This document shows, one piece after another, positions 1 to 64,000 of a DNA stretch of 64,000 nucleotides. A program made the position numbers and the translations under genes. The stretch lies in the NCBI GenBank assembly GCA_965227275.1, contig CBDDFU010000001.1:3076979-3140978 (forward strand), given 5' to 3'. The stretch comes from Pirellulales bacterium (GTDB taxonomy: Bacteria > Planctomycetota > Planctomycetia > Pirellulales > JAEUIK01). The notes under the pieces were generated by a model that worked only from the letters and a program-made list of their open reading frames with translations, ran no database searches and had not been told where the DNA came from. How positions within the stretch are numbered: the stretch's first letter is position 1; each line of letters begins with the position of its first letter.

Positions 1-1172
1 TCGGGAATCGACGCATACTCGAAGAACTTCACATTTCGACAAAGAGTGATCATCGTCGGCTGACGGCGGTTGAAGTCTCGCGACAGCCTGTCGGCATGAA
101 GCATCACCGAAGGCTGAACACCCCAGTCAGGCTCATCGGCCAGCATCACGCATGCCACCGCCGGATGATCGCCCAGGGAGCGAAGTCGTTCCAGAGAATG
201 ACTGTGCCCCGAGACCATGGCTCGGAATCCGAACTTCTTGGAATCGTGACCAAAGAAGTCGTCTTCGGGGCCACCGCTCTTAACGCAGGTATCAATATGG
301 TTGCGGCGCAGCTCGGCATACCGCTCGGGTTCGGCTCCCCAGGTGCCTATGGGAAAGGTGTCGACAAAGGCCCGGCGGTGCGCACAGACGATGCGTTCCT
401 CGTCACCTTCCTTCACCATGACTTTGGTCAGGAATGATTCCCCCCGTGGCAGCCGAGCGGCGAGCGTCGCACGAGCGATTGCGTGACCGGCTTCATCCAG
501 GTGCTTACCACGCCATGCAAGGTTGGTCAGGCGGTTCCCATCTACGCTTACATCAATGAACTCGATCGGTTCTTCGCCGTTGTAACGTAGGTGTACTTCG
601 ATGTCGGTCAGACCGGGTTTCACCCGCAGGTAAGATACCTGCACCGGATCTTCGGCCAACGATCCCTTGACGCTTCCGATGGGGACCCACTCATCACGTC
701 CTACCCATTCGAATTGAAACGGTTCGCCCTCCGCAAACTCTGACGTCACGGCATTGATTTCCAACCAACCCGTTTGCCCTGGCGCCAGCGTTTCGCCCGA
801 GTTACGATCCCAGGCCAAGAAACCGCCCAGTCGCCAGTGCGATTCGTCTTTTCCATTGGCTCGCCAGTAAGCAAGCCGGGCCGGCTGATCAGAGATATTC
901 GTGTAGTAGACCGTGATCAAACCCGCTTGGTTGGGCCGCTCATTCTCCGGTTCGTCCACCTGATGGGTTTCGTACGCGGCTGGTCGGAACCCAATGTAGT
1001 CGAATCTCAATAGGCGATTTTCAATCGCTTCGGAGTCGGCTCCCTTTTGCAGTGTTTGTGCGGATGAAGACAGGTTTTGGCTGCACAGAATAACGACTAC
1101 GAAAAGGCTCGTTGTTCGAAAGGGAATTCTGAGCCAGCACGAACAACCGAGCAGATAGCGAACAGAATGCAT
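1..1172 (-). CDS. secreted hypothetical protein, partial (C-terminus lies beyond the window start)
   Basis: A minus-strand ORF runs off position 1. Its ATG is at 1172..1170 and it translates without stops to the edge. The N-terminus MHSVRYLLGCSCWL...VVVILCSQNLSSSAQ is signal-peptide-like. It is absent from the ORF track only because it has no in-window stop. The plus ORFs 96..437, 301..486 and 774..1013 are antisense to it. Confidence 0.55.
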   Translation of the reverse strand, partial: MHSVRYLLGCSCWLRIPFRTTSLFVVVILCSQNLSSSAQTLQKGADSEAIENRLLRFDYIGFRPAAYETHQVDEPENERPNQAGLITVYYTNISDQPARLAYWRANGKDESHWRLGGFLAWDRNSGETLAPGQTGWLEINAVTSEFAEGEPFQFEWVGRDEWVPIGSVKGSLAEDPVQVSYLRVKPGLTDIEVHLRYNGEEPIEFIDVSVDGNRLTNLAWRGKHLDEAGHAIARATLAARLPRGESFLTKVMVKEGDEERIVCAHRRAFVDTFPIGTWGAEPERYAELRRNHIDTCVKSGGPEDDFFGHDSKKFGFRAMVSGHSHSLERLRSLGDHPAVACVMLADEPDWGVQPSVMLHADRLSRDFNRRQPTMITLCRNVKFFEYASIP

Positions 1173-1353
1173 AAGATGCTCAACAGCTAAAGTGGTGGGG
1201 TCGAATCAGGGGGTTGTTGAGAGGGGGAACAAGCTCCCGAGAGCATGCTGGTTAGCTCCCGCGCTTCTCCCGCCGGGTGGGGTGTGGTCCGTCACATTCG
1301 TGCATTGTAGTGCTGACGGGCCCGGCTTGAAATCTGGGAGTTCGCCCGACCCG

Positions 1354-3654
1354 CTACGGCATCCATGACCAGACTTCGACCTTGAAGAATCGTTTCAGAT
1401 GCCTTGCCATAGCATTCCACAGCTTCTCGCGACGGATCACCACCCGGGCGTAACCGGTCATGTCGGGCAGCAGTGCCTCGGAGAGTGCTAACTGCGAGCC
1501 ATCGTCGATCGTGGCATACACCGGGACATAGTGAACCCGGGCCCGTTGCCAGGCCGATTCGGCCAACTGTTCGCGGTCGGTGCGGTAGGGGGCCAAAGTC
1601 AGTTCGCTGTCGTCCACGGCACGGATGGCGATCCGATCCACGAACGCCACTAACTGCCTGCCATCGAGGCCCGTAAATCGAAGCTTAACGGTTTGCCCCG
1701 GTTTGATAAGTGCCGCGGCATCTTCTGTCGCGGCGATTTCGACTTTCAGCTGAGAGGTGTCCTGCACCAGGGCGATCAGATCTCCCGGTTGAACATACTG
1801 CGTCACGCGTTCTTTTAAGTTTCCGGTAACCACCTGTCCGCCGCCGGGAGAAGAAATTGTGGTCAACTCGAGTTGCTTCTTGTAGTGATTCAACTCGGCT
1901 TCCATCGCCTGTACGCTTGCCTCGGCTGCCCGGATCTCTTCTTCTCTCGCGCCGGAGGTAAGCATTTGCAGCTCTTCGTTCGCGGCGGCAAGCACTTTCA
2001 CTGCTTCGTCATAGTCGTGTCGTGTGGCTTGAAGCCTGGCCTCGCTAACCGTATTACTCTCTGCAAGTTCCTTCAGCCGTTCGTGCTCGGTCATGTAGTA
2101 GTCGACCGAGACCTGTGACATTTCGACTTTGTCCCGGGCAACCTCAATGGTCTCGGGACGATTACCAGCATTGAGCAGATCGAGTTCGGCTTTGGCTTTC
2201 GCCAGATTTGCCTCGGCGATTTCGACGTTGGACAGTTGCTGATAATCGGCCAGGCGGGCTACCTCCTGACCGGCTTCGACATGTTCGCCCGAGTCGACGT
2301 TGATCTCGGCAAGTTGTCCCGCGATCGGCGCGCGCACCCCGTACTCAGCGATAGGCACCAGACGAAAGTCCCCACCCACTTCGATGTTGTAGGGCAAGAA
2401 GCCCAGCGAAACGATTCCCGCCAGGGTGGCCAGCCTTACCGGCCACCGCACATACCAGGGTCCGCCTCGATATAGCCAACGCAACGCTCGACTGAGCATC
2501 AGGATCCTCCAGAAGTCTTCATAATACCACCACAGAACCAACACGAGCGCGATGGCCAGGCCGATTCCTCCAAAGTAATTCGCCACAAGCGGACCGCCGA
2601 CAAAAATAACCAGCGCCAGGACCAATATTCGCCATAAATACACGCCTATCCCGTAGATGCGGAACCAAAATCGCTCGTCGCTCGAAAGTGGTTCTGGCGA
2701 AACGCGCAGGGTGATCCAGGCCGCGGTCTCAGCGAGGGCCCGCTCACGGAATTTGTAAATGTCGAGCCCGTAACTCAGCATCGCACAGCCCTCCATGGGG
2801 TTGAGGATGTTGAGTCGCAAGAACAGGCCGACCAGCGAAGGCACAATCAACACCGTCAGGCCGGCGTGCAACATCGTCTTCTGAGAGGTCATGCTCCAGC
2901 CGAGTATCACCAACGAGGAGATTACCAGCCGGCTCCAGATCCGCAGGCTGAGCATTGTCCAGCGTCCGGCGTTGGTCATGTAGATCATCGATTCGCCGGT
3001 ATTGCAGCCGAAGTAGGGCACCAGCTTGCGGTAAAACCGTAGCCCAAACGATTCGATCCGACCGCCGAGCCTGCGACAAGCCATCCCAGTGAGCAGGGCA
3101 TTGGGCAGGCTGATCAGGAGCAGCACCTCGCTGATCCAAAGAACGGCCACAGCTCCGAAACCGAGTTCCGAAACAACACTTTCCAGTGCATCGGGCAATT
3201 GCCAGAAGTTCTGAAACAAGGCCAGGGTGGCCAACGCCGTAAGTATCAAGATAGGCACGATACTCAGGGGATGAATCACCCATCCGAAGAGCATCGCCAG
3301 CACGTCGAAAAAGGCATTCAGCGGGGTATTGGTTCCCGGTTCCTGCATGGTGTGCGGCTTCTGGAACCGCTCGGCCACGGCTTCACCTTCGAGCAACCCA
3401 CGGGTGCGAAGTTGCTCGACGAATTCCTCGACGTATTGGTACGAGAGTTTGATGTTGTGCCGCTTGGCCACTCGCTCTCGAATCTGGCCGAGGTCGTGTT
3501 TTCCGTCGATCAGTTGGGTAAGCGACCGTTCTGCAAAGCCGAACTGAAACACCTCGCTGTTGCGTGGATCGCGCAGGATGAACTCATCGGGAGCCGTGCG
3601 AAGGATCTCCAGATCTGCCCGCAGTTTCGGCAGTTGTGCGCTGCTAGTGGCCAA
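1354..3654 (-). CDS. HlyD-family membrane-fusion (periplasmic adaptor) domain fused to an N-terminal soluble domain and a polytopic membrane domain
   Basis: The protein is 766 aa. The C-terminal roughly 330 aa have barrel-sandwich and coiled-coil features typical of HlyD/EmrA adaptors (INVDSGEHVEAGQEVARL ... long heptad region ... PGQTVKLRF). The N-terminal 100 aa are soluble, followed by about 6-8 hydrophobic helices. No HExxH is present. A weak NxxPxxG..LD stretch (NILNPMEGCAMLSYGLD) faintly recalls site-2 proteases. Confidence 0.75.
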   Translation of the reverse strand: MATSSAQLPKLRADLEILRTAPDEFILRDPRNSEVFQFGFAERSLTQLIDGKHDLGQIRERVAKRHNIKLSYQYVEEFVEQLRTRGLLEGEAVAERFQKPHTMQEPGTNTPLNAFFDVLAMLFGWVIHPLSIVPILILTALATLALFQNFWQLPDALESVVSELGFGAVAVLWISEVLLLISLPNALLTGMACRRLGGRIESFGLRFYRKLVPYFGCNTGESMIYMTNAGRWTMLSLRIWSRLVISSLVILGWSMTSQKTMLHAGLTVLIVPSLVGLFLRLNILNPMEGCAMLSYGLDIYKFRERALAETAAWITLRVSPEPLSSDERFWFRIYGIGVYLWRILVLALVIFVGGPLVANYFGGIGLAIALVLVLWWYYEDFWRILMLSRALRWLYRGGPWYVRWPVRLATLAGIVSLGFLPYNIEVGGDFRLVPIAEYGVRAPIAGQLAEINVDSGEHVEAGQEVARLADYQQLSNVEIAEANLAKAKAELDLLNAGNRPETIEVARDKVEMSQVSVDYYMTEHERLKELAESNTVSEARLQATRHDYDEAVKVLAAANEELQMLTSGAREEEIRAAEASVQAMEAELNHYKKQLELTTISSPGGGQVVTGNLKERVTQYVQPGDLIALVQDTSQLKVEIAATEDAAALIKPGQTVKLRFTGLDGRQLVAFVDRIAIRAVDDSELTLAPYRTDREQLAESAWQRARVHYVPVYATIDDGSQLALSEALLPDMTGYARVVIRREKLWNAMARHLKRFFKVEVWSWMP

Positions 3655-3841
3655 AGAATCGCGTCGCGAATCGACGCCCGGGGCTATTAACGGTTACCTG
3701 CATGACGAGGCCCTCTCACTTGAAGACAAGAGGGCCAAACACTCATGCTAAACCGGTACGAAGTGCGAACCAAGTAACAGTTGGTCCAGCCGCCAAGAGT
3801 AGGTCTGTCACGGGGACCGTGGGTGTTACAACCCTTAGAAT

Positions 3842-3860
3842 CGGGGCCTCAGGAGCCCCG
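3842..3860 (-). terminator. GC-rich hairpin immediately after the stop of the short ExbD-like gene
   Basis: On the minus strand the sequence is CGGGGC-TCCTGAG-GCCCCG, directly 3' of the stop at 3861..3863. The U-tract that follows is weak, so this could be a terminator or an attenuator before the HlyD-fusion gene. Confidence 0.3.
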
Positions 3861-4883
3861 CTATTGAGCCGACGACTTGGTCCCTCGGGGAGAGGCACCA
3901 ATTAACTGGCCCGATCTCATGGGACGACCTGCGGTTGGGAAACCCAGATCGTGCAGCTGTTGCTTCAGCTTCTGGTAGTTGCTGAATTCCTCGGGATAGG
4001 CCCATAGGGTGATCGTCGTACGGCGGGGATTGTGTTCCTTCAGCACGGCATGGAAAGCGGAATCGCCCTGCATTGCCCGCTCGAACTCTTCCCCAAGCTC
4101 ATCAGAATTCGGCAACAACTGCCATTGATCAACTCGATAGACCGACCCACCGGGGGCCCCCGCCAATTGTGCTTCCAGGCTGACCTGGCCTCGAACGATC
4201 TTGTAACGGGCCCGAAATCCTTTGATGGGCCCCATGATTTCGGTGACCGAATCTTGCGAGCGTAGTTTCCACAGGTGGTCTTGCCAGACGTCCTTGACGG
4301 CGGCGATCAACTCGTCGAAGGGAATGAACGTCACGCGACCGTTCTTCATTTGGAAGTGGATCTCCGTACCGTCGACCGATTGACTGATCGAGGTGGCATA
4401 GGTCTCGATCTCGATGGTCTGCTCGGTAACCGATTCGGCCCTGGCGATTTGCGAATTCAATCGTTCCTGTTCATCGATCGCGGTACTGAGTGCCTGTTGC
4501 AACTCGAGGTTTTGCTGGGCCTCCGCATCCAGCTCTTGGCGGCGGTTGGCGATTTCCTTACTGAGGTGTGCGGTAACCGTGGCCAGCTCGTCGCGTTCTT
4601 TCATGCGAATCAGCCGCGTGGCACGAAGTTGATCAACTTGACCGGCCAATTGCAGTGCGTCGCTGGTCATCGCAAGGGCTTGCTTTCGGGCATCGGCTAA
4701 CTCCTCGGGCTCCTTCGACTCGGTGACCGGTTTCGAGTCGGACACGATGACGTCTCTCGCCCGTACGCCGACCACCATCACCAGGATGATCAGAATTCCC
4801 ACGATGTTCGAGACGACATCGAGGAAAGAATCTGTTCCGAATCCCTCCTCGTCGATCTTTCGTTTCGTGCGTCGTTTCATCAT
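3861..4883 (-). CDS. ExbD/TolR-like protein with extended periplasmic coiled coil (short paralogue)
   Basis: The protein is 340 aa. After a basic N-terminus there is a single TM, SFLDVVSNIVGILIILVMVV, that matches the ExbD/TolR TM signature including the conserved Asp (LDVV). Next comes about 100 aa of heptad-rich coiled coil. The C-terminal part has an ExbD-like periplasmic fold signature (TTITLWAYPEEFSNYQKLKQQLHDLGF). Confidence 0.6.
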   Translation of the reverse strand: MMKRRTKRKIDEEGFGTDSFLDVVSNIVGILIILVMVVGVRARDVIVSDSKPVTESKEPEELADARKQALAMTSDALQLAGQVDQLRATRLIRMKERDELATVTAHLSKEIANRRQELDAEAQQNLELQQALSTAIDEQERLNSQIARAESVTEQTIEIETYATSISQSVDGTEIHFQMKNGRVTFIPFDELIAAVKDVWQDHLWKLRSQDSVTEIMGPIKGFRARYKIVRGQVSLEAQLAGAPGGSVYRVDQWQLLPNSDELGEEFERAMQGDSAFHAVLKEHNPRRTTITLWAYPEEFSNYQKLKQQLHDLGFPTAGRPMRSGQLIGASPRGTKSSAQ

Positions 4884-4921
4884 CGTGTGTTGGGTCTGGA
4901 GATACTACCGTGAATAGATGG

Positions 4922-6670
4922 CTAACGGGTGCGTTGCAATGGCGGGGTTCGCACCACGTTGCTGGCCTGATCGATTTTGATATCAAAACCACTGTTTTGC
5001 AGGAGGCGTGCCAGGTCGTTCACCCGCGCTTCGGCCCCGGCCTCGGGCTGCAGGCGCAACTCGGGTCGCCAGTGCATTCCGTCACCCGCAGTTCCCCAGG
5101 CATCCATGTGTTTGCGAACCGCCGATACCAGATCGTTTACGGAGTCTACTGTTTGGTTCCCCAAGGGAATGATCTTCCCCCGACGCTGCCCACGATCGTC
5201 GGGCATCACCACCAGGTGATCGGGGCGACAGTAGACGCGGATGGGTCGACGAATCCCGATGGACCCGCGGGATGATTTGTCGATTGCCCAGTCGCGACCT
5301 CGGCTCTCGGCCAAACTTTTTTGGGCTCTCAGGTCCGGGGTCCCTCCTTCCGTGTTCCCTTGAATGCTCGACGAACTGCCGCCCGCCACACTGCTCTGGC
5401 TTGCAAAGTCTCCACCGCTGCTTGGGTTGCTATTGCCACGCGGATCTCCCCCGCCACCAGCGTTCGCATCCAGAGCGCTGCTGCCCGAACCAAAGGAGGT
5501 GCTTCCACTCGCATCACCGGTATTCGACATGTCGGAACTTCCCGCAGACTGATTTGACCCCAACTCGGTTCCGAATTCGGAGCCTGTCCCTGCCGCTCCA
5601 CCGGAAGGAGAGCCGTTTCCGCCGCCGTAGTGGTCTCCGCGTCCTCCTCCAGAACCGCTACCATTACGACCGCTGCCGGAACCTCCGGGAGTCGCCTCGT
5701 CATCAAAGTCATCGAAATTGTCCGGACGGCTTCTGCCATAGTAGGAGGGGGCGATTTTCGCCAATCGCACTTGCCGTGCTCGTGCCCGTTCCACGGCCAA
5801 TCGTTGGGTAGCGGCCAGCTCAGGATCTTTCGGCGGGTACTTCAGATTCCAATCTTGATCGATCAGTTCGTAACCGAACTCTGAACCCCACGAGCGTAAA
5901 GCCTCGCGGGCGACCGAATACGCAATCACGCCGTCGGGCCGTACCAGGAAGAACGGATAGGGCTCGCCCATGGGGCCTTGTCCCTTTAGGGCATTTTCGG
6001 CATAGAATTCGTTGGCCGAACGCAACGCGGAAGCCAACGGATTGCTTGGGTCCAGGGGACCACGGAAATCTTCGACTGTCAGCCGAATACCCTCGGGCTG
6101 AATGATGATCGCGTCGGACCGACATTCGATGTAAATCGGGCGTCGCAATGTTTGATTGGCCCCCTCGTAGGGCACGATGGCATACGATATTTGCTGCTGG
6201 GCTGCGCGCTCTTCGGCCTCCTGCAGATTAACTTGCAGTTGTGCGATTTCGTTGCGGACCTCATTCAAACGGATCATGATGTCCTCACTTGCTGCCTGTT
6301 GCGACGGATCGACTTCCAGCGCCGCAAGCTGGCGCTCCAAGTCCTGCAATTGCTTGCGAAGCGTTCTGGAGTGGTCTTCAACATGGCTCAGCGCGAGCCG
6401 CTCTTCGGCCAGGGTCGAATTGATCTCTTCTAACTGGCGGCGAATATGGGCCTGCGTTTCTTGCAGCTTGCGACGTCGCTTCTCGAACTGCGCTTCCTCC
6501 TCTTCGGCCTCACGAAGTGCTGCTTCTTGCGTGTTGGCGGCTTGCACTTTGGCCTGCTGTGCCAATAGCACGAGCAACAAGATGAGGGCCCCCATCGTGC
6601 ATAGCAGGACCGCCAGAAACGGGAACATCGAGACGGCGGCAGCGGATTGCGTCCGTTGTCGTCGACTCAT
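4922..6670 (-). CDS. ExbD/TolR-like protein, long form, with coiled coil, two ExbD-like periplasmic domains and a Gly/Ser-rich linker
   Basis: The protein is 582 aa. The N-terminal TM, MFPFLAVLLCTMGALILLLVLL, resembles the ExbD TM but has no Asp. About 130 aa of coiled coil follow. The first ExbD-like domain contains PIYIECRSDAIIIQPEGIRL...FFLVRPDGVIAY. Then comes a roughly 170-aa G/S/N-rich low-complexity linker. A second copy of the domain contains PIRVYCRPDHLVVMPDD...VNDLVSAVRKHMDAWG. Its start overlaps the upstream gene stop by 4 nt (ATGA). Confidence 0.6.
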   Translation of the reverse strand: MSRRQRTQSAAAVSMFPFLAVLLCTMGALILLLVLLAQQAKVQAANTQEAALREAEEEEAQFEKRRRKLQETQAHIRRQLEEINSTLAEERLALSHVEDHSRTLRKQLQDLERQLAALEVDPSQQAASEDIMIRLNEVRNEIAQLQVNLQEAEERAAQQQISYAIVPYEGANQTLRRPIYIECRSDAIIIQPEGIRLTVEDFRGPLDPSNPLASALRSANEFYAENALKGQGPMGEPYPFFLVRPDGVIAYSVAREALRSWGSEFGYELIDQDWNLKYPPKDPELAATQRLAVERARARQVRLAKIAPSYYGRSRPDNFDDFDDEATPGGSGSGRNGSGSGGGRGDHYGGGNGSPSGGAAGTGSEFGTELGSNQSAGSSDMSNTGDASGSTSFGSGSSALDANAGGGGDPRGNSNPSSGGDFASQSSVAGGSSSSIQGNTEGGTPDLRAQKSLAESRGRDWAIDKSSRGSIGIRRPIRVYCRPDHLVVMPDDRGQRRGKIIPLGNQTVDSVNDLVSAVRKHMDAWGTAGDGMHWRPELRLQPEAGAEARVNDLARLLQNSGFDIKIDQASNVVRTPPLQRTR

Positions 6671-7977
6671 GCGGCCTTACCTTCCGGGGTCGAATGATCG
6701 ATTTCGATCTGTGGTTTTTCCAGCGCGGTCTTGCCCAAGCGGCCGTTGAGCAGGTGGATCGCGGCCGAAAGACTGAGCAAGGTCTCTTCGAAGTTGTGCG
6801 AGCCAGCCAGCGCCGAAAGGTTACGGTTCAGGGCATCTTCCAGCGATACGACTTGCCCGGTGGCTTGAATCACATCGGCCAGCATCGCCCCATGTCGGGC
6901 CAGTTCTTGTTGCTGAACAGCCGAGGCTTCCGCAGCGGCTGTAAGTTGACCTTGAACGCGCTCCCAATGTTCTGCCTGCGACGCAGTGAGCTGCTCGGCC
7001 CCGATGCTCAAGGTTTCCGACGCGGCTTGAAGCCCTTGATCCAGCGCGTTGCTAAGCGATGTTTCCAGTTGCTTCCCGGTAGCCCCCGAAAGTTGCGACC
7101 ATTGTTGATGCGCCGCGTCGATCGTGGTTCTCCAAAGCTCGGCCTGGCGTTCCACCATCCGCTCGGTGGCTGCGATCACGGCATTCGTCATATTCCGCAC
7201 GTTGGCCAGCTCGGGGTGCTCTTGTGGTTGTTGCTTCGGAAATCGTCCCAGTAGCTCCTCGGCAGTTCGCTCGTCGACGGCGGCCAGCAACCGTTGCTCA
7301 GTGTGATTGGTGACAAACTGCGCGAACATCAAAACGATCGACAGCCCCAAGGCCATGGCCGTGGTATCGAATGCCACGCCCAGACCCGCGGTCACCTCCG
7401 GCAAGGAAGACTCGAGGGCGTCCGGCGAGAGATTGGCGATGGCCAACGTGATACCAACTACCGTGCCCAGGAAGCCCAAAATCGGAATCGCCCATACGAT
7501 CAATCGCACCAGGCCGTAGTTCTCGTGAGCGCGTTCCGCGTCGAGATCGGATAGGTACTTCAGCTCCTCTTCCAAGTCGTCGGCACTTTGGTTACGCCAC
7601 ACGTGGTCAATGCCGGTGCGCACGCGACGAACAAGAAGCGTGTTTTTTTCCATCGGGGGAAGCGAATCCAGCTCTTCTAGCAGGTGCGGGCATTCGTCGA
7701 TGTTCTGCCCGCCCGCGGGAGCCTCTTCCAGGAGTGGATTTCCCACGAGAATGAACTGCCGCAGAGCCGCCAGCAGCTTAATGGCAAGGGCTGCCAGACC
7801 CACGAAGAACGCCGATGAGGCGACGTATTCGACGGGGTGCGAGCCGAAATAGCGAATGATAAAGGCACCGTGAATAGTTCCCGAGTGGATTGCCGCATAG
7901 AACGCCAGGGTGGCGATCGCGCCCCAGGTGACGGGGGATCGCAAGATGGCAGACGTAAGTCGATTAACACCGTTCAC
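6667..7977 (-). CDS. MotA/TolQ/ExbB-family proton-channel protein with a roughly 210-aa C-terminal helical tail
   Basis: The protein is 436 aa. The family signature sits in the penultimate TM (LIVWAIPILGFLGTVVGITLAIANL, compare TolQ/ExbB APFIGLFGTVWGIM). There are 3-4 TM helices with a cytoplasmic loop between them. The C-terminal 210 aa are Ala/Gln/Glu/Leu-rich and predicted helical or coiled coil, far longer than the tail of TolQ or ExbB. Confidence 0.8.
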   Translation of the reverse strand: MNGVNRLTSAILRSPVTWGAIATLAFYAAIHSGTIHGAFIIRYFGSHPVEYVASSAFFVGLAALAIKLLAALRQFILVGNPLLEEAPAGGQNIDECPHLLEELDSLPPMEKNTLLVRRVRTGIDHVWRNQSADDLEEELKYLSDLDAERAHENYGLVRLIVWAIPILGFLGTVVGITLAIANLSPDALESSLPEVTAGLGVAFDTTAMALGLSIVLMFAQFVTNHTEQRLLAAVDERTAEELLGRFPKQQPQEHPELANVRNMTNAVIAATERMVERQAELWRTTIDAAHQQWSQLSGATGKQLETSLSNALDQGLQAASETLSIGAEQLTASQAEHWERVQGQLTAAAEASAVQQQELARHGAMLADVIQATGQVVSLEDALNRNLSALAGSHNFEETLLSLSAAIHLLNGRLGKTALEKPQIEIDHSTPEGKAA

Positions 7978-8536
7978 GAAACAGATCCTCTTGGTCGAGT
8001 TCTCAACAATCCGCGCCCTGGTGGTCCCGCCACCGTCTTGCGCAAGGCGCTGGGCCGGCGGTCCGGTTCCGTCCTCAAAATCGTCAAATTCGGAGCTTTC
8101 GGTCCATGCAAATCGAAAAAATCGGCAAACTCTGCCACTTTGGATACGCCGTCTGACAGATGCAGTTGGCTCTACAGAGGGGGGTGGGCCGTGGCGGAAC
8201 CACAGTGAGTAGATTCTTGAGTTTTTTTGAAAACTTTGAATCGCCCGAGGGGTATTAAGTTCCAGACACGGTTATGGCGGCAGTGGGTCAGCTGTCAGCA
8301 GGGCGAAGCCCTTGCCCTGCCATAGCCGTTCGGCCCCAAACGGACGGTGACGCGGGGCGGGCGATATGGCACTGAGACTACCCCCACGGTCTACAGAGAG
8401 CCACGAATATCGTTCGCTCCGTGTCCCGTCTTTTTTTGTGCGCGCGATTTCTCACCGTCGCAATTCTCGCCTACATTGGCCCTGCACTTCTTGGAGCGGA
8501 CCCGATGCGAGATCTCTTGGCGAGCAATGAACTTTC

Positions 8537-9652
8537 ATGCAGTTGGACAACATCACCACCGGGGTCATCTACCGAAACCGCAAACCGCATGTGAATAGTG
8601 TTCAGGCATACTTTCCCTCGGTGGCTGTGCTACCCAATGGAGAGCTGCTGGCCGTGTACAGCTTGGGAGAAGCCTTCGAAGCGGTGAATCTCCACGTGCA
8701 CGTTGCCCGCTCTCGCGATGGGGGACTCACATGGAACGACGAAGGGCGGCTTTGCCCCGCGACCAGCGATCGACTCTCTTCAGACTTCGCGCGGTTGGCA
8801 ATCACGCCCACAGGCGAACTGGTCGCAAATATCTTGCGGAGCGATCGAACGGAACATCCCAACGAAGGACTTTCGAATCCGGCCAACATGGGATTCGTGC
8901 CCACGGAGTTGCTCGTTACACGATCGACGGACCACGGTCAGTCCTGGAGTGAGCTTTCCGTCGTCGTCCCGCCGCTGTCCGGGTGTGAATTCGAGATGTG
9001 TTCGCCGCTGGTGATGTTGGAGGACGGCCGCTGGTTGTGGCCCACATCGTTGTGGCGAGATTGGCAGGGCAACCTGGCTCACGACTATCAGATGGTAGCC
9101 CTGGTTTCGCACGACCAAGGAAACACCTGGTCCGAGCATCAAACGGTGATGCATAGCCCCCGCGGGGAAGTGTTGTACTGGGAGTCAAAGATTCTTGAGC
9201 TGGCAGACCGGCGATTGCTGGCCGTGGCGTGGGCGTACGATGAACAAACCCGACGCGACCTTCCCAATCAATACGCAATGAGTACCGATGGCGGCGATAG
9301 GTGGAGTTCGCCTCGTTCGACGGAACTTTCCGGGCAGACACTGACTCCGTTGCTGCTGGACGACGGCAGGATTTTGAATGTTTACCGCCGCATCGACCAG
9401 CCAGGGTTATGGGCCTGCGTTTCCCGACTCGAAGGTGACCAATGGGTGAATGAGGGTCAGCAGCCGCTGTGGGGTCAACGAGGAGGGCAGGGCACGACGA
9501 GCACAGGGGAGAATATGGTCGAGAACTTCAATACGCTGAAGTTCGGGGCACCCAGCCTCACAAGGTTGCCCGACGGTCGTGTATTCTGCGCCTTTTGGTG
9601 CTACGAAGAGATGATCAGCATCATCCGTTGGTATTCGTTTGCGGTCAGTTAG
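8537..9652 (+). CDS. BNR/Asp-box repeat glycosyl hydrolase (sialidase-like beta-propeller)
   Basis: Four SxDxGxTW Asp-box motifs are present (SRDGGLTW, STDHGQSW, SHDQGNTW, STDGGDRW). The protein is 371 aa. Confidence 0.75.
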   Translation: MQLDNITTGVIYRNRKPHVNSVQAYFPSVAVLPNGELLAVYSLGEAFEAVNLHVHVARSRDGGLTWNDEGRLCPATSDRLSSDFARLAITPTGELVANILRSDRTEHPNEGLSNPANMGFVPTELLVTRSTDHGQSWSELSVVVPPLSGCEFEMCSPLVMLEDGRWLWPTSLWRDWQGNLAHDYQMVALVSHDQGNTWSEHQTVMHSPRGEVLYWESKILELADRRLLAVAWAYDEQTRRDLPNQYAMSTDGGDRWSSPRSTELSGQTLTPLLLDDGRILNVYRRIDQPGLWACVSRLEGDQWVNEGQQPLWGQRGGQGTTSTGENMVENFNTLKFGAPSLTRLPDGRVFCAFWCYEEMISIIRWYSFAVS

Positions 9653-11771
9653 CCGCGGTTTCGGGAGGCTGCCGCACCGCGATTTGTTTTTCCGGCCAAT
9701 TCAACTTTTTAGCAACTTCCAGCGGGTAGCTCCAATGGTCGGAGTCTTTGTCATACAGCCGAACCTGGGTGTTCTCGGCTGCCATGGCCACGGCCTGGGG
9801 CGTATCGAAGAATCGCATCACGTTCAGCAGCGTGGGACCGTCGCGATGCGAAGCCGGCAGTTTCCATAAATCGAGCCGCGCGACGTCCGGTTCGAACAGC
9901 GATGCGTACAGGGCGACGCCCGCCATCTGTTCGTGGGCCTGGATCCATAGCGGCACGGTGTTCAGTTCATCGATCGAGCGCAATGCCTGCGCGGCCCGCC
10001 GCACGTCCCAGACCTGCATCCCGTCGCGAGCTTGACCCAGCAACATGAAGCGGCGGCGAATCTGCGTCTGCCCTTTGGTCGATTTATCCCACGCGGTGGG
10101 CCCCACACCACGAGGAGCAACGTACGCCATGGCCCACGGTTGTGATTGCAGCATGTTTCGCAGTTGAGCGAAGGACACATCGTCAGGCGGACCCAGGGCT
10201 TCGCCTTCCAACGCATCGGCAAACCCTACCTGCATCGTGTCGGCCCATTCTCGCCACCGCGCGTCGTCCAGAACATTCAGCACGACCAATTCGGGGTTCT
10301 TCAGTTCTGCCGAGTGCAGCAGATACAGCTTCAAGCGAACGGGGCCCTGCGACGTGAAATCGAAACAGCGCAGCAGCAGTCCCTCTCGTTCGATCGAACA
10401 AACTGATTCGAGGGACAACGGTTCTGCATCATCTGCCGGCCAGGCGGCGAAGGACTTCTCACGAAGCACTTCCATCCACCTGTTGCGTTGTTGTTCCCAT
10501 GCGGAGTCATCCCCAACCACCTCAGGCGGTGTGGCTCGTGTGACGAATGTTTCTTGAATGTCAGCATTCACGCTGTCTTCGGGCAGTTCTGCAAAGACCT
10601 TCAAGTCCTCCGGTTCAAATACCTTTTCGGCCGGCCGTGCGTTCGGGGCTTCTTTGCCTTTCAGGTACCGATTGAACCAGACAAACGCGTTGGCCCTCAG
10701 TTCTTGCGTATCCTGGTGCGGGCCAGCCGTGATGTTGAGGCCCAACTGGTCGGCCGCCCCGTAGAGCCGGTAGATGTGCCGAACCTTTTCGTGCAGACGA
10801 ACCACACCTTCCAATGGAAAGATTCCATCTTTGTCCGTGTTGGCAATTAACAGCGGACGAGGAGCGACCATGGCGGCCACCTGAGCGTAATCCCAACGAT
10901 GCGTATTCACCATGAACATGCAGTCGCAATGCCCTGAGATCACGCCGTCGACCACATGGTTTTCCAAATCGGTGATGCCAGCCACGGGCACCGCGACTTT
11001 AATCCGCTGGTCGATGGCCGCGATCCACCAACTGTAGGCCCCACCACCAGAGCGCCCGGTGACGCCCATGCGTTGGGTATCCACTTCCTCGCGAGTTTCG
11101 AGATAGTCCAACGCGCGGATACAGTTCCAGGCTTCCACGCCCGCGGGGGTGTACCCGTGGGAGAGCCACCACCACATGTTCTCGCGGTAGGTGCCGTGAT
11201 GCAGTCCCTCGATTTCGCCAAGCTGCAGGGTGTCGATCGTCAGACAGACGTACCCATGCCTCGCGAACCACACACCGTGATGGTGATAGTGCACCTTGTT
11301 TCCGAAGCTGACACCGTTGTGCGTCACCCGACCGTGACCGCACACATACAGAATCGTGGGCGCCGGGCCATCATGTTCCTTGGGCAGATAGAGATTCCCT
11401 GTGACATACAAGCCGGGCCGTGACTGGAACTGAATCTTCTCGACAACGAAATCGTCCCGCTCGACGCGACCGGTGATCACCGGCTGCAGCGGTGTTTTCT
11501 CGGGCAGCGGGTCGAGCCCGAGCATTTCGTTGAGTTGGGCTTCGTACTCCGCCCGACGCGAGGTCCAGTCTTCCAGCGTCTTCACATCGGTCAGACACGA
11601 GTCGGCCAGTTTTTGCGTTTCCTGGCGAAAGTACTCGGCGATCATCGCGTCGCCGCGATCCGTATTGAGAACGACGGACTGCTTCTCTTCCGTCTCTTGG
11701 GCCAAGGTCAGCATGACGGTACTAAGAATCAGGACGCAGCTTGCTGCCCAAGAACGCCCAAGCATCTGCAT
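9645..11771 (-). CDS. secreted two-domain alpha/beta-hydrolase (acetyl-xylan-esterase / peptidase-S9-like)
   Basis: The GxSxG nucleophile elbow GVTGRSGGGAYSW sits in the N-terminal half. The start was chosen at the internal Met (MQMLGRSWAASCVLILSTVMLTLAQE, a signal peptide) rather than the ORF-track start at 11891. The convergent 3' ends of this gene and the BNR gene overlap by 8 nt. Confidence 0.7.
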   Translation of the reverse strand: MQMLGRSWAASCVLILSTVMLTLAQETEEKQSVVLNTDRGDAMIAEYFRQETQKLADSCLTDVKTLEDWTSRRAEYEAQLNEMLGLDPLPEKTPLQPVITGRVERDDFVVEKIQFQSRPGLYVTGNLYLPKEHDGPAPTILYVCGHGRVTHNGVSFGNKVHYHHHGVWFARHGYVCLTIDTLQLGEIEGLHHGTYRENMWWWLSHGYTPAGVEAWNCIRALDYLETREEVDTQRMGVTGRSGGGAYSWWIAAIDQRIKVAVPVAGITDLENHVVDGVISGHCDCMFMVNTHRWDYAQVAAMVAPRPLLIANTDKDGIFPLEGVVRLHEKVRHIYRLYGAADQLGLNITAGPHQDTQELRANAFVWFNRYLKGKEAPNARPAEKVFEPEDLKVFAELPEDSVNADIQETFVTRATPPEVVGDDSAWEQQRNRWMEVLREKSFAAWPADDAEPLSLESVCSIEREGLLLRCFDFTSQGPVRLKLYLLHSAELKNPELVVLNVLDDARWREWADTMQVGFADALEGEALGPPDDVSFAQLRNMLQSQPWAMAYVAPRGVGPTAWDKSTKGQTQIRRRFMLLGQARDGMQVWDVRRAAQALRSIDELNTVPLWIQAHEQMAGVALYASLFEPDVARLDLWKLPASHRDGPTLLNVMRFFDTPQAVAMAAENTQVRLYDKDSDHWSYPLEVAKKLNWPEKQIAVRQPPETAAN

Positions 11772-11923
11772 CGCGATGGTCCTCTCGTTGCGCGGAAGTC
11801 GATACCAAAGGGTTATCGTGAACCGAGCGACGCGAGAAAGCAAGCAGTGAGCATGTTGCGGCAGACTGTTTGGTATCTGACGCATGAACATGAGTGGATC
11901 GCGGAGAGATACTTGGACGCCAC

Positions 11924-12100
11924 GGCCGGCTTGTCCAACGGTACAGCATTCGCATCAAAACAACTCGACAGAATGTGTCGTGTGCCCCGAGGTTTTCACC
12001 CATCGGCGCACCCTGTCGAGATCACGTGGCTGCCGTGATCAATCGTCGCAATCCGCTGACGCTTACTGCTGCCCCTCACCAATGGACAAGCCAGCCGTGG
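11924..12100. repeat. degenerate relative of the same repeat family, copy C
   Basis: The left arm is GGCCGGCTTGTCCAACGG and the right arm is CACCAATGGACAAGCCAGCCGTGG. It shares an exact 13-mer TGGACAAGCCAGC and the 10-mer GGCTTGTCCA with copies A and B. The spacer is longer (about 135 bp) and has its own hairpin ATCACGTGGCTGCCGTGAT. Confidence 0.45.
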
Positions 12101-12221
12101 CATCCAGGTACCACAAGCGTGCTCATGACTCTTCATGAAAGCCCCCGGAATGCCGAAGTGCGGCACTCCGGAGGCGTAATCGCCTTGGTAAGCCCGATCG
12201 CGGGAGATCGGGTGGGTACCA

Positions 12222-12500
12222 CTAGTAGCAATATCGGTGATGATGGCGATAAGGTACGGGCGGTCCATAGAACCCCGGGTACCCGACCACTCGCCGCGGG
12301 GGATAGAACGAACCGTAGTATCTCGGAGGTGCATAAGCCCGATATCCATAGGCATACCCGGGCGAACGAGCATAGTAGCCTGGATATCCGGCGGTGACTG
12401 AAACGCCCCAGCCGGCGGCTTTCGCCGACTTGGTGGTGGCAACGGATGCTAAGCCCAACACCGCTACGACCAGGATTGCCCGACGAACTGACTTCTTCAT
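12222..12500 (-). CDS. small secreted Tyr/Gly/Pro-rich protein
   Basis: The protein is 92 aa. It has a signal peptide (MKKSVRRAILVVAVLGLASVATTKSAKA) and a mature part dominated by Y, G, P and R (GYPGYYARSPGYAYGYRAYAPPRYYGSFYPP...). A strong GGAGG Shine-Dalgarno sits 8 nt upstream of the ATG on the minus strand. Confidence 0.55.
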   Translation of the reverse strand: MKKSVRRAILVVAVLGLASVATTKSAKAAGWGVSVTAGYPGYYARSPGYAYGYRAYAPPRYYGSFYPPRRVVGYPGFYGPPVPYRHHHRYCY

Positions 12501-12843
12501 CGACTTATCCTCCCAAAGTGGAAGGCGACGCCGAGTCGATTGTTCCGACCCGCTTCGGCTGCAAGAGTGCCGCTGCTACCTCTTCTGCTTCGACACAGAC
12601 ACGCATCGCCCTGAATAACCCGAACCGACGACGTGTCGATTCATGGCAACACCAAGGATTTGCATGTTGCGTGCCGATTTCAGGAGTTTGGAAATCGAAG
12701 ATCGCGCAAGCTGTTCAACAGCAAGCAGATGAAACCGCGGCGATGCACCTTCGCCGGTTTTGATAGCAACGCGTAAATGCGCCGCTCAATGACGACAACC
12801 CGTATCGCAAACGCGACACCCAACCTTGCGACAGTGCAAATCC

Positions 12844-14322
12844 CTAGAGCAAGGGGCTGAATAGTTGTGCCGTCGATTCCAGAAGTTTCAACGACACCGA
12901 GCGATTCTCGAACTCTTCGTAGTCCAACTCACGGCTATTCTCCAAGTCCTGCTCGAACAGCGTCGCAAGCTCGCTGCACAGCGCGGCGCTGCGAACCGAG
13001 CAACTTACTTCGAAGTTCAGGCGGAAACTTCGAATGTCGATGTTAGCGCTGCCCACCACGGCCAGGTCGTCGTCGAACACCGCCGACTTGGCGTGCAGGT
13101 AGCAGGGCTGATACTCATAGATCCGCACGCCTGCCCCCAACAACTCCGGGTAATAGGAACGCGACGCCCAATGCGGAATCCGCGAGTCGCCAAACTCGGG
13201 CAACAGCACCCTTACGTCGACCCCGCGATAGACGGCGGTTCTTAAGGCCGCACGGATGCTGGGGTTGGGAATGAGATACGGCGTGGTGATCCAAACGCGA
13301 CGGCTCGCCTGCGTCAGCGCGATAAACAACGCGTCGTGAGTCAGGTTGTGTCGGGTATGAGGCCCGCTGGCCACAACGCCACACACGGCATTGTTGTCCA
13401 CTCCCCAATCCTTGTCTTTCTCTGCGGTGAAACAACCGAAGTAACGCCTGGTGGTGAGGTCTTCTTCGGTGGTGAAGAACCAGTCGTCGGCGAACACTTC
13501 CTGCAGTTGGTCGACCACGGGGCCGCGCATTTCCAGGGCCGTGTCGTGCCAGTCGTGGGTGTACTCGTCGCCGATGTTCAAACCTCCGACGATGCCACGA
13601 CAACCGTCGGCGATGACCAGCTTGCGGTGATTGCGAAAATTCCAGTAACGATTCCGCTTGAAGACGTGCGTCGGTAGAAAGACACCCACCTTGCCGCCCG
13701 CTTCGACCAGGGGACGCATCAGCCGGCCGCCAGCGCGAGGACTACCCACCGCATCGCACAGTACACGAACTTCGACACCTTGCTTGACCTTTTCGATCAA
13801 CAGGTCTCGAAAATGTCGCCCGGTGGCGTCGTCGTTCCAGATATAGAACAGGATGTGCAAATGGTTGGTTGCCGATTCAATGGCCGCTTCGATCGCCGGA
13901 TACGCCTCGTCCGCGTCGCGAAGCAAACGCACGCTGTTGTTGAACGTTGGCGGAAACACCCATTGTGCCTCGTCGGGGGGTAATCGTCGCAGGGAGAGCA
14001 GTTCCCAGCTTGCCTCGGGTAGGGACGGCAGGTCGCTGCGCAGCCGAGAAAGTTCGTGGGCGATCCGATCGGTCGACTTCCGTCGTCGTCGTCGCTTGCG
14101 GGTGAGGTGCTTGCGACCAAGAACCCACCACAAGATCAGGCCCAACAGCGGCAGCGCGAATAGTATCAGTAGCCAGGCAATCGCCGACTGAGGATGCCCC
14201 CGACGTTGGAGCAACACCGAGGGAATGCTGATGATGGCCAACAGGTACGTGCCGGTGACCAATACCGACCACCAACTGGGCTCCCATCCCAGTTGCGAGG
14301 CGATATCGAACCAGTCAGCCAT
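12844..14322 (-). CDS. cls: cardiolipin synthase (PLD superfamily)
   Basis: There are two N-terminal TM helices and two HKD motifs (HRKLVIADG and LHAKSAVFDDD). Confidence 0.85.
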   Translation of the reverse strand: MADWFDIASQLGWEPSWWSVLVTGTYLLAIISIPSVLLQRRGHPQSAIAWLLILFALPLLGLILWWVLGRKHLTRKRRRRRKSTDRIAHELSRLRSDLPSLPEASWELLSLRRLPPDEAQWVFPPTFNNSVRLLRDADEAYPAIEAAIESATNHLHILFYIWNDDATGRHFRDLLIEKVKQGVEVRVLCDAVGSPRAGGRLMRPLVEAGGKVGVFLPTHVFKRNRYWNFRNHRKLVIADGCRGIVGGLNIGDEYTHDWHDTALEMRGPVVDQLQEVFADDWFFTTEEDLTTRRYFGCFTAEKDKDWGVDNNAVCGVVASGPHTRHNLTHDALFIALTQASRRVWITTPYLIPNPSIRAALRTAVYRGVDVRVLLPEFGDSRIPHWASRSYYPELLGAGVRIYEYQPCYLHAKSAVFDDDLAVVGSANIDIRSFRLNFEVSCSVRSAALCSELATLFEQDLENSRELDYEEFENRSVSLKLLESTAQLFSPLL

Positions 14323-14346
14323 GCGTGAATTGACCTCATTCGTCGA

Positions 14347-14751
14347 CTATGTAGGACGATAAGTGGCGAAACACTTGGGCGTTTCCCACAACAGAACCTC
14401 AACCACCGGAAAGCCCTGCGAGGCCGTGTAGTCGTAGATCAGTTGCGCGATTGATTCCGCCGTGGGATTCGTGTCGATCAGATACAGGGGTTCGTTCATC
14501 TCCTGCAGTATCGGCACCACGGGGTCTTCGCGGTTGAGAATCATGCGATGGTCGAGTTGATCGTCGATCCATTGGCTGACCACGCGCTTGATGTCGCTGA
14601 AGTCGAGCACCATGCCCCGATGGTCCAGTTTGTCGGCTTCAATCGAGATCACGGCCTTGCCGTTGTGCCCGTGCAGGTAGCGACACTTTCCATCGTAGTT
14701 GAGCAGACGGTGTCCGTAGCAGAATTCGATTTCTCGAGTGACGCGATACAT
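14347..14751 (-). CDS. queD: 6-carboxy-5,6,7,8-tetrahydropterin synthase
   Basis: The CxxxHGH zinc motif is present (FCYGHRLLNYDGKCRYLHGHN). The start was set at the internal Met MYRVTREIEF (ATG at 14751..14749), not at the ORF-track start 14871. The gene lies immediately downstream of queC. Confidence 0.85.
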   Translation of the reverse strand: MYRVTREIEFCYGHRLLNYDGKCRYLHGHNGKAVISIEADKLDHRGMVLDFSDIKRVVSQWIDDQLDHRMILNREDPVVPILQEMNEPLYLIDTNPTAESIAQLIYDYTASQGFPVVEVLLWETPKCFATYRPT

Positions 14752-14765
14752 GGTGCAGATTCTAC

Positions 14766-15464
14766 CTAGTTGGTGGTTGTTGCCGTGGCCGGCTCGGTCG
14801 TAGCGTACGGGGTGTTGTCTTCCATGCCGGCCTGAAGGAATGCCGTCTGTCGTTCGCCACACTTGTTGCATTGGCCGCAGTGTATTCGGCCCTGAGGTGC
14901 GATGCAGGAGAAGGTAAGCTCCAGGGGAAGCTCGCTTCCCAATCGCATGACTTCACGTTTTTCGAGATTTTCGAAGGGGCGCACGATTTCCACTTGTCCT
15001 TGGGCCGCCGTATTCATGGCTCGCGAGAACGAACTGAAGAATTCCTCGCCGGCGTCGGGAAAGGGGTTCGACTGCAGCGGGGCCAGGGCCAACTGATGGA
15101 TACCGTGCAAGTGACACCACAGCAGAGCCTTGACGACCAGCAGTGCATTGCGACCGGGCAAGTAGACCGCCTCGTCGGGCGTCGCAGCCGCCGGGACTCC
15201 CTTGCCGCTGATGCTCCAATGACCGGTGTACAAGTCGCCCAGGGGAAGCTCCAGGACGACAAGCTCTTCCAGGCGCTCGCAGTCGACGGCTTCGAGGAAT
15301 TGCTTTAGGGATTCCAACTCGGCGGCCTCCCAGCACAACCCGGAGCGGACATAAAACGGACGAACACGCTGTCGCTGGGCCAGTAAATGACCCAACAGGA
15401 TGCAGCTATCAAGCCCCCCGCTGATGAGCAGCCCGATGGTGTTCTTCGCGTGTTGTTGAATCAT
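14766..15464 (-). CDS. queC: 7-cyano-7-deazaguanine synthase
   Basis: It has the PP-loop SGGLDS and a C-terminal Cys cluster CGQCNKC. Confidence 0.9.
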   Translation of the reverse strand: MIQQHAKNTIGLLISGGLDSCILLGHLLAQRQRVRPFYVRSGLCWEAAELESLKQFLEAVDCERLEELVVLELPLGDLYTGHWSISGKGVPAAATPDEAVYLPGRNALLVVKALLWCHLHGIHQLALAPLQSNPFPDAGEEFFSSFSRAMNTAAQGQVEIVRPFENLEKREVMRLGSELPLELTFSCIAPQGRIHCGQCNKCGERQTAFLQAGMEDNTPYATTEPATATTTN

Positions 15465-16004
15465 TCGACCGCTGTCATGGGTTCAGGGGACGACGCTTGC
15501 TTAGCTGGCCTCGTGCTGTCGCGGTTGGCACTGCTCTTGGCCCCAATACCGTCATCTCTGCTTCGCATTGTAAGGAGCCGCACTGGCCCGTCGAGAAGCA
15601 GAGAAGATGGGGCCGTGAGCCATTCGCTACGCTTGACGGCCGTGGTATCGACCGGGATGACCTTGTCAGGGGGGCCTTACGACGCTACACTCCCGCCGCT
15701 TTTCGATCTCTTCTCTTAAGAAACCATAGGCCATTCGGCACCTTTCGCAGCGGATTTGCGGATTGTAGCGCTCCTATTCGACGTCATCGTACCTGGGCCG
15801 ATGGATTTTGCCCCGGTGACATGAAAAGGGCACGCAACATCGTATTTCAGCCGTGACCGTACCGAGTTCCGATTTGTGGGGTAAGGCGGCCCGAATGCCG
15901 CAAACGACCGCATTTTGGGGCTCGAAATTTCTTGAACTGATATACCGGGCTCCTAGAATGGAAGGAGCCGCTTATTTCGTTATCCCATAAGCAGCAGGTG
16001 ACTT

Positions 16005-16385
16005 ATGCGAGCGACAGCGGTGTTGACGGTCCTCGCGACCGTGGCGTGGATGGTGCTCTCAGGAGCCGAGTTGCCAGAAGGCATTGCTTTGGCACAGGTA
16101 CCGGGTGCGACATCCGCGAAGCCAGAGAATACAGGCAGTTTGGTGACTCAGGCGGGTGTGTCCGGCGACATGATCGCCCTGTCCACTCCCACCGAACAGG
16201 GTCGTCAACTGCTGACCATAGTTGATTCGAAGCAGCGAACGGTTGCGATCTATCACATCGACGAGGCAACCGGAGAAATCACGCTTCGCAGCGTACGCCA
16301 AATCGAATGGGATTTGAAGTTATCGGAATTCAACAGCGATAGCCCCTTGCCGGGCGACATTCGCCGTTTGCTGGAACAGAGATAG
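16005..16385 (+). CDS. small secreted hypothetical protein
   Basis: The protein is 126 aa with a signal peptide MRATAVLTVLATVAWMVLSGA. An AGGTGA-like RBS lies 5 nt upstream. Confidence 0.5.
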   Translation: MRATAVLTVLATVAWMVLSGAELPEGIALAQVPGATSAKPENTGSLVTQAGVSGDMIALSTPTEQGRQLLTIVDSKQRTVAIYHIDEATGEITLRSVRQIEWDLKLSEFNSDSPLPGDIRRLLEQR

Positions 16386-16465
16386 TCGACCGACGGAGCC
16401 GCCACTGCCGCCGTCGGGCTCACGCAGGCGCTTGGCAGTGGTCGTTTACGTCTGGAGCGTCTTCA

Positions 16466-17803
16466 ATGGCGATGAAATTCTTGACCTTGGAAGAGGCGGC
16501 CCAAAAGCTGGGCATCTCTGAAGATGCGCTGAACCAATTGCGCGAACGTCACGAAGCGCACGGCTATCGCGACGGCAGCAGTTGGAAATTCAAGGTCGAA
16601 GAAATCGAACGGCTGGCCAGCGAAGGACTGCCGGAGATGACCGACTCGTCTGATTCCGGCGAGTTGATGGACTTCGACATGGATGAAGACGACGGCGACG
16701 ACATGGTGCTGCTCAGCGAAGCCGAACTCGGCGAGTCTGATCCCAGCACGTCGAGCACCATCATCGGCAAGCCTGGCAGCGTTCAAGATCCCGGTGAAAG
16801 TGACGTCCGCGTTCTGGCAGGCGAGGAGTCCGGCAGCGACGTGAAGTTGGTGCCCGATGCCGATGCCTCGGCAAGCGACAGCGGTGTGAAACTCGCTCCG
16901 GCCGTACCGGAGACACCTCCGGAAACGCCCAAAGAACCGGACGTTGGCGAGAGCGGTCTTTCGCTCGACGACGATTCCCTAGAGCTTGATCTAGATTTCG
17001 GCAGCGGCGTGCCGCTTGTCTCGGAAGACTCTCCGACCGATCAAGTGGACGATGTCAACCTCGAAGTCGAAGACGACGCGGTATCGTTATCCGACGAATA
17101 CGGCATCTCGGAAGATTCGGACGAGGACGACTCCGGCGGGGACATCAACCTTGGCGGAGAAAGCGACGACGATTTCGTTCTTCGCGGCGGCGGAAGCGAT
17201 ATTACCATGGGCGCGGGTGACAGCGGGATTTCGCTGGCCGATCCGGCCGACAGTGGATTGTCGTTAGCCGACCCGCTCGATCTGGGCAGTTCCAGTGGCG
17301 GCGAGATGCTCGACCTGGGCGAGGACGACGGATCAAGCGACTTCGAGCTTTCCAGCGATTCGGATTCGGAGGCCATCTCTGAGGTTGGCTCCGACGACGA
17401 TTTTCTGCTCACCCCCATGGATGAGGCTGGCGACGCCGATTCGGAGGAAAGCGGATCGCAAGTCATCGCATTAGACGAAAGCGACGACTTTGGTGCCTCG
17501 GCGGCAGCCATGCTCGATGAAGCCGGCGGCGACATGGTCAGTATGGTCGAAGATGGCGAAGAGTCGGTCGATTTCTCCGAATCGACCAGCACTTCATCGT
17601 ACGCCGGTGCGGCCGCCATGCAGCCCCGCGGGCCAGAGGCCAGGTTCTCGACGTGGGACGTCGTGGGGCTGGGGGCCTGTTCGATTCTGCTGGTGATGTG
17701 CGGCATGGTGATGTTCGACCTGATGCGAAACATGTGGAGCTGGCAAGGAACCTATGCAGCCAACGGGATGATCATGGATTTCGTCCTGGGCCTATTCGAA
17801 TAA
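16466..17803 (+). CDS. HTH-domain membrane-anchored protein with a roughly 300-aa polyacidic disordered region
   Basis: The N-terminus has an excisionase/MerR-type HTH (FLTLEEAAQKLGISEDALNQLRE). About 300 aa that are extremely rich in D, E, S and G follow. The C-terminus has a single TM (WDVVGLGACSILLVMCGMVMFDLM). Confidence 0.65.
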   Translation: MAMKFLTLEEAAQKLGISEDALNQLRERHEAHGYRDGSSWKFKVEEIERLASEGLPEMTDSSDSGELMDFDMDEDDGDDMVLLSEAELGESDPSTSSTIIGKPGSVQDPGESDVRVLAGEESGSDVKLVPDADASASDSGVKLAPAVPETPPETPKEPDVGESGLSLDDDSLELDLDFGSGVPLVSEDSPTDQVDDVNLEVEDDAVSLSDEYGISEDSDEDDSGGDINLGGESDDDFVLRGGGSDITMGAGDSGISLADPADSGLSLADPLDLGSSSGGEMLDLGEDDGSSDFELSSDSDSEAISEVGSDDDFLLTPMDEAGDADSEESGSQVIALDESDDFGASAAAMLDEAGGDMVSMVEDGEESVDFSESTSTSSYAGAAAMQPRGPEARFSTWDVVGLGACSILLVMCGMVMFDLMRNMWSWQGTYAANGMIMDFVLGLFE

Positions 17804-17912
17804 CGAAGCCAGTGGGTGACCAAGGCTGGTCTCGCAGGAAAACACGGTTCTTACCGCAGTCGTGATAAAACTCTGACTGCTAGAACCGAAATGATTCGGA
17901 AGGAGTCGAATC

Positions 17913-18725
17913 GTGGCAAAGTTCTCAACTCAATTCTCCGCCTTGCTTCTGATATTCACGCTCATGGCGACGGGTTGCCAGTGGGTACCCAAGTCGCAGT
18001 ATGCCGCGGCCGAAACCAAGAACCGCCAACTGGTCGAGCAGGTTCGGGCCCAACAGGCCGAAATCGAAACACTCAACGCCCATCGACATCGGGTAGAAGA
18101 TCAACTCGTGGCCACCGAAGATCAATTGGCCAAACTTTCCGAACAGGCGGGAGTTGATCGATCGCTGTTGTCCGACTTTCGTCGGCAGGGTCAGTTGATG
18201 AACGATGCCTTGCGTGGAGCACGCGGCGGCGTTCCTTCTCCGGTCGAGAGACGCCTGGCCGAGCTTGCCCAACGTTATCCGAACTTGCGATACGATCCGC
18301 AAACCGGGGTGAGCAAACTGCAAACCGATTTGCTGTTCGACACTGGGGACGCCAACCTGCAGCCGAACTCCCGTCGGGCACTCGACGAATTGGCCGACAT
18401 TCTCACGACCAACGAAGGTCAGGATCTGAGAATCGTCGTGGCCGGGCATACCGACGATCGGCAGATTTCCAAACAACCCACCCGTGAGCAGTATCCGGAC
18501 AATTGGCATCTCAGCACGGCCCGGAGCCTGGCGGTCTGCGAATACCTCAACGCTCGCGGAGTCCGTGGCGACCGCATGGGGGTGGCCGGGTTCGCCGAAC
18601 ACCAGCCGATTGCGGCGAATGCATCGCCCGAAAAGCGGCAAAAGAACCGCCGGGTCGAAGTATTCCTCATGGCCCCCGACACCCCAGTTGTAGGGTGGAC
18701 CGACACCATGACGAGCCTGTACTAA
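17913..18725 (+). CDS. OmpA/MotB-family peptidoglycan-binding lipoprotein
   Basis: It has a lipobox LMATGC, an N-terminal coiled coil, and a C-terminal OmpA-like domain (AGHTDD...NWHLSTARSLAV...RRVEVFL). Confidence 0.8.
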   Translation: MAKFSTQFSALLLIFTLMATGCQWVPKSQYAAAETKNRQLVEQVRAQQAEIETLNAHRHRVEDQLVATEDQLAKLSEQAGVDRSLLSDFRRQGQLMNDALRGARGGVPSPVERRLAELAQRYPNLRYDPQTGVSKLQTDLLFDTGDANLQPNSRRALDELADILTTNEGQDLRIVVAGHTDDRQISKQPTREQYPDNWHLSTARSLAVCEYLNARGVRGDRMGVAGFAEHQPIAANASPEKRQKNRRVEVFLMAPDTPVVGWTDTMTSLY

Positions 18726-18850
18726 CAGCCGGCTTCGTGCAGAATCTGGCGTTCTCAAGCGTCCCAATTTGCCAGGTTGCGATGGCAATTCTCCGACGGG
18801 TGCGACCTTTTACCACGGTCGGATTCTGTACTTTCCGCAGCATCTGCTTC

Positions 18851-18888
18851 TATAATGACTAGAAGCTTATGGACAAGGAACTTGTCCA
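18851..18888 (+). promoter_or_regulatory. candidate -10 box (TATAAT) followed by a perfect palindrome TGGACAAG-GAA-CTTGTCCA upstream of the lipoprotein gene
   Basis: TATAAT is at 18851..18856 and the 19-bp perfect palindrome is at 18870..18888, about 100 bp upstream of the ATG at 18988. The palindrome half-sites are the same 8-mers as in the repeat family. Confidence 0.3.
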
Positions 18889-18987
18889 CTGCGAGCCCCC
18901 GCCTTGCTCGCTCGCAGATGGTTCGATCGCTCTCCCAACGGCCCCATGGCACAGAAGTTGTGGCAGATGATGCACGCAGACTCCTCG

Positions 18988-20139
18988 ATGAGGAAAATCC
19001 CGGCTGCGAAACCACCGTTGCGATTCGCGGCTGTGTTGTTCGTGAGCACCTTGGTTGCACTGACTGGCTGTAATTCTCAAGAAGACATCCGTGCCTACAC
19101 GGTGCCCAAATCGCCGCAGGCCCAGGCAAGCCGTGGTCCGTCGGCGGAACCGGTGCAGGGCATCGAGTCGCGGATGCTGGCCGCCATTGTGCCGCATGCC
19201 GACCAAAGTTGGTTCTTCAAACTGGTGGGGCGGGACGAAACCGTCGCTGGTTTGCAAGAACCCTTCATGGAGCTGATTCGTTCGATCCGCATCGACGAAG
19301 GGGCCGCCGCCCCAACATGGGAACTGCCACAGGGCTGGGAGCAAAAACCGGCCGCCGGGATGCGGTATGCCACGATTCTACCGTTGCCCGATGAGCCGAC
19401 CGTGGAACTGACGGTCATCCCACTACCTACCACCGGACAGGATGAAACCGAATACGTCCTCTCGAATATCAATCGGTGGCGAGACCAACTAGGCATGGGG
19501 CCCATCGGTACCGAAGCGCTTGAGTCGGCGCTAAAGATCGAAGCTCCAGAACCCACGGCCGAAATCCAAACCGTTGCACTGGGCGACGCACAGAATGCCG
19601 TGGTGGTGAACATCGCGGGAATCAGCTCGCCATCGCCACCCATGGGTCGTGGTGGTCCGTTTGCCTCCCCAGGTGCACCCCAGGGTCCCATGGTGCCTGG
19701 CCCTACGCGACCTACTGCCCCCGTAGCAAGCTCGCTGAAGTACGACGTGCCCGACGGCTGGGAAGAGGGACCCGCCGGTGGGATGCGAAAGGCTTCGTTC
19801 AAGGTCACTCACGATGACCAGATGGCGGAAGTCACCGTGATCGATTTGCCGGAGTCCGGACTCGTACCCAATGTGAACCGATGGCGGCAACAGATCTCAC
19901 TGCCGCCGCTATCACCGGGTGAGATTGAAGAGCAAGCGGAAGTGATCGATGTCGACGGCCATCAAGGTCATCTGGTCGAGTTGTGGGCCGACGAGTCGGA
20001 CAACGCGGCGTCGGCGATCCTGGCGGCGATTGTGAATGTGCAAGGCAAATCGTGGTTTATCAAGCTAAGCGGTCCCACCGGCGTGGCGAAGGCCCAACGT
20101 GACGCCTTTCGTGCTTTTTGTGAATCCATTCAGTTCTAA
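18988..20139 (+). CDS. lipoprotein with internally duplicated, permuted domain
   Basis: The start was set at MRKIPAAKPPLRFAAVLFVSTLVALTGCNS (lipobox). Two copies of a unit PxGWExxPAAGMRxA...EVTVIxLP...VNRWRxQ are flanked by two copies of AAIV...SWFxKLxG....F....SI, giving a B-A-A-B order. Confidence 0.6.
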   Translation: MRKIPAAKPPLRFAAVLFVSTLVALTGCNSQEDIRAYTVPKSPQAQASRGPSAEPVQGIESRMLAAIVPHADQSWFFKLVGRDETVAGLQEPFMELIRSIRIDEGAAAPTWELPQGWEQKPAAGMRYATILPLPDEPTVELTVIPLPTTGQDETEYVLSNINRWRDQLGMGPIGTEALESALKIEAPEPTAEIQTVALGDAQNAVVVNIAGISSPSPPMGRGGPFASPGAPQGPMVPGPTRPTAPVASSLKYDVPDGWEEGPAGGMRKASFKVTHDDQMAEVTVIDLPESGLVPNVNRWRQQISLPPLSPGEIEEQAEVIDVDGHQGHLVELWADESDNAASAILAAIVNVQGKSWFIKLSGPTGVAKAQRDAFRAFCESIQF

Positions 20140-20165
20140 CTCGGGTTCTATTGATATAGGCGTTC

Positions 20166-23100
20166 TTGAGAACCTTTCTTAAACCCCCTGACGTGACCAT
20201 GGCTACGAACACCATCTCGGTTCAACCCGATCCGATGCCCGAAGTGCAGTCGACCCCTCAGCGGGGCCGGTCGCAGCCCCCGGGCGTTGTGCGGCAGATC
20301 GTCGAGGCATTGGCATCGCTGAAACTAACGGTGACTCTGTTTGCGATGGCCATCGTGATTGTGTTTGCCGGCACCCTGGCACAGGTCGACCAGGACATCT
20401 GGCAGGTCATCGACAACTACTTCCGTGTGCCATTTGCGTGGATTGACTTTCAGGTCTTCTTCCCGCCTTCGTTCTTTCCCAGCCAACCGCAGATTCCCGG
20501 CGGGATCTATTTCCCCGGTGGCTGGCTGATTGGCGCGGCCATGGCGGTCAATTTGCTGGCGGCTCATGGCATTCGATTCAAGGTCCAGGCCAAAGGCGCA
20601 CGATTGCGATGGGGCGTGGCTACGATCGCTGTCGGCTGCGTGCTGACCTGGCTGGTGGTCGTCAGCGGTTCGAATACCGAAGGCATCTACGAGGCGGCCG
20701 GGGCCGGATGGGATACCGTCTGGGACTGGCTCAAGTTGGGGCTCGTGGGCGTCTGGATCGCGTTGGCCTACGTGCTTTGGGGAACGTCTCGTGAAAAAGC
20801 GTTGGAGCGGTGGTCGATCATCGGCGGTCTGCTGGCGGTAGCGGCCGTGTTGGCCTATCTCATCATCGGGGGCGATGCTGCCCGAATCAGCGATTCCTCG
20901 ATGCGGATCCTATGGCAACTCATCAAGGGCACGGCAGCCGGCGTTGTGCTGTTGGCCGGTTGTGTCATGGTTTTCAAGAAACGGGCCGGCATCGTCCTGC
21001 TGCACGGTGGCATTGGCCTGATGATGTTCAGCGAGTTTCTCGTGGGCATTCAGGCCGTCGAAGGGCAGATGGTCATCGCGGAAGGTGAAACGGTGAACTT
21101 CGTGCAGGATATCCGCGAAGTGGAATTGGCCGTCATCGATCGCTCGAACCCCGAGCATGACGATGTGGTTGTTGTGTCCGAGCGTGTGTTGAAGGGTAAA
21201 GAGCCCATCAAGAGCCCGCTGCTGCCGTTTACGATCGACGTGCAGCAATTCATGGACAACTCGGTAGGCCATAGGTTGAAGGATGGCGAGTCGAACTCCG
21301 CAACAGCGGGCTTTGGCCTCAATTGGGTTGTCGAGGAAGTCCGACCGGGGGCGGGTACTGATTCAGGCGGCCAAGTCGATGTTGCCTCGGCCTATATCAA
21401 GCTCGCACCGACCGACGGGTCGCCTGCGTTGGGCACCTTTTTGGCGAGCCAAGAACTCAAGCCACAGCCGGTAACCGTGGGCAACAAAACCTACGACATC
21501 GCGCTACGTTTCAAGCGAACCTATAAGCCGTATTCTTTGGAACTGATTGACGTTCGCAAAGACGATTACATCGGGACATCGACACCAAGCAACTATTCCT
21601 CCGACGTGCAGTTGGTCGATGGCTCGAGAAACGTCGATCGCAAAGTAAAAATTTGGATGAACAACCCGCTACGGTTCGCGGGAGAGACGTTCTACCAAAG
21701 CGGTTATCGGTCCGCCGCCGACTCGCCTGACGGGATCGAGGTAACTACCTTGACCGTCGTGACGAACCTGGGCTGGATGATCCCTTATGTAGGCTGCATG
21801 ATCGTGGCCACGGGGATGCTGGCTCAATTCCTGCAGACATTGCTGCGGTTTCTGCAACGGTGGCGAACCGAAAAAACATCGACCACCGAGGTGGCTGAGA
21901 CCAAAGAGGTCGGTTCGTTCAGTTGGACGATTGTCATCGTGCCGGCAGTTGTCTTCGGGTTGGCCGCCATGCTGCTTGGTCGCGCGGCCATGGTGCCGAG
22001 CCCAGCGGAGAACGAGCCCAACCTGTACGAGTTCGGCAAAGTGCCGGTGGTGTACAAGGGCCGCACCAAGCCGATCGATACGCTGGCCCGCAATAGTTTG
22101 CGCATTCTTTCGCATCGCGAAACCTTCAAGGATGCCGACGGGAAGACGCAGCCCGCCATTCGTTGGATGGCCGACCTGCTGGCCAAGCCCGAGACGGCGC
22201 TCGACTACAACGTCATCCGCATCGACAATCTCGAGTTGCTCGAAACCTTGGGGCTTACTCGCAGAGAGACCCACCGCTACGCCTTGTCCGAGTTCTTCGA
22301 TCACATGGACGAACTCAGCAAACAGGCAGCTTTGGCGCGCAAGACCGACCCCAACCAGCTAACCACCTATCAGAAGAGCGTCGTGGCCCTGGAAGAGAAG
22401 ATCGGGCTGGTCGATCTTCTACTGCAATCGTTCAGCCTGCCACAGATCCGCTCGGAGAACGTCAAAGAGGATCTGCTGACCACGGTCCAGCGGCAGGAAA
22501 TGCTCTCGGGTCGCGAGCCGCCGCTGCTGATTCCGCCGATGGACGAGAAGGATACGTGGAATACCTACGCCTCGGGTTGGACGAAGGATTTCATCCGTCT
22601 GAATCTCATCCAGGACGACAACATTAATCCGGCCACCAACGCGGTGACTGAAATGTTGGCCTCTTACGCGGACGGCAACGCCAAAGAGTTCAACGAGCAC
22701 GTGAGTGATTATCGGGCGATGGTTGCCGGCAACGACTTTGCGACGGTGAACCCTCGCAAGGTGAACTTCGAAGCGTACTTCAACCATGCGGCCCCGTTCT
22801 TCTATGCATCCTGGTTGTATCTTCTGGCGTTCGTCTTGATCGCCTGCTCGTGGCTGGGGTGGTCGCAAACCCTAGGGCGGGCAGCCTTCTGGCTGATCGT
22901 GTTCACGTTCTTCGTCCACACGGCAGCACTGTTGGCAAGAATTTACATCTCGGGCAGACCCCCGGTGACGAACCTTTACTCCTCGGCCGTGTTTATCGGT
23001 TGGGGCTGCGTGATCTTCGGGCTCGTCTTCGAACGGGTCTACCGTCTGGGCGTCGGGAACGTGATTGCCGCCGTGGCTGGGTTTGCCACTTTATTGATCG

Positions 23101-23732
23101 CCCACTTCCTGGCCGGCGATGGTGATACCTTCGTCGTGCTGCAAGCCGTGCTCGATACCCAATTCTGGCTGGCAACCCACGTGGTCTGCATCACATTAGG
23201 GTACTCCACCACGTTTGTCGCGGGGTTGTTGGGATTGTTGTATGTATTGCGAGGGGTGTTCACCTCCACGCTCACGGCCGACGTCGGCCGCAACCTTATC
23301 CGCATGATTTACGGAACCTTGTGCTTCGGGCTGTTCTTCAGCTTCGTAGGCACCGTGTTGGGTGGACTGTGGGCCGACGATTCGTGGGGCCGCTTCTGGG
23401 GATGGGATCCGAAAGAAAACGGGGCGCTGATCATCGTCCTGTGGAATGCCCTGGTGCTGCATGCTCGCTGGGGCGGTATGGTTCGCAGCCGAGGACTTGC
23501 CGTGTTGGCCATCGCCGGCAACATTGCCACGGCCTGGTCGTGGTTCGGCGTGAACGAACTGGGTGTTGGGCTGCACTCATACGGGTTCCACGACGGCATG
23601 CGTACGGCCTTGGCCATCTTCGTTGGTAGCCAACTGGCGATCATCGCTTTGGGCTCGTTGCCGCTAACCTGGTGGATGAGTTACCGCAACGGTGGACCCG
23701 ACAACACGCCGACGGTTGCACCCACGGGTTAA
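20166..23732 (+). CDS. ccsBA: cytochrome c biogenesis protein, fused ResB/CcsB-CcsA (system II cytochrome c synthase)
   Basis: The protein is 1188 aa. The N-terminal ResB-like part has a large periplasmic domain. The C-terminal polytopic part carries the Trp-rich WWD motif WADDSWGRFWGWDPKENG and His-containing helices. Confidence 0.85.
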   Translation: MRTFLKPPDVTMATNTISVQPDPMPEVQSTPQRGRSQPPGVVRQIVEALASLKLTVTLFAMAIVIVFAGTLAQVDQDIWQVIDNYFRVPFAWIDFQVFFPPSFFPSQPQIPGGIYFPGGWLIGAAMAVNLLAAHGIRFKVQAKGARLRWGVATIAVGCVLTWLVVVSGSNTEGIYEAAGAGWDTVWDWLKLGLVGVWIALAYVLWGTSREKALERWSIIGGLLAVAAVLAYLIIGGDAARISDSSMRILWQLIKGTAAGVVLLAGCVMVFKKRAGIVLLHGGIGLMMFSEFLVGIQAVEGQMVIAEGETVNFVQDIREVELAVIDRSNPEHDDVVVVSERVLKGKEPIKSPLLPFTIDVQQFMDNSVGHRLKDGESNSATAGFGLNWVVEEVRPGAGTDSGGQVDVASAYIKLAPTDGSPALGTFLASQELKPQPVTVGNKTYDIALRFKRTYKPYSLELIDVRKDDYIGTSTPSNYSSDVQLVDGSRNVDRKVKIWMNNPLRFAGETFYQSGYRSAADSPDGIEVTTLTVVTNLGWMIPYVGCMIVATGMLAQFLQTLLRFLQRWRTEKTSTTEVAETKEVGSFSWTIVIVPAVVFGLAAMLLGRAAMVPSPAENEPNLYEFGKVPVVYKGRTKPIDTLARNSLRILSHRETFKDADGKTQPAIRWMADLLAKPETALDYNVIRIDNLELLETLGLTRRETHRYALSEFFDHMDELSKQAALARKTDPNQLTTYQKSVVALEEKIGLVDLLLQSFSLPQIRSENVKEDLLTTVQRQEMLSGREPPLLIPPMDEKDTWNTYASGWTKDFIRLNLIQDDNINPATNAVTEMLASYADGNAKEFNEHVSDYRAMVAGNDFATVNPRKVNFEAYFNHAAPFFYASWLYLLAFVLIACSWLGWSQTLGRAAFWLIVFTFFVHTAALLARIYISGRPPVTNLYSSAVFIGWGCVIFGLVFERVYRLGVGNVIAAVAGFATLLIAHFLAGDGDTFVVLQAVLDTQFWLATHVVCITLGYSTTFVAGLLGLLYVLRGVFTSTLTADVGRNLIRMIYGTLCFGLFFSFVGTVLGGLWADDSWGRFWGWDPKENGALIIVLWNALVLHARWGGMVRSRGLAVLAIAGNIATAWSWFGVNELGVGLHSYGFHDGMRTALAIFVGSQLAIIALGSLPLTWWMSYRNGGPDNTPTVAPTG

Positions 23733-23812
23733 CCCATTTCGAGTGAGATGCGGCGGACGTATCCAAGCTGATCAATTGCCCTAATGATTCTTCGCGGCTT
23801 TGCTCTGTCAGG

Positions 23813-25087
23813 CTATCGTGAAGATGCGCGGGTAGGTTCCGGAAGCCATTCGGCCAGACTAGCAATTGGCTTACTCAGTATCGCCTCGTCAGGGTTCCCG
23901 ATAGCCAGGGTGCGCAGCACGGCCGTTACTGGGAGAGGATTCTGCGGTTCAACCAAAATGGTGTTATGGGGCCCGGCCAGAATCACACCGGCATGTTGCC
24001 CCTGCTGTTGGTTCTGAGCCCGCGCTGCAATTGGTTGCTGTCCTCGAATGAGGACACCTTGGTGGTTGATGGTTACATCAGCACGAAGCCGCTGATAAGA
24101 CACCATGCCGCCGGTGCGAGTGGAACCCACTTCCAAAAGTGGCATCTGCAGTTCTCGACTGGCAGTTCCCAGCAGTTCTTGACTAATGCTGCCAGGTCCC
24201 GCATCGATGTGGGCTTCAGCCAGTTGCAGCCGTCCCTGTTGCATGATCGCCTTCTCGGTGATTCGCACGCGTGCCTTCCCCATCAGGTTGTGGCCGAAGT
24301 TGTCCGACACAAGCGACTGCAGGTCGACCTGTTCAAAGACACCGACGATTTCGCCACGACGTCCGTCGGAGGCGTCGATCGTCCAGAAGCTACCGACGAA
24401 CGTGGCATCGTTGCCCAAATCACTCCACCCTGCGGCGAATTGGCCCAACAACGAGCAGGGCAGGGGAGTGCCGCCGGTCTTCAGGAAGACGGTCGTTTCC
24501 GCGGGGTTCGAATCTCGATTGCGGATTAGCTTGATGGCGTTTTCGCCTTTCGCTTCGTCCCCAACCAGGTGAAAAACGACATCAACCACCGGCCCAGAAG
24601 TTCCCATGCTACTAGTGGCCGAAAGCGAGACGTTGGATTGCCGTGCATCATCGGCCTTCAACGTTAGATCTTCGACACGCACCCTCCAGCCTTGGTCGTG
24701 GTTTCCGTCTGTCAGCCGGCGGTGCAATTCTTCGTACAATCGCTGAGCCCGCGTGGTATGGAGTGTCGTAGCGTCGGCCGTTACATAAGTTCCGCGACTC
24801 GTGTCGTGGATCTCCAAGGTGGAAGTGCTTAGCAGCGGGTTGCCGGTCTCTGGGTCGGTCAACTCAAGACCTTCGATGCGCGTTACCCCGGGTCGCGGGT
24901 ACGTTACATCGGCTAGCAATACGCTAACGGCCAGGGCGTTGGCCAGCGCATCACGCAGGGCCATCTGATGGAGCGGTGCGGTTCGCCACGCACCGAACAC
25001 CGCGATGGCCGTGGTGGGCAGAATACAGACCACGCAGAATACCACGCGGCAAGCGAGACGTCGGGCTTGAAACAGTCTGGGGAACAT
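23813..25087 (-). CDS. membrane-anchored hypothetical protein
   Basis: The protein is 424 aa. Its N-terminal hydrophobic segment is VVFCVVCILPTTAIAVFGAW. It has no recognised motifs. It is convergent with ccsBA and lies downstream of aroC. Confidence 0.5.
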   Translation of the reverse strand: MFPRLFQARRLACRVVFCVVCILPTTAIAVFGAWRTAPLHQMALRDALANALAVSVLLADVTYPRPGVTRIEGLELTDPETGNPLLSTSTLEIHDTSRGTYVTADATTLHTTRAQRLYEELHRRLTDGNHDQGWRVRVEDLTLKADDARQSNVSLSATSSMGTSGPVVDVVFHLVGDEAKGENAIKLIRNRDSNPAETTVFLKTGGTPLPCSLLGQFAAGWSDLGNDATFVGSFWTIDASDGRRGEIVGVFEQVDLQSLVSDNFGHNLMGKARVRITEKAIMQQGRLQLAEAHIDAGPGSISQELLGTASRELQMPLLEVGSTRTGGMVSYQRLRADVTINHQGVLIRGQQPIAARAQNQQQGQHAGVILAGPHNTILVEPQNPLPVTAVLRTLAIGNPDEAILSKPIASLAEWLPEPTRASSR

Positions 25088-25131
25088 CCTTGTTCACCTG
25101 ATCGCTCGAACTGGGGAATTCAAATGGCCCG

Positions 25132-26268
25132 TTAACGTTCGCGGGCCATTTCGAGAAACAACTTCCAACGGGCCTGCATCTCGGCGATGCTGTCGCCACC
25201 AAACTTTTCGACCAGGGCCCTGGCGATTTCGAAGGCCACCACGCATTCGATGATGACACTGCCGGCCGAAAGGGCACACACATCGCTGCGTTCGTAGGCG
25301 GCCGACTCGGGCTTCTTGGTATTCAGGTCGATCGACTCCAACGGCTTTCGCAGGGTGCTAATTGGCTTTTTCGCGGCGCGAATGACAATTGGTTGACCGT
25401 TTGTCATCCCCGCTTCCAACCCGCCGGCATTGTTCGTGGGACGGGTGTATCCCAAGTTGGGAGAGGATGACTGGGCGGGATCGTACCCAATGGGGTCATG
25501 AACTTGGGAACCGCGACGACGGGCCGCTTCGAATCCCAGCCCGATTTCCACTCCCTTGAATGCCTGCACCGCCATCACGGCATGTGCCAGCCGCCCATCC
25601 AGCTTTTGATCCCATTGTGCGTGGGTACCCAAGCCGAAGGGAACGCCTTCGACCCGAACTTCGACCACGCCGCCCAGCGTATCGCCCTCTTTGCCGCAAC
25701 GGTCGATCATCGTTTTCAGTTCTTCGTCGCGACTGGGGTCGAGCGTGTACAGCTCGCTGGCCTCACGCAGCCGAATCTGTTCTTCCAGCGTGCAAGGCCG
25801 CGGTTCGATCGCCACATTTCCAAGTTCAACGACATAGCCGAAGGCCCGAATGCCAAATACGGCTAGCAGCTGTTGAGCCAAGGCTCCCGCTGCCACGCGG
25901 GCCGCCGTTTCTCGGGCGCTGGCTCGTTCGAGCACTCCTCGGATCGAGCCGAGGTACTTCACCGCGCCGGTCAGGTCGCCGTGCCCAGGGCGGGGGCGAG
26001 GCAAATCTTCCAGGCGTTCCAGTTTGTAGTCTTTGTTGACGACCTGTAGTTGGATCGGGCTGCCAAGGGTCTTGCCCTGCCAGATCCCAGTCATGATCTC
26101 GACGGTATCGGTTTCAATGCGTTGCCGCCCGCCACGACCATAGCCGCCTTGCCGGCGGCGAAGCTCCGAATCGATGGCGTCGGTGTCAATTTCCAGCCCG
26201 GCTGGAAACCCGTCGACAATCGCCGTCATTACCTTGCCGTGCGACTCGCCGGCAGTCCAATAGCGCAT
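25132..26268 (-). CDS. aroC: chorismate synthase
   Basis: The N-terminus MRYWTAGESHG is typical of AroC, and there are Gly-rich FMN-binding stretches. The start was set at the internal Met (ATG at 26268..26266), not at the ORF-track start 26343. Confidence 0.9.
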   Translation of the reverse strand: MRYWTAGESHGKVMTAIVDGFPAGLEIDTDAIDSELRRRQGGYGRGGRQRIETDTVEIMTGIWQGKTLGSPIQLQVVNKDYKLERLEDLPRPRPGHGDLTGAVKYLGSIRGVLERASARETAARVAAGALAQQLLAVFGIRAFGYVVELGNVAIEPRPCTLEEQIRLREASELYTLDPSRDEELKTMIDRCGKEGDTLGGVVEVRVEGVPFGLGTHAQWDQKLDGRLAHAVMAVQAFKGVEIGLGFEAARRRGSQVHDPIGYDPAQSSSPNLGYTRPTNNAGGLEAGMTNGQPIVIRAAKKPISTLRKPLESIDLNTKKPESAAYERSDVCALSAGSVIIECVVAFEIARALVEKFGGDSIAEMQARWKLFLEMARER

Positions 26269-26834
26269 GAGAATCAACCACTTGCGAAACAAGAGACGTT
26301 GGTGTCTTCCCCCTGAAAGTCGGGAAAACACCCCAGAATCCACTCAATTGTATCTGCCGAACTCGGTTGCGGACAGGTCGGTTGAAGGCGCGGAATTCCC
26401 GTGATTCAAGCGAGATTCGTAGCTGGCGAGACCAAGCAGGATCTCCAAAATTGGACGAACGAGCCTGCGTGATAGCAGATCTCAATTGGTGACCGTGCAG
26501 CGCGCGGCGGGGCAGCGCCTTGATTGGTTCCCCCTTGACTGATATCGCCATGTCGTAGTGCGGGATTGGCGATTGCGGGCGGACGCCCCCTCACTTGTAT
26601 GAGAAACACTTGGACCATTGTTCACGGTTCACGTCGAGCGACATGGCGGTTTGAAGTTTAACAGCAAGCTGCACAGGCGATGCCCAAATGCACCTTCGAT
26701 TGCATCCATATCGAAACGTTGTTGCCTTACACAAATGGAGGATCAATAAATTCTCAAAATTCGTGATTGAAGACATGAAATACTTATCATGAGGTATTTG
26801 GAGGAAGACGTGCTCCGGCAATACAATGCTCGTC

Positions 26835-28760
26835 ATGGCCATCGACCTCATCTTGGGAACTGCCGGGCATATCGATCATGGCAAGACGGCCCTGGTGCGC
26901 GCGTTAACGGGAGTGGATACCGATCGACTGCCGGAAGAGAAGCGACGCGGCATCACCATCGAGCTTGGATTCGCTTCGCTCGACTTGGGTGAATATCGAC
27001 TGGGGATTGTCGATGTGCCCGGGCACGAACGATTCGTACGGAACATGCTCGCGGGCGCCTCGGGGATCGACTTGGCGTTGCTGGTGGTGGCCTCCGACGA
27101 TTCGGTAAAGCCACAAACGCGCGAGCATCTTGAGATACTCCGCCTGTTAGATCTGCAAGCCGGTGTGATCGCAATCACCAAGTGCGATTTGTCTGAAGCC
27201 TCGTGGACCGACATGGTCGAAGAGGAAGTTCGCGAGTTGGTTGCCGGGACATTTCTCGCAGCCGCCCCGATCGTTCGCACCAGCACCGAATCAGGGCAAG
27301 GTATCGACGAACTGACGGAACAACTCGCCGTGGCCGCCAGCAAAGTAGCCCCTGCGCAGGGAGACCGCTTGGATGGCCCATTCCGAATGGCAATCGATCG
27401 CTCCTTCACCATGGCAGGGCATGGTGCGGTTGTTACAGGAAGTGTCGCTAGCGGATCGGTAGCCGTCGGCGACACATTAAGAATCGAACCCCGTGGGATC
27501 GATGTGCGTGTCCGCGAATTGCAGCACCACGACGAATCGGTCGACCGCGTGCAGCGCGGACAGCGGGCCGCCATGAACCTGGCAGGAACGCACCATACTG
27601 AAATCCAACGCGGGCAGGTGGTGGCCGCTTCAGGGCATCTGGTTCCCAGCCGTTTGCTTACCGTCGAACTGCAACTGCTGGCCTCGGCAACCCATCCGTT
27701 GAAGCACCGCTCTCGCGTCCGAGTTCACTTGGGTACGGCCGAGGTGTTGGCGAACGTAACGCTCTTGGAAGGTGATCAGCTTTCGCCAGGGGAAGTGATG
27801 GTCGCGCAACTCTTCTTAAGCGCGCCCGTCGTCTGCACTTGGCGACAACCCTTTGTGCTGCGACTGGTTTCTCCGGTGGTCACCATTGGCGGAGGGCATG
27901 TTCTCGACCCGAATGCCGCGCGTTTGAAACGCGAAAACCCGGAACTGATTGAGTGCATCAAACAATTGAAGTCGGGCGATGCCGATCGCCGCGCATTGGC
28001 GAGTGCATACTTTTTGGACGTGCGACCCTGGCAAGCCACGGACCTTGCACGTACCGCCGCTGTGACCGATCCCGAGCATGCGGTTGTCCGTTTGGTGGAA
28101 TCGGGCGAATTGAAGCAACTGGTGCTTTCTCCAAACCGCACGCAATTGGTTCACCGTCAGGCTTTTGAAGAGTGGTTGCAACGGGTTGAGAAAGCTCTGA
28201 CGCGACTGCACGAACTCAACCCTTTGCAGATGTTCATCGAGCCGGCTCAGCTCGTTTCCCGATTTAGCTATCTGGACGACCCACCCTTGGTGCAGGCGAT
28301 GTTGGACGAACTGCAATGCCAGGGTCGGATTCGGTTCGCGCCGGCCGGAGTGGCGATTCAGGGGCGTGGCCCACAACTTTCGAAAGGGGAAACTCAACTG
28401 TTGGAAGAGCTGGTCGAAACGTACCACCAGGCGGGCCTGCGTCCGCCGAGTGTGAAAGAAGTCCAGGCCGGGGTCTCGAAGAATCGTGCGGTCGTACCGC
28501 GACTGGTTGAGTTGGCAGCCTCCGAGGGTCGACTCGTCAAAGTGACGACCGACATGTATCTGCATGCTGAAGCTGAGCAGGGCATGCGAATCTCTCTGGA
28601 AGCGGGCTTCGCCAAGACGTCGGAACTGACCGTTGCGGAGATCCGCGATCTGTTGCAAGTCAGCCGCAAGCAAGCGATCCCACTGTGCGAGTATCTCGAT
28701 CGCATCGGTTTTACACGTCGTGAAGGTGACAAGCGGGTGCGAGCCGGGGTTGCCGACTAA
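26835..28760 (+). CDS. selB: selenocysteine-specific translation elongation factor
   Basis: GTPase motifs GHIDHGKT, DVPGHERF and TKCD are followed by long winged-helix C-terminal domains. The start is given at MAIDLILG. The ORF-track start 26826 is an equally possible alternative. Confidence 0.9.
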   Translation: MAIDLILGTAGHIDHGKTALVRALTGVDTDRLPEEKRRGITIELGFASLDLGEYRLGIVDVPGHERFVRNMLAGASGIDLALLVVASDDSVKPQTREHLEILRLLDLQAGVIAITKCDLSEASWTDMVEEEVRELVAGTFLAAAPIVRTSTESGQGIDELTEQLAVAASKVAPAQGDRLDGPFRMAIDRSFTMAGHGAVVTGSVASGSVAVGDTLRIEPRGIDVRVRELQHHDESVDRVQRGQRAAMNLAGTHHTEIQRGQVVAASGHLVPSRLLTVELQLLASATHPLKHRSRVRVHLGTAEVLANVTLLEGDQLSPGEVMVAQLFLSAPVVCTWRQPFVLRLVSPVVTIGGGHVLDPNAARLKRENPELIECIKQLKSGDADRRALASAYFLDVRPWQATDLARTAAVTDPEHAVVRLVESGELKQLVLSPNRTQLVHRQAFEEWLQRVEKALTRLHELNPLQMFIEPAQLVSRFSYLDDPPLVQAMLDELQCQGRIRFAPAGVAIQGRGPQLSKGETQLLEELVETYHQAGLRPPSVKEVQAGVSKNRAVVPRLVELAASEGRLVKVTTDMYLHAEAEQGMRISLEAGFAKTSELTVAEIRDLLQVSRKQAIPLCEYLDRIGFTRREGDKRVRAGVAD

Positions 28761-28820
28761 AAAATTGCCGTTTCCGGCATGGTACACTTAAGCGTGAAAT
28801 CACCACCTGCCGAGACCGCT

Positions 28821-30221
28821 ATGAATTCCGACGAATTGCGGAACATTCCCTCAGTATCCCGCCTGCTCGAAAGCCCGGCGTTGCAATCGCTGATCGACCG
28901 CGTGGGCCATCATGCCGTGGTTGGCGGTGTCCGACAAAAAATCGAAGAGATTCGAGAGCGGGTTCGGCAGGCCTCCGAGACCTACGTGCCGGCCTTGTCT
29001 GAGCTGGCCGATGAAATCGCGGAGAACATCCGTCGCGAGTCTCAGCCCAAGTTGCGACCCACGATCAATGCCACGGGCATTTTGTTGCATACCGGGTTGG
29101 GACGTGCTCCTCTGGCCAACGTGGCGATCGAGGCAATGCGTTCGGTGGCCGGCGATTACGCCAGCGTGGAATTGGATCTGGCCAGCGGGAAACGATCGAA
29201 ACGCGTGGTGGCCGTCGAGGGCTTGTTGCAAGAATTGTGCACCGCCGAGGCGGCTTGCGTCGTGAACAATAATGCCGGGGCAACCATGTTGGCACTCGCG
29301 GCGGTCGCCGCCGGGCGCGAAGTGATCGTCTCACGTGGGCAGCTCATCGAAATCGGAGGCAGCTACCGACTTCCCGATGTGATGGCCACCAGTGGAGCGG
29401 TGCTGCGCGAAGTTGGTACCACCAACCGCACGCATCTCGACGATTATCGAAAGGCGATCAACGAGAACACCGCCGCACTGTTGTTGGTGCATCCTAGCAA
29501 CTTTGTCGTCGAAGGGTTCACCAAGTCGGTCGAGCTAAAGGAATTGGTCGCTCTCGGCAAAGAACATAACCTGCCGGTCATCCATGACATTGGCTCCGGA
29601 GCGTTGCTCGACATGTCCGCGTTTGGGTTTCGCGATGAGCCGGTGGCTTCGGAGAGCATCCGCCAAGGGGCTGATCTGGTCTTGTTCAGCGGCGACAAGC
29701 TCTTGGGGGGGCCACAGTGCGGGATCGCCGTTGGTCGACGTGCGTGGATCGACCAACTTTCGAAACATCCCATGGCCCGGGCTCTACGGGTCGACAAGAT
29801 TACGTTGGCGGCGCTAGCGGCTACGCTGCGCTTGTATCGTCAACAAGAGATCGCACGGCAGGAGATTCCGCTGTTGGCTTTGCTATCGACTTCGGAAGAA
29901 GCACTAGGATCCCGTGCTCGGGCGTTGGCCCATCAAGTCAATGCCTGCGAGGGAACTCTTGTAGCCGAGGCGGTGTCTGGTGTTACTTATCTGGGCGGGG
30001 GATCGATCCCCACACAGCAAATGGGCACCTGGTGCGTTGCGATCGAAGCAAATGGAGGCCAGGCAGATCGCATGGCCACTGCCTTGCGAGTAGGTAGCCC
30101 TTCAGTGGTGGGAAGGGTGCAACAGGATCGCTTGATGCTCGATCTGCGAAGCGTTTTCCCCAGGCAAGATGCCGAACTGTTGCGGGCGATCACGCATTTG
30201 GCCCAGCCTCGGGCCGATTAA
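28821..30221 (+). CDS. selA: L-seryl-tRNA(Sec) selenium transferase
   Basis: It has the SelA-like N-terminus (NIPSVSRLL...LRPTINATGILLHTGLGRAPL) and the PLP-lysine context FSGDKLLGGPQ. Confidence 0.85.
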   Translation: MNSDELRNIPSVSRLLESPALQSLIDRVGHHAVVGGVRQKIEEIRERVRQASETYVPALSELADEIAENIRRESQPKLRPTINATGILLHTGLGRAPLANVAIEAMRSVAGDYASVELDLASGKRSKRVVAVEGLLQELCTAEAACVVNNNAGATMLALAAVAAGREVIVSRGQLIEIGGSYRLPDVMATSGAVLREVGTTNRTHLDDYRKAINENTAALLLVHPSNFVVEGFTKSVELKELVALGKEHNLPVIHDIGSGALLDMSAFGFRDEPVASESIRQGADLVLFSGDKLLGGPQCGIAVGRRAWIDQLSKHPMARALRVDKITLAALAATLRLYRQQEIARQEIPLLALLSTSEEALGSRARALAHQVNACEGTLVAEAVSGVTYLGGGSIPTQQMGTWCVAIEANGGQADRMATALRVGSPSVVGRVQQDRLMLDLRSVFPRQDAELLRAITHLAQPRAD

Positions 30222-30455
30222 TTTGGCGAAATTCATACGCCCTCCGTGCTAGATTTACGCAGTGGCGGGATGCCACCCAGGTGGGGCACCCGGCAGCCCC
30301 GAGATTTAGCCCAATATTTGCTGCTTTGCGGCGAACAATCAATACACTACAGGCAGGATGCGGAACTCATGGGAGATCGGCCGCGTCTGTAAGAGTGATT
30401 TACAATTTCGTCTTCTCGTTCGGACCTGTATCGCGAGCGAACAAAGGGCACGATC

Positions 30456-31064
30456 ATGGAAATTTTCTTTGGCGTCTGTGCGGTTCTTGGTGGAACGGTG
30501 CTGCTCTGTCAGTTCGTGCTTACACTTATCGGATTCGACACCGATGCCGACATCGATGATCTTGGCGGCGATAGTGCCGGCGATGTGGACGACGGTACCA
30601 GCCAGGAAGCGAGTCACGACGGTAGCGACGGTCATCACCATGGTGCGAACTGGATCTTTGGAGTCCTTACATTCCGCACGATCGTCGCAGCACTCACTTT
30701 TTTCGGGCTCACCGGGCTCGCGGGCAACTCGGCCGGCATGTCGGCCCCGGCCACGTACGCAATTGCCATCCTGGCCGGATTGGCCGCAATGTATGGCGTA
30801 CATTGGATGATGCAGGGACTGTATCGACTTCGTTCCGACGGCACCGCTCGCATCGAGCGAGCCGTGGGAAAGACCGGTACCGTGTACTTGAAAGTACCGG
30901 GTAAGAAGTCGGGCGTCGGAAAGGTGACGGTCAGCCTGCAGGGCCGCACCATGGAGTATCAAGCCATGACTGCCCAGGACGAACTTCCCACCGGGAACCG
31001 CGTCGTCGTGGTCGATGTCATCGGTCGAGATACGGTCGAAGTGGCGCCGGCAACCGAAGCCTGA
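30456..31064 (+). CDS. NfeD-family membrane protein (short form, C-terminal OB-fold)
   Basis: It has an N-terminal TM, an acidic His-rich linker, further TMs and a C-terminal beta-rich domain (GKTGTVYLKVPGKKSGVGKVTV). It lies immediately upstream of the flotillin gene. Confidence 0.7.
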   Translation: MEIFFGVCAVLGGTVLLCQFVLTLIGFDTDADIDDLGGDSAGDVDDGTSQEASHDGSDGHHHGANWIFGVLTFRTIVAALTFFGLTGLAGNSAGMSAPATYAIAILAGLAAMYGVHWMMQGLYRLRSDGTARIERAVGKTGTVYLKVPGKKSGVGKVTVSLQGRTMEYQAMTAQDELPTGNRVVVVDVIGRDTVEVAPATEA

Positions 31065-31178
31065 GCCACGTTCGGCACTCCGTCTGATAGACGACAGAGA
31101 CTTACTTGGAAGTAACCAGTAACAATCTGCCTCGCGCAGGAGATGCGCAGTGCAGTCAATAAAAAAGGGGAGAACATT

Positions 31179-32822
31179 ATGTCCAATGCAGCATTGTTCG
31201 CCGCACTTGACAACCAAACTCTTGTCTGGCTCGGCGCCATCGCGATTTTCGTTTGCATCGTGTTCTTCATCTTCGTTTCGCTGTTGGTCACCCGATACCG
31301 ACGCTGCCCCAGTAACCGCGCCTTGATCATCTACGGTAAGGTGCAAAGCGGTCAGTCGGCTCGTTGCATTCACGGTGGTGCTGCATTCGTGTGGCCGCTG
31401 ATCCAGGAATCGGCCTACTTGAATCTGGAACCCATCCAGATCGAGGTTCCGCTGCGTGGGGCGCTGTCGAGCGAGAACATTCGCGTCAACGTGCCAAGTG
31501 TCTTCACCGTGGCCATTGGGACAACCCCCGAGGTATTGCAAAACGCCGCCGTCCGTCTATTGGGGCTCAATACCACCGAAATCGAACAGCAAGCATCCGA
31601 TATCATCTTCGGTCAGCTTCGTCAGGTGATTGCCTCGATGATGATCGAGGACATCAACCGCGACCGCGATAAGTTCCTGGAGAACATTCAACTGTCGCTC
31701 GAGCCCGAATTACGCAAGATCGGGCTGGTGTTGATCAACGTCAATATGACCGACATCACCGACGAGTCGGGCTACATCGAAGCCATCGGGCAGAAGGCCG
31801 CCTCGCAGGCCATTCAACAAGCACGCGGCGATGTGGCCGAGCAGGAGAAGCTGGGTGAAATTCGCGTAGCCGAAGCCGACCGCGAGAAGTCGGTTCAGGT
31901 GGCCAACGCCACCCGCGATCGCGAGATCGGAACCGCGGACGCCGTGCGGACGCAAGCCGTCAAGATTGCCCAGTTAGAAAAAGAAAAGCAGATCGGTGAA
32001 CAAACGGCCGGGTTCGAACAAGAGTCACAGGTCAAGGATGCCGAACGTGACATGCGTATTCAGATCGCCGAGGCCAACGCCGTGGCGATTGAGGGTGAAA
32101 ACGAATCGCAGGCCAAGATTGCGGCCTCCCAGGCGGAGTTATTGGTGAAAAAGGCCGACGCCTTCCAATTAGGTGAAACCCGTAAGCGAGAGGCCGAAGC
32201 CGCCGTGCTCGAAGCCCAAAACCTCGCCATGGCCAAGGCCGCGTTGGCCGATGCCGAACGTGTGGAAGCAGAACGCCGTGCCGAGATGGAAGCTCCGGCC
32301 AAAGCCGATAAGGCCCGCACCGTGGTCGAGGCCGAAGCCGAAGCCGAGAAGCGCCGCATCGAAGCCGAAGGTGAAGCGTCCGCTATCTTTGCCCGACTCG
32401 AAGCCGAGGCCAAGGGCCAATATGAAATCCTGGCCAAGAAGGGTGAAGGTTTGCAACGCATCATCGAGGCTTGTGGAACCTCCGAGCAGGCATTCCAGAT
32501 GATGATGCTGGAGCACCTCGACAACCTGACCGAGGCTTCCTCGCGTGCCATCTCGAACATCAAGTTCGATAAGGTGGTCGTTTGGGAAAACGGCGGGCAG
32601 AACGGAACCAGCAATACGGCCAACTTCCTGCAGAATATGGCCCGTACGCTGCCGCCGATGATGCAGGTGATGAAGGATATTGGCGGCATCGAAATGCCCG
32701 AATCGTTGGCCAAGTTGCAAGGTGCCGACGATCAAGAAAACCATCGGCCGGCACCCGTGACACCTCCGACAGACATTGCGGAAGTGGACGACGAGTCGAA
32801 GAATGAGAATTCGCCGGCCTAA
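31179..32822 (+). CDS. flotillin-like SPFH/band-7 protein
   Basis: It has an N-terminal TM and an SPFH domain (IHGGAAFVWPLIQESAYLNLEPIQIEV), followed by long E/A/K/R-rich coiled-coil flotillin repeats. The start was set at MSNAALFAAL. The ORF-track start 31143 is the alternative. Confidence 0.85.
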   Translation: MSNAALFAALDNQTLVWLGAIAIFVCIVFFIFVSLLVTRYRRCPSNRALIIYGKVQSGQSARCIHGGAAFVWPLIQESAYLNLEPIQIEVPLRGALSSENIRVNVPSVFTVAIGTTPEVLQNAAVRLLGLNTTEIEQQASDIIFGQLRQVIASMMIEDINRDRDKFLENIQLSLEPELRKIGLVLINVNMTDITDESGYIEAIGQKAASQAIQQARGDVAEQEKLGEIRVAEADREKSVQVANATRDREIGTADAVRTQAVKIAQLEKEKQIGEQTAGFEQESQVKDAERDMRIQIAEANAVAIEGENESQAKIAASQAELLVKKADAFQLGETRKREAEAAVLEAQNLAMAKAALADAERVEAERRAEMEAPAKADKARTVVEAEAEAEKRRIEAEGEASAIFARLEAEAKGQYEILAKKGEGLQRIIEACGTSEQAFQMMMLEHLDNLTEASSRAISNIKFDKVVVWENGGQNGTSNTANFLQNMARTLPPMMQVMKDIGGIEMPESLAKLQGADDQENHRPAPVTPPTDIAEVDDESKNENSPA

Positions 32823-32890
32823 CGTCGAACCTGTGGCCTGGTGCTGCTGAGCGTCTGACCCTCGCTCGGCAGCCCAGTGCCCGGCTCGGG

Positions 32891-33316
32891 TTATCCCGCG
32901 GTCCGCTCATAGGCTTCAATCAGTTCCTTGGGCAAGGCGATCGGTCGTTTCCCTGCGAGGTCGAAAAAGCAGCCCTCCTGTTTTGCAATGGCCGCGGTGG
33001 CCGACTCGCTGCTGAATTCGGCGGCTAGAAAATAGCGAGCCCGGCTGATCGACTCGACCCACATTCGCCCGCTGACCTTATCGTGAATCGTCAGCGGTCG
33101 TTTGTATTGAATCTCCGTCTTGATGATCGCCGGCCCGATTCCGCTGCTGATTTGCGTCGAGATTGGTAAATGGGCTGCCAGGATGGCGAGCCGCATATCT
33201 TCCAACCAGCGGATATAGACGATGTTGCTCACGATGCCCGCGAAGTCGATGTCGTACGTCTTGACGTCGAATCCGAGATGCACCTCCAAGGGGCGCGTCA
33301 CTTCCTGTTCAGGCAT
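32891..33316 (-). CDS. hotdog-fold acyl-CoA thioesterase (YbgC/4HBT-like)
   Basis: The product is about 140 aa with a hotdog-type pattern. The start was set at MPEQEVTRPLEVHLGFDV. The upstream extension in the ORF track overlaps the neighbouring gene. Confidence 0.6.
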   Translation of the reverse strand: MPEQEVTRPLEVHLGFDVKTYDIDFAGIVSNIVYIRWLEDMRLAILAAHLPISTQISSGIGPAIIKTEIQYKRPLTIHDKVSGRMWVESISRARYFLAAEFSSESATAAIAKQEGCFFDLAGKRPIALPKELIEAYERTAG

Positions 33317-33354
33317 GGTGTGAATTCCTCTGGCGAGGGCGAATTCGGCGAGAT

Positions 33355-34029
33355 TCAAGGAGCCGGCTGTTGGTCTGCAACCAGAAGCGGTTCGATGATC
33401 GACGTCCACAGGGCATACCCTTTGGCGTTCAGGTGCAGCCCGTCGCCGATGAACAACTCTTCCCGCGGCTTTCCGTCGGCGCCCAGCATGGGCGTGAAGA
33501 TATCGATGTATTCCAGGTAGTCGTGCTGCTTGGTGTAGTCTTCGATTCGTTCGTTGACTGCCCGCATGCGGTCGACCAGCTTCCAGCGACTGATGCTTGG
33601 CTTGATGGCGATGTACATCAACCGGGTGTCGGGCAACGCCTCGTGCACGATGTTGGCGAACGTCTCGAAATCGCTCACGACTTCGTCGACCGACTTCCCC
33701 GCGGCGATGTCGTTGTCCCCCGCGTACAGTAAGATCGTTCGTGGTTTGTAGTTAAGCACGATTCGGTCCGCAAAGTGAATCGAATCGGCGATGTGCGACC
33801 CGCCAAACCCGCGATTCGTGGCGCCAAGCTCGGGAAACGATTGATCCAGGTTCCAGAAGCGTATGCTCGAACTGCCGACAAACAGAACGCCCCCTTCAGT
33901 CGGCGGGTTCGCACGGTCCTGCTCTTCGAATTTTTGAATGGCCTGCTCGTAGCGGTTTTCCGCTGAGGCCTGGCATGCAAAAAGCACGACCGCCATGCTG
34001 GCAAAGAGACAGAGCCTGAACAGTGGCAT
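33355..34029 (-). CDS. secreted SGNH/GDSL-family hydrolase
   Basis: It has a signal peptide MPLFRLCLFASMAVVLFACQASA, the block I motif GSSS, and a DGLH catalytic His block. Confidence 0.7.
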   Translation of the reverse strand: MPLFRLCLFASMAVVLFACQASAENRYEQAIQKFEEQDRANPPTEGGVLFVGSSSIRFWNLDQSFPELGATNRGFGGSHIADSIHFADRIVLNYKPRTILLYAGDNDIAAGKSVDEVVSDFETFANIVHEALPDTRLMYIAIKPSISRWKLVDRMRAVNERIEDYTKQHDYLEYIDIFTPMLGADGKPREELFIGDGLHLNAKGYALWTSIIEPLLVADQQPAP

Positions 34030-34192
34030 CGCAGTTTCCTCCCGAGGACCAACGTAGGGCCAGCGGGGCCCGGTAACGATCAATGAAGACCGTCAATTAT
34101 GCTTGGCTGAGGAAGCAGGGTCCAGCGTGGGGAAGAATCGGACTGCGCAGCGATAAGGTCGGTAGCAAAAAGGGCCTGCTGCCATCCTCACG

Positions 34193-35089
34193 CTATTGCA
34201 CGTTTGTTCCGGGAGGCGGCTCGGGCCCCGCGGCACGGCTGGCGGTTTTTGGCTCGTCGCCGAGGATCTTCTCGGTAAACCGTGTGACGTAGTGCATCAG
34301 GCTGGCGTCGCCTTGGGCACCGTGGACCCGTTTGTCGAGATCCATTTGCTGCGAAATGATTCGGCCCTCTTCGATGTGGAAATTTACGTTGCCCTTGGTC
34401 TCGCGCTGCACGAGTTGGGCTTCGATCACCGGATCGTGAATGGGGGTAAGAATCTGCGTCTCGACCGAGATCTTCGCGATGCCGTCGCGAACGGACAGAA
34501 GCTTGAAGCGTTGCTGCGTCTTGACTTCCTTCACCCGCCCGTCGTTATGGGCAACTTTTTCGGTATAAGGGAATTTCCATTCCTCGCCGACGGCCACCTC
34601 TTCTTCGGGCAAGAGAATCGTGACGTGGCTGCTTGACTGCACGGGACGGTCTCGCTTCTCTTCTCGTTTGACCGTTTCGCCAAGATTGTTGATGGTGATT
34701 TCCGACAACGGAATTCCTACGTCGGCGGCGGCTTGTTCGAATACCGCGGGCGGAGTCTCGTCGGTTTCACTGTTGTAGCGAACCTCCTGACGCCCGGTCA
34801 GCTTCTGAAACATATCGACGCTGGATACCAGGTGCGTGAAGGTGGCATCACCCTTGTTGTCGACTTTGGTTACTTCCCAGACCTTTACCGAGGTGGTTTT
34901 TGTTTCAGCAGTTTGTGTGGTGCCGGCCACGGTGTTGCGAACGGTCGCCAGGTGCTCGACCTCCCAGCGGACCTTCTCGCCGGGGGAAAACTTGTAACGC
35001 AGGAGATACTTCTGCTGGGGTTCGGCATCGTCAGCCAGGGCAACCTCAGGAACAAGGCAAAGTGCTACGGCCAGCGTAGCGCAACGCAT
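34193..35089 (-). CDS. secreted hypothetical protein
   Basis: The signal peptide is MRCATLAVALCLVPEVALA. There are no recognised motifs. Confidence 0.5.
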   Translation of the reverse strand: MRCATLAVALCLVPEVALADDAEPQQKYLLRYKFSPGEKVRWEVEHLATVRNTVAGTTQTAETKTTSVKVWEVTKVDNKGDATFTHLVSSVDMFQKLTGRQEVRYNSETDETPPAVFEQAAADVGIPLSEITINNLGETVKREEKRDRPVQSSSHVTILLPEEEVAVGEEWKFPYTEKVAHNDGRVKEVKTQQRFKLLSVRDGIAKISVETQILTPIHDPVIEAQLVQRETKGNVNFHIEEGRIISQQMDLDKRVHGAQGDASLMHYVTRFTEKILGDEPKTASRAAGPEPPPGTNVQ

Positions 35090-35162
35090 GGAGAATTTTG
35101 AGATGTGCATCCTGCTCGCTTCCTTTCGAGTCTGGATGATGGTGAAGGGTAGTTTGGCTTCG

Positions 35163-36053
35163 CTAATTTGCGTCTTGCGAAATGACTCTTCCGCCCCAGC
35201 CTAGTTTTTCGCGGAGGGTGCGGTAGTAGTTGTGTCCTTCGACATCGATCAGTTTGAATGACGTAGGTGCTTTGACCACCGAGACCTGATCGCCGGGCAG
35301 CACCGTACCCAACACTCGACCATCGACCACCACGGCTGCGGTGACTTCCGGGCTGGCAACCTCGAGCCGGAATTCCCTTTCGGCGGAATCCACGACCGGG
35401 CGAATCGTGAGGGTATGCGGACTGATGGGCGAAATCACGAAGGCTTGCAGGCTCTTGCGTAAGATCGGCCCGCCGGCAGACAAGCTATGTGCGGTCGAGC
35501 CTACCGGGGTGCTGATGATCAGGCCGTCGCAACTATAGGTAGTCACCAATTTCGAGTCAACGTAGAGATTTACGTCGAGAATCGTGAACGGCTCGCCCAC
35601 GCGAATCACGGTTTCGTTCAGTCCCAGATGTTCGGCAATCACCTTCCCGTCGCGATGCAAACGGCACTCGAACATCAAGTGGTCGACGACGGAGTACTTA
35701 CCTTCTTGAATGTTTGGTAGCACCGCATGCAATTCGTCGGGGGTTAGATCTGCCAGGAACCCCAGCTTTCCAAGGTTCACGCCGATCAGCGGTAGTTGTT
35801 CGTAACCCATCCGCCCGACGGCCCTGAGAATGGAGCCGTCGCCCCCCAGTACGATGACCATGTCGGCATCGACGCGATTGGGGTCTTGCTCGAATTCCAG
35901 GTCCCACAGAACGATGTCTGCGTATTGCTCAACGATCTGCCGAATACGATCGGCGTTGGCCATTACGTTGGGGCGATCGCCGGTGCCCAAGACGATGGTC
36001 CGTAGACGAGGCGAGCTCACGGCGTTCTGCGGTTTTGCGGGATCGGGAACCAT
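35163..36053 (-). CDS. nadK: NAD+ kinase
   Basis: It has the GGDGS motif (VIVLGGDGSILRAV) and NLGKLGFL. The start was set at MVPDPAKP (ATG 36053..36051). The longer ORF-track form would overlap the dxs stop. Confidence 0.85.
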   Translation of the reverse strand: MVPDPAKPQNAVSSPRLRTIVLGTGDRPNVMANADRIRQIVEQYADIVLWDLEFEQDPNRVDADMVIVLGGDGSILRAVGRMGYEQLPLIGVNLGKLGFLADLTPDELHAVLPNIQEGKYSVVDHLMFECRLHRDGKVIAEHLGLNETVIRVGEPFTILDVNLYVDSKLVTTYSCDGLIISTPVGSTAHSLSAGGPILRKSLQAFVISPISPHTLTIRPVVDSAEREFRLEVASPEVTAAVVVDGRVLGTVLPGDQVSVVKAPTSFKLIDVEGHNYYRTLREKLGWGGRVISQDAN

Positions 36054-36102
36054 GAGGTGATCATAGGTCCGCAGCCCTGGGGCATGCAAATCGGCCCGGC
36101 GG

Positions 36103-38025
36103 CTAACTGACCTGGCGGTGTTCGGTTCCCTTGAGCGATAGACTTCGGTCGGCCATCTCGCGAGCCGATTTGACGATGCCTTCGACATCCAGGCCCAGGT
36201 CTTCCAGCAGTTCGCCCCGCTCTCCGTGCTCGATAAATCGATCGGGGATGCCCAGTCGCTTCACGACACGTGTATCGATCCCCGCTTCCACGGCGGCTTC
36301 CAGCACGGCACTGCCAAAGCCACCCATCAGGGCACCTTCTTCCACGGTCAGCACGAAGGGCGAAGATTCGATTAATGGCAGCAGGGTTTCCGTATCGAGC
36401 GGTTTGACGAACCGCGCGTTGACGACGCCAACATTCAGCCCTTGACGCTGCAGCAGTGCGGCGGCCTCGATGCAAGTGGTTAACAACGTGCCGCAGGCCA
36501 CGATCATCCCGTCGACGCCGTGCGAGATGACTTCGGCCCGGCCCAGTTCGATGGGGGCCACTTCGCGTTCCACGGTTTCGGCCGCCGTCTTGGGATATCG
36601 CATCGAGCAAGGGCTGTCGTGTGCCAGGGAGAATTCGAGCATTCGCGGTAGATCTTCCGCATCGCCGGGGGCCATGACCACCATGTTGGGGAACACCCGC
36701 ATGTACCCCAAGTCGAACATGCCATGATGCGTGGGACCATCGGGTCCCGTGAGCCCGGCTCGATCGAGCATGAAGGTGACCGGCAGATCTTGCAGAGCAA
36801 CTTCCTGAAACACCTGATCGAAGCTGCGTTGCAGGAACGTGCTGTAGATGTCGACGATGGGTCGCAGGCCAACCTTGGCTTGCCCGGCGGCAAACGCCAC
36901 GGCGTGCGACTCGCAAATGCCCGTGTCGAAGAAGCGGTCGGGGATTTCCTCGCGGATGGCTTCCAGCTTGTTGCCCTGACACATGGCGGCCGTCATGACC
37001 GTAACGCGATCGTCGGCCAACATCTGCTCGCGAATCGCATTGCTGGCCACGTTGGTGTAGGCCTGAGTCGAACTCTTTTTGATTGAGATCACGCACTCGG
37101 CTTCGTGCTCGAATTGAGGCGGCGTGTGAAAGAACACCGGATCTTCCGCAGCCGGTTTGAAGCCGTGTCCCTTCTCGGTCACCACATGCAACAGCACGGG
37201 GCCTTCGACGTCTTTCACCAATTCCAGGTACTTGCGAAGCTGCGCGATGTTGTGCCCATCGACGGGGCCGATGTAGCGGATGCCCAACTCTTCGAAGAGC
37301 ATGCCCCCGAACAGCCCGGCTTTGACCGAGGCTTTGGCGTGTTGCAGCCACCGTTCCACGGGATCGCCCAGCACCGGCAAATTGTGCAACACTTTCTGGA
37401 CTTCGGTTTTCAAACCCGTGTACATCGGGTTCACACGAAGTCGATCGAGATAGGCCGCCACGCCGCCGACGCGTGGGCAGATGGACATCTTGTTGTCGTT
37501 GAGGACAACCAGGAACCTTTTGTTCAGTTCGGCCGCGTTGTTCAGGGCCTCGAAAACGATCCCCGAGGGAAATGCCCCGTCGCCTATGACCGCCACGCTG
37601 TGCCGGTCTTCGTGGCCTGCAATGAGATCATCGCCCGCCTTGAGCCCCAACGCCGTTGAAACGCTGGCCCCGGCATGCCCGGTCATGAACAGATCGTATT
37701 GGCTTTCCCGCGGGTTGGGATACCCCATCAACCCGCCTTTGGTTCGCATGGTGCCGAACTCGTGAAAGCGGCCCGTGATCATCTTGTGCGGGTAGATCTG
37801 ATGGCCTGTGTCCCAGATCAGGCGGTCTTTGCTGAAATCGAACGACGTGTGCAGCGCCAGGCAAAGCTCGACCACACCAAGGTTCGAAGCAAAGTGGGCT
37901 GTACGGTTGCTGACCAACTCGCACAAGGCGGTACGCATTTCCGCGGCCAGCGCGTCGAGCTCTTCGATGCTAAACGACTGGAGGTCGTGGGGTGAGTCGA
38001 TCTGAGACAGCAACGACTTCATCAA
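36103..38025 (-). CDS. dxs: 1-deoxy-D-xylulose-5-phosphate synthase
   Basis: It has the N-terminal signature DTGHQIYPHKMITGR and TPP-binding and transketolase-like domains. The protein is 640 aa. Confidence 0.9.
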   Translation of the reverse strand: MMKSLLSQIDSPHDLQSFSIEELDALAAEMRTALCELVSNRTAHFASNLGVVELCLALHTSFDFSKDRLIWDTGHQIYPHKMITGRFHEFGTMRTKGGLMGYPNPRESQYDLFMTGHAGASVSTALGLKAGDDLIAGHEDRHSVAVIGDGAFPSGIVFEALNNAAELNKRFLVVLNDNKMSICPRVGGVAAYLDRLRVNPMYTGLKTEVQKVLHNLPVLGDPVERWLQHAKASVKAGLFGGMLFEELGIRYIGPVDGHNIAQLRKYLELVKDVEGPVLLHVVTEKGHGFKPAAEDPVFFHTPPQFEHEAECVISIKKSSTQAYTNVASNAIREQMLADDRVTVMTAAMCQGNKLEAIREEIPDRFFDTGICESHAVAFAAGQAKVGLRPIVDIYSTFLQRSFDQVFQEVALQDLPVTFMLDRAGLTGPDGPTHHGMFDLGYMRVFPNMVVMAPGDAEDLPRMLEFSLAHDSPCSMRYPKTAAETVEREVAPIELGRAEVISHGVDGMIVACGTLLTTCIEAAALLQRQGLNVGVVNARFVKPLDTETLLPLIESSPFVLTVEEGALMGGFGSAVLEAAVEAGIDTRVVKRLGIPDRFIEHGERGELLEDLGLDVEGIVKSAREMADRSLSLKGTEHRQVS

Positions 38026-38915
38026 CGATCCCTTTCCAACACGTAGCGAGCCAGGTCCGCCAATGTTCGCCCGCCGGCTCCGAACGGGGAAACCACACGC
38101 ACAGCTTCCTCGACAAGCTCGCTGGCCTGTCGCTCACTTGCCTCAATTCCCAGCAGTGCGGGAAATGTGAGTTTGCCTCGCTCCGAATCCTTCCCCACCC
38201 GTTTCCCCACGGCGCCCTGCTCGCCTCTTACATCGAGCAAGTCGTCGGTGATTTGGAATGCCAGGCCGAGTTTTTCGCCGTAAGTGGCCAGCGCGTTTCG
38301 CACACCATCGTCGGCCCTCGCGATCGTGGCTCCCAATTCCAGCGATACGCCGAGCAAGGCCCCCGTCTTTCGCTGGTGAATCGAGTGTAGTTGATCCGGG
38401 TCGCCTTCGCACTTTTCGCCCGCCAAGTCATCCACTTGCCCGCCGACCATGCCCTGGGGACCTGCCGCCTTGGCGAGCAGTGCCGAGCAGGAAGCAGCCA
38501 CTTCGGGTGGTTTGACGTCGCTGGCAAGGATTTCAAAGGCCCGGGTCAGTAGCGCGTCTCCGGCAAGGATAGCCATCGCTTCGCCAAAAACTTTGTGATT
38601 GGTCGGATTCCCGCGACGGAGATCGTCGTCATCCATGGCGGGCAGGTCGTCGTGAATCAGCGAATAGGTATGAACCATCTCTACCGCACAGGCCGCCGGC
38701 AGGGCACCCTGCGGGGGGCCATCCGCGACTTGCGTCGCTAACAACACCAGGACCGCACGCAGCCGCTTTCCGTTTGATAGCAGGCTATATCGCATCGCTT
38801 CTCGCAGAGCTTCCGGGTAGCCATCTGTCGCTGCGGTATAGGTGTCCAACGCAGCATCGATTTTGCCGCGAAGCACCTCCAGCGATTCAGCGAGCGAGGC
38901 AGCCGTCTGAACCAT
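38022..38915 (-). CDS. ispA: polyprenyl (farnesyl/geranylgeranyl) diphosphate synthase
   Basis: It has the FARM motif LIHDDLPAMDDDDLRRG and the SARM motif ITDDLLD. It overlaps dxs by 4 nt, the usual xseB-ispA-dxs arrangement. Confidence 0.85.
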   Translation of the reverse strand: MVQTAASLAESLEVLRGKIDAALDTYTAATDGYPEALREAMRYSLLSNGKRLRAVLVLLATQVADGPPQGALPAACAVEMVHTYSLIHDDLPAMDDDDLRRGNPTNHKVFGEAMAILAGDALLTRAFEILASDVKPPEVAASCSALLAKAAGPQGMVGGQVDDLAGEKCEGDPDQLHSIHQRKTGALLGVSLELGATIARADDGVRNALATYGEKLGLAFQITDDLLDVRGEQGAVGKRVGKDSERGKLTFPALLGIEASERQASELVEEAVRVVSPFGAGGRTLADLARYVLERDR

Positions 38916-38968
38916 AAGACTAACCGTGAAAACCTTTTGCGGCGCAACTTGATAAGTTGATTTCGATT

Positions 38969-39358
38969 CTAGAACAGCGACGGGGGATCGTCCATCGTTC
39001 CCGGCGATTCGGGGGGCTTCCGTTTCACCTTTTTCTTCCCCTTCTTAGCGATCTTGCGGCGCGAGCCGCGCGGTTGTTCCTGTTGCGCAAGCTCAAGCGA
39101 GGCCTCATCGTCGAAGGGGTCGGTTTGCGCGGCGTCTTCGTCGTCGGTTCCCGTGAGGAGTTCGATCTTGCGTTCGGCCTTCTCCAACATGCCGTAACAG
39201 CGGCGGAGCAACTTCACGCCCTTTTCATAGCGTTTCATTGCCTCGGTGAGCCCGATCTGCCCTTCTTCCAAGTCGTGGACAATGGTCTCCAACTGCTCCA
39301 AGGCATCTTCGAAGTCGATCTGCTCTTCCTGCTCGTGCTTTGCACGTATCTTTCCCAC
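38969..39358 (-). CDS. xseB: exodeoxyribonuclease VII small subunit with basic C-terminal extension
   Basis: The N-terminus FEDALEQLETIVHDLEEGQIGLTEAMKRYEKGVKLLRRC is XseB-like. The extra roughly 40 aa are Lys/Arg-rich. Confidence 0.8.
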   Translation of the reverse strand: MGKIRAKHEQEEQIDFEDALEQLETIVHDLEEGQIGLTEAMKRYEKGVKLLRRCYGMLEKAERKIELLTGTDDEDAAQTDPFDDEASLELAQQEQPRGSRRKIAKKGKKKVKRKPPESPGTMDDPPSLF

Positions 39359-39505
39359 GCCGAGTTCTCCGTCAGCTATTTAGCAAAATGCAAGCAGGTC
39401 ATTATTCAGAGCGCACCCATCGTCGCAAATCGAGTCCGACTTTGCAATGCAAAGTGCTCGGGTTTTTCGGCCAAATTTCCCACCGAAGTTCTTCAGGGCG
39501 GACGC

Positions 39506-40753
39506 TCATGCCTCGTCTTCGCGGGTATCGGCCACGACACTGCGGACTTCACCTTGGGAGAGTTGGGTGAGAAGAATCTGGCCTGCTTCGAGTGTGTTGG
39601 CGTCGCGCACGGGTTCGTCGCCGTTTTTCATTCGGGTGATGCTGTACCCTCGCTGAAGTACGGCATGGGGACTGAGCGATTCCAGTTGATTACCAATGGC
39701 ATCCAAACGGCCCCGCAGAAGCCTGGTTTGGTGCTGCATTGCGCGAGTCTTTCGCGAGGCGAGTTCGTCCAAACGTTGGGCCAAATCGTGAACCCTTTGG
39801 GCGGGACGCCGAAACGAAGTGCTGCCGGCCACGGCGTCGAGTCTCGATCGCGCCATGGCTGCACGACCGCGAAGTGCTGCGACCAGCCGTCGTTGATGTT
39901 GGCCCAGCAACTGTTGAATCTCCTCGGCCGCGGGCACGACACGTTCAGCCGCTTCACTGGGAGTAAGCGCCCGCACATCGGCCACCAGATCAGAGAGTGT
40001 GACGTCGATTTCGTGACCCACGGCGGATACGACCGGTAGCCGCGAGGCGAAGATGGCCCGCACGACGACTTCCTCGTTGAACGCCCACAAGTCTTCCAGG
40101 CTTCCTCCGCCACGACCGACCACCAGGCAATCGATATGGGGGTCGGTCAGTCGATTGGCCAGTTCGATTCCTTCGGCAATCTCTTCGGCCGCACCTTCGC
40201 CTTGAACGCGAGCCGGGATCACCAGCACATTGGCCCCACGCCAACGGCGACGAAGCACTTCCAGGAAATCGCGGATCGCCGCGCTGGTGGGGCTGGTCAC
40301 CACAGCCACGGTTCGTGGGAAGCGCGGAAGAGGGCGCTTCCGTGCGGGGTCGAACAGCCCTTCGGCTTCGAGTTTGGCCTTGAGTTGCCGTAGGGCCAGC
40401 TCCAAGGCGCCCATGCCACGCGGTTCGATCTGCTCGATCACCAATTGGTAACTTCCACGGGGAGCGTACACGTCGACGTGACCGTGACACACCACTTCCA
40501 GTCCGTCGTGCATGTCGAATCGCACTCGGGACGCGGTGCCTCGCCACATGACGGCGCGTATTTGGGCGTCGGAATCTTTCAGTGTGAGATAGCAGTGGCC
40601 CGATTGGGGCCGCGAAAAGTTGGAAATTTCGCCGCTCACCCACACATCGGGAAAGGCCCCTTCCAACAGGTCTTTGATTGAGGCCGTAAGTTGAGAGACC
40701 GAGAGCACGCCCCGGGCGTCATCGAGATGTTTGAAAAGCCCAGAATCGGACAT
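39506..40753 (-). CDS. xseA: exodeoxyribonuclease VII large subunit
   Basis: It has an OB-fold N-terminus (LSVSQLTASIKDLLEGAFPDVWVSGEISNF) and a catalytic core. It lies upstream of xseB. Confidence 0.85.
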   Translation of the reverse strand: MSDSGLFKHLDDARGVLSVSQLTASIKDLLEGAFPDVWVSGEISNFSRPQSGHCYLTLKDSDAQIRAVMWRGTASRVRFDMHDGLEVVCHGHVDVYAPRGSYQLVIEQIEPRGMGALELALRQLKAKLEAEGLFDPARKRPLPRFPRTVAVVTSPTSAAIRDFLEVLRRRWRGANVLVIPARVQGEGAAEEIAEGIELANRLTDPHIDCLVVGRGGGSLEDLWAFNEEVVVRAIFASRLPVVSAVGHEIDVTLSDLVADVRALTPSEAAERVVPAAEEIQQLLGQHQRRLVAALRGRAAMARSRLDAVAGSTSFRRPAQRVHDLAQRLDELASRKTRAMQHQTRLLRGRLDAIGNQLESLSPHAVLQRGYSITRMKNGDEPVRDANTLEAGQILLTQLSQGEVRSVVADTREDEA

Positions 40754-40806
40754 CGGGTACTTGGGGGCCGGAAAGACAGCGAATCGTCAACCAATGCAGG
40801 GCGTCA

Positions 40807-41619
40807 CTATACTGCGGCCCGAGACGGTTCACTACCCTTGGTTCTTTCGGCCGTCAAACGCAGCAGATGTGGCGTTTCGTTGGTTTCGGTCGGCTCGACT
40901 CGTTGGCAGGCCAGCGGGGCAGTCGCGGGGTGACCGACGATGTCGCCTTCACGTCGGGTGCCCGACTCGGCCCAGGCTTCCGCTTCTTCCGTCAAGCGGT
41001 TGAGCATACGTTCCACTTGTTGCCGGTAGTGCTCGATGCCGTCGCGGTCGAGCTTGGGGGGGAGAAAGAGTTCGGGGCTGAGGATCGCTCGCCCGCGAGA
41101 ATAAGGGCGCGGCAAGGCAAAACGATCCCAACTTCCAAACCGCCAAGGGCGATGGTATCCCATGCCCATCAGCACCAACGGAATTCCCAATCGGGAAGCT
41201 AGAAAGATCGGGCCCTGCGACAAGACTCGGCGTGGCCCGCGCGGTCCATCGGGGGTAATGGCCAGGTGCATGGACTGACTCTTTCGCAACAACTCGCGAA
41301 GGGCCGCAACGCCGCCACGGTTGGTCGAGCCACGGACACAGGCAAACCCCAGATGTCGTGCCACGTAACTCAGTATCTCGGCGTCCGAATGGCGGCTTAA
41401 CAGCATCGCCAGGTTGCAATGCCCGCGAAGGCTCAGCGGGAACAAAATGTACTCGTGCCAGAACAAGAAGATCTTTTGTCCGCTGCAGCGAGGGTCGGCC
41501 GGGTCTACTTCGGGGGTGTACAGTTGGGCTCGATATTCCAGCGTGCCCATCCAGCGGCGAACTGCCGACGCAGTGAACAACCCTGCGGATTTGAAGATCA
41601 AGGGGCTGCGAATTTTCAC
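40807..41619 (-). CDS. DUF374-type lysophospholipid-acyltransferase-like protein
   Basis: The pattern resembles the DUF374 family (FLFWHEYILFPL...LLSRHSDAEILSYVARHLGFACVRGS...LAITPDGPRGP). Confidence 0.6.
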   Translation of the reverse strand: MKIRSPLIFKSAGLFTASAVRRWMGTLEYRAQLYTPEVDPADPRCSGQKIFLFWHEYILFPLSLRGHCNLAMLLSRHSDAEILSYVARHLGFACVRGSTNRGGVAALRELLRKSQSMHLAITPDGPRGPRRVLSQGPIFLASRLGIPLVLMGMGYHRPWRFGSWDRFALPRPYSRGRAILSPELFLPPKLDRDGIEHYRQQVERMLNRLTEEAEAWAESGTRREGDIVGHPATAPLACQRVEPTETNETPHLLRLTAERTKGSEPSRAAV

Positions 41620-41681
41620 GGTCGCGGTTTCCTTACCTCGAATCGATCGTGCACTCTTGCGAATTGCCGGCCAAATCTCCG

Positions 41682-42539
41682 TTAAACCGAGTGGTTCCAG
41701 TCACCAGAGAATACTTCAGTTGCCGGCCCCGTCATATAGACATGATCGTCATCGCCCCACTCCAACTGAAGATCGCCGCCCAGCAGCCGGACGGTGATGC
41801 GGCGTTCGGTCCTACCGCTGAGTACCCCGGCCACGCAAACTGCGCAAGCACCCGTGCCGCAAGCTTGCGTTTCGCCGCTGCCACGCTCCCACACCCGCAT
41901 GCGAACCTCGCTGGGGGAGAGAACCTCGATAAATTCAGCATTCACTCGGTTGGGGAAGGCCGCATGCTTCTCGATCTTCGGGCCCAGTCGGAACACATGA
42001 TCGTCGGTAACCTGGTCCACAAAGGTAATGCAATGTGGGTTGCCCATCGAAACGCAGGTCACCACAAGTTGTTCACCTTCGACTTCCAAGGCAACATTCA
42101 CCGCGGGGCCGTCGCCGGATGGCGCCTTGAGTTTCGTCGGAACTTCGTCCGGCGTTAACACGGGAATCCCCATGTCGACACGAACCTGATCGACGAGGCC
42201 CGTTTCGGGTTCCGTCTGAAGTTCCAGACTCAACACCCCGGCACCCGTTTCGATGTTCAACTTCTCTCGGCGGCAGATTTCGTGATCGTAGACGTACTTG
42301 GCAACGCAGCGAATTCCGTTGCCGCACATTTCTGCTTCTGACCCGTCGGCGTTGAACATCCGCATGCGTGCATCTGCCTTGTCCGAAGGGCAGATCAGAA
42401 TGAGCCCGTCTCCCCCCACGCCCTTGTGTCGGTCGGCAATCTGGATCGCCAATGATTTGGGGTCCGCAGGCTCCGGCTCTTCAAAGCAATTGACATACAC
42501 ATAGTCGTTTCCGGCTCCGTGCATCTTGGTAAACCGCAT
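41682..42539 (-). CDS. dapF: diaminopimelate epimerase
   Basis: It has [11 protein letters not shown] and the catalytic Cys context CGNGIRC. The start was set at the internal Met MRFTKMHG (ATG 42539..42537). Confidence 0.9.
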
Positions 42540-42729
42540 GACATATTCTCGTTGATCGAATCGTAGGTCAGTTGCGCCGGCCTTACTCCATGACACCGGG
42601 GCGAACACTTGGGTTCAACCGGGCAGGGCAGTCAAAACTGCACGCCAAGCGAAGGGTGGAAAAGTTTACTCCCGAGCCACAAACGCGGCAAACCCCGATT
42701 GCAGAGACGGTCTAGAAGTGGACAGATAG

Positions 42730-42924
42730 CCCAGCCGCATGTCGGCTGGGTCGACGCAGTCGACAAGACGCCCTGTGTGGAAGTTGCAATCGGAATAAAA
42801 GTTAGGGCTCGCTACCTGTTTTCCCGCCGCACGGGTGCCCTGACAAGCCGGATCTTGCTTGTCGTGTGATACGCACTTCAGAGCATCTTGTCGCCAAGGG
42901 CGACCCAGCCGACATGCGGCTGGG
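42730..42924. repeat. perfect 21-bp inverted repeat pair (each arm itself palindromic) flanking 153 bp; MITE/BIME-like
   Basis: CCCAGCCGCATGTCGGCTGGG at 42730..42750 and its exact reverse complement CCCAGCCGACATGCGGCTGGG at 42904..42924 lie in the dapF-Rieske intergenic region. Confidence 0.6.
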
Positions 42925-42995
42925 CTACCCCGAGGTGTGATGAAGACTCGTATTCCCTGGACAGGCAGAACACGACTGTTGTCCATGCGACGTCG

Positions 42996-43304
42996 CTATC
43001 CGACGCGAACCTGGATTTCGTCGCCCAGCACGCGGACCTCGAAGGCTTCGACTTTGAGTTTCGGATTGTCCCGCCACGTGCCGTCTCGGATATCAAACCG
43101 CCAGGCATGCCACGGACAGGCCACCACACCATCGCAAACTTCGCCTTCGGCCAGCGACGCTCCTTGATGAGGGCAGATGCTGTCGATGGCAAACCATTGG
43201 TCGTTCTCTCGAAACACGGCCACCAGGCGCCCGTTCACTTCGAACGCCTCGCCCTGTCCCTCTGGGATGGAATCGGTCTTCGCGACGGTAACGAAGTCTG
43301 CCAT
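42996..43304 (-). CDS. Rieske [2Fe-2S] domain protein (NirD-like small subunit)
   Basis: It has CPHQG ... CPWH ligand boxes and is about 100 aa. Confidence 0.8.
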   Translation of the reverse strand: MADFVTVAKTDSIPEGQGEAFEVNGRLVAVFRENDQWFAIDSICPHQGASLAEGEVCDGVVACPWHAWRFDIRDGTWRDNPKLKVEAFEVRVLGDEIQVRVG

Positions 43305-43484
43305 GAGCAACGTGCGGTTTCAGTAACAAGGTAAGGTCAGCGAAGTCTCGGGCTTGCCACTCACCCCGCGGGGAGTTGATTGGCCAACGCAGGGATCTGA
43401 GTCTACCGACGCGACCGTTGATGGTCCATTGTCTCCGCGGCAGGGGAGTGTCCCAAGATCGTGTTGATTGAGGTAAGAATTCCC

Positions 43485-43621
43485 GGGTGCCTCCGCTGGC
43501 TTGTCCAGCGGTGAAAACTGGACAGAAGAGCAGGTCAATTCAAGAGGGTCGTTGCACGAACGGCTATGTGGCGCTCTGAACACCCAGCGTAGGCACCGCT
43601 GGACAAGCCAGCGGTGGCACC
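43485..43621. repeat. intergenic palindromic repeat element, copy A (hairpin-containing inverted arms around an 81-bp core)
   Basis: The left arm GGGTGCCTCCGCTGGCTTGTCCAGCGGTG (43485..43513) and the right arm CACCGCTGGACAAGCCAGCGGTGGCACC (43594..43621) are reverse complements of each other. Each arm also folds on itself (CCGCTGG-CTTGT-CCAGCGG). Homology to copy B continues for about 20-45 bp outside both arms. Confidence 0.8.
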
Positions 43622-43798
43622 AATCCATCATGCAGAGTCTTCAGACAACGGGAACTTAGGAGCCTACCCCCGGCAGGGTTCACCATCCGGCGAACCCCCT
43701 CGCGGGACTTGCGAGGCCGCGCTTGGTGTGAAACACTGCTGGCGATTCAATTCCAGCGAAGTCACTTTCAATACCACCGATGAGGCGAGCCTTCGACC

Positions 43799-44596
43799 AT
43801 GAGAACCAATCCTGTCAAACGCAAACTTCAGGCCGGCGAACCAAGCTTCGGCACCTGGCTTTCGTTGGGTGATTTGTATGCCACGCGGGTGTTGGCACGC
43901 ATGGGCTTCGACTGGCTTACCCTCGACATCGAACACTCGGCCATCGATTGGTCGCAAGCCGCCATGATCTTCGGGGCGATTGCCGACGCCGGCTGTGTCC
44001 CGTTGGCGCGTGTGCCGAAAGGGAATCACGATTACATCAAGCGAGTGCTCGACGCAGGCGCTTGGGGAATTGTGGTGCCGATGGTCAACACGGTCGAGCA
44101 GGCCAAGATTGCGATTGCCGCGGCCAAGTATCCGCCGGAGGGCAATCGAAGTCTGGGCGGCGGCATGCACGCCATGAACTTCGACACCACGGCTGGTGAG
44201 TACTATCAGAAGGCCAACGACGAGATTCTCGTCATCCTGCAAACCGAAAGCCCCACCGGTGTGCAAAACGCCAAGGAGATCTACTCGCTGCAAGGGGTCG
44301 ACGCCATTTTCGTCGGCCCGGTCGATCTCAGGGCCAACATGCGAGACGACGATGGTACCGAGGCCACCGACGAAGAATTCGAAGAGACGCTGGCCCGGAT
44401 CATCGCGATCGGCCGCGAGACGGGCACTCCGACCGGGATGCACACGATGGATGCCTCCGCGGCATTGGCTCGCGCTGAGCAGGGCATGCAGTACATCGCC
44501 ATCGGCAGCGATTTGCGGCTGATGACCGTGGCGGCCAGTGAAGTCATCGCGAAGGTCGCCCCGGACGCGGCCGGCAAAGAGTCGGCCAGGTACTAA
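43799..44596 (+). CDS. HpcH/HpaI-family aldolase
   Basis: It has a TIM-barrel aldolase pattern ([28 protein letters not shown] ... [11 protein letters not shown] ... FVGPVDL). Confidence 0.8.
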
Positions 44597-44638
44597 GCCG
44601 TTTCGCCAAACGCTTCGATTTTCCGTGGATAGTGCGCC

Positions 44639-45868
44639 ATGAGTGTCTTTGTCCTTGCCACGCTCGATACGAAAGGGCAGGAAGCGCAGTATTTGTGTCG
44701 CCGCCTTCGCGATTTAAGTGTCGAAGTGTGTCTGGTCGACACGGGCTGTGTCGGTTCACCTGCGGTCGCAGCCGACGTAAGCCGAGAAGAACTCTTTGCC
44801 GTCGGCGACTTCTCGCTGGCCGAACTGCAGGCTCAGGGCGACCGCGGCAAAGCAATCACCGCTGCCGCCACTGCCGCTGCCGCGTTGCTGCGACGCGAAC
44901 ATGCCGCTGGCAAAGTCGACGGGGTGTTGGGCATCGGCGGATCGGCAGGTTCCACGATTGCCACCGCCGCGATGCGGGCGCTTCCTCTGGGGGTGCCGAA
45001 ATTGATGGTCAGCACCTTGGCCTCCGGGCAAGTGCGACAGTATGTCGGCGACAAAGATATCTTCATGCTCAACTCCGTGGTCGACATCCTCGGGCTGAAC
45101 CGCATCAGCCGAACCGTCTTCGACGAAGCCGCCCGGGCGATGGCCGGCATGGTTACACTCGAACTCGACGAACACTTCGGCGACGATCGACCGCTGGTGG
45201 CTGCCACCATGTTTGGGGTGACCACCCCCTGCGTGGAACGAGCGCGAGAAGTGCTCGAAGAGGCCGGATTCGAAGTCCTGGTTTTTCACGCCACCGGAAA
45301 TGGCGGGCAAGCAATGGAGTCCCTCATTGCAGAGGGGCTAGTTGCCGGGGTGCTCGACATCACCACCACCGAACTAGCCGACGAGTTGGTTGGCGGCTTC
45401 CTCAGCGCTGGCCCCAAACGTCTTACGGCCGCTACCGAACATGGCATCCCGCAGGTTGTCTCCGTGGGGGCGACCGATATGGTGAACTTTCACGGGCCGG
45501 ATACCGTTCCTCCGCAGTTCGCCGATCGCCTGTTCTACGAACACAATCCGACCGTCACCCTGATGCGGACAACGCCCGAGGAAAATCAACGCATCGGTGC
45601 GGATATTGGCCGAAAGCTTGCCCCCGCGGGAAGTCGTGCCGTCGTCCTCTTGCCGCAACGAGGCGTGTCGGCGATTGACGCCGAAGAAAAACCGTTCAAC
45701 GACCCACAGGCCCGAGCCGCGTTGTTCACCGCGGTGCAGGAAAACGCCGGCAACGTGGAGTGCCGCGTTCTCGATAACCACATCAACGATGCGGTCTTTG
45801 CCAAAACGGCCGCCCAGGAACTCATCACCTTGATTCGACAGACATCGCCGGGGAGCTGCACCGAATGA
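44639..45868 (+). CDS. UPF0261 (Tm-1-like) family protein
   Basis: It has the family-typical N-terminus [16 protein letters not shown] and Gly-rich loops. Its stop overlaps the start of the next gene by 4 nt. Confidence 0.75.
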
Positions 45869-46698
45869 GTTTGTTCTCGCGTGAATCCATTCTCAGCAAG
45901 CTACGGGCAAAGGTCGAATCGGGACAGCCGATCATCGGCGGAGGTGCGGGTACCGGGATCAGCGCTAAACTTGCCGAGGCCGGCGGCATCGATCTGCTGG
46001 TCATTTACAACTCCGGCCGGTTTCGAATGGGAGGACGCGGTTCACTGGCCGGGCTGATGCCCTACGGCGACGCCAACGGAATTGTTATGGATATGGCACG
46101 CGAGGTGTTACCCGTCGTCAAGCACACTCCCGTGTTGGCAGGGGTCTGCGGAACGGATCCGTTTCGCGTGATGAAGCTTTTTCTGGCAGAGGTCGATCGA
46201 CAAGGATTCTCCGGCGTTCAGAATTTTCCCACGGTGGGGCTGATCGACGGAACGTTCCGAGCAAACCTCGAAGAAACTGGAATGAGCTTCGGTCTCGAAG
46301 TTGACATGATCCGCGTGGCCCACGAAATGAACTTGCTGACGACCCCTTATGCCTTTAATCCCGAAGAGGCCACCTCGTTGGCCGAGGCGGGGGCCGACAT
46401 TCTGATTCCGCACATGGGGTTAACCACCAAGGGTTCGATCGGTGCCGAGACGGCGCTCACCCTGGAGGAATCGGCCAAGCGTGTGCAAGCGATGCATGAT
46501 GCTGCCAAGCGGGCGAACCATGAGATTCTGGTGCTTTGCCACGGCGGGCCGATTGCCGAACCAGAAGACGCCCAATACATCTTGGACCATACCGAGGGCA
46601 TCGTGGGATTCTACGGCGCCAGCAGCATGGAACGCTTGCCGGTGGAACCCGCCATCACCAATCGGGTCCGCGAGTTCGGAGCGTTGCGTTTCTCCTAG
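45865..46698 (+). CDS. phosphoenolpyruvate-hydrolase-like TIM-barrel protein (usual partner of UPF0261)
   Basis: The pattern is [33 protein letters not shown]... The pairing with UPF0261 is a known conserved gene pair, and the two are fused in plant Tm-1. Confidence 0.75.
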
Positions 46699-46850
46699 CG
46701 CCATCATGCCAGCGTTCGGCAATCTTCGATCGCTAGCATCCGCTGCGTTGCTCCATCGTTTTGACCTTGGCCGCGAAGCGGCAGTTCTGATAAGGTCCGC
46801 CGCGGGTATTCTCCCGCATTCCACTTTCGTGGTTACTCATCTACCGGCTT

Positions 46851-47561
46851 ATGGCGAAATCGATGGCGTCTCACATTCTTTCGTGGAACTCGACTGTCTT
46901 GCTGTGCGCGTTGGCCGCAATTTGTTCCGGCTGCGCGGACATGCCGCGCCCGCCGTGGGCCTCGAAGAAATCCGACGAAGAAGACATCCAGATCAGCGGG
47001 GTCAGAAACCCTTCGCTCGAGCTCGAAGAGCTCAAAGATCTGGCCAAGGATGCCAAGAAAAAAGATGCCACCGAGCAGGAGGCGATTTCGCAGCAGTTGG
47101 CCCAACGGCTGGCCGCCGAAAGCGATCCCGTCATTCGGATCGCGTTGATCCGCACGTTGGCAGCGTATCCGACATCCACAGCCACCGTGATGCTGAAGCA
47201 GGGGCTGCGCGATGCGGACAAGGACGTGCGCGTGGTTTGCTGCGAGGTGGTAGGAGAACGCCGCGATCCCGAGAGCGGGCGTCTGCTTGCCGAGGTGATC
47301 GCTTCGGACACCGATATCGATGTGCGGTTGGCAGCCGCACGGGGCCTGGGCGAACTGGAAGACAAGTCGGCCGTCGATGGGCTTGCCCTGGCATTGGACG
47401 ACCCAGACCCCGCCATGCGGCGCCGGGCTATCACTTCGCTGCAAAACGTCACGGGCCGCGAGTACGGGGGCGATATCACTGCATGGCGGCAATATGTCCA
47501 AGGCAACGAGCCCCAAGTCGACACGCCTTCGCTGGCTGAACGCTTCCGCGACATCTTCTAG
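46851..47561 (+). CDS. HEAT-repeat lipoprotein
   Basis: It has a lipobox AAICSGC and repeated PBS-lyase/HEAT-like units (DPVIRIALIRTLAAY, DVRVVCCEVVGE, DIDVRLAAARGLGEL, DPAMRRRAITSL). Confidence 0.65.
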   Translation: MAKSMASHILSWNSTVLLCALAAICSGCADMPRPPWASKKSDEEDIQISGVRNPSLELEELKDLAKDAKKKDATEQEAISQQLAQRLAAESDPVIRIALIRTLAAYPTSTATVMLKQGLRDADKDVRVVCCEVVGERRDPESGRLLAEVIASDTDIDVRLAAARGLGELEDKSAVDGLALALDDPDPAMRRRAITSLQNVTGREYGGDITAWRQYVQGNEPQVDTPSLAERFRDIF

Positions 47562-48010
47562 CCAATCTGAGCCGTATTGCTCAGCCTCGTTTGGCGGGGA
47601 AACCCTTGGTGTTGTCACTACGAGAAGCCTGAAGGGTTATGCGGCTGGCAGCAGGCAGCGCCACACTTGCAGCGCAAGCCGTCTGTTCTCCCATGAGCGT
47701 CTGGGCAAACTCTGCTGGCCAGTTCCCAGGTGGCCGATGTCAATGCATCTCGCCGACCCGGTACAAACGATTTCTCTTGAAATCTCTTGGGGCGGTTCCG
47801 GGCGAAACTCACCACGATCCTTTGGACTTCGCGTGCGAGAGTTCCGATACCATTGCTACTACGTAATCGCAGAGCAGGTCTCGCAAGGCGGGCCAGCGTT
47901 GCCCGCTTGCGTGTTGACACAGGAGATCGGTTCCCGGCGACAGCGGATGTCGGCGAAGCACTCCAATGTTCAGAGCGCGACGTACCACCCTCCCCGAAGA
48001 AGGTTCCAGG

Positions 48011-49540
48011 ATGAGTTCACGTTTCGGCACCAAGTTGCTGGCATGCGTCACGCTGCTATCACTACCACTTAGTTCCACGCTGCTGGCAGAAGAAGATTCC
48101 CGAGATGCGTCCACCAGAGAGCGATCTTCTTATAGCGAGATCTGGGCTCAGGCCGCTTCGTACCCGAGGGGAAGCCGAGGGATCTATCGGCAATCGCCGC
48201 AACGCACCGAGCGGACCTCGCGAGCAGATCGGCCCGATCGGTCGAATGAGCCGAACCTCGGCGGTGCCGCGAACCGCGTTCTCAGAACCGGCATTCGCTC
48301 CGTCAGTCTGACGGGACTGGAAAACAAAATCGAGCATGTGCTCGAAATGTACCATAAGCGTCTGTTGGACACTTCGAAAAACGATCCGTGGGAGGTGATG
48401 CACGGCATCATCGCCTACGGTTGCAATACAAACCTTGGTCGTGGACGAGGTGCCAAGCCGGTCAACGCCATTTCGTATGTTGCCTGGAACGGGCCATGTG
48501 CCGGTGATCGCCTGCTGTACACCAATGGCGATCGGCTCGAAGCACGCAAGGGCCCGAGGGTGCAAGGTCACTACGGGCAATTCCTGGCCATCTTGGCCCA
48601 GTCGCGCGTCAAGTCGGATTACCCGTTGCTTGTCGACAACAAGCAGTTCACGATTGCCGATCTGGTCGAGTCAGAGAAGCTGGGTTGTCGCGAGAATACC
48701 GAGCTGACCTTCAAACTGATTGCTCTGACGCACTACCTGGGTAGCGACGCCACTTGGAAGAACGACCTAGGAGAAGACTGGTCGATCGAACGATTGATCA
48801 AAGCGGAAATCGGTTCGACCATCCAGGGTGCCGCTTGCGGCGGTACCCATCGTCTGACCGGCATCTACTACCCCGTCGAGCGTCGGTTGAAGGAAGGCAA
48901 GCCAATCACCGGCGAGTATCTGCGGGCTCAGAAATACACCCACGACTATCAACGTTACGCCTTCAGCCTGCAAAACCCCGATGGCAGCTTTAGCACCGAG
49001 TGGTTCAAACGACCCGGCAACCGTCAGGACGTCGACCGCAAAGTGAAAACCACTGGCCACATTCTCGAGTGGTTGACCTTCACTCTCTCGGATGAAGAGC
49101 TGCGAGCCCCCAAGACCGTGAAGTGCGCCAACTTCATCGCTTCGGTTCTGCTGGCCGAGCCAAGTCGTGAATGGGAAATCGGCCCACTGGGGCACGCCAT
49201 TCACGCGTTGCAGCTCTACGGTCAACGGGTGTATCACTCGCCGACCTCCACACCGGCCGAGGAAGAGAACCCAATCGCGGATGCCCCCAAGAACCCGCCG
49301 AAAGTCGCCCGTCGTCGCAAGAGCGAACCGGTGGAAACAGCGGACAAAGTTGAAACGGCCACCGAGGTAGACATCGACGAGGTCGCCGAAGAGCCCGAAA
49401 CCGACGAGGTGAGCGAAGACGCCGCCTCCGAATCGGACGAAGCCGAGCAGTCAGAGCCGGAAACTCAGGAGGAACCTGAGGAAGCCGAACCCGCTCCCGC
49501 CGTTCAAGGTCCGGTTCTCTTCCAGCCCCTCTCGATCTAA
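48011..49540 (+). CDS. secreted hypothetical protein with polyacidic C-terminus
   Basis: The start was set at MSSRFGTKLLACVTLLSLPLSSTLLA (a signal peptide). The C-terminal 90 aa are Glu/Asp/Pro-rich. Confidence 0.5.
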   Translation: MSSRFGTKLLACVTLLSLPLSSTLLAEEDSRDASTRERSSYSEIWAQAASYPRGSRGIYRQSPQRTERTSRADRPDRSNEPNLGGAANRVLRTGIRSVSLTGLENKIEHVLEMYHKRLLDTSKNDPWEVMHGIIAYGCNTNLGRGRGAKPVNAISYVAWNGPCAGDRLLYTNGDRLEARKGPRVQGHYGQFLAILAQSRVKSDYPLLVDNKQFTIADLVESEKLGCRENTELTFKLIALTHYLGSDATWKNDLGEDWSIERLIKAEIGSTIQGAACGGTHRLTGIYYPVERRLKEGKPITGEYLRAQKYTHDYQRYAFSLQNPDGSFSTEWFKRPGNRQDVDRKVKTTGHILEWLTFTLSDEELRAPKTVKCANFIASVLLAEPSREWEIGPLGHAIHALQLYGQRVYHSPTSTPAEEENPIADAPKNPPKVARRRKSEPVETADKVETATEVDIDEVAEEPETDEVSEDAASESDEAEQSEPETQEEPEEAEPAPAVQGPVLFQPLSI

Positions 49541-49633
49541 GCCGCCGTGCTGATCTTTCTGACCACGCACCTTGTGGTGCGGAACTTCTCGCTGAACTTG
49601 AGACGAAGCCTGAAGGCTGTTCAGGCAATCTCG

Positions 49634-52600
49634 CTAAAACGCCGGAGTGTTGACTGCCCTGGGATGGCAACTGCGAGCTTTGTAGCCATGGCGATTGAGA
49701 TACTCTTGGGTCAGTTTCGCACAGCGTTTCCATTCTTCGTTGTCAATTTCACGCTTCCGCTGGTTGATCCGTTTCATATCGTCTGAAAGAAACTCGGCGA
49801 TGAGTGGGGAGTAGTTCGCCCAGCGTCCGTAAGCACGGGGGCCAAGCGTGATGTCGCTGGCGACGCCGGCAGGGGTCATGTACTCATAGGTGTTGACCGT
49901 GAGTAATTTCATGCCGGGTTTCAGCCCGTACTTGACGACGAACGAGTTGGGATATTCGAGCAGCACTACGCAATCAAACTCGCCCGAGAACGCTGCCACA
50001 CGTAGCGGCTTTACCGAAGCGACCATCGCCGCACGACTGTCGCCGTATAGCAGATGTTCTTTGATGTGCAGTCTCCAGAACTTAAGGCCTTTGCGATTTC
50101 GGACCTTGAAGATAAGGCCCGGGATGTCGTTTTCGGGAAAGAGTTCCGGGTCGAGAACACGGAGCTTATCCAAGGAAAGCACGACGCCGCCAGGATCGCT
50201 GGCAACCACTTCGTTGTTCATCGTCTCCGATTGCTGCGGCTCGGTGGTGCGTGCGTCCGACGATTTCTCTTTCTCTCGCGACTTTGGTTCGGGTAGTCCT
50301 GCGGCCACCTCGGCACGAATCGCTATTTGGGCCAGCCCGGCAAGAAGACGGAAATAGAAGGTCGACATCCGCTCGAGTATCTGGCTGGCCGCGTCGCTGA
50401 CCTTTCCGATATCGTGATGCTCCGGCACCGTGGGTAACGCATATCGGGCGACCGTCCTCACGCCTTCAGCATGTTCATAAGGGTAGGGGACACGCTTGAG
50501 CGTTTCGAAGAGTACGTGCATTTGCTGCATCATCGGAGGAAGCTGTTCCATCAGAAGCGGCAGCACGTTTTGTTTCTTTCCTGTTCCCTCGTCGACATAC
50601 GAAGCGAGTGAGGCGACAAACTGCAACTGCATCAATTGGATCTCAAGCGTGGCGAGCTGCGGAATCGACTTCTCTACTGCCCTGGCAATTGGCATCAATT
50701 GGGCCAAGCGGCGCCTGAGCGTTTCTTCCTCCTCCATGTGCGCCACAATTTCGGGGCATTTGAAGGACGCCAGCGCTGTGGAAAACCGCTGCATCGACAC
50801 CTTCTCATAGCGCGTAAAAACCGCTTCGACTTCGGCTAACTCCGCCTTGGCCTGAACGACAAACCTCTTAGCACCGGACTTTTTGATGTCGTTCGTATGG
50901 AGAAACTCGGGGGGCAAGCGTAGCTTCGCGCTGAGGGCACGTGTCGCGGCCACCGCGGAGGCCAAACGATAGCGAGCGTTGTTCAATCGCTCGCAACCGG
51001 CTTCGTATTCGTGCCGCGATTTCTCCATCCGCTGCCGCAGCGCGGTCAAGGCTCGTGCAAGCGACTCACGATCGTCCGTCGGAGTAACTGAGACGTTGGT
51101 CATTCCCAGGGAACGTGGCCAGGCAAGCGACCCGCCGAAGAACGATACGGCCGCTGCGTTCTGCGCTCCGTGGGCCTTCTTGCCGCGGATGAGCTTCGAA
51201 ACTTCAATCAGATGCGCTTGCTCGATGCTCTCGCCCAAAAACTGGCGGTAAAATTCGAGTGTTGTTGTCCGCGAAATCGCCTTGAAATTGCTGAATAGCT
51301 CCCGCGCCGGCCGTTCATCGGTGAAGATGCCCGGAGTTGGATTGGCTTCCACGAGAGCCACACGTTCTCGGGACGAAGGGTGCGTGTCGAATTTTCCGGT
51401 TTCTTCTTTGGCATATTGCTCATCAATTGCTTTTAAAACCTCAGCGTCCAGTTGGTCGACCGAAGCAATCACCAGCCCGGGCAGATCGTTCACGAGACGT
51501 CCCTCGGACCACATGTTAGCCAGATCGTTGTGGGCCAGGGAATCGGCCACCGAGAGAATTCTCATTCGCCTTGTTGTTGTTTCGAATACATCGCTTCCAG
51601 CTACCTCCGCTTCGTATCGATCGGCATCGAACTCCATTTGGCGCATGGTGTAACGACTGACGCGGTAGCCGGTCATCATCAGCAGCCACAAGAATCGACG
51701 TGTGCCCCAGATCAGGCCCCGCGCAATCTGTAAGACGAATACATAGCGCATGTCAGTCGATTTCGACCAGCGGTCCAATCGATCGTCCCATTTGTCGCGC
51801 CCATAGACGACTCGTGAGAACCAGGTGTTGATGCGGTTGACTATGTACGTAAGTCGCATGGAGCTTCCTTGCGAGAAGTGTCCAAGTTCGTGCGACAAGA
51901 CACCGGCAAGTTGTCGTAAGCTAAAATCCGCGACCAATGGCAATCCGATGATCAGTTGCATGTCACGTCGAATGAAAGCTCGCAGCGTGGTTCCAATTCG
52001 AGCGGCCGCGTTCACATTGATGTCCACGAAGATCTGCGTCGGGACGGGAGCGCCAGTCACCTCACAGAGGCGATGGACAAAGGCAAACAACAACGGCTCT
52101 TTCTTCGGGTCAAGCGCCTGTGGCTCCGTGTATTGCGAGCGCCGCGCCAGTAGCGGTTTCAGAAGGAAGAACAGCAGAATGGGACCCACCAGCAACGTAG
52201 CAGCATACATCTTGGTCACGCTGCGGCCTTCGTCGGCGATTAGCTGTAAAGGAAGAAAGTACAGGAATAGCCAGCCCACAAGGATCGTTAGCCCAATATA
52301 GATCGTAGGCAGCAGTAGCATCACAGCGGCGGTCAGCACGACTCCCAGCCGGTAGCCGATTGTAAGGCTCGGGGATGGGATCTTGCCGTTGATTGCAGCG
52401 AGAATGGAATCTGCCCGTTGCTGTCGTGTTTCAGTCCGGGCATGCGATCGCGTCTTTTTGCGTTGCGGTGCTTGAGCCGCTGGCTTTGTCGAAGTCGGCT
52501 CTGAAGTCTCAGTTGCTATCGAAACTCCACTGACTGAATTTCCCTTTGCCGGGGCAGCGTGTTGTTTCAGTGGTGGCACGACCAAGGGACCACCGCATTC

Positions 52601-52684
52601 GGGGCAGGAGCCTCGCTTCCCGGCGTACTTTTCCTTAATGTTCAGGACCGTTTGACACTGGGAGCATGTCGTTTGGATCGACAT
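49634..52684 (-). CDS. zinc-ribbon / M48-family metalloprotease membrane protein with large C-terminal domain
   Basis: The protein is 1016 aa. The N-terminus has a CxxC...CxxC zinc ribbon (CSQCQ...CPECG), then TM helices and the HExxH motif VLSHELGHF. The roughly 550-aa helical C-terminal region has no recognised motif. Confidence 0.75.
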   Translation of the reverse strand: MSIQTTCSQCQTVLNIKEKYAGKRGSCPECGGPLVVPPLKQHAAPAKGNSVSGVSIATETSEPTSTKPAAQAPQRKKTRSHARTETRQQRADSILAAINGKIPSPSLTIGYRLGVVLTAAVMLLLPTIYIGLTILVGWLFLYFLPLQLIADEGRSVTKMYAATLLVGPILLFFLLKPLLARRSQYTEPQALDPKKEPLLFAFVHRLCEVTGAPVPTQIFVDINVNAAARIGTTLRAFIRRDMQLIIGLPLVADFSLRQLAGVLSHELGHFSQGSSMRLTYIVNRINTWFSRVVYGRDKWDDRLDRWSKSTDMRYVFVLQIARGLIWGTRRFLWLLMMTGYRVSRYTMRQMEFDADRYEAEVAGSDVFETTTRRMRILSVADSLAHNDLANMWSEGRLVNDLPGLVIASVDQLDAEVLKAIDEQYAKEETGKFDTHPSSRERVALVEANPTPGIFTDERPARELFSNFKAISRTTTLEFYRQFLGESIEQAHLIEVSKLIRGKKAHGAQNAAAVSFFGGSLAWPRSLGMTNVSVTPTDDRESLARALTALRQRMEKSRHEYEAGCERLNNARYRLASAVAATRALSAKLRLPPEFLHTNDIKKSGAKRFVVQAKAELAEVEAVFTRYEKVSMQRFSTALASFKCPEIVAHMEEEETLRRRLAQLMPIARAVEKSIPQLATLEIQLMQLQFVASLASYVDEGTGKKQNVLPLLMEQLPPMMQQMHVLFETLKRVPYPYEHAEGVRTVARYALPTVPEHHDIGKVSDAASQILERMSTFYFRLLAGLAQIAIRAEVAAGLPEPKSREKEKSSDARTTEPQQSETMNNEVVASDPGGVVLSLDKLRVLDPELFPENDIPGLIFKVRNRKGLKFWRLHIKEHLLYGDSRAAMVASVKPLRVAAFSGEFDCVVLLEYPNSFVVKYGLKPGMKLLTVNTYEYMTPAGVASDITLGPRAYGRWANYSPLIAEFLSDDMKRINQRKREIDNEEWKRCAKLTQEYLNRHGYKARSCHPRAVNTPAF

Positions 52685-53536
52685 ATTCAGTCATTGAGAG
52701 AGATGTTCGGACGGGACACGGAAATTCAAACTAGCAACCCAAAAACGCCGCGACAATGTTTTTCTTCAAGACAAGAACCACCAGAGAGAGCCGATGGCGT
52801 AAATACGAATGCCCCGCCCTGGGTACGTTGTGCGCCTCTGAATTTCTGGGGCGAGACGTTCCCGCTTCATACAAAGAGTTTCCCGACAACTCAGTTACCG
52901 CAGGCACAATTCCGTGGCTTCCGAGCAGGCAGCTTCTTGAGTAAGTGGCGCTGCCATTGAGTTTTAGTTCATCCGCCGAACCGTATCTCACGTGGGAGTC
53001 AGGAGAGCGAACTGAAAATAGAGCAATTCCTCCTTCGGGCGATTCTTTACAACAAGTACGTTCCCTTTAGCACTGCTAGATGGAGTTCGAATCCAGCAAG
53101 TCCCGCGTTTTCAATCACTTCCACAGCTTTCTGTTCTGCGAATGGCCATGAACGACCCATTCCGGGGACTCTTTTCGATCATTGAGTACTCCCGGTGGCC
53201 GAAGTCTTCTCAGAATTTCTCAGCTCAAAGGGGCCCAATTCGCACAAGTGCCAGGGCTCCAATCGACCCCAATGCTCGACCTGCGCTTGCCGGTAGATTA
53301 GAGTTTTAGAATCGGAGCTCGCTGCCGGTTCGTGGTTGGGTTCTCCATCGATGGCTCGTCCCGCGGGCAGCCACTTGCACGATGGGGAGGACTCTCCTCG
53401 ACTTGCCCCTACCCCTGGCTCCGATTGGTGGGTCATGCTCCGAGAGTTCGCTCCCTGAACCTCGGAAACTGCACGGTAACCCCGTCTCGATTGCCCGCCA
53501 GAGGTACAGATCCACCAAGTCAGAGGTCACGATCGG

Positions 53537-54775
53537 ATGCTGCAATTCGTTGGACTTGCCGTCTCGCTTCTCGTTGGTGTTGCCGCCACGCCTGAAGGTT
53601 CTGATTCAAGTATGTTTGAACTGAAAGACGGCGACCGCGTCGTCTTCCTGGGCAACACGCTCATTGAACGTGCGGCACAATATGGCTACATCGAAACCCA
53701 GCTCACTCGCGCGAATCCAGATGCGAACATTATCTTTCGCAACTTGGGTTGGAGTGGCGATACGGTGTGGGCCGAATCGCGGGCCGGCTTCGATACCCCG
53801 GTCGAAGGATTCGAGCGGCTCAAAGAGTCAGTCATGGTGGCCAAGCCCACGTTGATCTTCGTGGGCTATGGCGGCAACGAAGCTTATGCCGGGGCTCGCG
53901 GACTCCCAAACTATCTGGCTGGTCTGCAACGGCTACTGCGAGTGCTTGACGAAACCGAAGCACGCATCGTGCTTCTGTCGCCAATTCGGCATGAAGACCT
54001 CGGACGCCCTTTGCCCGACCCTCAACCGCATAACAAGAATTTGCGGCTGTATGCGAACACCATGCGGAACATCGCCCGGCAGGAGGGATTGGGGTGGATC
54101 GAACTCGAGCCGGCACTCTCGGTTCAGGCCGTCGCGCAGCCATCACTTCCGCTGACCAACAACGGCATGCACTTGAACGACTACGGATATTGGCGGGCCG
54201 GTGAAATCATCGCCCAAAGCGGAGGCCATCCGTCGACGAGCTGGCAAGTTTCCATTACTGCCAATGGAGAACTGAACCATACAAGCGGGACCCAGGTTGA
54301 AGAAGTCGCTTCCACCGATGGCGGTTTGAAGTGGAAGGCTCTCGACGAGCGGCTGCCCGCCCCGCTCAATCCGCAAGCAACCTCGCACAGCAGCGGCTCG
54401 GAGTCGCACGGTCGCGTGCTTCGAGTCACCGGGCTGACCGAGGGTGACTATCAGTTGAGCATCGACGCTGAGCCGGTCTGCTCAGCCACGGCCACTCAGT
54501 GGAACGAAGGGGTTCCGATGACTATTGGTCCGGAGTTCGCTGCCACCGAAGAACTTCGACAAGCGATTCTCAAGAAGAATGAGCTGTTCTTCTATCGCTG
54601 GCGCCCCCAGAACACTACGTATCTGTTCGGGTTCCGCAAGCACGAGCAAGGGAACAATGCTGCGGAGGTCGCCGAGTTCGACCCGTTGGTGGCCCAGCAG
54701 GAAAAGAAAATTGCCCAGCTACGCAAACCGGTGGAGCACGTTTATGAGTTGACCCGCATCGACGGGCAGAACTGA
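53537..54775 (+). CDS. SGNH-hydrolase-family protein (Planctomycete-type)
   Basis: It has a GNTLIERA block, GWSGDT, and an NDYGYW/HLND catalytic block. It lies upstream of the PVC heme-binding protein. Confidence 0.7.
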   Translation: MLQFVGLAVSLLVGVAATPEGSDSSMFELKDGDRVVFLGNTLIERAAQYGYIETQLTRANPDANIIFRNLGWSGDTVWAESRAGFDTPVEGFERLKESVMVAKPTLIFVGYGGNEAYAGARGLPNYLAGLQRLLRVLDETEARIVLLSPIRHEDLGRPLPDPQPHNKNLRLYANTMRNIARQEGLGWIELEPALSVQAVAQPSLPLTNNGMHLNDYGYWRAGEIIAQSGGHPSTSWQVSITANGELNHTSGTQVEEVASTDGGLKWKALDERLPAPLNPQATSHSSGSESHGRVLRVTGLTEGDYQLSIDAEPVCSATATQWNEGVPMTIGPEFAATEELRQAILKKNELFFYRWRPQNTTYLFGFRKHEQGNNAAEVAEFDPLVAQQEKKIAQLRKPVEHVYELTRIDGQN

Positions 54776-54846
54776 TGAACGTCTTCGCACAAATTTTGCA
54801 CGAGCCCGAACTTACCCCACTATCGATCAATCAACTTTAAACGAAC

Positions 54847-57800
54847 GTGACAAACATGCGTCGTAGCAATCGCACCTGGTTCACTCCGTTACTCATCGTG
54901 GTGGCTGTACTTTGTTCAGTTCCCGCGTACGCTCAACGCGACTTGAAGGACATCCCGGTACCGGACCCGGAACGGGAACGGAGCGAGCTTCAATTGGCCG
55001 ACGGTTTCGAGATCAGCCTGTATGCTGCCGACCCGGAGATTGCCTCTCCGATTCAGATGAACTTCGACCCTCAGGGACGACTTTGGATCGCCAGTTCGAA
55101 CACCTATCCTCACATCGCCCCTGGCGACGAGGCCGACGACAAAGTGCTCGTCCTCGAGGATCGTGACGGTGATGGCGTTGCGGAAAAGTCGACCATTTTC
55201 GCACGGGGTCTGCTGATTCCAACCGGGATCGCGCCCGGCGATGGTGGCGTGTATGTGGCGAATAGCACCGAGCTGCTCCATATGCGCGACACCGATGGCG
55301 ATGGCGTCGCCGATGAGAGCCGAGTGGTACTTTCCGGCTTTGGCACTGAAGACACGCACCACATACTGCACACGCTACGATGGGGGCCCAACGGTCTGCT
55401 GTATTTCAACCAGTCGATTTATATTCACAGTCACATCGAAACCCCTTGGGGCGTTCGCCGGTTGGATGCGGGCGGGATCTGGGAGTTCCGGCCCGAATCG
55501 CTCGAACTCGACGTGTTCGTTCGCGGTTTCGTGAACACCTGGGGCCATGACATCGATCGCTGGGGGCAATCCTTCGCGACCGATGGGGCAGGGGGTGAGG
55601 GAATCAATTACTTGTTGCCGGGTGCCAGCTACGTCACGGCCAAGGATGCCAAGCGAATCCTGCATGGACTCAATCCCGGCAGTCCCAAGTACTGCGGTGC
55701 GGAAATCGTCGACGGACGACACCTTCCCCAAGACTGGCAAGGCAACATCATCACAGCCGACTTCCGTGCGAATCGGGTTTGCCGCTTTGTGATCTCCGAA
55801 GACGGTGCCGGCTATGCGGCGCAACAAATGCCCGACCTGGTGGGTTCATCGAACGTGGCCTTCCGCCCGGTTGATATCAAGCAGGGGCCCGACGGCGCGA
55901 TTTACATAGCCGACTGGTACAACCCCATCATCCAGCACGGCGAGGTGGATTTTCGTGATCCCCGCCGCGACCATATTCATGGTCGCATCTGGAGAATTAC
56001 TTGCAAAGACCGCCCCATTGTCGAGAGGCCCCAACTCGTTTCGGCCCTAACTTCCCATCTGCTCGAACAGCTAAGATCGCCGGAAGGATGGACGCGACAG
56101 CAGGCCAAACGGGTGCTTCGCGAACGCGGCGACGAGATCCTGCCCGAGTTGGGCCACTGGACCGCCTCGTTGGACACGGCCGATGACGAATTCGAGCATC
56201 AGCAGCTCGAAGCCCTGTGGATGTACCAATCGCTCGACATCGTGGACCCCGCGTTGATCGAATCAGTGCTTAACTCCGCCGAACCGAAAGCTCGAGCTGC
56301 CGCGGTGCGCGTGTTGGGACACTGGCACACCAGGCTCGACAATCCCCTGGTGTTGTTAACACCTGCCATCAACGACGAACACCCCCGGGTTCGACTGGAG
56401 GCTGTACGCACCTTGGCCAAGATCCAAAAGCCGCAAAGCATGGAGATCGCCTTGCGAGCACTGGACCGCCCGATCGACCAATTCCTCGATTACGCCTTGT
56501 GGCTTACGTCTCGCGATTTGAAGCAAAGCTGGCTGCCGGCGCTCGAGGCCGGAGAGTTCGACCTCGACGTGAACCCGGAGCATCTGGAGTTTGCCCTGCG
56601 AGCCGTTGATTCGCCCACCGTGGTCGATCCGCTGCTGAAGCTCATCGCCGAAGGTCAAGTTCCTGCCGAGCGACAAGCCGCGGTGCTCTCGCTGGTGGCT
56701 TCCTTGGGCGACTCCAATCAGTTGGCCGCCGTACTCGAATTGGCGATGAATACCGAAGGCGACATCGACGCCGAGCAGCGATCACGGTTGTTAGAATCGC
56801 TTGTGAAGGCAGCCAGAATGCGCGACGTACGGCCCGCCGGCGATCTGAACGCGGTGGCCGCATTGCTCTCGTCCGAGATTCCTGCCTTCCGCGCCGTGGC
56901 TGCCCGGGCCGTGGGTGCCTGGAAACTTGAACAAGCTCGCGAAGTGTTGGCAAGCATGGCCTTTGACAACGAGCTCGATTTTCCGTTACGACGGGCGGCC
57001 ATGGACGGGCTCACATGGCTGGGCGGGGGCGACAGTCGCGAAGCACTGCTCGAACTTTGTCAGGGCGAGAACGATATCAATATTCGAAAGTTGGCCATCG
57101 TTCGCCTGGCTTCGCTCGACCTGGGGGCAGCCGCCCAACAGGCCGTGGCCTGGTTAGCCGATGCGGGCAGTAACGACCCCTCCGCGGTCATCACGGCATT
57201 CCTTCAACGCAAAACCGGTCCCGAAGCACTGGCCGCCGCCTTGAATGAGCAAACGTTGCCGGCCGACGTTGTGAAGCTGGCTCTCCGAGCAGTCCGCTCG
57301 ACCGCTCGTGACCATCAAGCCCTGGAAGCGGCACTGGCCGTCTCCGGCGGGCTTGGTTCTCCGGTTAGTCCTCCGACCCCAAAGGAACTTACGCAACTAG
57401 TGAGCCTGGTTCTCGAAAGAGGCGACCCCACGCGAGGGCAAGAAGTTTATCGACGTGAAGATCTGGCATGCATGAAGTGTCACTCCATTGCCGGATCAGG
57501 TGGTCGCGTTGGTCCCGATCTATCGAGTATTGGTGCCAGTGCTCAGGTCGATTACCTGATCGAGTCGCTGCTGGTGCCCGGCAAGGCGGTGAAAGAAGCC
57601 TACCACTCGCTCATCGTCGAGACCGATGAAGGGCAGATTGTGACCGGCATCCAAGTGCGTCGCGACGATCAAGAGCTGGTATTACGGGATGCCGAAGATC
57701 GCGAGTCCGTGATTCCGCTAAGCTCCATCGAAGAAGAGTCGATCGGTGGCTCGATCATGCCCGCAGGACTGGTCGATTCACTGACGCAGGCCGAATTGGT

Positions 57801-58308
57801 CGACCTGGTTCGCTTTTTGTCCGTGCTCGGGAAGCCTGGCGAATTCGCCGTGGGGAATGTCCCGAAAGTCCGCACATGGCGCGTGTTGGCAGCCACCGAC
57901 GAGAACGCCTTTGTCCTGCGTCGCAAGGGGTTCCAAGCCGCCGCGACGGCACCCGTCGATCTTGTCTGGAAGCCGGCCTACAGTGTGGTTTCCGGTGAAT
58001 TGCCCACTGCGGATTTGCCCGTCATCAAAACGCAAGGCAATCAGCCGAGCATCGCCGCGGCTCAGTTCGAATTGGTGGTTTCCACTCCTGGTGAAGTCGA
58101 TTTTGGATTCAATACACCTGTCGGACTCACCATGTGGATCGACGGAGAGCCTACCGCCGCTACAGAACGTGTTTCGTTGGAACTCGACCGTGGCCGACAT
58201 GTGGTTACCTTGGTGGTCGATGTCAGCGAACGTAGCGCCCCGCTTGCTTGCACGCTGCTGCCCAACCCGGAATCCCCGGCCAGGGCCCAACTCGGCGGAG
58301 GCAAGTAG
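54847..58308 (+). CDS. PVC-type CxxCH heme-binding protein with dehydrogenase-like propeller and HEAT repeats
   Basis: The protein is 1153 aa. It has a signal peptide and an N-terminal glucose/sorbosone-dehydrogenase-like region (DGDGVAD, WGPNGLLYF). The middle has HEAT/ARM repeats. The cytochrome c motif is CMKCHSIAG. Confidence 0.85.
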   Translation: MTNMRRSNRTWFTPLLIVVAVLCSVPAYAQRDLKDIPVPDPERERSELQLADGFEISLYAADPEIASPIQMNFDPQGRLWIASSNTYPHIAPGDEADDKVLVLEDRDGDGVAEKSTIFARGLLIPTGIAPGDGGVYVANSTELLHMRDTDGDGVADESRVVLSGFGTEDTHHILHTLRWGPNGLLYFNQSIYIHSHIETPWGVRRLDAGGIWEFRPESLELDVFVRGFVNTWGHDIDRWGQSFATDGAGGEGINYLLPGASYVTAKDAKRILHGLNPGSPKYCGAEIVDGRHLPQDWQGNIITADFRANRVCRFVISEDGAGYAAQQMPDLVGSSNVAFRPVDIKQGPDGAIYIADWYNPIIQHGEVDFRDPRRDHIHGRIWRITCKDRPIVERPQLVSALTSHLLEQLRSPEGWTRQQAKRVLRERGDEILPELGHWTASLDTADDEFEHQQLEALWMYQSLDIVDPALIESVLNSAEPKARAAAVRVLGHWHTRLDNPLVLLTPAINDEHPRVRLEAVRTLAKIQKPQSMEIALRALDRPIDQFLDYALWLTSRDLKQSWLPALEAGEFDLDVNPEHLEFALRAVDSPTVVDPLLKLIAEGQVPAERQAAVLSLVASLGDSNQLAAVLELAMNTEGDIDAEQRSRLLESLVKAARMRDVRPAGDLNAVAALLSSEIPAFRAVAARAVGAWKLEQAREVLASMAFDNELDFPLRRAAMDGLTWLGGGDSREALLELCQGENDINIRKLAIVRLASLDLGAAAQQAVAWLADAGSNDPSAVITAFLQRKTGPEALAAALNEQTLPADVVKLALRAVRSTARDHQALEAALAVSGGLGSPVSPPTPKELTQLVSLVLERGDPTRGQEVYRREDLACMKCHSIAGSGGRVGPDLSSIGASAQVDYLIESLLVPGKAVKEAYHSLIVETDEGQIVTGIQVRRDDQELVLRDAEDRESVIPLSSIEEESIGGSIMPAGLVDSLTQAELVDLVRFLSVLGKPGEFAVGNVPKVRTWRVLAATDENAFVLRRKGFQAAATAPVDLVWKPAYSVVSGELPTADLPVIKTQGNQPSIAAAQFELVVSTPGEVDFGFNTPVGLTMWIDGEPTAATERVSLELDRGRHVVTLVVDVSERSAPLACTLLPNPESPARAQLGGGK

Positions 58309-58422
58309 TCCCCGCAGCAGAAAGCCATCGACGTCATCCTCCACGTGCCGTGACGACAATTCGGTTCGATTGATCTCGCGTTGCCGTATTCTAAGGTCGC
58401 GTCAATTGATGGAAGAATTAGC

Positions 58423-58558
58423 GGGTGCCGCCGCTGGCTTGTCCAGCGGTGAAATCAATGGGAGAGAAGATCGATTCCAAAAAGGCCGCTCCATCAACGG
58501 CTACGTGTCCCTCTGACCGCCTAACGTAAACACCGCTTGACAAGCCAGCGGAGGCACC
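58423..58558. repeat. intergenic palindromic repeat element, copy B (same orientation as copy A)
   Basis: The arms GGGTGCCGCCGCTGGCTTGTCCAGCGGTG and CACCGCTTGACAAGCCAGCGGAGGCACC are about 95% identical to copy A. The spacer is about 65% identical and includes the conserved block AACGGCTAYGTG..CTCTGA. Confidence 0.8.
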
Positions 58559-58724
58559 CAATCACCGCGCGAGGTCTTCAGAATACGGGATCCTAGAAGC
58601 ATCTCGCGTCGCGGGCGACATTGCCGATTCACGGGCAAGCCTTTAGGATAGGGAGCAACTTGCTGAAAACTTCAGCGAGGCTCGCTGCTTACCAAACGTT
58701 CACACTTGCTCGAAGCCCACGCGG

Positions 58725-59672
58725 ATGGCTCCGCTAAAATTTACCGACGCGTTTACGACCATCTTTACCTCGGCCGCGCAACTTTCCATTTCCTGCCAGG
58801 CTGACAGTCTTCTACTATTGCTCGATGACGCGGCCGATTGGACCCGTCTCTACAATCTCAGCCAAGAGATGCTGAGCGACGGCACCAAGTTCCTGGTGGC
58901 CACGACCGATCAGGAGCACCTGGATCTTGCAAACGAAGCAAATCTTACCGGGGTGACGATCGATTCCCCGGAACGCCCGATTTACGATCGCCTGGAGCAG
59001 GCGTTGCTGGAAAGCGTGGCTGACGACCTGCTGCAATCCGGGGCGAGGGTCATTACGCTCTACAGTGGCTTCGAGCCTGGGGAGATCGATTCGGTCAGCG
59101 TCATCGACCTCGACGATCGCTTGGGTCGGCTCACCGTTCGCGACCTGAGGCAGCTCGAAACGAGCGTGCCGCTGGAGACGTTGCAGTTGGTCGTCAAACT
59201 GGCGCTGGAAATCGGCCACGAAGGCCGCGAAGGGAAGTCGGTCGGTACGATATTCGTCGTGGGCGATACGAAGAAGGTGATGAACCACAGCCGCCCCGCG
59301 GGGTTCGATCCGGTGAAAGGCTACAACCGCAAGGAACGCAATCTCGGAACAGCTCGTGTACGAGAGGGAATCAAGGAAATCGCCCAGTTGGACGGTGCAT
59401 TTGTTGTCGCGACCGACGCAACGGTAGAAGCAGCCTGTCGCTATCTCGACGCCCCGGCCACGAACATCACGCTTTCCAAAGGTCTAGGGGCCCGCCACTG
59501 GGCAGCGGCCTCGATCAGTCGGGCGACCAAAGCCGTGGCCGTGGCGGTCAGCGAATCGAGCGGCACCGTGCGGCTCTTCCACGACGGCGAGGTGATCCTT
59601 CGCATCGAAGCCCTTGGCCGCCCCATGAAGTGGAAAGACTTCGAATACGAACCGCCGGCAAGTGAGTCGTAG
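58725..59672 (+). CDS. diadenylate cyclase (DAC/DisA_N) domain protein with non-canonical RHR motif
   Basis: The C-terminal roughly 150 aa align by eye with the CdaA/DisA DAC domain. DGAFVV corresponds to the DGA motif, and LSKGLGARHWAAASISRATKAVAVAVSESSGTV corresponds to LSKELGTRHRAALGLSE..VIVVSEETG. The canonical TRHR is replaced by ARHW. The N-terminal 140 aa are unrecognised and contain no TM. Confidence 0.75.
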   Translation: MAPLKFTDAFTTIFTSAAQLSISCQADSLLLLLDDAADWTRLYNLSQEMLSDGTKFLVATTDQEHLDLANEANLTGVTIDSPERPIYDRLEQALLESVADDLLQSGARVITLYSGFEPGEIDSVSVIDLDDRLGRLTVRDLRQLETSVPLETLQLVVKLALEIGHEGREGKSVGTIFVVGDTKKVMNHSRPAGFDPVKGYNRKERNLGTARVREGIKEIAQLDGAFVVATDATVEAACRYLDAPATNITLSKGLGARHWAAASISRATKAVAVAVSESSGTVRLFHDGEVILRIEALGRPMKWKDFEYEPPASES

Positions 59673-59714
59673 GTGGGTTCTGAAGACATTGCGTTTTCGA
59701 ATAACTGCAGCGCG

Positions 59715-59743
59715 GGATGGGCTTGTCCATTAGCTAGCCATCC
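59715..59743. terminator. hairpin between convergent DAC gene and small membrane gene, containing GGCTTGTCCA
   Basis: GGATGG-GCTTGTCCATTAGCTAG-CCATCC forms a hairpin. It overlaps the stop codon of the minus-strand gene and lies 43 bp after the DAC stop. Confidence 0.3.
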
Positions 59744-59999
59744 ACGCCGTCAAAGAAAGTGCCGCAAAGGTGATGATGCCGGCCAGCAGTGCGGAAAGAG
59801 CCGAAGCATCCTTGTATCCAACCAGCAGCCTTTGGATGGCGACGGTGATCCCGAGAAGGACGACCGGTGCCATCACGAACCGGTGTACGCCGTTTCCCCA
59901 TCCAGTGCTGTTTGGCACAACAGCAATCAATACCATCCAAAGTGGCGAAGCCATGAACAAGAGCCAGAGCGTTGAGAGCGCGATTGTAGGCTTTCGCAT
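59730..59999 (-). CDS. small three-helix membrane protein
   Basis: The protein is 89 aa with three hydrophobic helices. It is convergent with the DAC gene. Confidence 0.45.
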   Translation of the reverse strand: MRKPTIALSTLWLLFMASPLWMVLIAVVPNSTGWGNGVHRFVMAPVVLLGITVAIQRLLVGYKDASALSALLAGIITFAALSLTAWMAS

Positions 60000-60086
60000 G
60001 GGCTAGATTTCCAGTGGAATCCCGGTGTACCCAATCAGCCTCGCGACACGGGGCGTACGTGACGGCCAGGGAAACGTGAAGCCAAA

Positions 60087-60272
60087 CTAGGGCTCCTTGA
60101 CGCCGAGATCGCGGTAAATCTTGCGTGCTAGAAGGTCAGAGATTTCTCGATGACGAGGCACTGCGGACCTGCGTCCCGTGTTGGGGTTGCCCCACCAGGA
60201 GTGACTTCCACCCTCGCGGACCAATACGCAACCCTGATCAACCAGGTGACGGATCAGGTCTCGACGTTTCAC
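60087..60272 (-). CDS. hicA: HicA-family mRNA interferase toxin
   Basis: The 61-aa sequence MKRRDLIRHLVDQGCVLVREGGSHSWW matches the HicA dsRBD-like fold signature, including the GSH catalytic His. Confidence 0.8.
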   Translation of the reverse strand: MKRRDLIRHLVDQGCVLVREGGSHSWWGNPNTGRRSAVPRHREISDLLARKIYRDLGVKEP

Positions 60273-60484
60273 GGTTGGATTGTGACCTCTTCAAACGATT
60301 CCCCGGCCGCCTTACGGGCATCTTCTCGATTCATTTCGAGAGCTTCGGCCAATGCTTCACGCAAGTTGGCGATCAATTCATCCCGAGTGGCGCCCTGTGA
60401 GTTGACTCCGGGGACTTCTTCGATCCAACCAATCCACCACGGCCCATCCTGCCGGATCACAGCGTTGTATCCCGGTGAAATCAT
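60269..60484 (-). CDS. hicB: HicB-family antitoxin (short form)
   Basis: The protein is 71 aa. AVIRQDGPWWIGWIEEVPGVNSQGATRDELIANLREALAEALE matches the HicB N-terminal domain pattern. It overlaps hicA by 4 nt, with hicB upstream. Confidence 0.7.
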   Translation of the reverse strand: MISPGYNAVIRQDGPWWIGWIEEVPGVNSQGATRDELIANLREALAEALEMNREDARKAAGESFEEVTIQP

Positions 60485-60616
60485 GACGTTCCCATTTGCT
60501 TAGTTTTTGTCCTGCCCTCCATTGTATCCGCGACGGCGGTTTCGGGGTAATTCCTGCGCAGAGTGGCCATTACCAAGCAGGATGAGACTTCGTCAATCAC
60601 GGCTGAATCCTCAGCC

Positions 60617-61273
60617 CTACATCCAGCTCTCTTTCGTCCGCATCGTTAGATACACATCGTAGTGCCCGAGCGGGTCGTTGCGGTCGATGACGCCGGCACG
60701 GTGGAACTCCAATTCGCTAATCTCTTTCCCGTTCCAGCGAACCACATATCGGGTTACACCGGGGGCGGCCTGCTGTGGGCGAAAATCGTACTTGGATTGC
60801 AACCAATGGATCAGCCGCGATGGCTCGCCGGTGGTTCCACGAAACGAAATCTGCTTGAGCTGGTTCGACTGGTCGAAGTAATAGGTCAACGACCCCGCCA
60901 GGTCGGAACTGCTTCCGCCGGTAATCAGGGAGACACGCAGCCCTTGGTATTCAATCGATGAGAGTTGTGTCGTGACGCGTTGCCACCGCATCATCACCCA
61001 AGCCGGCGTAACATCAGGGCGAAACGCCTCTTCGAGCATGACGACGTGCTGGCTGACTTTCTGTTCCCGAGGTGGCAGCCCGGCAACTAAGATCTCTTGC
61101 TCCACCGCAGGCGTGTCGTAGGCTAGTGCGTCGGTATCCGACGATTCCCACGTGGGCACGAGCGATCCGGCCTGATCCATCAACTGGTCGCTCGACGAAT
61201 AGAGGTACGGCACGCTTGCTCCGGCAGCCAGTGCCAAAGGGAAGAGTGCCTTTCGACCGATACCTAACATCAA
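60617..61273 (-). CDS. secreted hypothetical protein
   Basis: It has a signal-peptide-like N-terminus (MLGIGRKALFPLALAAGASVP) and no recognised motifs. Confidence 0.5.
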   Translation of the reverse strand: MMLGIGRKALFPLALAAGASVPYLYSSSDQLMDQAGSLVPTWESSDTDALAYDTPAVEQEILVAGLPPREQKVSQHVVMLEEAFRPDVTPAWVMMRWQRVTTQLSSIEYQGLRVSLITGGSSSDLAGSLTYYFDQSNQLKQISFRGTTGEPSRLIHWLQSKYDFRPQQAAPGVTRYVVRWNGKEISELEFHRAGVIDRNDPLGHYDVYLTMRTKESWM

Positions 61274-61539
61274 CAGAACTCCTCACCGCCCCGTGTAGAA
61301 GATCTCATCCCGTGCCGGTTGCACATCTGCCAAAAAGTCAAGTGGGAATGAGGTTGGGTTGAACGGACTTCAACCTATTCGACAGCATCGGCAAAGAGGC
61401 ACGGGCTACTTTCGCCACCAGATTCTGCGAGTTCTAGCTTGCCTGACAGCTTCTTTTCGCCTGGCGAGCAGAAGCGTTAGCACCGACCCCAAGACAATCA
61501 GACGGCCGCTGCAAACTCACAGGGACCGAAAACACCGGG

Positions 61540-62238
61540 CTAATTCAGCGTTGTGGAAGCCACAATCGCAACAATCAGCAAGGCAACCGCAATCAGCAAT
61601 GCCACTACCATTGCCCATCGTCCTGCGGACATGGTCGTCGTATCTTGCAGTTTTGTTTCCTCGGGCATCTCGTCGGCCAAGGAATTCGATTCTGGGGGAT
61701 GACCGACCCAGCGAGGATGGGGGAGATCCAAAACTTCGACTTCCGAGTTCGAAAAGTCTTCCCGTTGCGGTTGATGAGAAAACATGCGGTCCAGGTACTC
61801 AGGTGTGGTCCCCATCAGCGCGGCGGCGTACTCGTAGTCGGTGTAGTACGAGTCTCGTTCGTTGGCCTGCGAAATGCCGAGCGTGCCCAGGATGTGCTCG
61901 GCCCGTTCGCGCGGGTAGCGACTGCGAAGACGCACCAGGTAGACATGAAAGTCTTCGTCTTCCAGGGCGTCTTCCAGGGTGTTGAAGTGGCCGACCACGT
62001 GCCCTGTGTTATGTTGTAGAATCTTGGCCCGGCAGAATGCCGCCACGGTTGGCAGTTCCATTTCCGCGGCAGTGACTCCGGCCAGCACGAGCATCTTGTC
62101 CCGCACCAGCCAGCGTTGACGTTGTTCACTTGCCCGCGCCAGATGCAGGTACAGTCCGAGAACTTCGTGCGATGTTTGCATCGTGAAGGGCGCTCTGTTT
62201 AGAAGCCAGACGCAATCGTGAGGGTGCTGCGCCGGCAA
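61540..62238 (-). CDS. hypothetical protein with C-terminal transmembrane anchor
   Basis: The C-terminus is WAMVVALLIAVALLIVAIVASTTL. An alternative start at 62181 is possible. Confidence 0.45.
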   Translation of the reverse strand: MPAQHPHDCVWLLNRAPFTMQTSHEVLGLYLHLARASEQRQRWLVRDKMLVLAGVTAAEMELPTVAAFCRAKILQHNTGHVVGHFNTLEDALEDEDFHVYLVRLRSRYPRERAEHILGTLGISQANERDSYYTDYEYAAALMGTTPEYLDRMFSHQPQREDFSNSEVEVLDLPHPRWVGHPPESNSLADEMPEETKLQDTTTMSAGRWAMVVALLIAVALLIVAIVASTTLN

Positions 62239-62307
62239 GTGAGTCTAGTATCATCATGCGGTCCTAGCCGCATACTGCAAGTGCCGGTTACGGTAAGGTA
62301 AGAATCG

Positions 62308-63750
62308 TTGACCGGGTGCCCCGGGTTTTCTGAGAGAATCCTGTCGAAAAGTGGCCAAAAACGCGGGAATCAGGCTCTCGACGAACGAATTCCCCCGAAC
62401 CACGTGCCCATTGTGAATTCACTGGACTTTACGAATCTCAAGATGCGCCGGCCCGATTCCCCGTCGAAATCGAATCTCTTCGTGAGCCCCGAAGTTGCGG
62501 AGTTGGACGACTATCGATGGTTGGTCGGCCCGGACGCCGCGCCGTTGCTCGCAGAAGCCGCGCGGCATCTTCAAGCCGCGGATGGTCGGGGCGAGGCACT
62601 CATTTCTCTGAACGAGGCGCTGCGAAAAACGTTGTCCCCCGAGCGTGCGCGACTGATTGTCGAACAAACCACCTTGCGCCGTCGCGCTCGTAAGAAATTC
62701 GCGCGGGCCGAAAGAATGTTCTTCACGAGTCTAGGGCTGGAGCAAGCCACCGATGAGGTTATCGCGCGATATAAAGCGAACCGCTATCCGGCAAGTGCGA
62801 CCGCTACGGACATTTGCTGCGGTGTGGGAGGTGATCTCTTGGCGCTTGCGGGACGGGGCGGCGTTCGCGGTGTGGATTGCAGCCCCATCGCGGCCCTGCT
62901 GGCAGCGGCGAACCTCGAAGCGGTTGACTCTTCATCTGATGGTGCGGAGATCTTTTGCGAAAGCTTGCAGAGTTTGCACATGGAAGCGTCTCAGCCCTGG
63001 CACATCGATCCCGATCGTCGTTCTCGTGGCGGACGTACCATCCGCGTAGAGGATCACCAGCCGGGTCGTTCGGAAATCGAAACGCTTCTTCGGGCAGCTC
63101 CCAACGGCGCGGTGAAACTGGCTCCCGCGGCGACACCACCTGCAGCCTGGCAGGCGGAAGCCGAGTTGGAGTGGATTAGCCGCAACGGTGAGTGCAAACA
63201 ATTGGTCGCCTGGTTCGGCAACCTGGCCCGACAACCGGGTAGCCGTGCGGCGACCATTGTGCGTGGCCACGTCGGTTCTGCAGAGGTTCGTTTGCGTTCG
63301 ATCAGCGCTCCATCGGGCGACGAAGATTGCTTGCCCGAAGTTGCCCGCGAAATCGGTCGTTACTTGTACGAACCCGATGCAGCCGTACTGGCCGCGGAAA
63401 TCGTTGCGGCCCTGGGCCATGAACTCGGATTGGCAGCCGTCTCCCATCAGAGCGTCTATCTGACGGGCGACAAGCATGTAGACGATCTCTCGGTCGCCGG
63501 ATTTGAAGTGCTCGATGTGTTATCGTTTCGAAAGAAACGCGTCAAGCAGTGGCTTCAGCAGCGTCGTTGTGGTCGTTTGGAAGTGAAGAAACGTGGCGTT
63601 CGACTCGACGCGAACCAGTTGCAGCGAGAATTGGCCGTCGAAGGAGATGAAGAGGCCACTTTGCTGGTGACACAAAGCGGCAAGCGTGTGATTGCGATCC
63701 TCGCCAAGCGAATGGATCATCAGGAATTGAACCATGACGACGAATGCTAA
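62308..63750 (+). CDS. class I SAM-dependent methyltransferase with C-terminal extension (THUMP-like/RNA-MTase-like)
   Basis: It has SAM motif I DICCGVGGDLLALA. An alternative start at 62443 (MRRPDSP) is likely. Confidence 0.65.
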   Translation: MTGCPGFSERILSKSGQKRGNQALDERIPPNHVPIVNSLDFTNLKMRRPDSPSKSNLFVSPEVAELDDYRWLVGPDAAPLLAEAARHLQAADGRGEALISLNEALRKTLSPERARLIVEQTTLRRRARKKFARAERMFFTSLGLEQATDEVIARYKANRYPASATATDICCGVGGDLLALAGRGGVRGVDCSPIAALLAAANLEAVDSSSDGAEIFCESLQSLHMEASQPWHIDPDRRSRGGRTIRVEDHQPGRSEIETLLRAAPNGAVKLAPAATPPAAWQAEAELEWISRNGECKQLVAWFGNLARQPGSRAATIVRGHVGSAEVRLRSISAPSGDEDCLPEVAREIGRYLYEPDAAVLAAEIVAALGHELGLAAVSHQSVYLTGDKHVDDLSVAGFEVLDVLSFRKKRVKQWLQQRRCGRLEVKKRGVRLDANQLQRELAVEGDEEATLLVTQSGKRVIAILAKRMDHQELNHDDEC

Positions 63751-63784
63751 CTTGCCCGCCGCACTTGCCACGTAGACTCGCCGC

Positions 63785-64000
63785 ATGATTCTCCGCCGAT
63801 TATCAACCTCCGCGTGGCTGGTCGCCTTGGCTGTGATTGCCTTGCTCGTCGCCTTCGCTCTCACTGGGGGCGAACCTCGCAGTCGTGGTTTGCTGTTGAA
63901 CACACTGATCCTGATCGCGGCGACCCTTGCGTGCAGCTTGCCAGTCGGAACGGTGTTGGCTCTGCTGTTGACTCGTTGCGACCTGCCCGGGCGAACGTTC
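63785..64000 (+). CDS. integral membrane (ABC-permease-like) protein, 5' partial in window
   Basis: ATG at 63785 begins an ORF that stays open to the window end. The translation MILRRLSTSAWLVALAVIALLVAFAL...TLILIAATLACSLPVGTVLALLL shows two hydrophobic helices. Confidence 0.45.
   Translation, partial: MILRRLSTSAWLVALAVIALLVAFALTGGEPRSRGLLLNTLILIAATLACSLPVGTVLALLLTRCDLPGRTF

Follow-up and report, generated by a model that had tools for sequence, protein, structure and literature searches.

Analysis of a 64,000-nucleotide stretch of a Pirellulales bacterium contig (CBDDFU010000001.1; here, the window) recovered three adjacent minus-strand genes, g1, g2, and g3, for which we infer the function of an undescribed MotA/ExbB-type membrane motor and which are kept together in hundreds of Pirellulales genomes. 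We lean, with slightly better than even confidence, toward the reading that the trio is a vertically inherited housekeeping rotary motor, ion driven and of the 5:2 type (a superfamily taken here to comprise MotAB, ExbBD, TolQR, ZorAB, and GldLM), characteristic of Pirellulales and organized as a 5:1:1 complex with a heterodimeric axle that spans the periplasm. If this holds, the machine would convey a force or signal through the envelope with no need of a separate TonB or TolA and would resemble the recently proposed "transpore-helix" force transducers.

A conserved three-gene unit in housekeeping synteny

The four minus-strand open reading frames lie exactly where the initial annotation had placed them (Table 1), and its 4-nt ATGA overlap between g1 and g2 (6667-6670), 38-bp gap between g2 and g3 (4884-4921), and 206-bp hairpin-containing spacer before g4 were all recovered. 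The first three are real genes rather than chance reading frames: homologues run from hundreds to thousands, with 1666 matches for g1, 2245 for g2, and 526 for g3.

Table 1. Coordinates of the genes and of their main features in the window
Feature	Nucleotides	Strand	Length or residues	Remarks
g1	6667-7977	minus	436 aa	MotA/TolQ/ExbB-family channel subunit, presumed pentameric ring
g1 C-terminal tail	6670-7290	minus	230-436	presumably cytoplasmic
g2	4922-6670	minus	582 aa	putative first axle/stalk protein
g2 membrane helix	6557-6625	minus	16-38	Ala20 at the Asp position of ExbD/TolR/MotB
g2 helical stalk			up to 158	AF2 model
g2 domain D1, alpha/beta	5840-6187		162-277	AF2 model
g2 helix			283-306	AF2 model
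g2 linker	5327-5695		326-448	disordered, Gly/Ser-rich
g2 domain D2, alpha/beta	4973-5260		471-566	AF2 model
g3	3861-4883	minus	340 aa, or 339 from second Met	putative second axle/stalk protein
g3 membrane helix	4755-4832	minus	18-43	motif DSFLDVVxNIVGILIILV
g3 Asp22	4818-4820	minus	22	within membrane-helix motif; Asn26 also there
g3 helical stalk	4431-4706		60-151
g3 head, alpha/beta	3894-4367		173-330
g3-g4 spacer	3655-3860	minus	206 bp	hairpins
g4	1354-3654	minus	766 aa	adjoins conserved module, outside it
g4 N terminus			~22-88	weakly PqqD/RRE-like (PqqD, E = 0.025)
g4 polytopic domain	2527-3597		20-376	M50/site-2-protease-like (NF041824, E = 2.1e-16)
g4 periplasmic adaptor	1609-2337		~440-682	HlyD-type

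The order g1-g2-g3 is kept on the same strand in 54 of the 59 related loci with enough upstream sequence, a strongly conserved unit, which supports tight coupling of the three genes around the MotA/ExbB-type channel. The g3 family extends to at least 552 species genomes, and the 80 listed are all Planctomycetota, under such names as Pirellulales, Pirellulaceae, and Thermoguttaceae. Upstream of the trio, 31 loci have queD and 20 have queC, and no defence genes were found around it in the related loci; thus, the trio sits in housekeeping (queC/queD) synteny and not in a defence island. In five loci, no same-strand g1 precedes g3; g1 was undetected in L021, L030, L056, and L077 and is inverted in L048, and L038 likewise has no detectable g1. 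Its partnership with g2 and g3 is therefore not absolute.

The channel protein and its likeness to type II ZorA

The assignment of g1 to the MotA/TolQ/ExbB channel family is borne out by a match of residues 116-229 to Pfam MotA_ExbB (PF01618; E = 8.3e-13; 48.6 bits, cut-off 22.9) and by the GFLGTVVGI signature at residues 168-176. Hydropathy is strongest over residues 52-70, 163-181, and 201-223, and a weaker hydrophobic segment lies around residues 15-33. Pore-type motifs (LGFLGTVVG and AFDTTA) are present, and across 32 homologues P165, G168, G171, T172, and T206 are invariant and the LGT and TT pore motifs are invariant or nearly so. The annotated long helical tail (207 aa, rich in Ala, Leu, Glu, and Gln) is highly conserved in both length and sequence, with the distal motif ATGQV..LE..LNRNL.ALAGA.NFEET..SL.AAI.LL..RL and an invariant C-terminal Ala-Ala, and the 1666 homologues are mostly about 436 aa long. 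To our knowledge, ExbB and TolQ have no such tail.

In PADLOC, g1 matches ZorA2 models only (PDLC00635, residues 149-386, E = 5.4e-12), as do all 32 family members examined (best E = 1.2e-14). Among PDB sequences, 8vvi_F (E = 7e-4; profile positions 168-365), the type II ZorA of Sulfuricurvum kujiense, is the sole match at E ≤ 0.001, and this match takes in part of the tail. By these comparisons the nearest modelled or structural relatives of g1 appear to be type II ZorA, albeit with a weak match, and g1 seems nearer to these than to ExbB/TolQ, a relationship that was missed at first reading. ZorA shares with g1 the MotA-type core and the long helical C-terminal tail, whereas the N terminus of g1 is extended by about 150 aa.

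The exclusive ZorA2 matches, the tail-spanning PDB match, and the conservation of the tail would all suit a Zorya-like anti-phage or envelope-damage sensor, in which the tail of g1 would pass a signal from the periplasm on to cytoplasmic effectors whose genes lie elsewhere. We hold this to be very improbable. The scores fall far under family cut-offs (18.5 bits for NCBIfam ZorA2, cut-off 700); g2 and g3 have long stalks in place of the OmpA-like peptidoglycan-binding domain of ZorB; g1 has two distinct partners, and effector genes are lacking; and, besides ZorC and ZorD, whose absence had been noted at the outset, ZorB, ZorE, ZorF, and ZorG were not found nearby. Moreover, the chromosomal housekeeping synteny of the trio, conserved across the order, is the reverse of the patchiness and mobility of defence islands.

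Two stalk proteins, one of which keeps the membrane Asp

Each of g2 and g3 has one strongly hydrophobic N-terminal helix by hydropathy and, beyond it, long predicted helices, in keeping with the coiled-coil stretches initially annotated. In g3 these cover residues 60-117 and 120-151, and in g2 a single long helix (16-158, membrane helix 16-38 included) is broken only at 121-124. D1 and D2 in the AF2 model of g2 (pLDDT 71) have the motif RRPIYIECR in common (hhalign, 87%), and g3 ends in a conserved GTKSSAQ. The membrane helices rank among the best-conserved parts of both proteins.

Of the initial description of both as ExbD/TolR-like, the single transmembrane helix is confirmed and the ExbD-like identity of the periplasmic domains is not. 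No Pfam or NCBIfam family model covers g2 or g3, no g3 family member matches Pfam ExbD, g2 has no PADLOC family, and a profile-profile match to 12 aligned ExbD/TolR sequences was in register but insignificant (E = 0.04 to 0.8). A relationship to ExbD/TolR is thus unproven, with no sequence-profile support and weak support at the fold level. In contrast to TolQ-TolR-TolA and ExbB-ExbD-TonB, stalks of 90 to 120 aa stand between helix and head in g2 and g3, and the trio operon has no SHLS-type TonB/TolA, TolB, or Pal. A MotB-type OmpA domain is also lacking. As initially annotated, no gene for an ABC ATPase, an RND pump, or TonB lies near the cluster, and none for ExbD was found there either; ExbD- or TonB-like genes were absent from the window and from a total of about 1 Mb of flanking sequence scanned in 83 related loci (L001-L083).

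Two features of this pair had escaped the initial annotation. First, g2 and g3 are paralogues of each other (hhalign, 94.4%, E = 9e-8 for membrane helix plus stalk; 75%, E = 2.6e-5 for the membrane helix alone). Second, g3 alone of the two partners keeps the proton-carrying membrane Asp: g3 carries Asp/Asn in 70 of 70 genomes, and at the equivalent position g2 has Ala in 41 of 46 genomes, Val and Asp in 2 each, and Gly in 1. Three loci with an Asp in g2 (L030, L038, and L056) have no detectable g1.

Long g2 stalks go with long g3 stalks (raw Pearson 0.83 and Spearman 0.73 across 64 genomes, kinship ignored; Pearson 0.71 minus the outlier L066, with stalks of 167 and 166 residues), a pattern that might stem from a common width of the periplasm instead of physical pairing. 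The disordered g2 linker, ranging from 100 to 459 aa, shows no positive co-variation with the stalk of g2 (rho = -0.17) or g3 (rho = -0.27).

This hypervariable linker recalls domain II of TonB/TolA, as does the three-part layout of g2 (a membrane helix, then a long stretch that is extended or disordered, then a globular C-terminal domain). Together with the Asp-less g2 helix and its His in a variant subclade (LLHAF), these features would fit a TolQRA/ExbBD-TonB-like arrangement in which an Asp-bearing g3 homodimer is the axle in the g1 pentamer and g2, a TolA/TonB-like force transducer, docks outside the ring and extends to the outer membrane by way of its stalk, linker, and C-terminal domain. 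We regard it as possible but rather unlikely: the g2 helix is in register with that of g3 (PFLAVL versus SFLDVV), and paralogy points to the same type of binding site; the SHLS motif is absent from g2; the stalks co-vary; and the secondary-structure order of the g2 head domains is unlike that of TonB/TolA C-terminal domains.

A putative motor with a heterodimeric axle

In the 5:1:1 motor that we favor, five g1 subunits would surround one g2 helix and one g3 helix, and ion flow via Asp22 of g3 would turn ring and axle against each other. The two helices would extend as a paired stalk of about 90 to 120 residues (roughly 14 to 17 nm) and hold their TolR-like alpha/beta heads level with the peptidoglycan or outer membrane, with the variable linker and second head domain of g2 reaching farther out to a partner. 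The conserved ZorA-like tail of g1 would jut into the cytoplasm and serve there as a further arm, for output or regulation. Stoichiometry, insertion of g2 into the pore, and rotation are all inferred.

With the ExbD/TolR relationship statistically unsupported and Asp lacking in g2, one might instead take g1 for no more than an ion channel or scaffold and g2 and g3 for structural periplasmic coiled coils, e.g., envelope spacers, encoded beside g1 for the sake of assembly and not of energy coupling; we know of no experimentally characterized precedent for a single-Asp motor. Such a reading seems improbable to us, given that an invariant g3 Asp, invariant polar motifs in the g1 pore helices, and an extremely conserved g2 helix are the hallmark of an ion-coupled core in every characterized family member.

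The trio fits no described system and differs from both AglRQS and Zorya, as had been proposed. The Myxococcus AglR-AglQ-AglS gliding motor likewise encodes together one MotA-like protein and two different TolR/MotB-like single-pass partners. AglQ and AglS are short TolR-like proteins, whereas g2 and g3 are both long-stalked, and no glt-type genes were seen near the trio. Asp is kept in both AglQ and AglS (PMC9389320), whereas here one partner alone keeps it. The proposed motor shares its concept with the transpore-helix (TPH) vWA force transducers and with the PVC cluster of a tolQ-like and two heterologous tolR-like genes: the heterologous single-pass pair inserts directly into the pore of a TolQ-like pentamer and itself bridges the periplasm, so that a separate TonB/TolA is dispensed with (Mol Biol Evol 2025, PMC12204202). 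However, TPH proteins have vWA ends and Asp in both partners, whereas the trio has coiled-coil stalks with TolR-like alpha/beta heads, Asp missing in one partner, and a ZorA-like tail on g1. Finally, GldL-GldM and PorL-PorM (type IX secretion and gliding motor) offer an architectural analogy with no sequence relationship, namely, a ring subunit in the inner membrane that has a cytoplasmic tail, combined with a long dimeric shaft across the periplasm (see also PMC9389320); in GldM this shaft is homodimeric and made of globular domains, whereas the axle proposed here would be a heterodimeric coiled coil.

A degenerate site-2-protease-like neighbour

The initial annotation had read all four genes as a trans-envelope device driven by the proton motive force, with g4 as its motor-energized periplasmic adaptor. 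The C-terminal HlyD-type adaptor behind a polytopic membrane domain is confirmed (PF13437, E = 7e-16; NF002939, E = 1.9e-30; HlyD domains above Pfam cut-offs), and g4 is adjacent on the same strand in the window and in the close relatives L084 (77% identity), L004 (52%), and L095 (74%), with no ABC or RND partner encoded beside it. Nevertheless, g4 lies downstream of the trio in just 2 of the 62 loci with at least 3 kb downstream of g3, both close relatives, and is missing from the other 60; elsewhere, g3 is followed by a RoxA-like cytochrome, a FliL-like protein, or an aminotransferase.

Hairpins also intervene between g3 and g4: a GC-rich one directly after the g3 stop (3842-3860), a strong one (3709-3736), and a terminator-like one with a T-rich tail (3661-3677; a pattern match from a consensus scan). 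The spacer folds at -80.2 kcal/mol (z-score, -2.15) and is likely the end of the trio transcription unit. Furthermore, g4 belongs to a large, widespread family of its own that does not depend on the trio: 420 representatives match at E ≤ 1e-30, and at least 100 representative proteins of about 740 to 800 aa have the full-length architecture. Thus, g4 is a local neighbour and no part of the machine, and the reading of a trans-envelope device with an HlyD adaptor therefore falls, being largely refuted by synteny and left with scarcely any probability.

The membrane domain of g4 is degenerate and site-2-protease-like (M50-like), which had also been overlooked. It scores 60 against NCBIfam NF041824 (daptide intramembrane metalloprotease), far under the cut-off of 300, and has lost the HExxH motif, in place of which three orthologues have a conserved SLPNALLTG. 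Fusions of M50/site-2-protease-like and HlyD domains related to NF041824 have the same full-length architecture as g4; distant full-length relatives retain LHEFAHGLTCKRFGG, and g4 and its closer relatives have SLPNALLTG where LHEFAHGLT would stand.

Gene organization and phyletic spread of the trio

The four ORFs on the minus strand of the window (g1 to g4; see the table), the ATGA overlap at the g1/g2 junction, the 38-bp gap between g2 and g3, and the hairpin-bearing 206-bp spacer between g3 and g4 all lie where the initial annotation had placed them. Each of the four has many homologues, and they are therefore real genes. The g3-g4 spacer folds better than shuffled sequence (z = −2.15), and no Rfam-recognized RNA was found in the window.

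Features of the window and parts of the predicted g2 and g3 models (nt, position in the window; aa, residue of the protein)
Feature	Position	Strand	Length	Remarks
g1	6667-7977 nt	minus	436 aa	ORF, MotA/ExbB-type channel
g2	4922-6670 nt	minus	582 aa	ORF, single-pass stalk protein
g3	3861-4883 nt	minus	340 aa	ORF, single-pass stalk protein
g4	1354-3654 nt	minus	766 aa	ORF, HlyD fusion
GC hairpin	3842-3860 nt			g3-g4 spacer, directly past the g3 stop
Second strong hairpin	3709-3736 nt			g3-g4 spacer
Terminator-like hairpin	3661-3677 nt			g3-g4 spacer
g1 extreme C terminus	6670-6675 nt			Ala-Ala
g3 extreme C terminus	3864-3884 nt			G(T/S)KS(S/A)AQ
Region past g4	1-1353 nt		~1.3 kb	longest ORF ≤113 aa
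Inserted genes	8537-14322 nt			BNR-repeat, esterase/peptidase-like, and PLD-family genes
OmpA-like lipoprotein	17913-18725 nt	plus	270 aa	lipobox LMATGC
ResB-like/CcsA-like ORF	20166-23732 nt	plus	1188 aa	cytochrome c assembly domains
g2 model, long helix	16-158 aa			includes membrane helix 16-38; single break 121-124
g2 model, D1	162-277 aa			alpha/beta domain
g2 model, linker	326-448 aa			disordered, Gly/Ser rich
g2 model, D2	471-566 aa			alpha/beta domain
g3 model, membrane helix	18-43 aa
g3 model, stalk helices	60-117, 120-151 aa
g3 model, head	173-330 aa			alpha/beta domain

A profile scan with g3 over one genome per species recovered relatives in at least 552 species; all 80 of those listed are Planctomycetota, with Pirellulales, Pirellulaceae, Thermoguttaceae, Pirellula, Thermogutta, and Anammoximicrobium among the names given. 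In 54 of the 59 loci with at least 4.2 kb of sequence upstream of g3, g1 and g2 lie 5′ of it on the same strand, and the comparison of gene neighborhoods thus upholds g1-g2-g3 (hereinafter the trio) as a conserved unit. Upstream of the trio, queD is found in 31 loci and queC in 20, and further neighbors encode a PLD-family protein, an esterase, and a BNR-repeat protein. Clustering of the flanking ORFs recovered no conserved downstream partner, the 3′ genes being variable and unrelated. This conservation is vertical and of a housekeeping type, not that of a defense island; together, the order-wide conservation and the housekeeping context point to an envelope function for the trio rather than a role in defense.

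The HlyD fusion is a separate protein

The initial annotation had counted g4 as a fourth component of a machine driven by the proton motive force. Judged by its sequence, g4 carries a genuine HlyD-type adaptor in its C-terminal half, with matches to HlyD_3 (59.3 bits against a Pfam cut-off of 22.2) and HlyD_D23 (52.8 against 30). Residues 20 to 376 resemble an M50-like intramembrane metalloprotease (NF041824; E = 2.1 × 10−16; 60 bits against a cut-off of 300), and the N terminus is weakly PqqD-like. In g4 and two orthologues, SLPNALLTG stands in place of HExxH; distant relatives retain LHEFAHG. Such relatives are numerous (420 at E ≤ 1 × 10−30 among 1.84 billion representative proteins), and many are full length, at about 740 to 800 aa. 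A clear LHExxHG is present in 27 of the 121 listed relatives of at least 650 aa and missing from the rest (a regular-expression match in P0431, one of these relatives, was not counted), and it is absent from all 40 of the closest relatives among the matches listed. Of 62 loci, only L084 and L004 have the gene 3′ of the trio, with one more orthologue coming from metagenomes. On this synteny, g4 was rejected as a part of the machine: it is a lineage-specific neighbor, and the first reading is corrected in that the HlyD fusion stands apart from the trio as a degenerate protease-adaptor protein that requires no motor partner.

Past g4, the terminal region of the window has no Pfam matches; the matching position in L084 is occupied by a 220-aa gene together with a FecR-like gene and an ECF sigma factor on the opposite strand.

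g1 combines a MotA/ExbB-type channel with a ZorA-like tail

As initially annotated, g1 is a TolQ/ExbB/MotA-type channel subunit: residues 116 to 229 match Pfam MotA_ExbB (PF01618) well above the cut-off (48.6 versus 22.9 bits; E = 8.3 × 10−13). Strong membrane segments are seen in its hydropathy profile at residues 52 to 70, 163 to 181, and 201 to 223, along with a weaker N-terminal one. Across 32 homologues, the pore-helix residues P165, G168, G171, T172, and T206 never vary, and conservation of T205 reaches at least 90%; by motif comparison, the conserved threonines correspond to the pore threonines of ExbB/TolQ. In the same set, the final 207 residues, rich in Ala, Leu, Glu, and Gln, show high conservation of length as well as sequence.

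The PADLOC models matched by g1 of the window are exclusively those of ZorA, mainly ZorA2, and all 32 family members match ZorA2 partially (E in the range of 10−12 to 10−14; best, 1.2 × 10−14). A search of PDB sequences with the g1 family profile gave a single match at E ≤ 0.001, namely, the type II ZorA of Sulfuricurvum kujiense (8vvi_F; E = 7 × 10−4; profile positions 168 to 365), the C termini of which are bundled into a cytoplasmic tail. The ZorA scores are far below the family thresholds (18.5 bits against a cut-off of 700 for NCBIfam ZorA2); therefore, g1 is ZorA-like in design but not ZorA.

g2 and g3 are paralogous, asymmetric stalk proteins

No family in Pfam, NCBIfam, or PADLOC accommodates g2 or g3, their matches there (SMC, JetC, LmuB) being compositional coiled-coil similarities only. 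AlphaFold models (pLDDT, 71 for g2 and 82.5 for g3) predict a membrane helix continued by a helical stalk in each, followed by two alpha/beta domains in g2 (D1 and D2) and one in g3 (the head). In these predicted models, the strand-strand-strand-helix-strand-helix-strand order of the periplasmic domain of ExbD/TolR recurs in both g2 domains and in the core of the g3 head. An RRPIYIECR motif is common to D1 and D2 (hhalign, 87%). The two families are themselves paralogues over the membrane helix and stalk (hhalign, 94.4%; E = 9 × 10−8) and also over the membrane helix alone (75%; E = 2.6 × 10−5).

Searches for the ExbD/TolR relationship proposed in the initial annotation gave no significant match. 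Neither protein matched Pfam ExbD (PF02472) or an NCBIfam ExbD/TolR model at E ≤ 1; none of 38 g3-family members matched Pfam ExbD, and a purpose-built ExbD HMM reached E = 0.7 at best. When aligned by hhalign to a 12-sequence ExbD/TolR reference (ten annotated plasmid genes plus Escherichia coli ExbD and TolR), the membrane helix and heads of g2 and g3 fell in the expected register, with E values of 0.04 to 0.8 and a probability of at most 1.3%; against the single E. coli ExbD and TolR sequences, nothing was significant. Profile searches of PDB sequences returned coiled-coil noise only, and fold searches with g2 gave no informative match. Canonical ExbD genes that could serve as a local reference were not found in the window or the related loci; no ExbD- or TonB-like ORF was found in the window or in about 1 Mb of flanking sequence scanned from 83 related loci. 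The single membrane helix of both proteins stands. We regard both proteins as ExbD/TolR-like in design and their membership of that family as putative.

The two membrane helices differ at the Asp position. They read SLFPFLAVLxCTMGALILLL in g2 and DSFLDVVxNIVGILIILV in g3, with TPFIDVMLVLLIIF at the equivalent position of ExbD. The membrane Asp of g3, followed by Asn, is present in 70 of 70 genomes; at the Asp position, g2 has Ala in 41 of 46 genomes, Val in 2, Gly in 1, and Asp in 2. The trio appears to have two different axle proteins, only one of which is able to carry an ion.

Five loci lack a same-strand upstream g1: none was detected in L021, L030, L056, and L077, and the copy in L048 is inverted; g1 was likewise not detected in L038. 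Three of these (L030, L038, and L056) have the order queC-queD-g2-g3 (positions 5801 to 8957 in L030), and their g2 helix, FSFLDAMICTMGAL..LLHAF, has an Asp and a His, so that the Asp lost from g2 elsewhere is present there. In this L030-type subclade, g1 may be encoded elsewhere in the genome or the system may work differently.

The extreme C termini of g1 (invariant) and g3 (strikingly conserved) hint at recognition by a partner or at a processing or sorting step.

Stalk lengths co-vary

In 64 genomes, stalk length was taken as the number of residues separating the membrane-helix motif from the first head-domain strand. Those of g2 span 129 to 167 residues (mean, 138) and those of g3 142 to 166 (mean, 149), and with kinship ignored, the two lengths are correlated (Pearson, 0.83; Spearman, 0.73), as they still are on omission of the outlier L066 (Pearson, 0.71). 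The disordered linker of g2, at 100 to 459 residues, shows no positive co-variation with either stalk (rho = −0.17 with g2 and −0.27 with g3). Co-varying stalks, the common ancestry of the two families, the close linkage of the genes, and the loss of Asp from g2 together favor a heterodimeric axle and stalk made of one g2 and one g3.

In L066 (g2, 6169 to 7983; g3, 8001 to 9062), both stalks, of 167 and 166 residues, respectively, are longer, exceeding the family means by about 29 residues in g2 and 17 in g3; this locus constitutes a natural experiment on whether the stalks are paired or act as a periplasmic ruler.

Comparison with known systems

The trio is within the known MotA/ExbB-type motor superfamily, with an unusual architecture and asymmetry and a very wide distribution in one order. 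Several described members were considered, and the initial view that it is neither Zorya nor AglRQS was borne out. Zorya shares the ZorA-like tail; its membership was rejected on the subthreshold ZorA2 score, the lack of an OmpA or MotB domain in g2 and g3 (ZorB1 model, E = 0.13 only), and the lack of adjoining effector genes (ZorC/D, ZorE, or ZorF/G), the neighbors having no PADLOC matches at all. Tol-Pal and Ton were likewise rejected: no TolB, Pal, or TonB/TolA-like gene is present in the operon or the flanks of the 83 related loci, in agreement with the earlier reading of the window, and g2 lacks the SHLS of the TolA helix. An AglRQS-type motor also has two partners, but both AglQ and AglS keep the Asp (PMC9389320), unlike g2, and no glt-like genes were seen near the trio; this assignment was also rejected. 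The closest concept is that of the transpore-helix transducers, in which, as proposed, a TolQ-like gene is accompanied by two heterologous proteins that insert into the pore (PMC12204202). The trio resembles these in coupling a TolQ-like gene to a heterologous single-pass pair, with no separate TolR/ExbD in its loci. It differs in that the transducers have vWA domains and keep the Asp in both partners (PMC12204202), whereas g2 and g3 have no vWA match and their heads are TolR-like in the predicted models. Our literature search found no prior description of the planctomycetal trio.

A candidate mechanism and its implications

By analogy with MotAB, ExbBD, ZorAB, GldLM, and the transpore-helix transducers (PMC12204202), we infer that a pentamer of g1 surrounds one membrane helix each of g2 and g3 and that ion flow via the membrane residue Asp22 of g3 drives rotation of ring and axle relative to each other. 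The paired stalk, if helical, would measure about 14 to 17 nm and place the heads near the peptidoglycan or the outer membrane, with the g2 linker and D2 extending to an outer partner and the g1 tail acting in the cytoplasm. A bolder and less probable reading is that the trio represents a new class of 5:2-type motor whose axle is obligatorily asymmetric (5:1:1). Of its two pore helices, only one would bear the ion-binding Asp; a rigid shaft, a heterodimeric coiled coil, would pass rotation or tension over ~15 nm of planctomycetal periplasm, and a ZorA-like pentameric tail would report to the cytoplasm. Such a motor would be a Pirellulales-specific housekeeping envelope machine, with a role, for example, in outer-membrane tethering, constriction in FtsZ-less budding, or a surface-structure or uptake function. 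The trio might also represent the chromosomal lineage that gave rise to the type II Zorya ZorA.

Ion-driven motors of the 5:2 type are at work in flagella, Ton/Tol, gliding, type IX secretion, and Zorya defense, and to our knowledge each new branch has shown a new use of the membrane potential outside the cytoplasm. The trio merits attention for being conserved across a whole order of Planctomycetota, a phylum in which little is understood of the envelope or of division independent of FtsZ, for having two of three proteins without a Pfam or NCBIfam model, and for joining a ZorA-like cytoplasmic tail with a periplasm-spanning stalk. The current rotary model assumes two alternating Asp sites; an asymmetric axle, if true, would put that assumption to the test and provide a housekeeping counterpart to Zorya.

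Other genes in the vicinity

In the window and in L084, BNR-repeat, 748-aa esterase/peptidase-like, and PLD-family genes are inserted between queC/queD and g1; elsewhere, queC and queD directly adjoin the trio. About 10 kb from g1, the window encodes a lipoprotein in which a coiled coil is combined with a peptidoglycan-binding domain of the OmpA family. Nine loci (L007, L009, L014, L017, L028, L030, L056, L075, and L077) have an orthologue on the strand opposite to the trio, 3 to 4 kb upstream of it; with several copies truncated at the edge of the locus, the true frequency may be higher. This protein could be a Pal-like partner or reflect mere synteny. Further along the plus strand of the window, ResB-like and CcsA-like domains are combined in one protein. 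Finally, NCBI/UniRef lists a g1 homologue with 83% identity (P0003) under Durusdinium trenchii, a dinoflagellate; most likely, a eukaryotic assembly was contaminated with bacterial DNA, which suggests that organisms related to that of the window live with algal cultures.

Follow-up and report, generated by a model that had tools for sequence, protein, structure and literature searches.

The 64-kb stretch of DNA analysed here (hereafter, the window) carries three inverted pairs of a short hairpin-forming repeat: copies A and B, and a decayed copy C. Most probably, these are non-autonomous, REPIN-like REP doublets belonging to a REP family of the Planctomycetota. Related genomes have RAYT genes flanked by REPs of the family to which these arms belong, which supports the preference for a REP/MITE-like repeat family expressed in the initial annotation of this DNA. 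The same kind of element (REPIN/REP-RAYT) has been known in Rhodopirellula since 2013, and A and B are a new example of it. To our knowledge, such elements have barely been described in Planctomycetota. This reading would account for a striking palindromic repeat with no need of regulation or of a transposon that carries genes, and it documents a REP/RAYT family with a distinctive GGTGCC tag, found widely across Planctomycetota. For annotators, it is a warning that ~220-nt hairpins of this type are probably recent selfish insertions.

Elements A and B are inverted pairs of hairpin-forming arms

Copies A (core 43486-43621) and B (core 58424-58558) lie in the same orientation, 14.9 kb apart, where the initial annotation had located two hairpin palindromes, and each is composed of two inverted 28-nt arms and a spacer. 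As annotated, the arms are mutually reverse-complementary (96% in A, 93% in B) and each of them bears its own hairpin, with a 7-9-bp stem and a 5-nt loop; the stem-loop CCGCTGG-CTTGT-CCAGCGG is present in every arm, and the stem reaches 9 bp in the right arms. A single arm is a 28-nt imperfect palindrome made of a GGTGCC tag, a 9-bp stem and the 5-nt loop, with a DNA hairpin energy of -14.2 kcal/mol (z = -5.9).

On the + strand, the whole unit of A spans ~220 nt (43446-43666, the end positions being approximate). It is a long imperfect palindrome that holds the REP doublet, delimited by the A/B alignment and by its absence from the closest relative. Using the arm profile and the predicted fold, we placed its left arm, GGTGCCTCCGCTGGCTTGTCCAGCGGTG, at 43486-43513 (7-bp stem, 5-nt loop) and its right arm, CACCGCTGGACAAGCCAGCGGTGGCACC, at 43594-43621 (9-bp stem, 5-nt loop), on either side of an 80-nt spacer (43514-43593). 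The unit of B, also on the + strand, covers ~219 nt (58382-58600), as given by its homology to A and its absence from the related loci L165, L147, L148 and L149. The arm profile puts its left arm at about 58423-58451 and its right arm, which has one stem mismatch (TTGACAAGCC), at about 58531-58559, with a spacer of 79 nt. Comparing both copies, the arms are 93-96% identical, the spacers ~67% (close to the 65% estimated before) and the flanks 67-68%, over 40-47 nt. Hence, the earlier description of A and B as near-identical copies holds for the arms, but not for the spacer or for the whole unit (43446-43666 versus 58382-58600), which is 74% identical. The similarity beyond the arms that had also been described is borne out by these flanks, and outside the ~220-nt unit identity falls to 45-55%. 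Complementarity within each unit reaches past the arms as well, and the blocks AACGGCTAYGTG and CTCTGA are kept in both spacers.

Within the 64-kb window, the 19-mer core occurs 6 times with up to 3 mismatches, versus 0.03 occurrences expected from shuffles, and a profile of 70 arms detects exactly six arms, those of A, B and C, with no singlets. All three same-family doublets (3/3) are intergenic. Copy C is a degenerate doublet (11910-12110, no strand assigned) whose arms, at 11910-11942 and 12078-12110, are 85% complementary and have partly broken internal stems. Its 135-nt spacer is unrelated to those of A and B, so that only the arms are in common, and it is found in a ~950-nt gap without a recognisable ORF that extends from a PLD-like gene to an alpha/beta-hydrolase gene. 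A second doublet, at 42727-42927, is unrelated to the A/B family.

Since each arm is itself palindromic, and the centre-to-centre distances of 103 bp (A and B) and 156 bp (C) are near whole helical turns, one could take the arms for a pair of operators to which a dimeric protein binds, with sites ~10 helical turns apart and DNA looping between them. However, spacing across the family ranges from 22 to 130 nt without phasing, and neither the non-palindromic loop nor the outer GGTGCC tag ever departs from the inverted orientation. The arms also flank transposase genes and build tandem arrays, and the sites are not kept at orthologous loci. We consider the operator explanation highly improbable.

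Regarding their folding, both units are predicted to be far more stable than shuffled sequences, with RNA fold energies of -95 and -80.8 kcal/mol for A and B (z = -6.5 and -4.9) and z values of -7.5 and -7.1 for their cores as single-stranded DNA. A and B are also both upstream of + strand genes (the HpcH operon and the diadenylate cyclase gene, respectively) in the same orientation. Such stable folds and positions, together with the AACGGCTAYGTG and CTCTGA blocks common to both, would be expected from structured cis-regulatory RNAs or small RNAs controlling these genes. This is nevertheless very unlikely: the elements are missing from the orthologous intergenic regions of all the relatives examined, copy C has only the arms in common, and the same arms appear in hundreds of unrelated contexts. 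A search of Rfam gave no match at gathering score, and permissive thresholds yielded only sub-threshold miRNA-precursor hairpin models. The small-RNA alternative raised initially is therefore unsupported, given the absence of the elements at orthologous sites of the closest relatives and of any Rfam family match. Besides, a likely DAC promoter (TTGCCG-17-TAGGAT) is located at 58621-58649, downstream of B, so B is probably outside the DAC 5' UTR. Scans for sigma-70 promoters and terminators around A and B gave nothing above chance. We also considered a sigma-54 promoter reading of TGGCAC, made by eye, and rejected it, as neither its spacing nor its -12 element agrees with such a promoter.

A and B are insertions in a conserved gene neighbourhood

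The eight-gene block between A and B had been described as free of transposases, and we found none among its genes; a tblastn search of the 64-kb window detected no RAYT either. Pfam recognised HpcH, UPF0261, PEP_hydrolase, HEAT, M48, GDSL, DUF7133/HEAT and DacZ_P+DAC domains, confirming most of the gene labels proposed earlier, with the exception of the 'PVC heme protein': this is a DUF7133/HEAT protein, in which no heme or cytochrome domain was found. The 524-aa ORF at 47966-49540, labelled as a secreted protein, had no Pfam match.

The closely related loci L150 and L165 (88-90% coding nucleotide identity) have the same gene order as the window and lack A, B and the second doublet. Likewise, L147, L148, L149 and L152 keep the gene order without the elements. 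The order conserved in the relatives is DapF-Rieske-HpcH-UPF0261-PEP_hydrolase-HEAT-secreted-GDSL-DUF7133-DAC. The length missing from them is ~231 nt at site A and ~226 nt at site B, and ~70 kb of their sequence contains no arm whatever. By BLAST, the gap in colinearity at site A covers 43434-43694 of the window versus 30 nt in L150, and that at site B covers 58309-58600 versus 66 nt in L165, with homology restarting exactly at 58601. The promoter-proximal blocks beside the genes are kept in the relatives despite the absence of A and B. Because A and B correspond to ~230-nt gaps in relatives of the same gene order, they are recent insertions and the 14.9-kb block is native. The comparison shows that both copies were inserted in this lineage specifically, in intergenic regions that are conserved apart from them. 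Recent insertion between native genes argues that they are neither regulators nor parts of a transposon carrying eight genes.

Two similar elements in direct orientation and 14.9 kb apart could in principle delimit a composite transposon, or a genomic island, with the eight genes as its cargo. We give practically no credence to this possibility, which had already been disfavoured in the initial annotation and which we reject because the element-free relatives have the same gene order. In addition, there is no transposase inside the block, and each element is a separate ~230-nt insertion.

The Logan contig L087 belongs to the same strain or to one nearly identical to it (the DAC proteins are identical). 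Its first position corresponds to 58531, exactly where the right arm of B starts, and many of the genome-scan matches to the arm fall at contig ends. Both observations suggest a multi-copy repeat. Among all the fetched loci, A/B-type flanks and spacers are present in L087 only. Potential uses of these elements include strain typing, as a marker, and the explanation of assembly breaks.

The arms belong to a REP family widespread in Planctomycetota

The arm family, with consensus GGTGCCACYGCTGGCTTGTCCAGCRGTG, is widespread in Planctomycetota, where many genomes and metagenomes hold multiple copies of the arm, and our arm scans retrieved 56 loci from metagenomes and 86 from genomes. Family arms are found as singlets, in tandem arrays and as inverted L...R doublets whose spacers, of 22-130 nt, are unrelated in sequence; at least 13 distinct metagenome doublets present this architecture. 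L146 has 8 arms within 6.6 kb. Homology among the family loci ends at G-GGTGCC / GGCACC-C. In a scan of viral contigs, the mainstream arm was present on a few of them. A search of the literature for the core sequence as a text string found no paper.

Of the 37 arms that the scan patterns did not select, 34 have a T-A pair at stem position 4, versus C-G in all four arms of A and B (4/4). In the predicted stem, this is a compensatory change. Together with the 93-96% identity of the A and B arms, versus ~67% elsewhere, it suggests that these arms have been selectively maintained.

Family arms flank REP-associated tyrosine transposase genes

In three independent contigs (L144, L145 and L146), a ~200-aa HUH/Y1 transposase gene is flanked directly by inverted arms, and further doublets are found close by. 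The left arm ends ~13-43 nt before the start codon and the right arm lies 15 nt past the stop; in L144, there is overlap between the arm and the ORF as called, whereas homology supports a start ~15 nt beyond the arm. Internally deleted versions of the Y1 transposase are enclosed by the doublet in L088, L091 and L132. Full-length homologues (P0006, P0007, P0011 and P0016) scored 82-88 bits with the NCBIfam model NF047646 (REP-associated tyrosine transposase; cut-off, 80 bits) and 17-23 bits with NF033573 (IS200), below its cut-off of 55 bits. They carry the HUH motif PEHVHL and the tyrosine motif DYLHHNP. By these scores, the family-flanked transposase is a predicted RAYT, not an ordinary IS200 TnpA. 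The L088 fragment gave nothing useful against Pfam and PDB sequences and was recognised through NCBIfam and homologue searches. In L145, a C-terminal RAYT relic is found in a doublet spacer.

The arms that flank RAYT genes are of the CACTGCTGG variant and those of the window are of the CACCGCTGG variant. In L038, a window-type arm is located ~140 nt from a 38%-identical RAYT, and the arm on the opposite side differs. We also considered the A/B spacer as a relic of a RAYT 3' end, from its AACGGCTAYGTG...CTCTGA blocks. The MAFFT alignment of the A spacer with RAYT gene ends was suggestive, but not significant against shuffles, and this candidate was rejected.

Candidate target duplications flank A and B

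On the + strand, A is flanked by a candidate 8-nt direct repeat, CGGCAGGG, at 43438-43445 and 43671-43678, which was equalled in 38 of 200 shuffles (19%). The candidate of B, ATCTCGCGT, also on the + strand, has 9 nt, lies at 58373-58381 and 58601-58609, and was equalled in 4 of 200 shuffles (2%); its second copy sits exactly where homology to the relatives restarts. Both repeats occupy equivalent positions, at the edges of A/B homology and 40-49 nt outside the arms.

These repeats could be the target-site duplications, of 8-9 bp, of classical MITEs moved by a DDE transposase through a staggered cut, in which case the REP-like hairpins would merely be part of the inverted repeats of the ~220-nt unit. 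The indels at both sites (232-235 and 227-229 nt) exceed the length of the homologous unit by about 8-12 nt, and complementarity does extend beyond the arms. In L111, moreover, an IS4-family DDE element is found among such arms. Even so, we regard a DDE origin as unlikely. The repeats are weakly significant, as given by the shuffles, and the insertion ends have no unique placement, since the score landscape of sliding-deletion alignments is flat. The doublets of other genomes have no adjacent duplications, and in three genomes it is Y1 transposase genes that have these arms on their flanks. The IS of L111 has distinct ends of its own (CACTGCTGTCCCGTTAA) and looks inserted into a doublet, and no further DDE gene was found with these arms in the loci examined. 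The L111 transposase was also rejected as a parent element: the loci contain it a single time, its ends are its own, and an insertion into a doublet explains it best.

To return to the REP doublets, none of 15 checked has duplications directly beside its arms. When the search was extended to direct repeats farther out, the outcome was mixed and for the most part no better than chance. There is an 82-nt direct repeat around the REP-RAYT-REP unit of L145 and a 55-bp candidate duplication around the IS inside the doublet of L111. Target duplications are not expected from IS200/IS605-type enzymes (PMC2817692). Taking two propositions jointly, and as a rather doubtful reading, this family may insert with target duplication (the candidates being the 8-9 bp at A and B, the 82 bp at L145 and the 55 bp at L111) and may keep visible intermediates on the way from a RAYT-carrying element to a gene-less doublet (L088, L091, L132 and L145). 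If true, duplication would point to a mechanism different from that of IS200/IS605-type Y1 transposases, whose peel-and-paste leaves no duplication, possibly through staggered or hairpin-directed cuts on cruciform or replication-fork DNA. The family could serve as a natural series for the origin of REP doublets from transposase-bearing elements and, were the flanking duplications real, as a test of how Y1 transposases spread REPs.

Comparison with known systems

MITEs such as Correia, ERIC and RUP owe their mobility to DDE transposases, and their target duplications are defined (TA and the like). A and B resemble them in being small, non-coding and intergenic, with terminal inverted repeats and insertion polymorphism, but their arms match the flanks of HUH transposase genes and their duplication is only a candidate. 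In IS200/IS605 elements, the ends are not mutual inverted repeats, and insertion takes place 3' of a fixed tetra- or pentanucleotide without duplication. By analogy, our family would share with them, and with their palindrome-associated derivatives, a Y1 HUH transposase whose recognition sites are subterminal hairpins of single-stranded DNA, whereas the hairpins of A and B are inverted copies of each other.

For the REPIN architecture, the defining work is that of Bertels and Rainey 2011 (PMC3116915) on Pseudomonas fluorescens SBW25. As in the SBW25 REPINs and RAYTs, the A and B units form a long hairpin with higher conservation in the REPs than in the spacer, the copies lie outside genes, presence or absence differs among related genomes, and the same REPs flank a Y1/HUH transposase gene (here seen in related genomes). 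Unlike SBW25 REPINs, the tag is GGTGCC and not GTAG, the REP sequence is different and the hairpin is longer (9-bp stem). The conserved unit is of ~220 nt and may carry 8-9-nt flanking direct repeats, and some spacers are visibly deleted RAYT genes (L088 and L145).

For Rhodopirellula baltica, Di Nocera et al. 2013 (PMC3733652) reported REP families together with their flanking tyrosine transposase genes. The GTAG/CGTC-tagged REPs of that paper are reported in Planctomycetes, where our family is also found. It shares with these REPs, with TIRtrons and with E. coli REP/BIME and TnpA-REP the arrangement of short tagged stem-loops in monomers, inverted dimers and clusters (PMC3733652). The exact 19-nt core hairpin of the window is also present within CTAC (= GTAG) tagged repeats in Mariniblastus and Pirellula MAGs, which are a different family. 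Unlike the GTAG/CGTC super-families as defined there, the window tag is (G)GGTGCC, which places the family outside them by tag. In the terms of that paper, the family of the window is closer to the self-complementary 'TIR' repeats that flank TIRYT genes.

According to the REP-doublet explanation, the recognised unit would be the ~28-nt sequence with a 5' GGTGCC tag followed by a hairpin of 9-bp stem and 5-nt loop, and two inverted REPs with their spacer would form one long hairpin in single-stranded DNA. If the family behaves like IS200/IS605 and the REP-RAYT systems of E. coli and Pseudomonas, its mobility would depend on a HUH/Y1 RAYT whose single-copy gene would lie at another place in the genome. 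This enzyme would attach to the hairpins of the REPs in single-stranded DNA, and copies of the doublet would thereby reach further intergenic sites. The source genome presumably encodes a cognate RAYT, which would have moved these copies. Any local effect, for instance as a hairpin behind the DUF7133 gene that forms an RNA 3' end or adds to RNA stability, would be incidental.

Some features count against a REPIN reading. At ~220 nt, the inserted unit exceeds the doublet in length; there are 8-9-nt direct repeats, and the arms have neither GTAG nor CGTC tags; the RAYT-flanking arms are CACTGCTGG and not the CACCGCTGG of the window, which contains no RAYT.

Two palindromic elements and a degenerate third copy

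Elements A (43446-43666) and B (58382-58600) lie in the same orientation, as stated in the initial annotation, and their inverted arms fall where it had placed them: 43486-43513 and 43594-43621 in A (28 nt each, 96% complementary, 80-nt spacer), and 58423-58451 and 58531-58559 in B (29 nt each, 93% complementary, 79-nt spacer). Every arm contains, as had been reported, a hairpin of its own, CCGCTGG-CTTGT-CCAGCGG, whose stem is lengthened to 9 bp in the right arms (CACCGCTGG / CCAGCGGTG). The copies had been called near-identical, which holds for the arms (93-96% identity) but not for the whole unit (74%) or the spacer (67%, close to the roughly 65% first estimated). The similarity seen past the arms is also real, with flanks of ~40-47 nt showing 67-68% identity, and drops to 45-55% beyond the unit. 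At ~220 nt, the inserted unit exceeds the 136-nt doublet, that is, two arms inverted around a spacer. Its flanks in A are homologous to those in B and also partly complementary to one another, so the replicated entity is a long imperfect palindrome. The RNA folding proposed in the initial annotation was far more stable than in shuffled controls, with z = -6.5 (A) and -4.9 (B), and single-strand DNA folding of the cores gave -7.5 and -7.1, respectively.

Allowing up to three mismatches, the hairpin 19-mer matched six times in the window, compared to 0.03 expected from shuffles. The two extra matches uncovered copy C, a third, degenerate doublet (11910-12110) that has only the arms in common with A and B. 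Searching the window with a profile of 70 arms from the family recovered precisely these six and no singlet.

The arm as a REP family

A genome scan with the exact 19-mer, using one genome per species, returned 86 stretches, chiefly from MAGs of Pirellulaceae and other Planctomycetota, with many contigs often coming from single MAGs and matches often lying at contig ends. Most showed a differing context, gaatc-core-aWtgttcggYttctSgCTAC, which is a REP tagged with CTAC (= GTAG), and the GGGTGCC flank of the window was common to only three. Some CTAC-tagged repeats form tandem arrays with a period of 66 or 135 nt. The exact 19-nt core is also that of CTAC-tagged REPs in Mariniblastus, Pirellula, Pirellulaceae MAGs and one Persicimonas MAG (among loci L001-L086, for example, L022 278-362, L035 6474-6626 and L053 1115), so one identical hairpin, loop included, is common to differently tagged REP families.

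Scanning metagenomes with the window-type arm (GGTGCCNCCGCTGGCTTGTC) gave 56 loci, with the consensus (c/t)G-GGTGCCACYGCTGGCTTGTCCAGCRGTG. The arm occurs as a singlet, sometimes a full hairpin with a 14-bp stem, or as an inverted L...R doublet with spacers of 22-130 nt that bear no sequence relation to each other; family-wide similarity stops at the outer GGGTGCC / GGCACCC. Conservation favours the arms, and their stem shows a compensatory change: of 37 arms not chosen by search patterns, 34 have T-A at stem position 4, and all four arms of A and B have C-G. Because this change is double and compensatory, the arm sequences argue that constraint acts on the hairpin itself. A few viral-classed IMG/VR contigs (L155, L158, L160, L162 and L163) carry the mainstream GGGTGCCACTGCTGGCTTGTCCAGCAGTG arm; they probably come from planctomycete chromosomes or proviruses.

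Arms flank REP-associated tyrosine transposase genes in related genomes

In three loci (L088, L091 and L132), arms 328 nt apart enclose an ORF with a weak but specific match to NCBIfam NF047646, REP-associated tyrosine transposase (RAYT; E = 3e-4), and no match in Pfam or in a PDB sequence search. Its homologues are proteins of ~200 aa, many with PF01797. The RAYT family is large, with 4,864 representatives of clusters at E <= 1e-3 and 142 at E <= 1e-30. Four of the homologues, P0006, P0007, P0011 and P0016, scored 82-88 bits against NF047646 (curated cut-off 80) versus only 17-23 against the IS200 model, and contain an HUH motif (PEHVHL) as well as a tyrosine motif (DYLHHNP). At three of their genes, on contigs from separate assemblies (L144, L145 and L146), a left arm ends ~13-43 nt upstream of the RAYT start codon and an inverted right arm begins 15 nt downstream of the stop, which is the defining REP-RAYT-REP arrangement; the called ORF of L144 overlaps the arm, and its homology-supported start lies ~15 nt beyond it. 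Additional doublets are found near these genes, with 8 arms in the 6.6 kb of L146. In L038, a window-type arm lies ~140 nt from the stop codon of a 38%-identical RAYT, whose opposite side has a different hairpin tagged GGCACCC. No RAYT gene was found in the window.

The L088-type doublet is an internally deleted RAYT (residues ~1-77 fused to ~176-200) and the L145 doublet at 3824-3988 retains the last 16-17 RAYT codons, so some spacers of the family are decayed transposase genes. The deleted RAYT between two arms (L088 1956-2339, likewise L091 and L132), the L145 locus and the L146 segments 2192-2478 and 3621-3704 look like intermediate stages from elements with a transposase gene to elements without one. 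These loci also include tandem arrays, of left arms together with the leader of RAYT and of right arms together with its 3' end.

The repeat family preferred in the initial annotation is supported and can be named more sharply: A, B and C belong to the REPIN/REP-RAYT kind. In kind, A and B are ordinary, and PMC3733652 already notes REP families with flanking tyrosine transposases in Rhodopirellula baltica. Unlike GTAG/CGTC-tagged REPs, this family is tagged GGTGCC; by tag, sequence and wide spread across Planctomycetota it appears to be an undescribed member, and it may equal one listed in that paper for R. baltica. By analogy with IS200/IS605 and REP-RAYT systems (PMC3116915, PMC2817692 and PMC3733652), a single-copy RAYT encoded elsewhere in the source genome would bind REP hairpins on single-stranded DNA and then spread the doublet to new places.

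A and B are recent insertions

The source is a ~6.75-Mb contig. Searches with its DAC and HpcH proteins led to these relatives: L150/L165, a single Logan contig (88-90% nucleotide identity, HpcH and DAC), L147 (DAC, 93% amino-acid identity), L148 and L149 (85-86%) and L152/L153 (HpcH, 89%). All keep the gene order DapF-Rieske-HpcH-UPF0261-PEP_hydrolase-HEAT-secreted protein-GDSL-DUF7133-DAC, and ~70 kb of their sequence contains no arms. BLASTN colinearity with the closest relative (L150/L165) is interrupted by just four breaks in 20 kb: 42700-42988 (33 nt in the relative; an unrelated doublet), 43434-43694 (30 nt; element A), 49548-53268 (163 nt; an M48 peptidase gene) and 58309-58600 (66 nt; element B). 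Homology restarts at 58601, the precise end of A/B similarity, and intergenic lengths agree once the elements are subtracted (223 vs 225 nt and 293 vs 298 nt). Each element occupies the central, least conserved part of its intergenic region, leaving gene-proximal conserved blocks undisturbed.

Given that the relatives lack the elements and keep the gene order, A and B inserted after the split from the ~89%-identical relative, and the 14.9-kb block between them is native. Such late, separate entries into otherwise conserved intergenic regions rule out a composite transposon bounded by A and B, a reading that the initial annotation had already disfavoured. They also argue strongly against its small-RNA alternative, in which A and B would be a conserved regulatory RNA: the elements post-date the split, the gene-proximal blocks are intact without them, and Rfam gave no match to A or B at gathering score, only sub-threshold miRNA-precursor hairpin models.

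A Logan contig (L087, SRR26803926) from a short-read assembly of the same or a near-identical strain, with an identical DAC protein, begins at window 58531, exactly the start of B's right arm. Assemblers break contigs at multi-copy repeats, and this break is consistent with one in that genome.

Direct repeats at the unit edges

Direct repeats occur at the edges of both units, 40-49 nt outward of the arms: CGGCAGGG at 43438 and 43671 for A, and ATCTCGCGT at 58373 and 58601 for B. Indels of 232-235 and 227-229 nt fit best, the length of the unit plus ~8-12 nt. This pattern resembles a target-site duplication, which is not known for IS200/IS605-type enzymes (PMC2817692). The evidence is weak: repeats as long arise in 19% (A) and 2% (B) of shuffles within +/-120 nt, several deletion placements are equally good, and no duplications were found adjoining other family doublets. 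An unusual insertion mechanism behind the duplications seems to us rather improbable.

Two further loci point the same way. In L145, an 82-nt direct repeat (2877-2958 and 3652-3733; 80/82 identical) lies immediately next to a complete REP-RAYT-REP unit on either side and looks like a very long target duplication. In L111 (381-1850), an IS4-family element (DUF4372 + DDE_Tnp_1, ends CACTGCTGTCCCGTTAA) lies within a REP doublet, between direct repeats of 55 nt that come from the centre of the doublet (50/55 identical); the terminal 8 nt of the IS4-family element are identical to the REP stem sequence.

Local effects and neighbouring features

Just downstream of B, the motif TTGCCG-17-TAGGAT (58621-58649), conserved in every relative examined (L147, L148, L149 and L165) and one match short of the promoter-scan threshold, is probably the promoter of the DacZ-type diadenylate cyclase gene (DAC). 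As B lies upstream of it, B is unlikely to be part of the DAC 5' UTR. B could give the DUF7133 transcript a stable 3'-terminal hairpin, and A could move the divergent promoters of Rieske and HpcH further apart.

The doublet missing from the closest relative near A (42727-42927) is unrelated to A and B. Its 49-nt arms (86% complementary, 103-nt spacer) start with ATAG followed by a hairpin, CCCAGCCG-CATGT-CGGCTGGG, and on this basis it resembles a GTAG-type REP dimer. The 3.7-kb segment with the M48 peptidase gene (49634-52684, minus strand) is missing from L150, where the secreted-protein gene is directly followed by the GDSL hydrolase gene. Finally, the stretch at 43698-43748, which lies 50-100 nt upstream of HpcH, holds a conserved hairpin (CCTCGCGGGACTTGCGAGG) as well as a near-invariant block (GTGTGAAACACTGCTGGCGATTC). 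L150 and L152, both without element A, retain the two features, which may serve the HpcH-UPF0261-PEP_hydrolase operon as a promoter or 5'-leader element.
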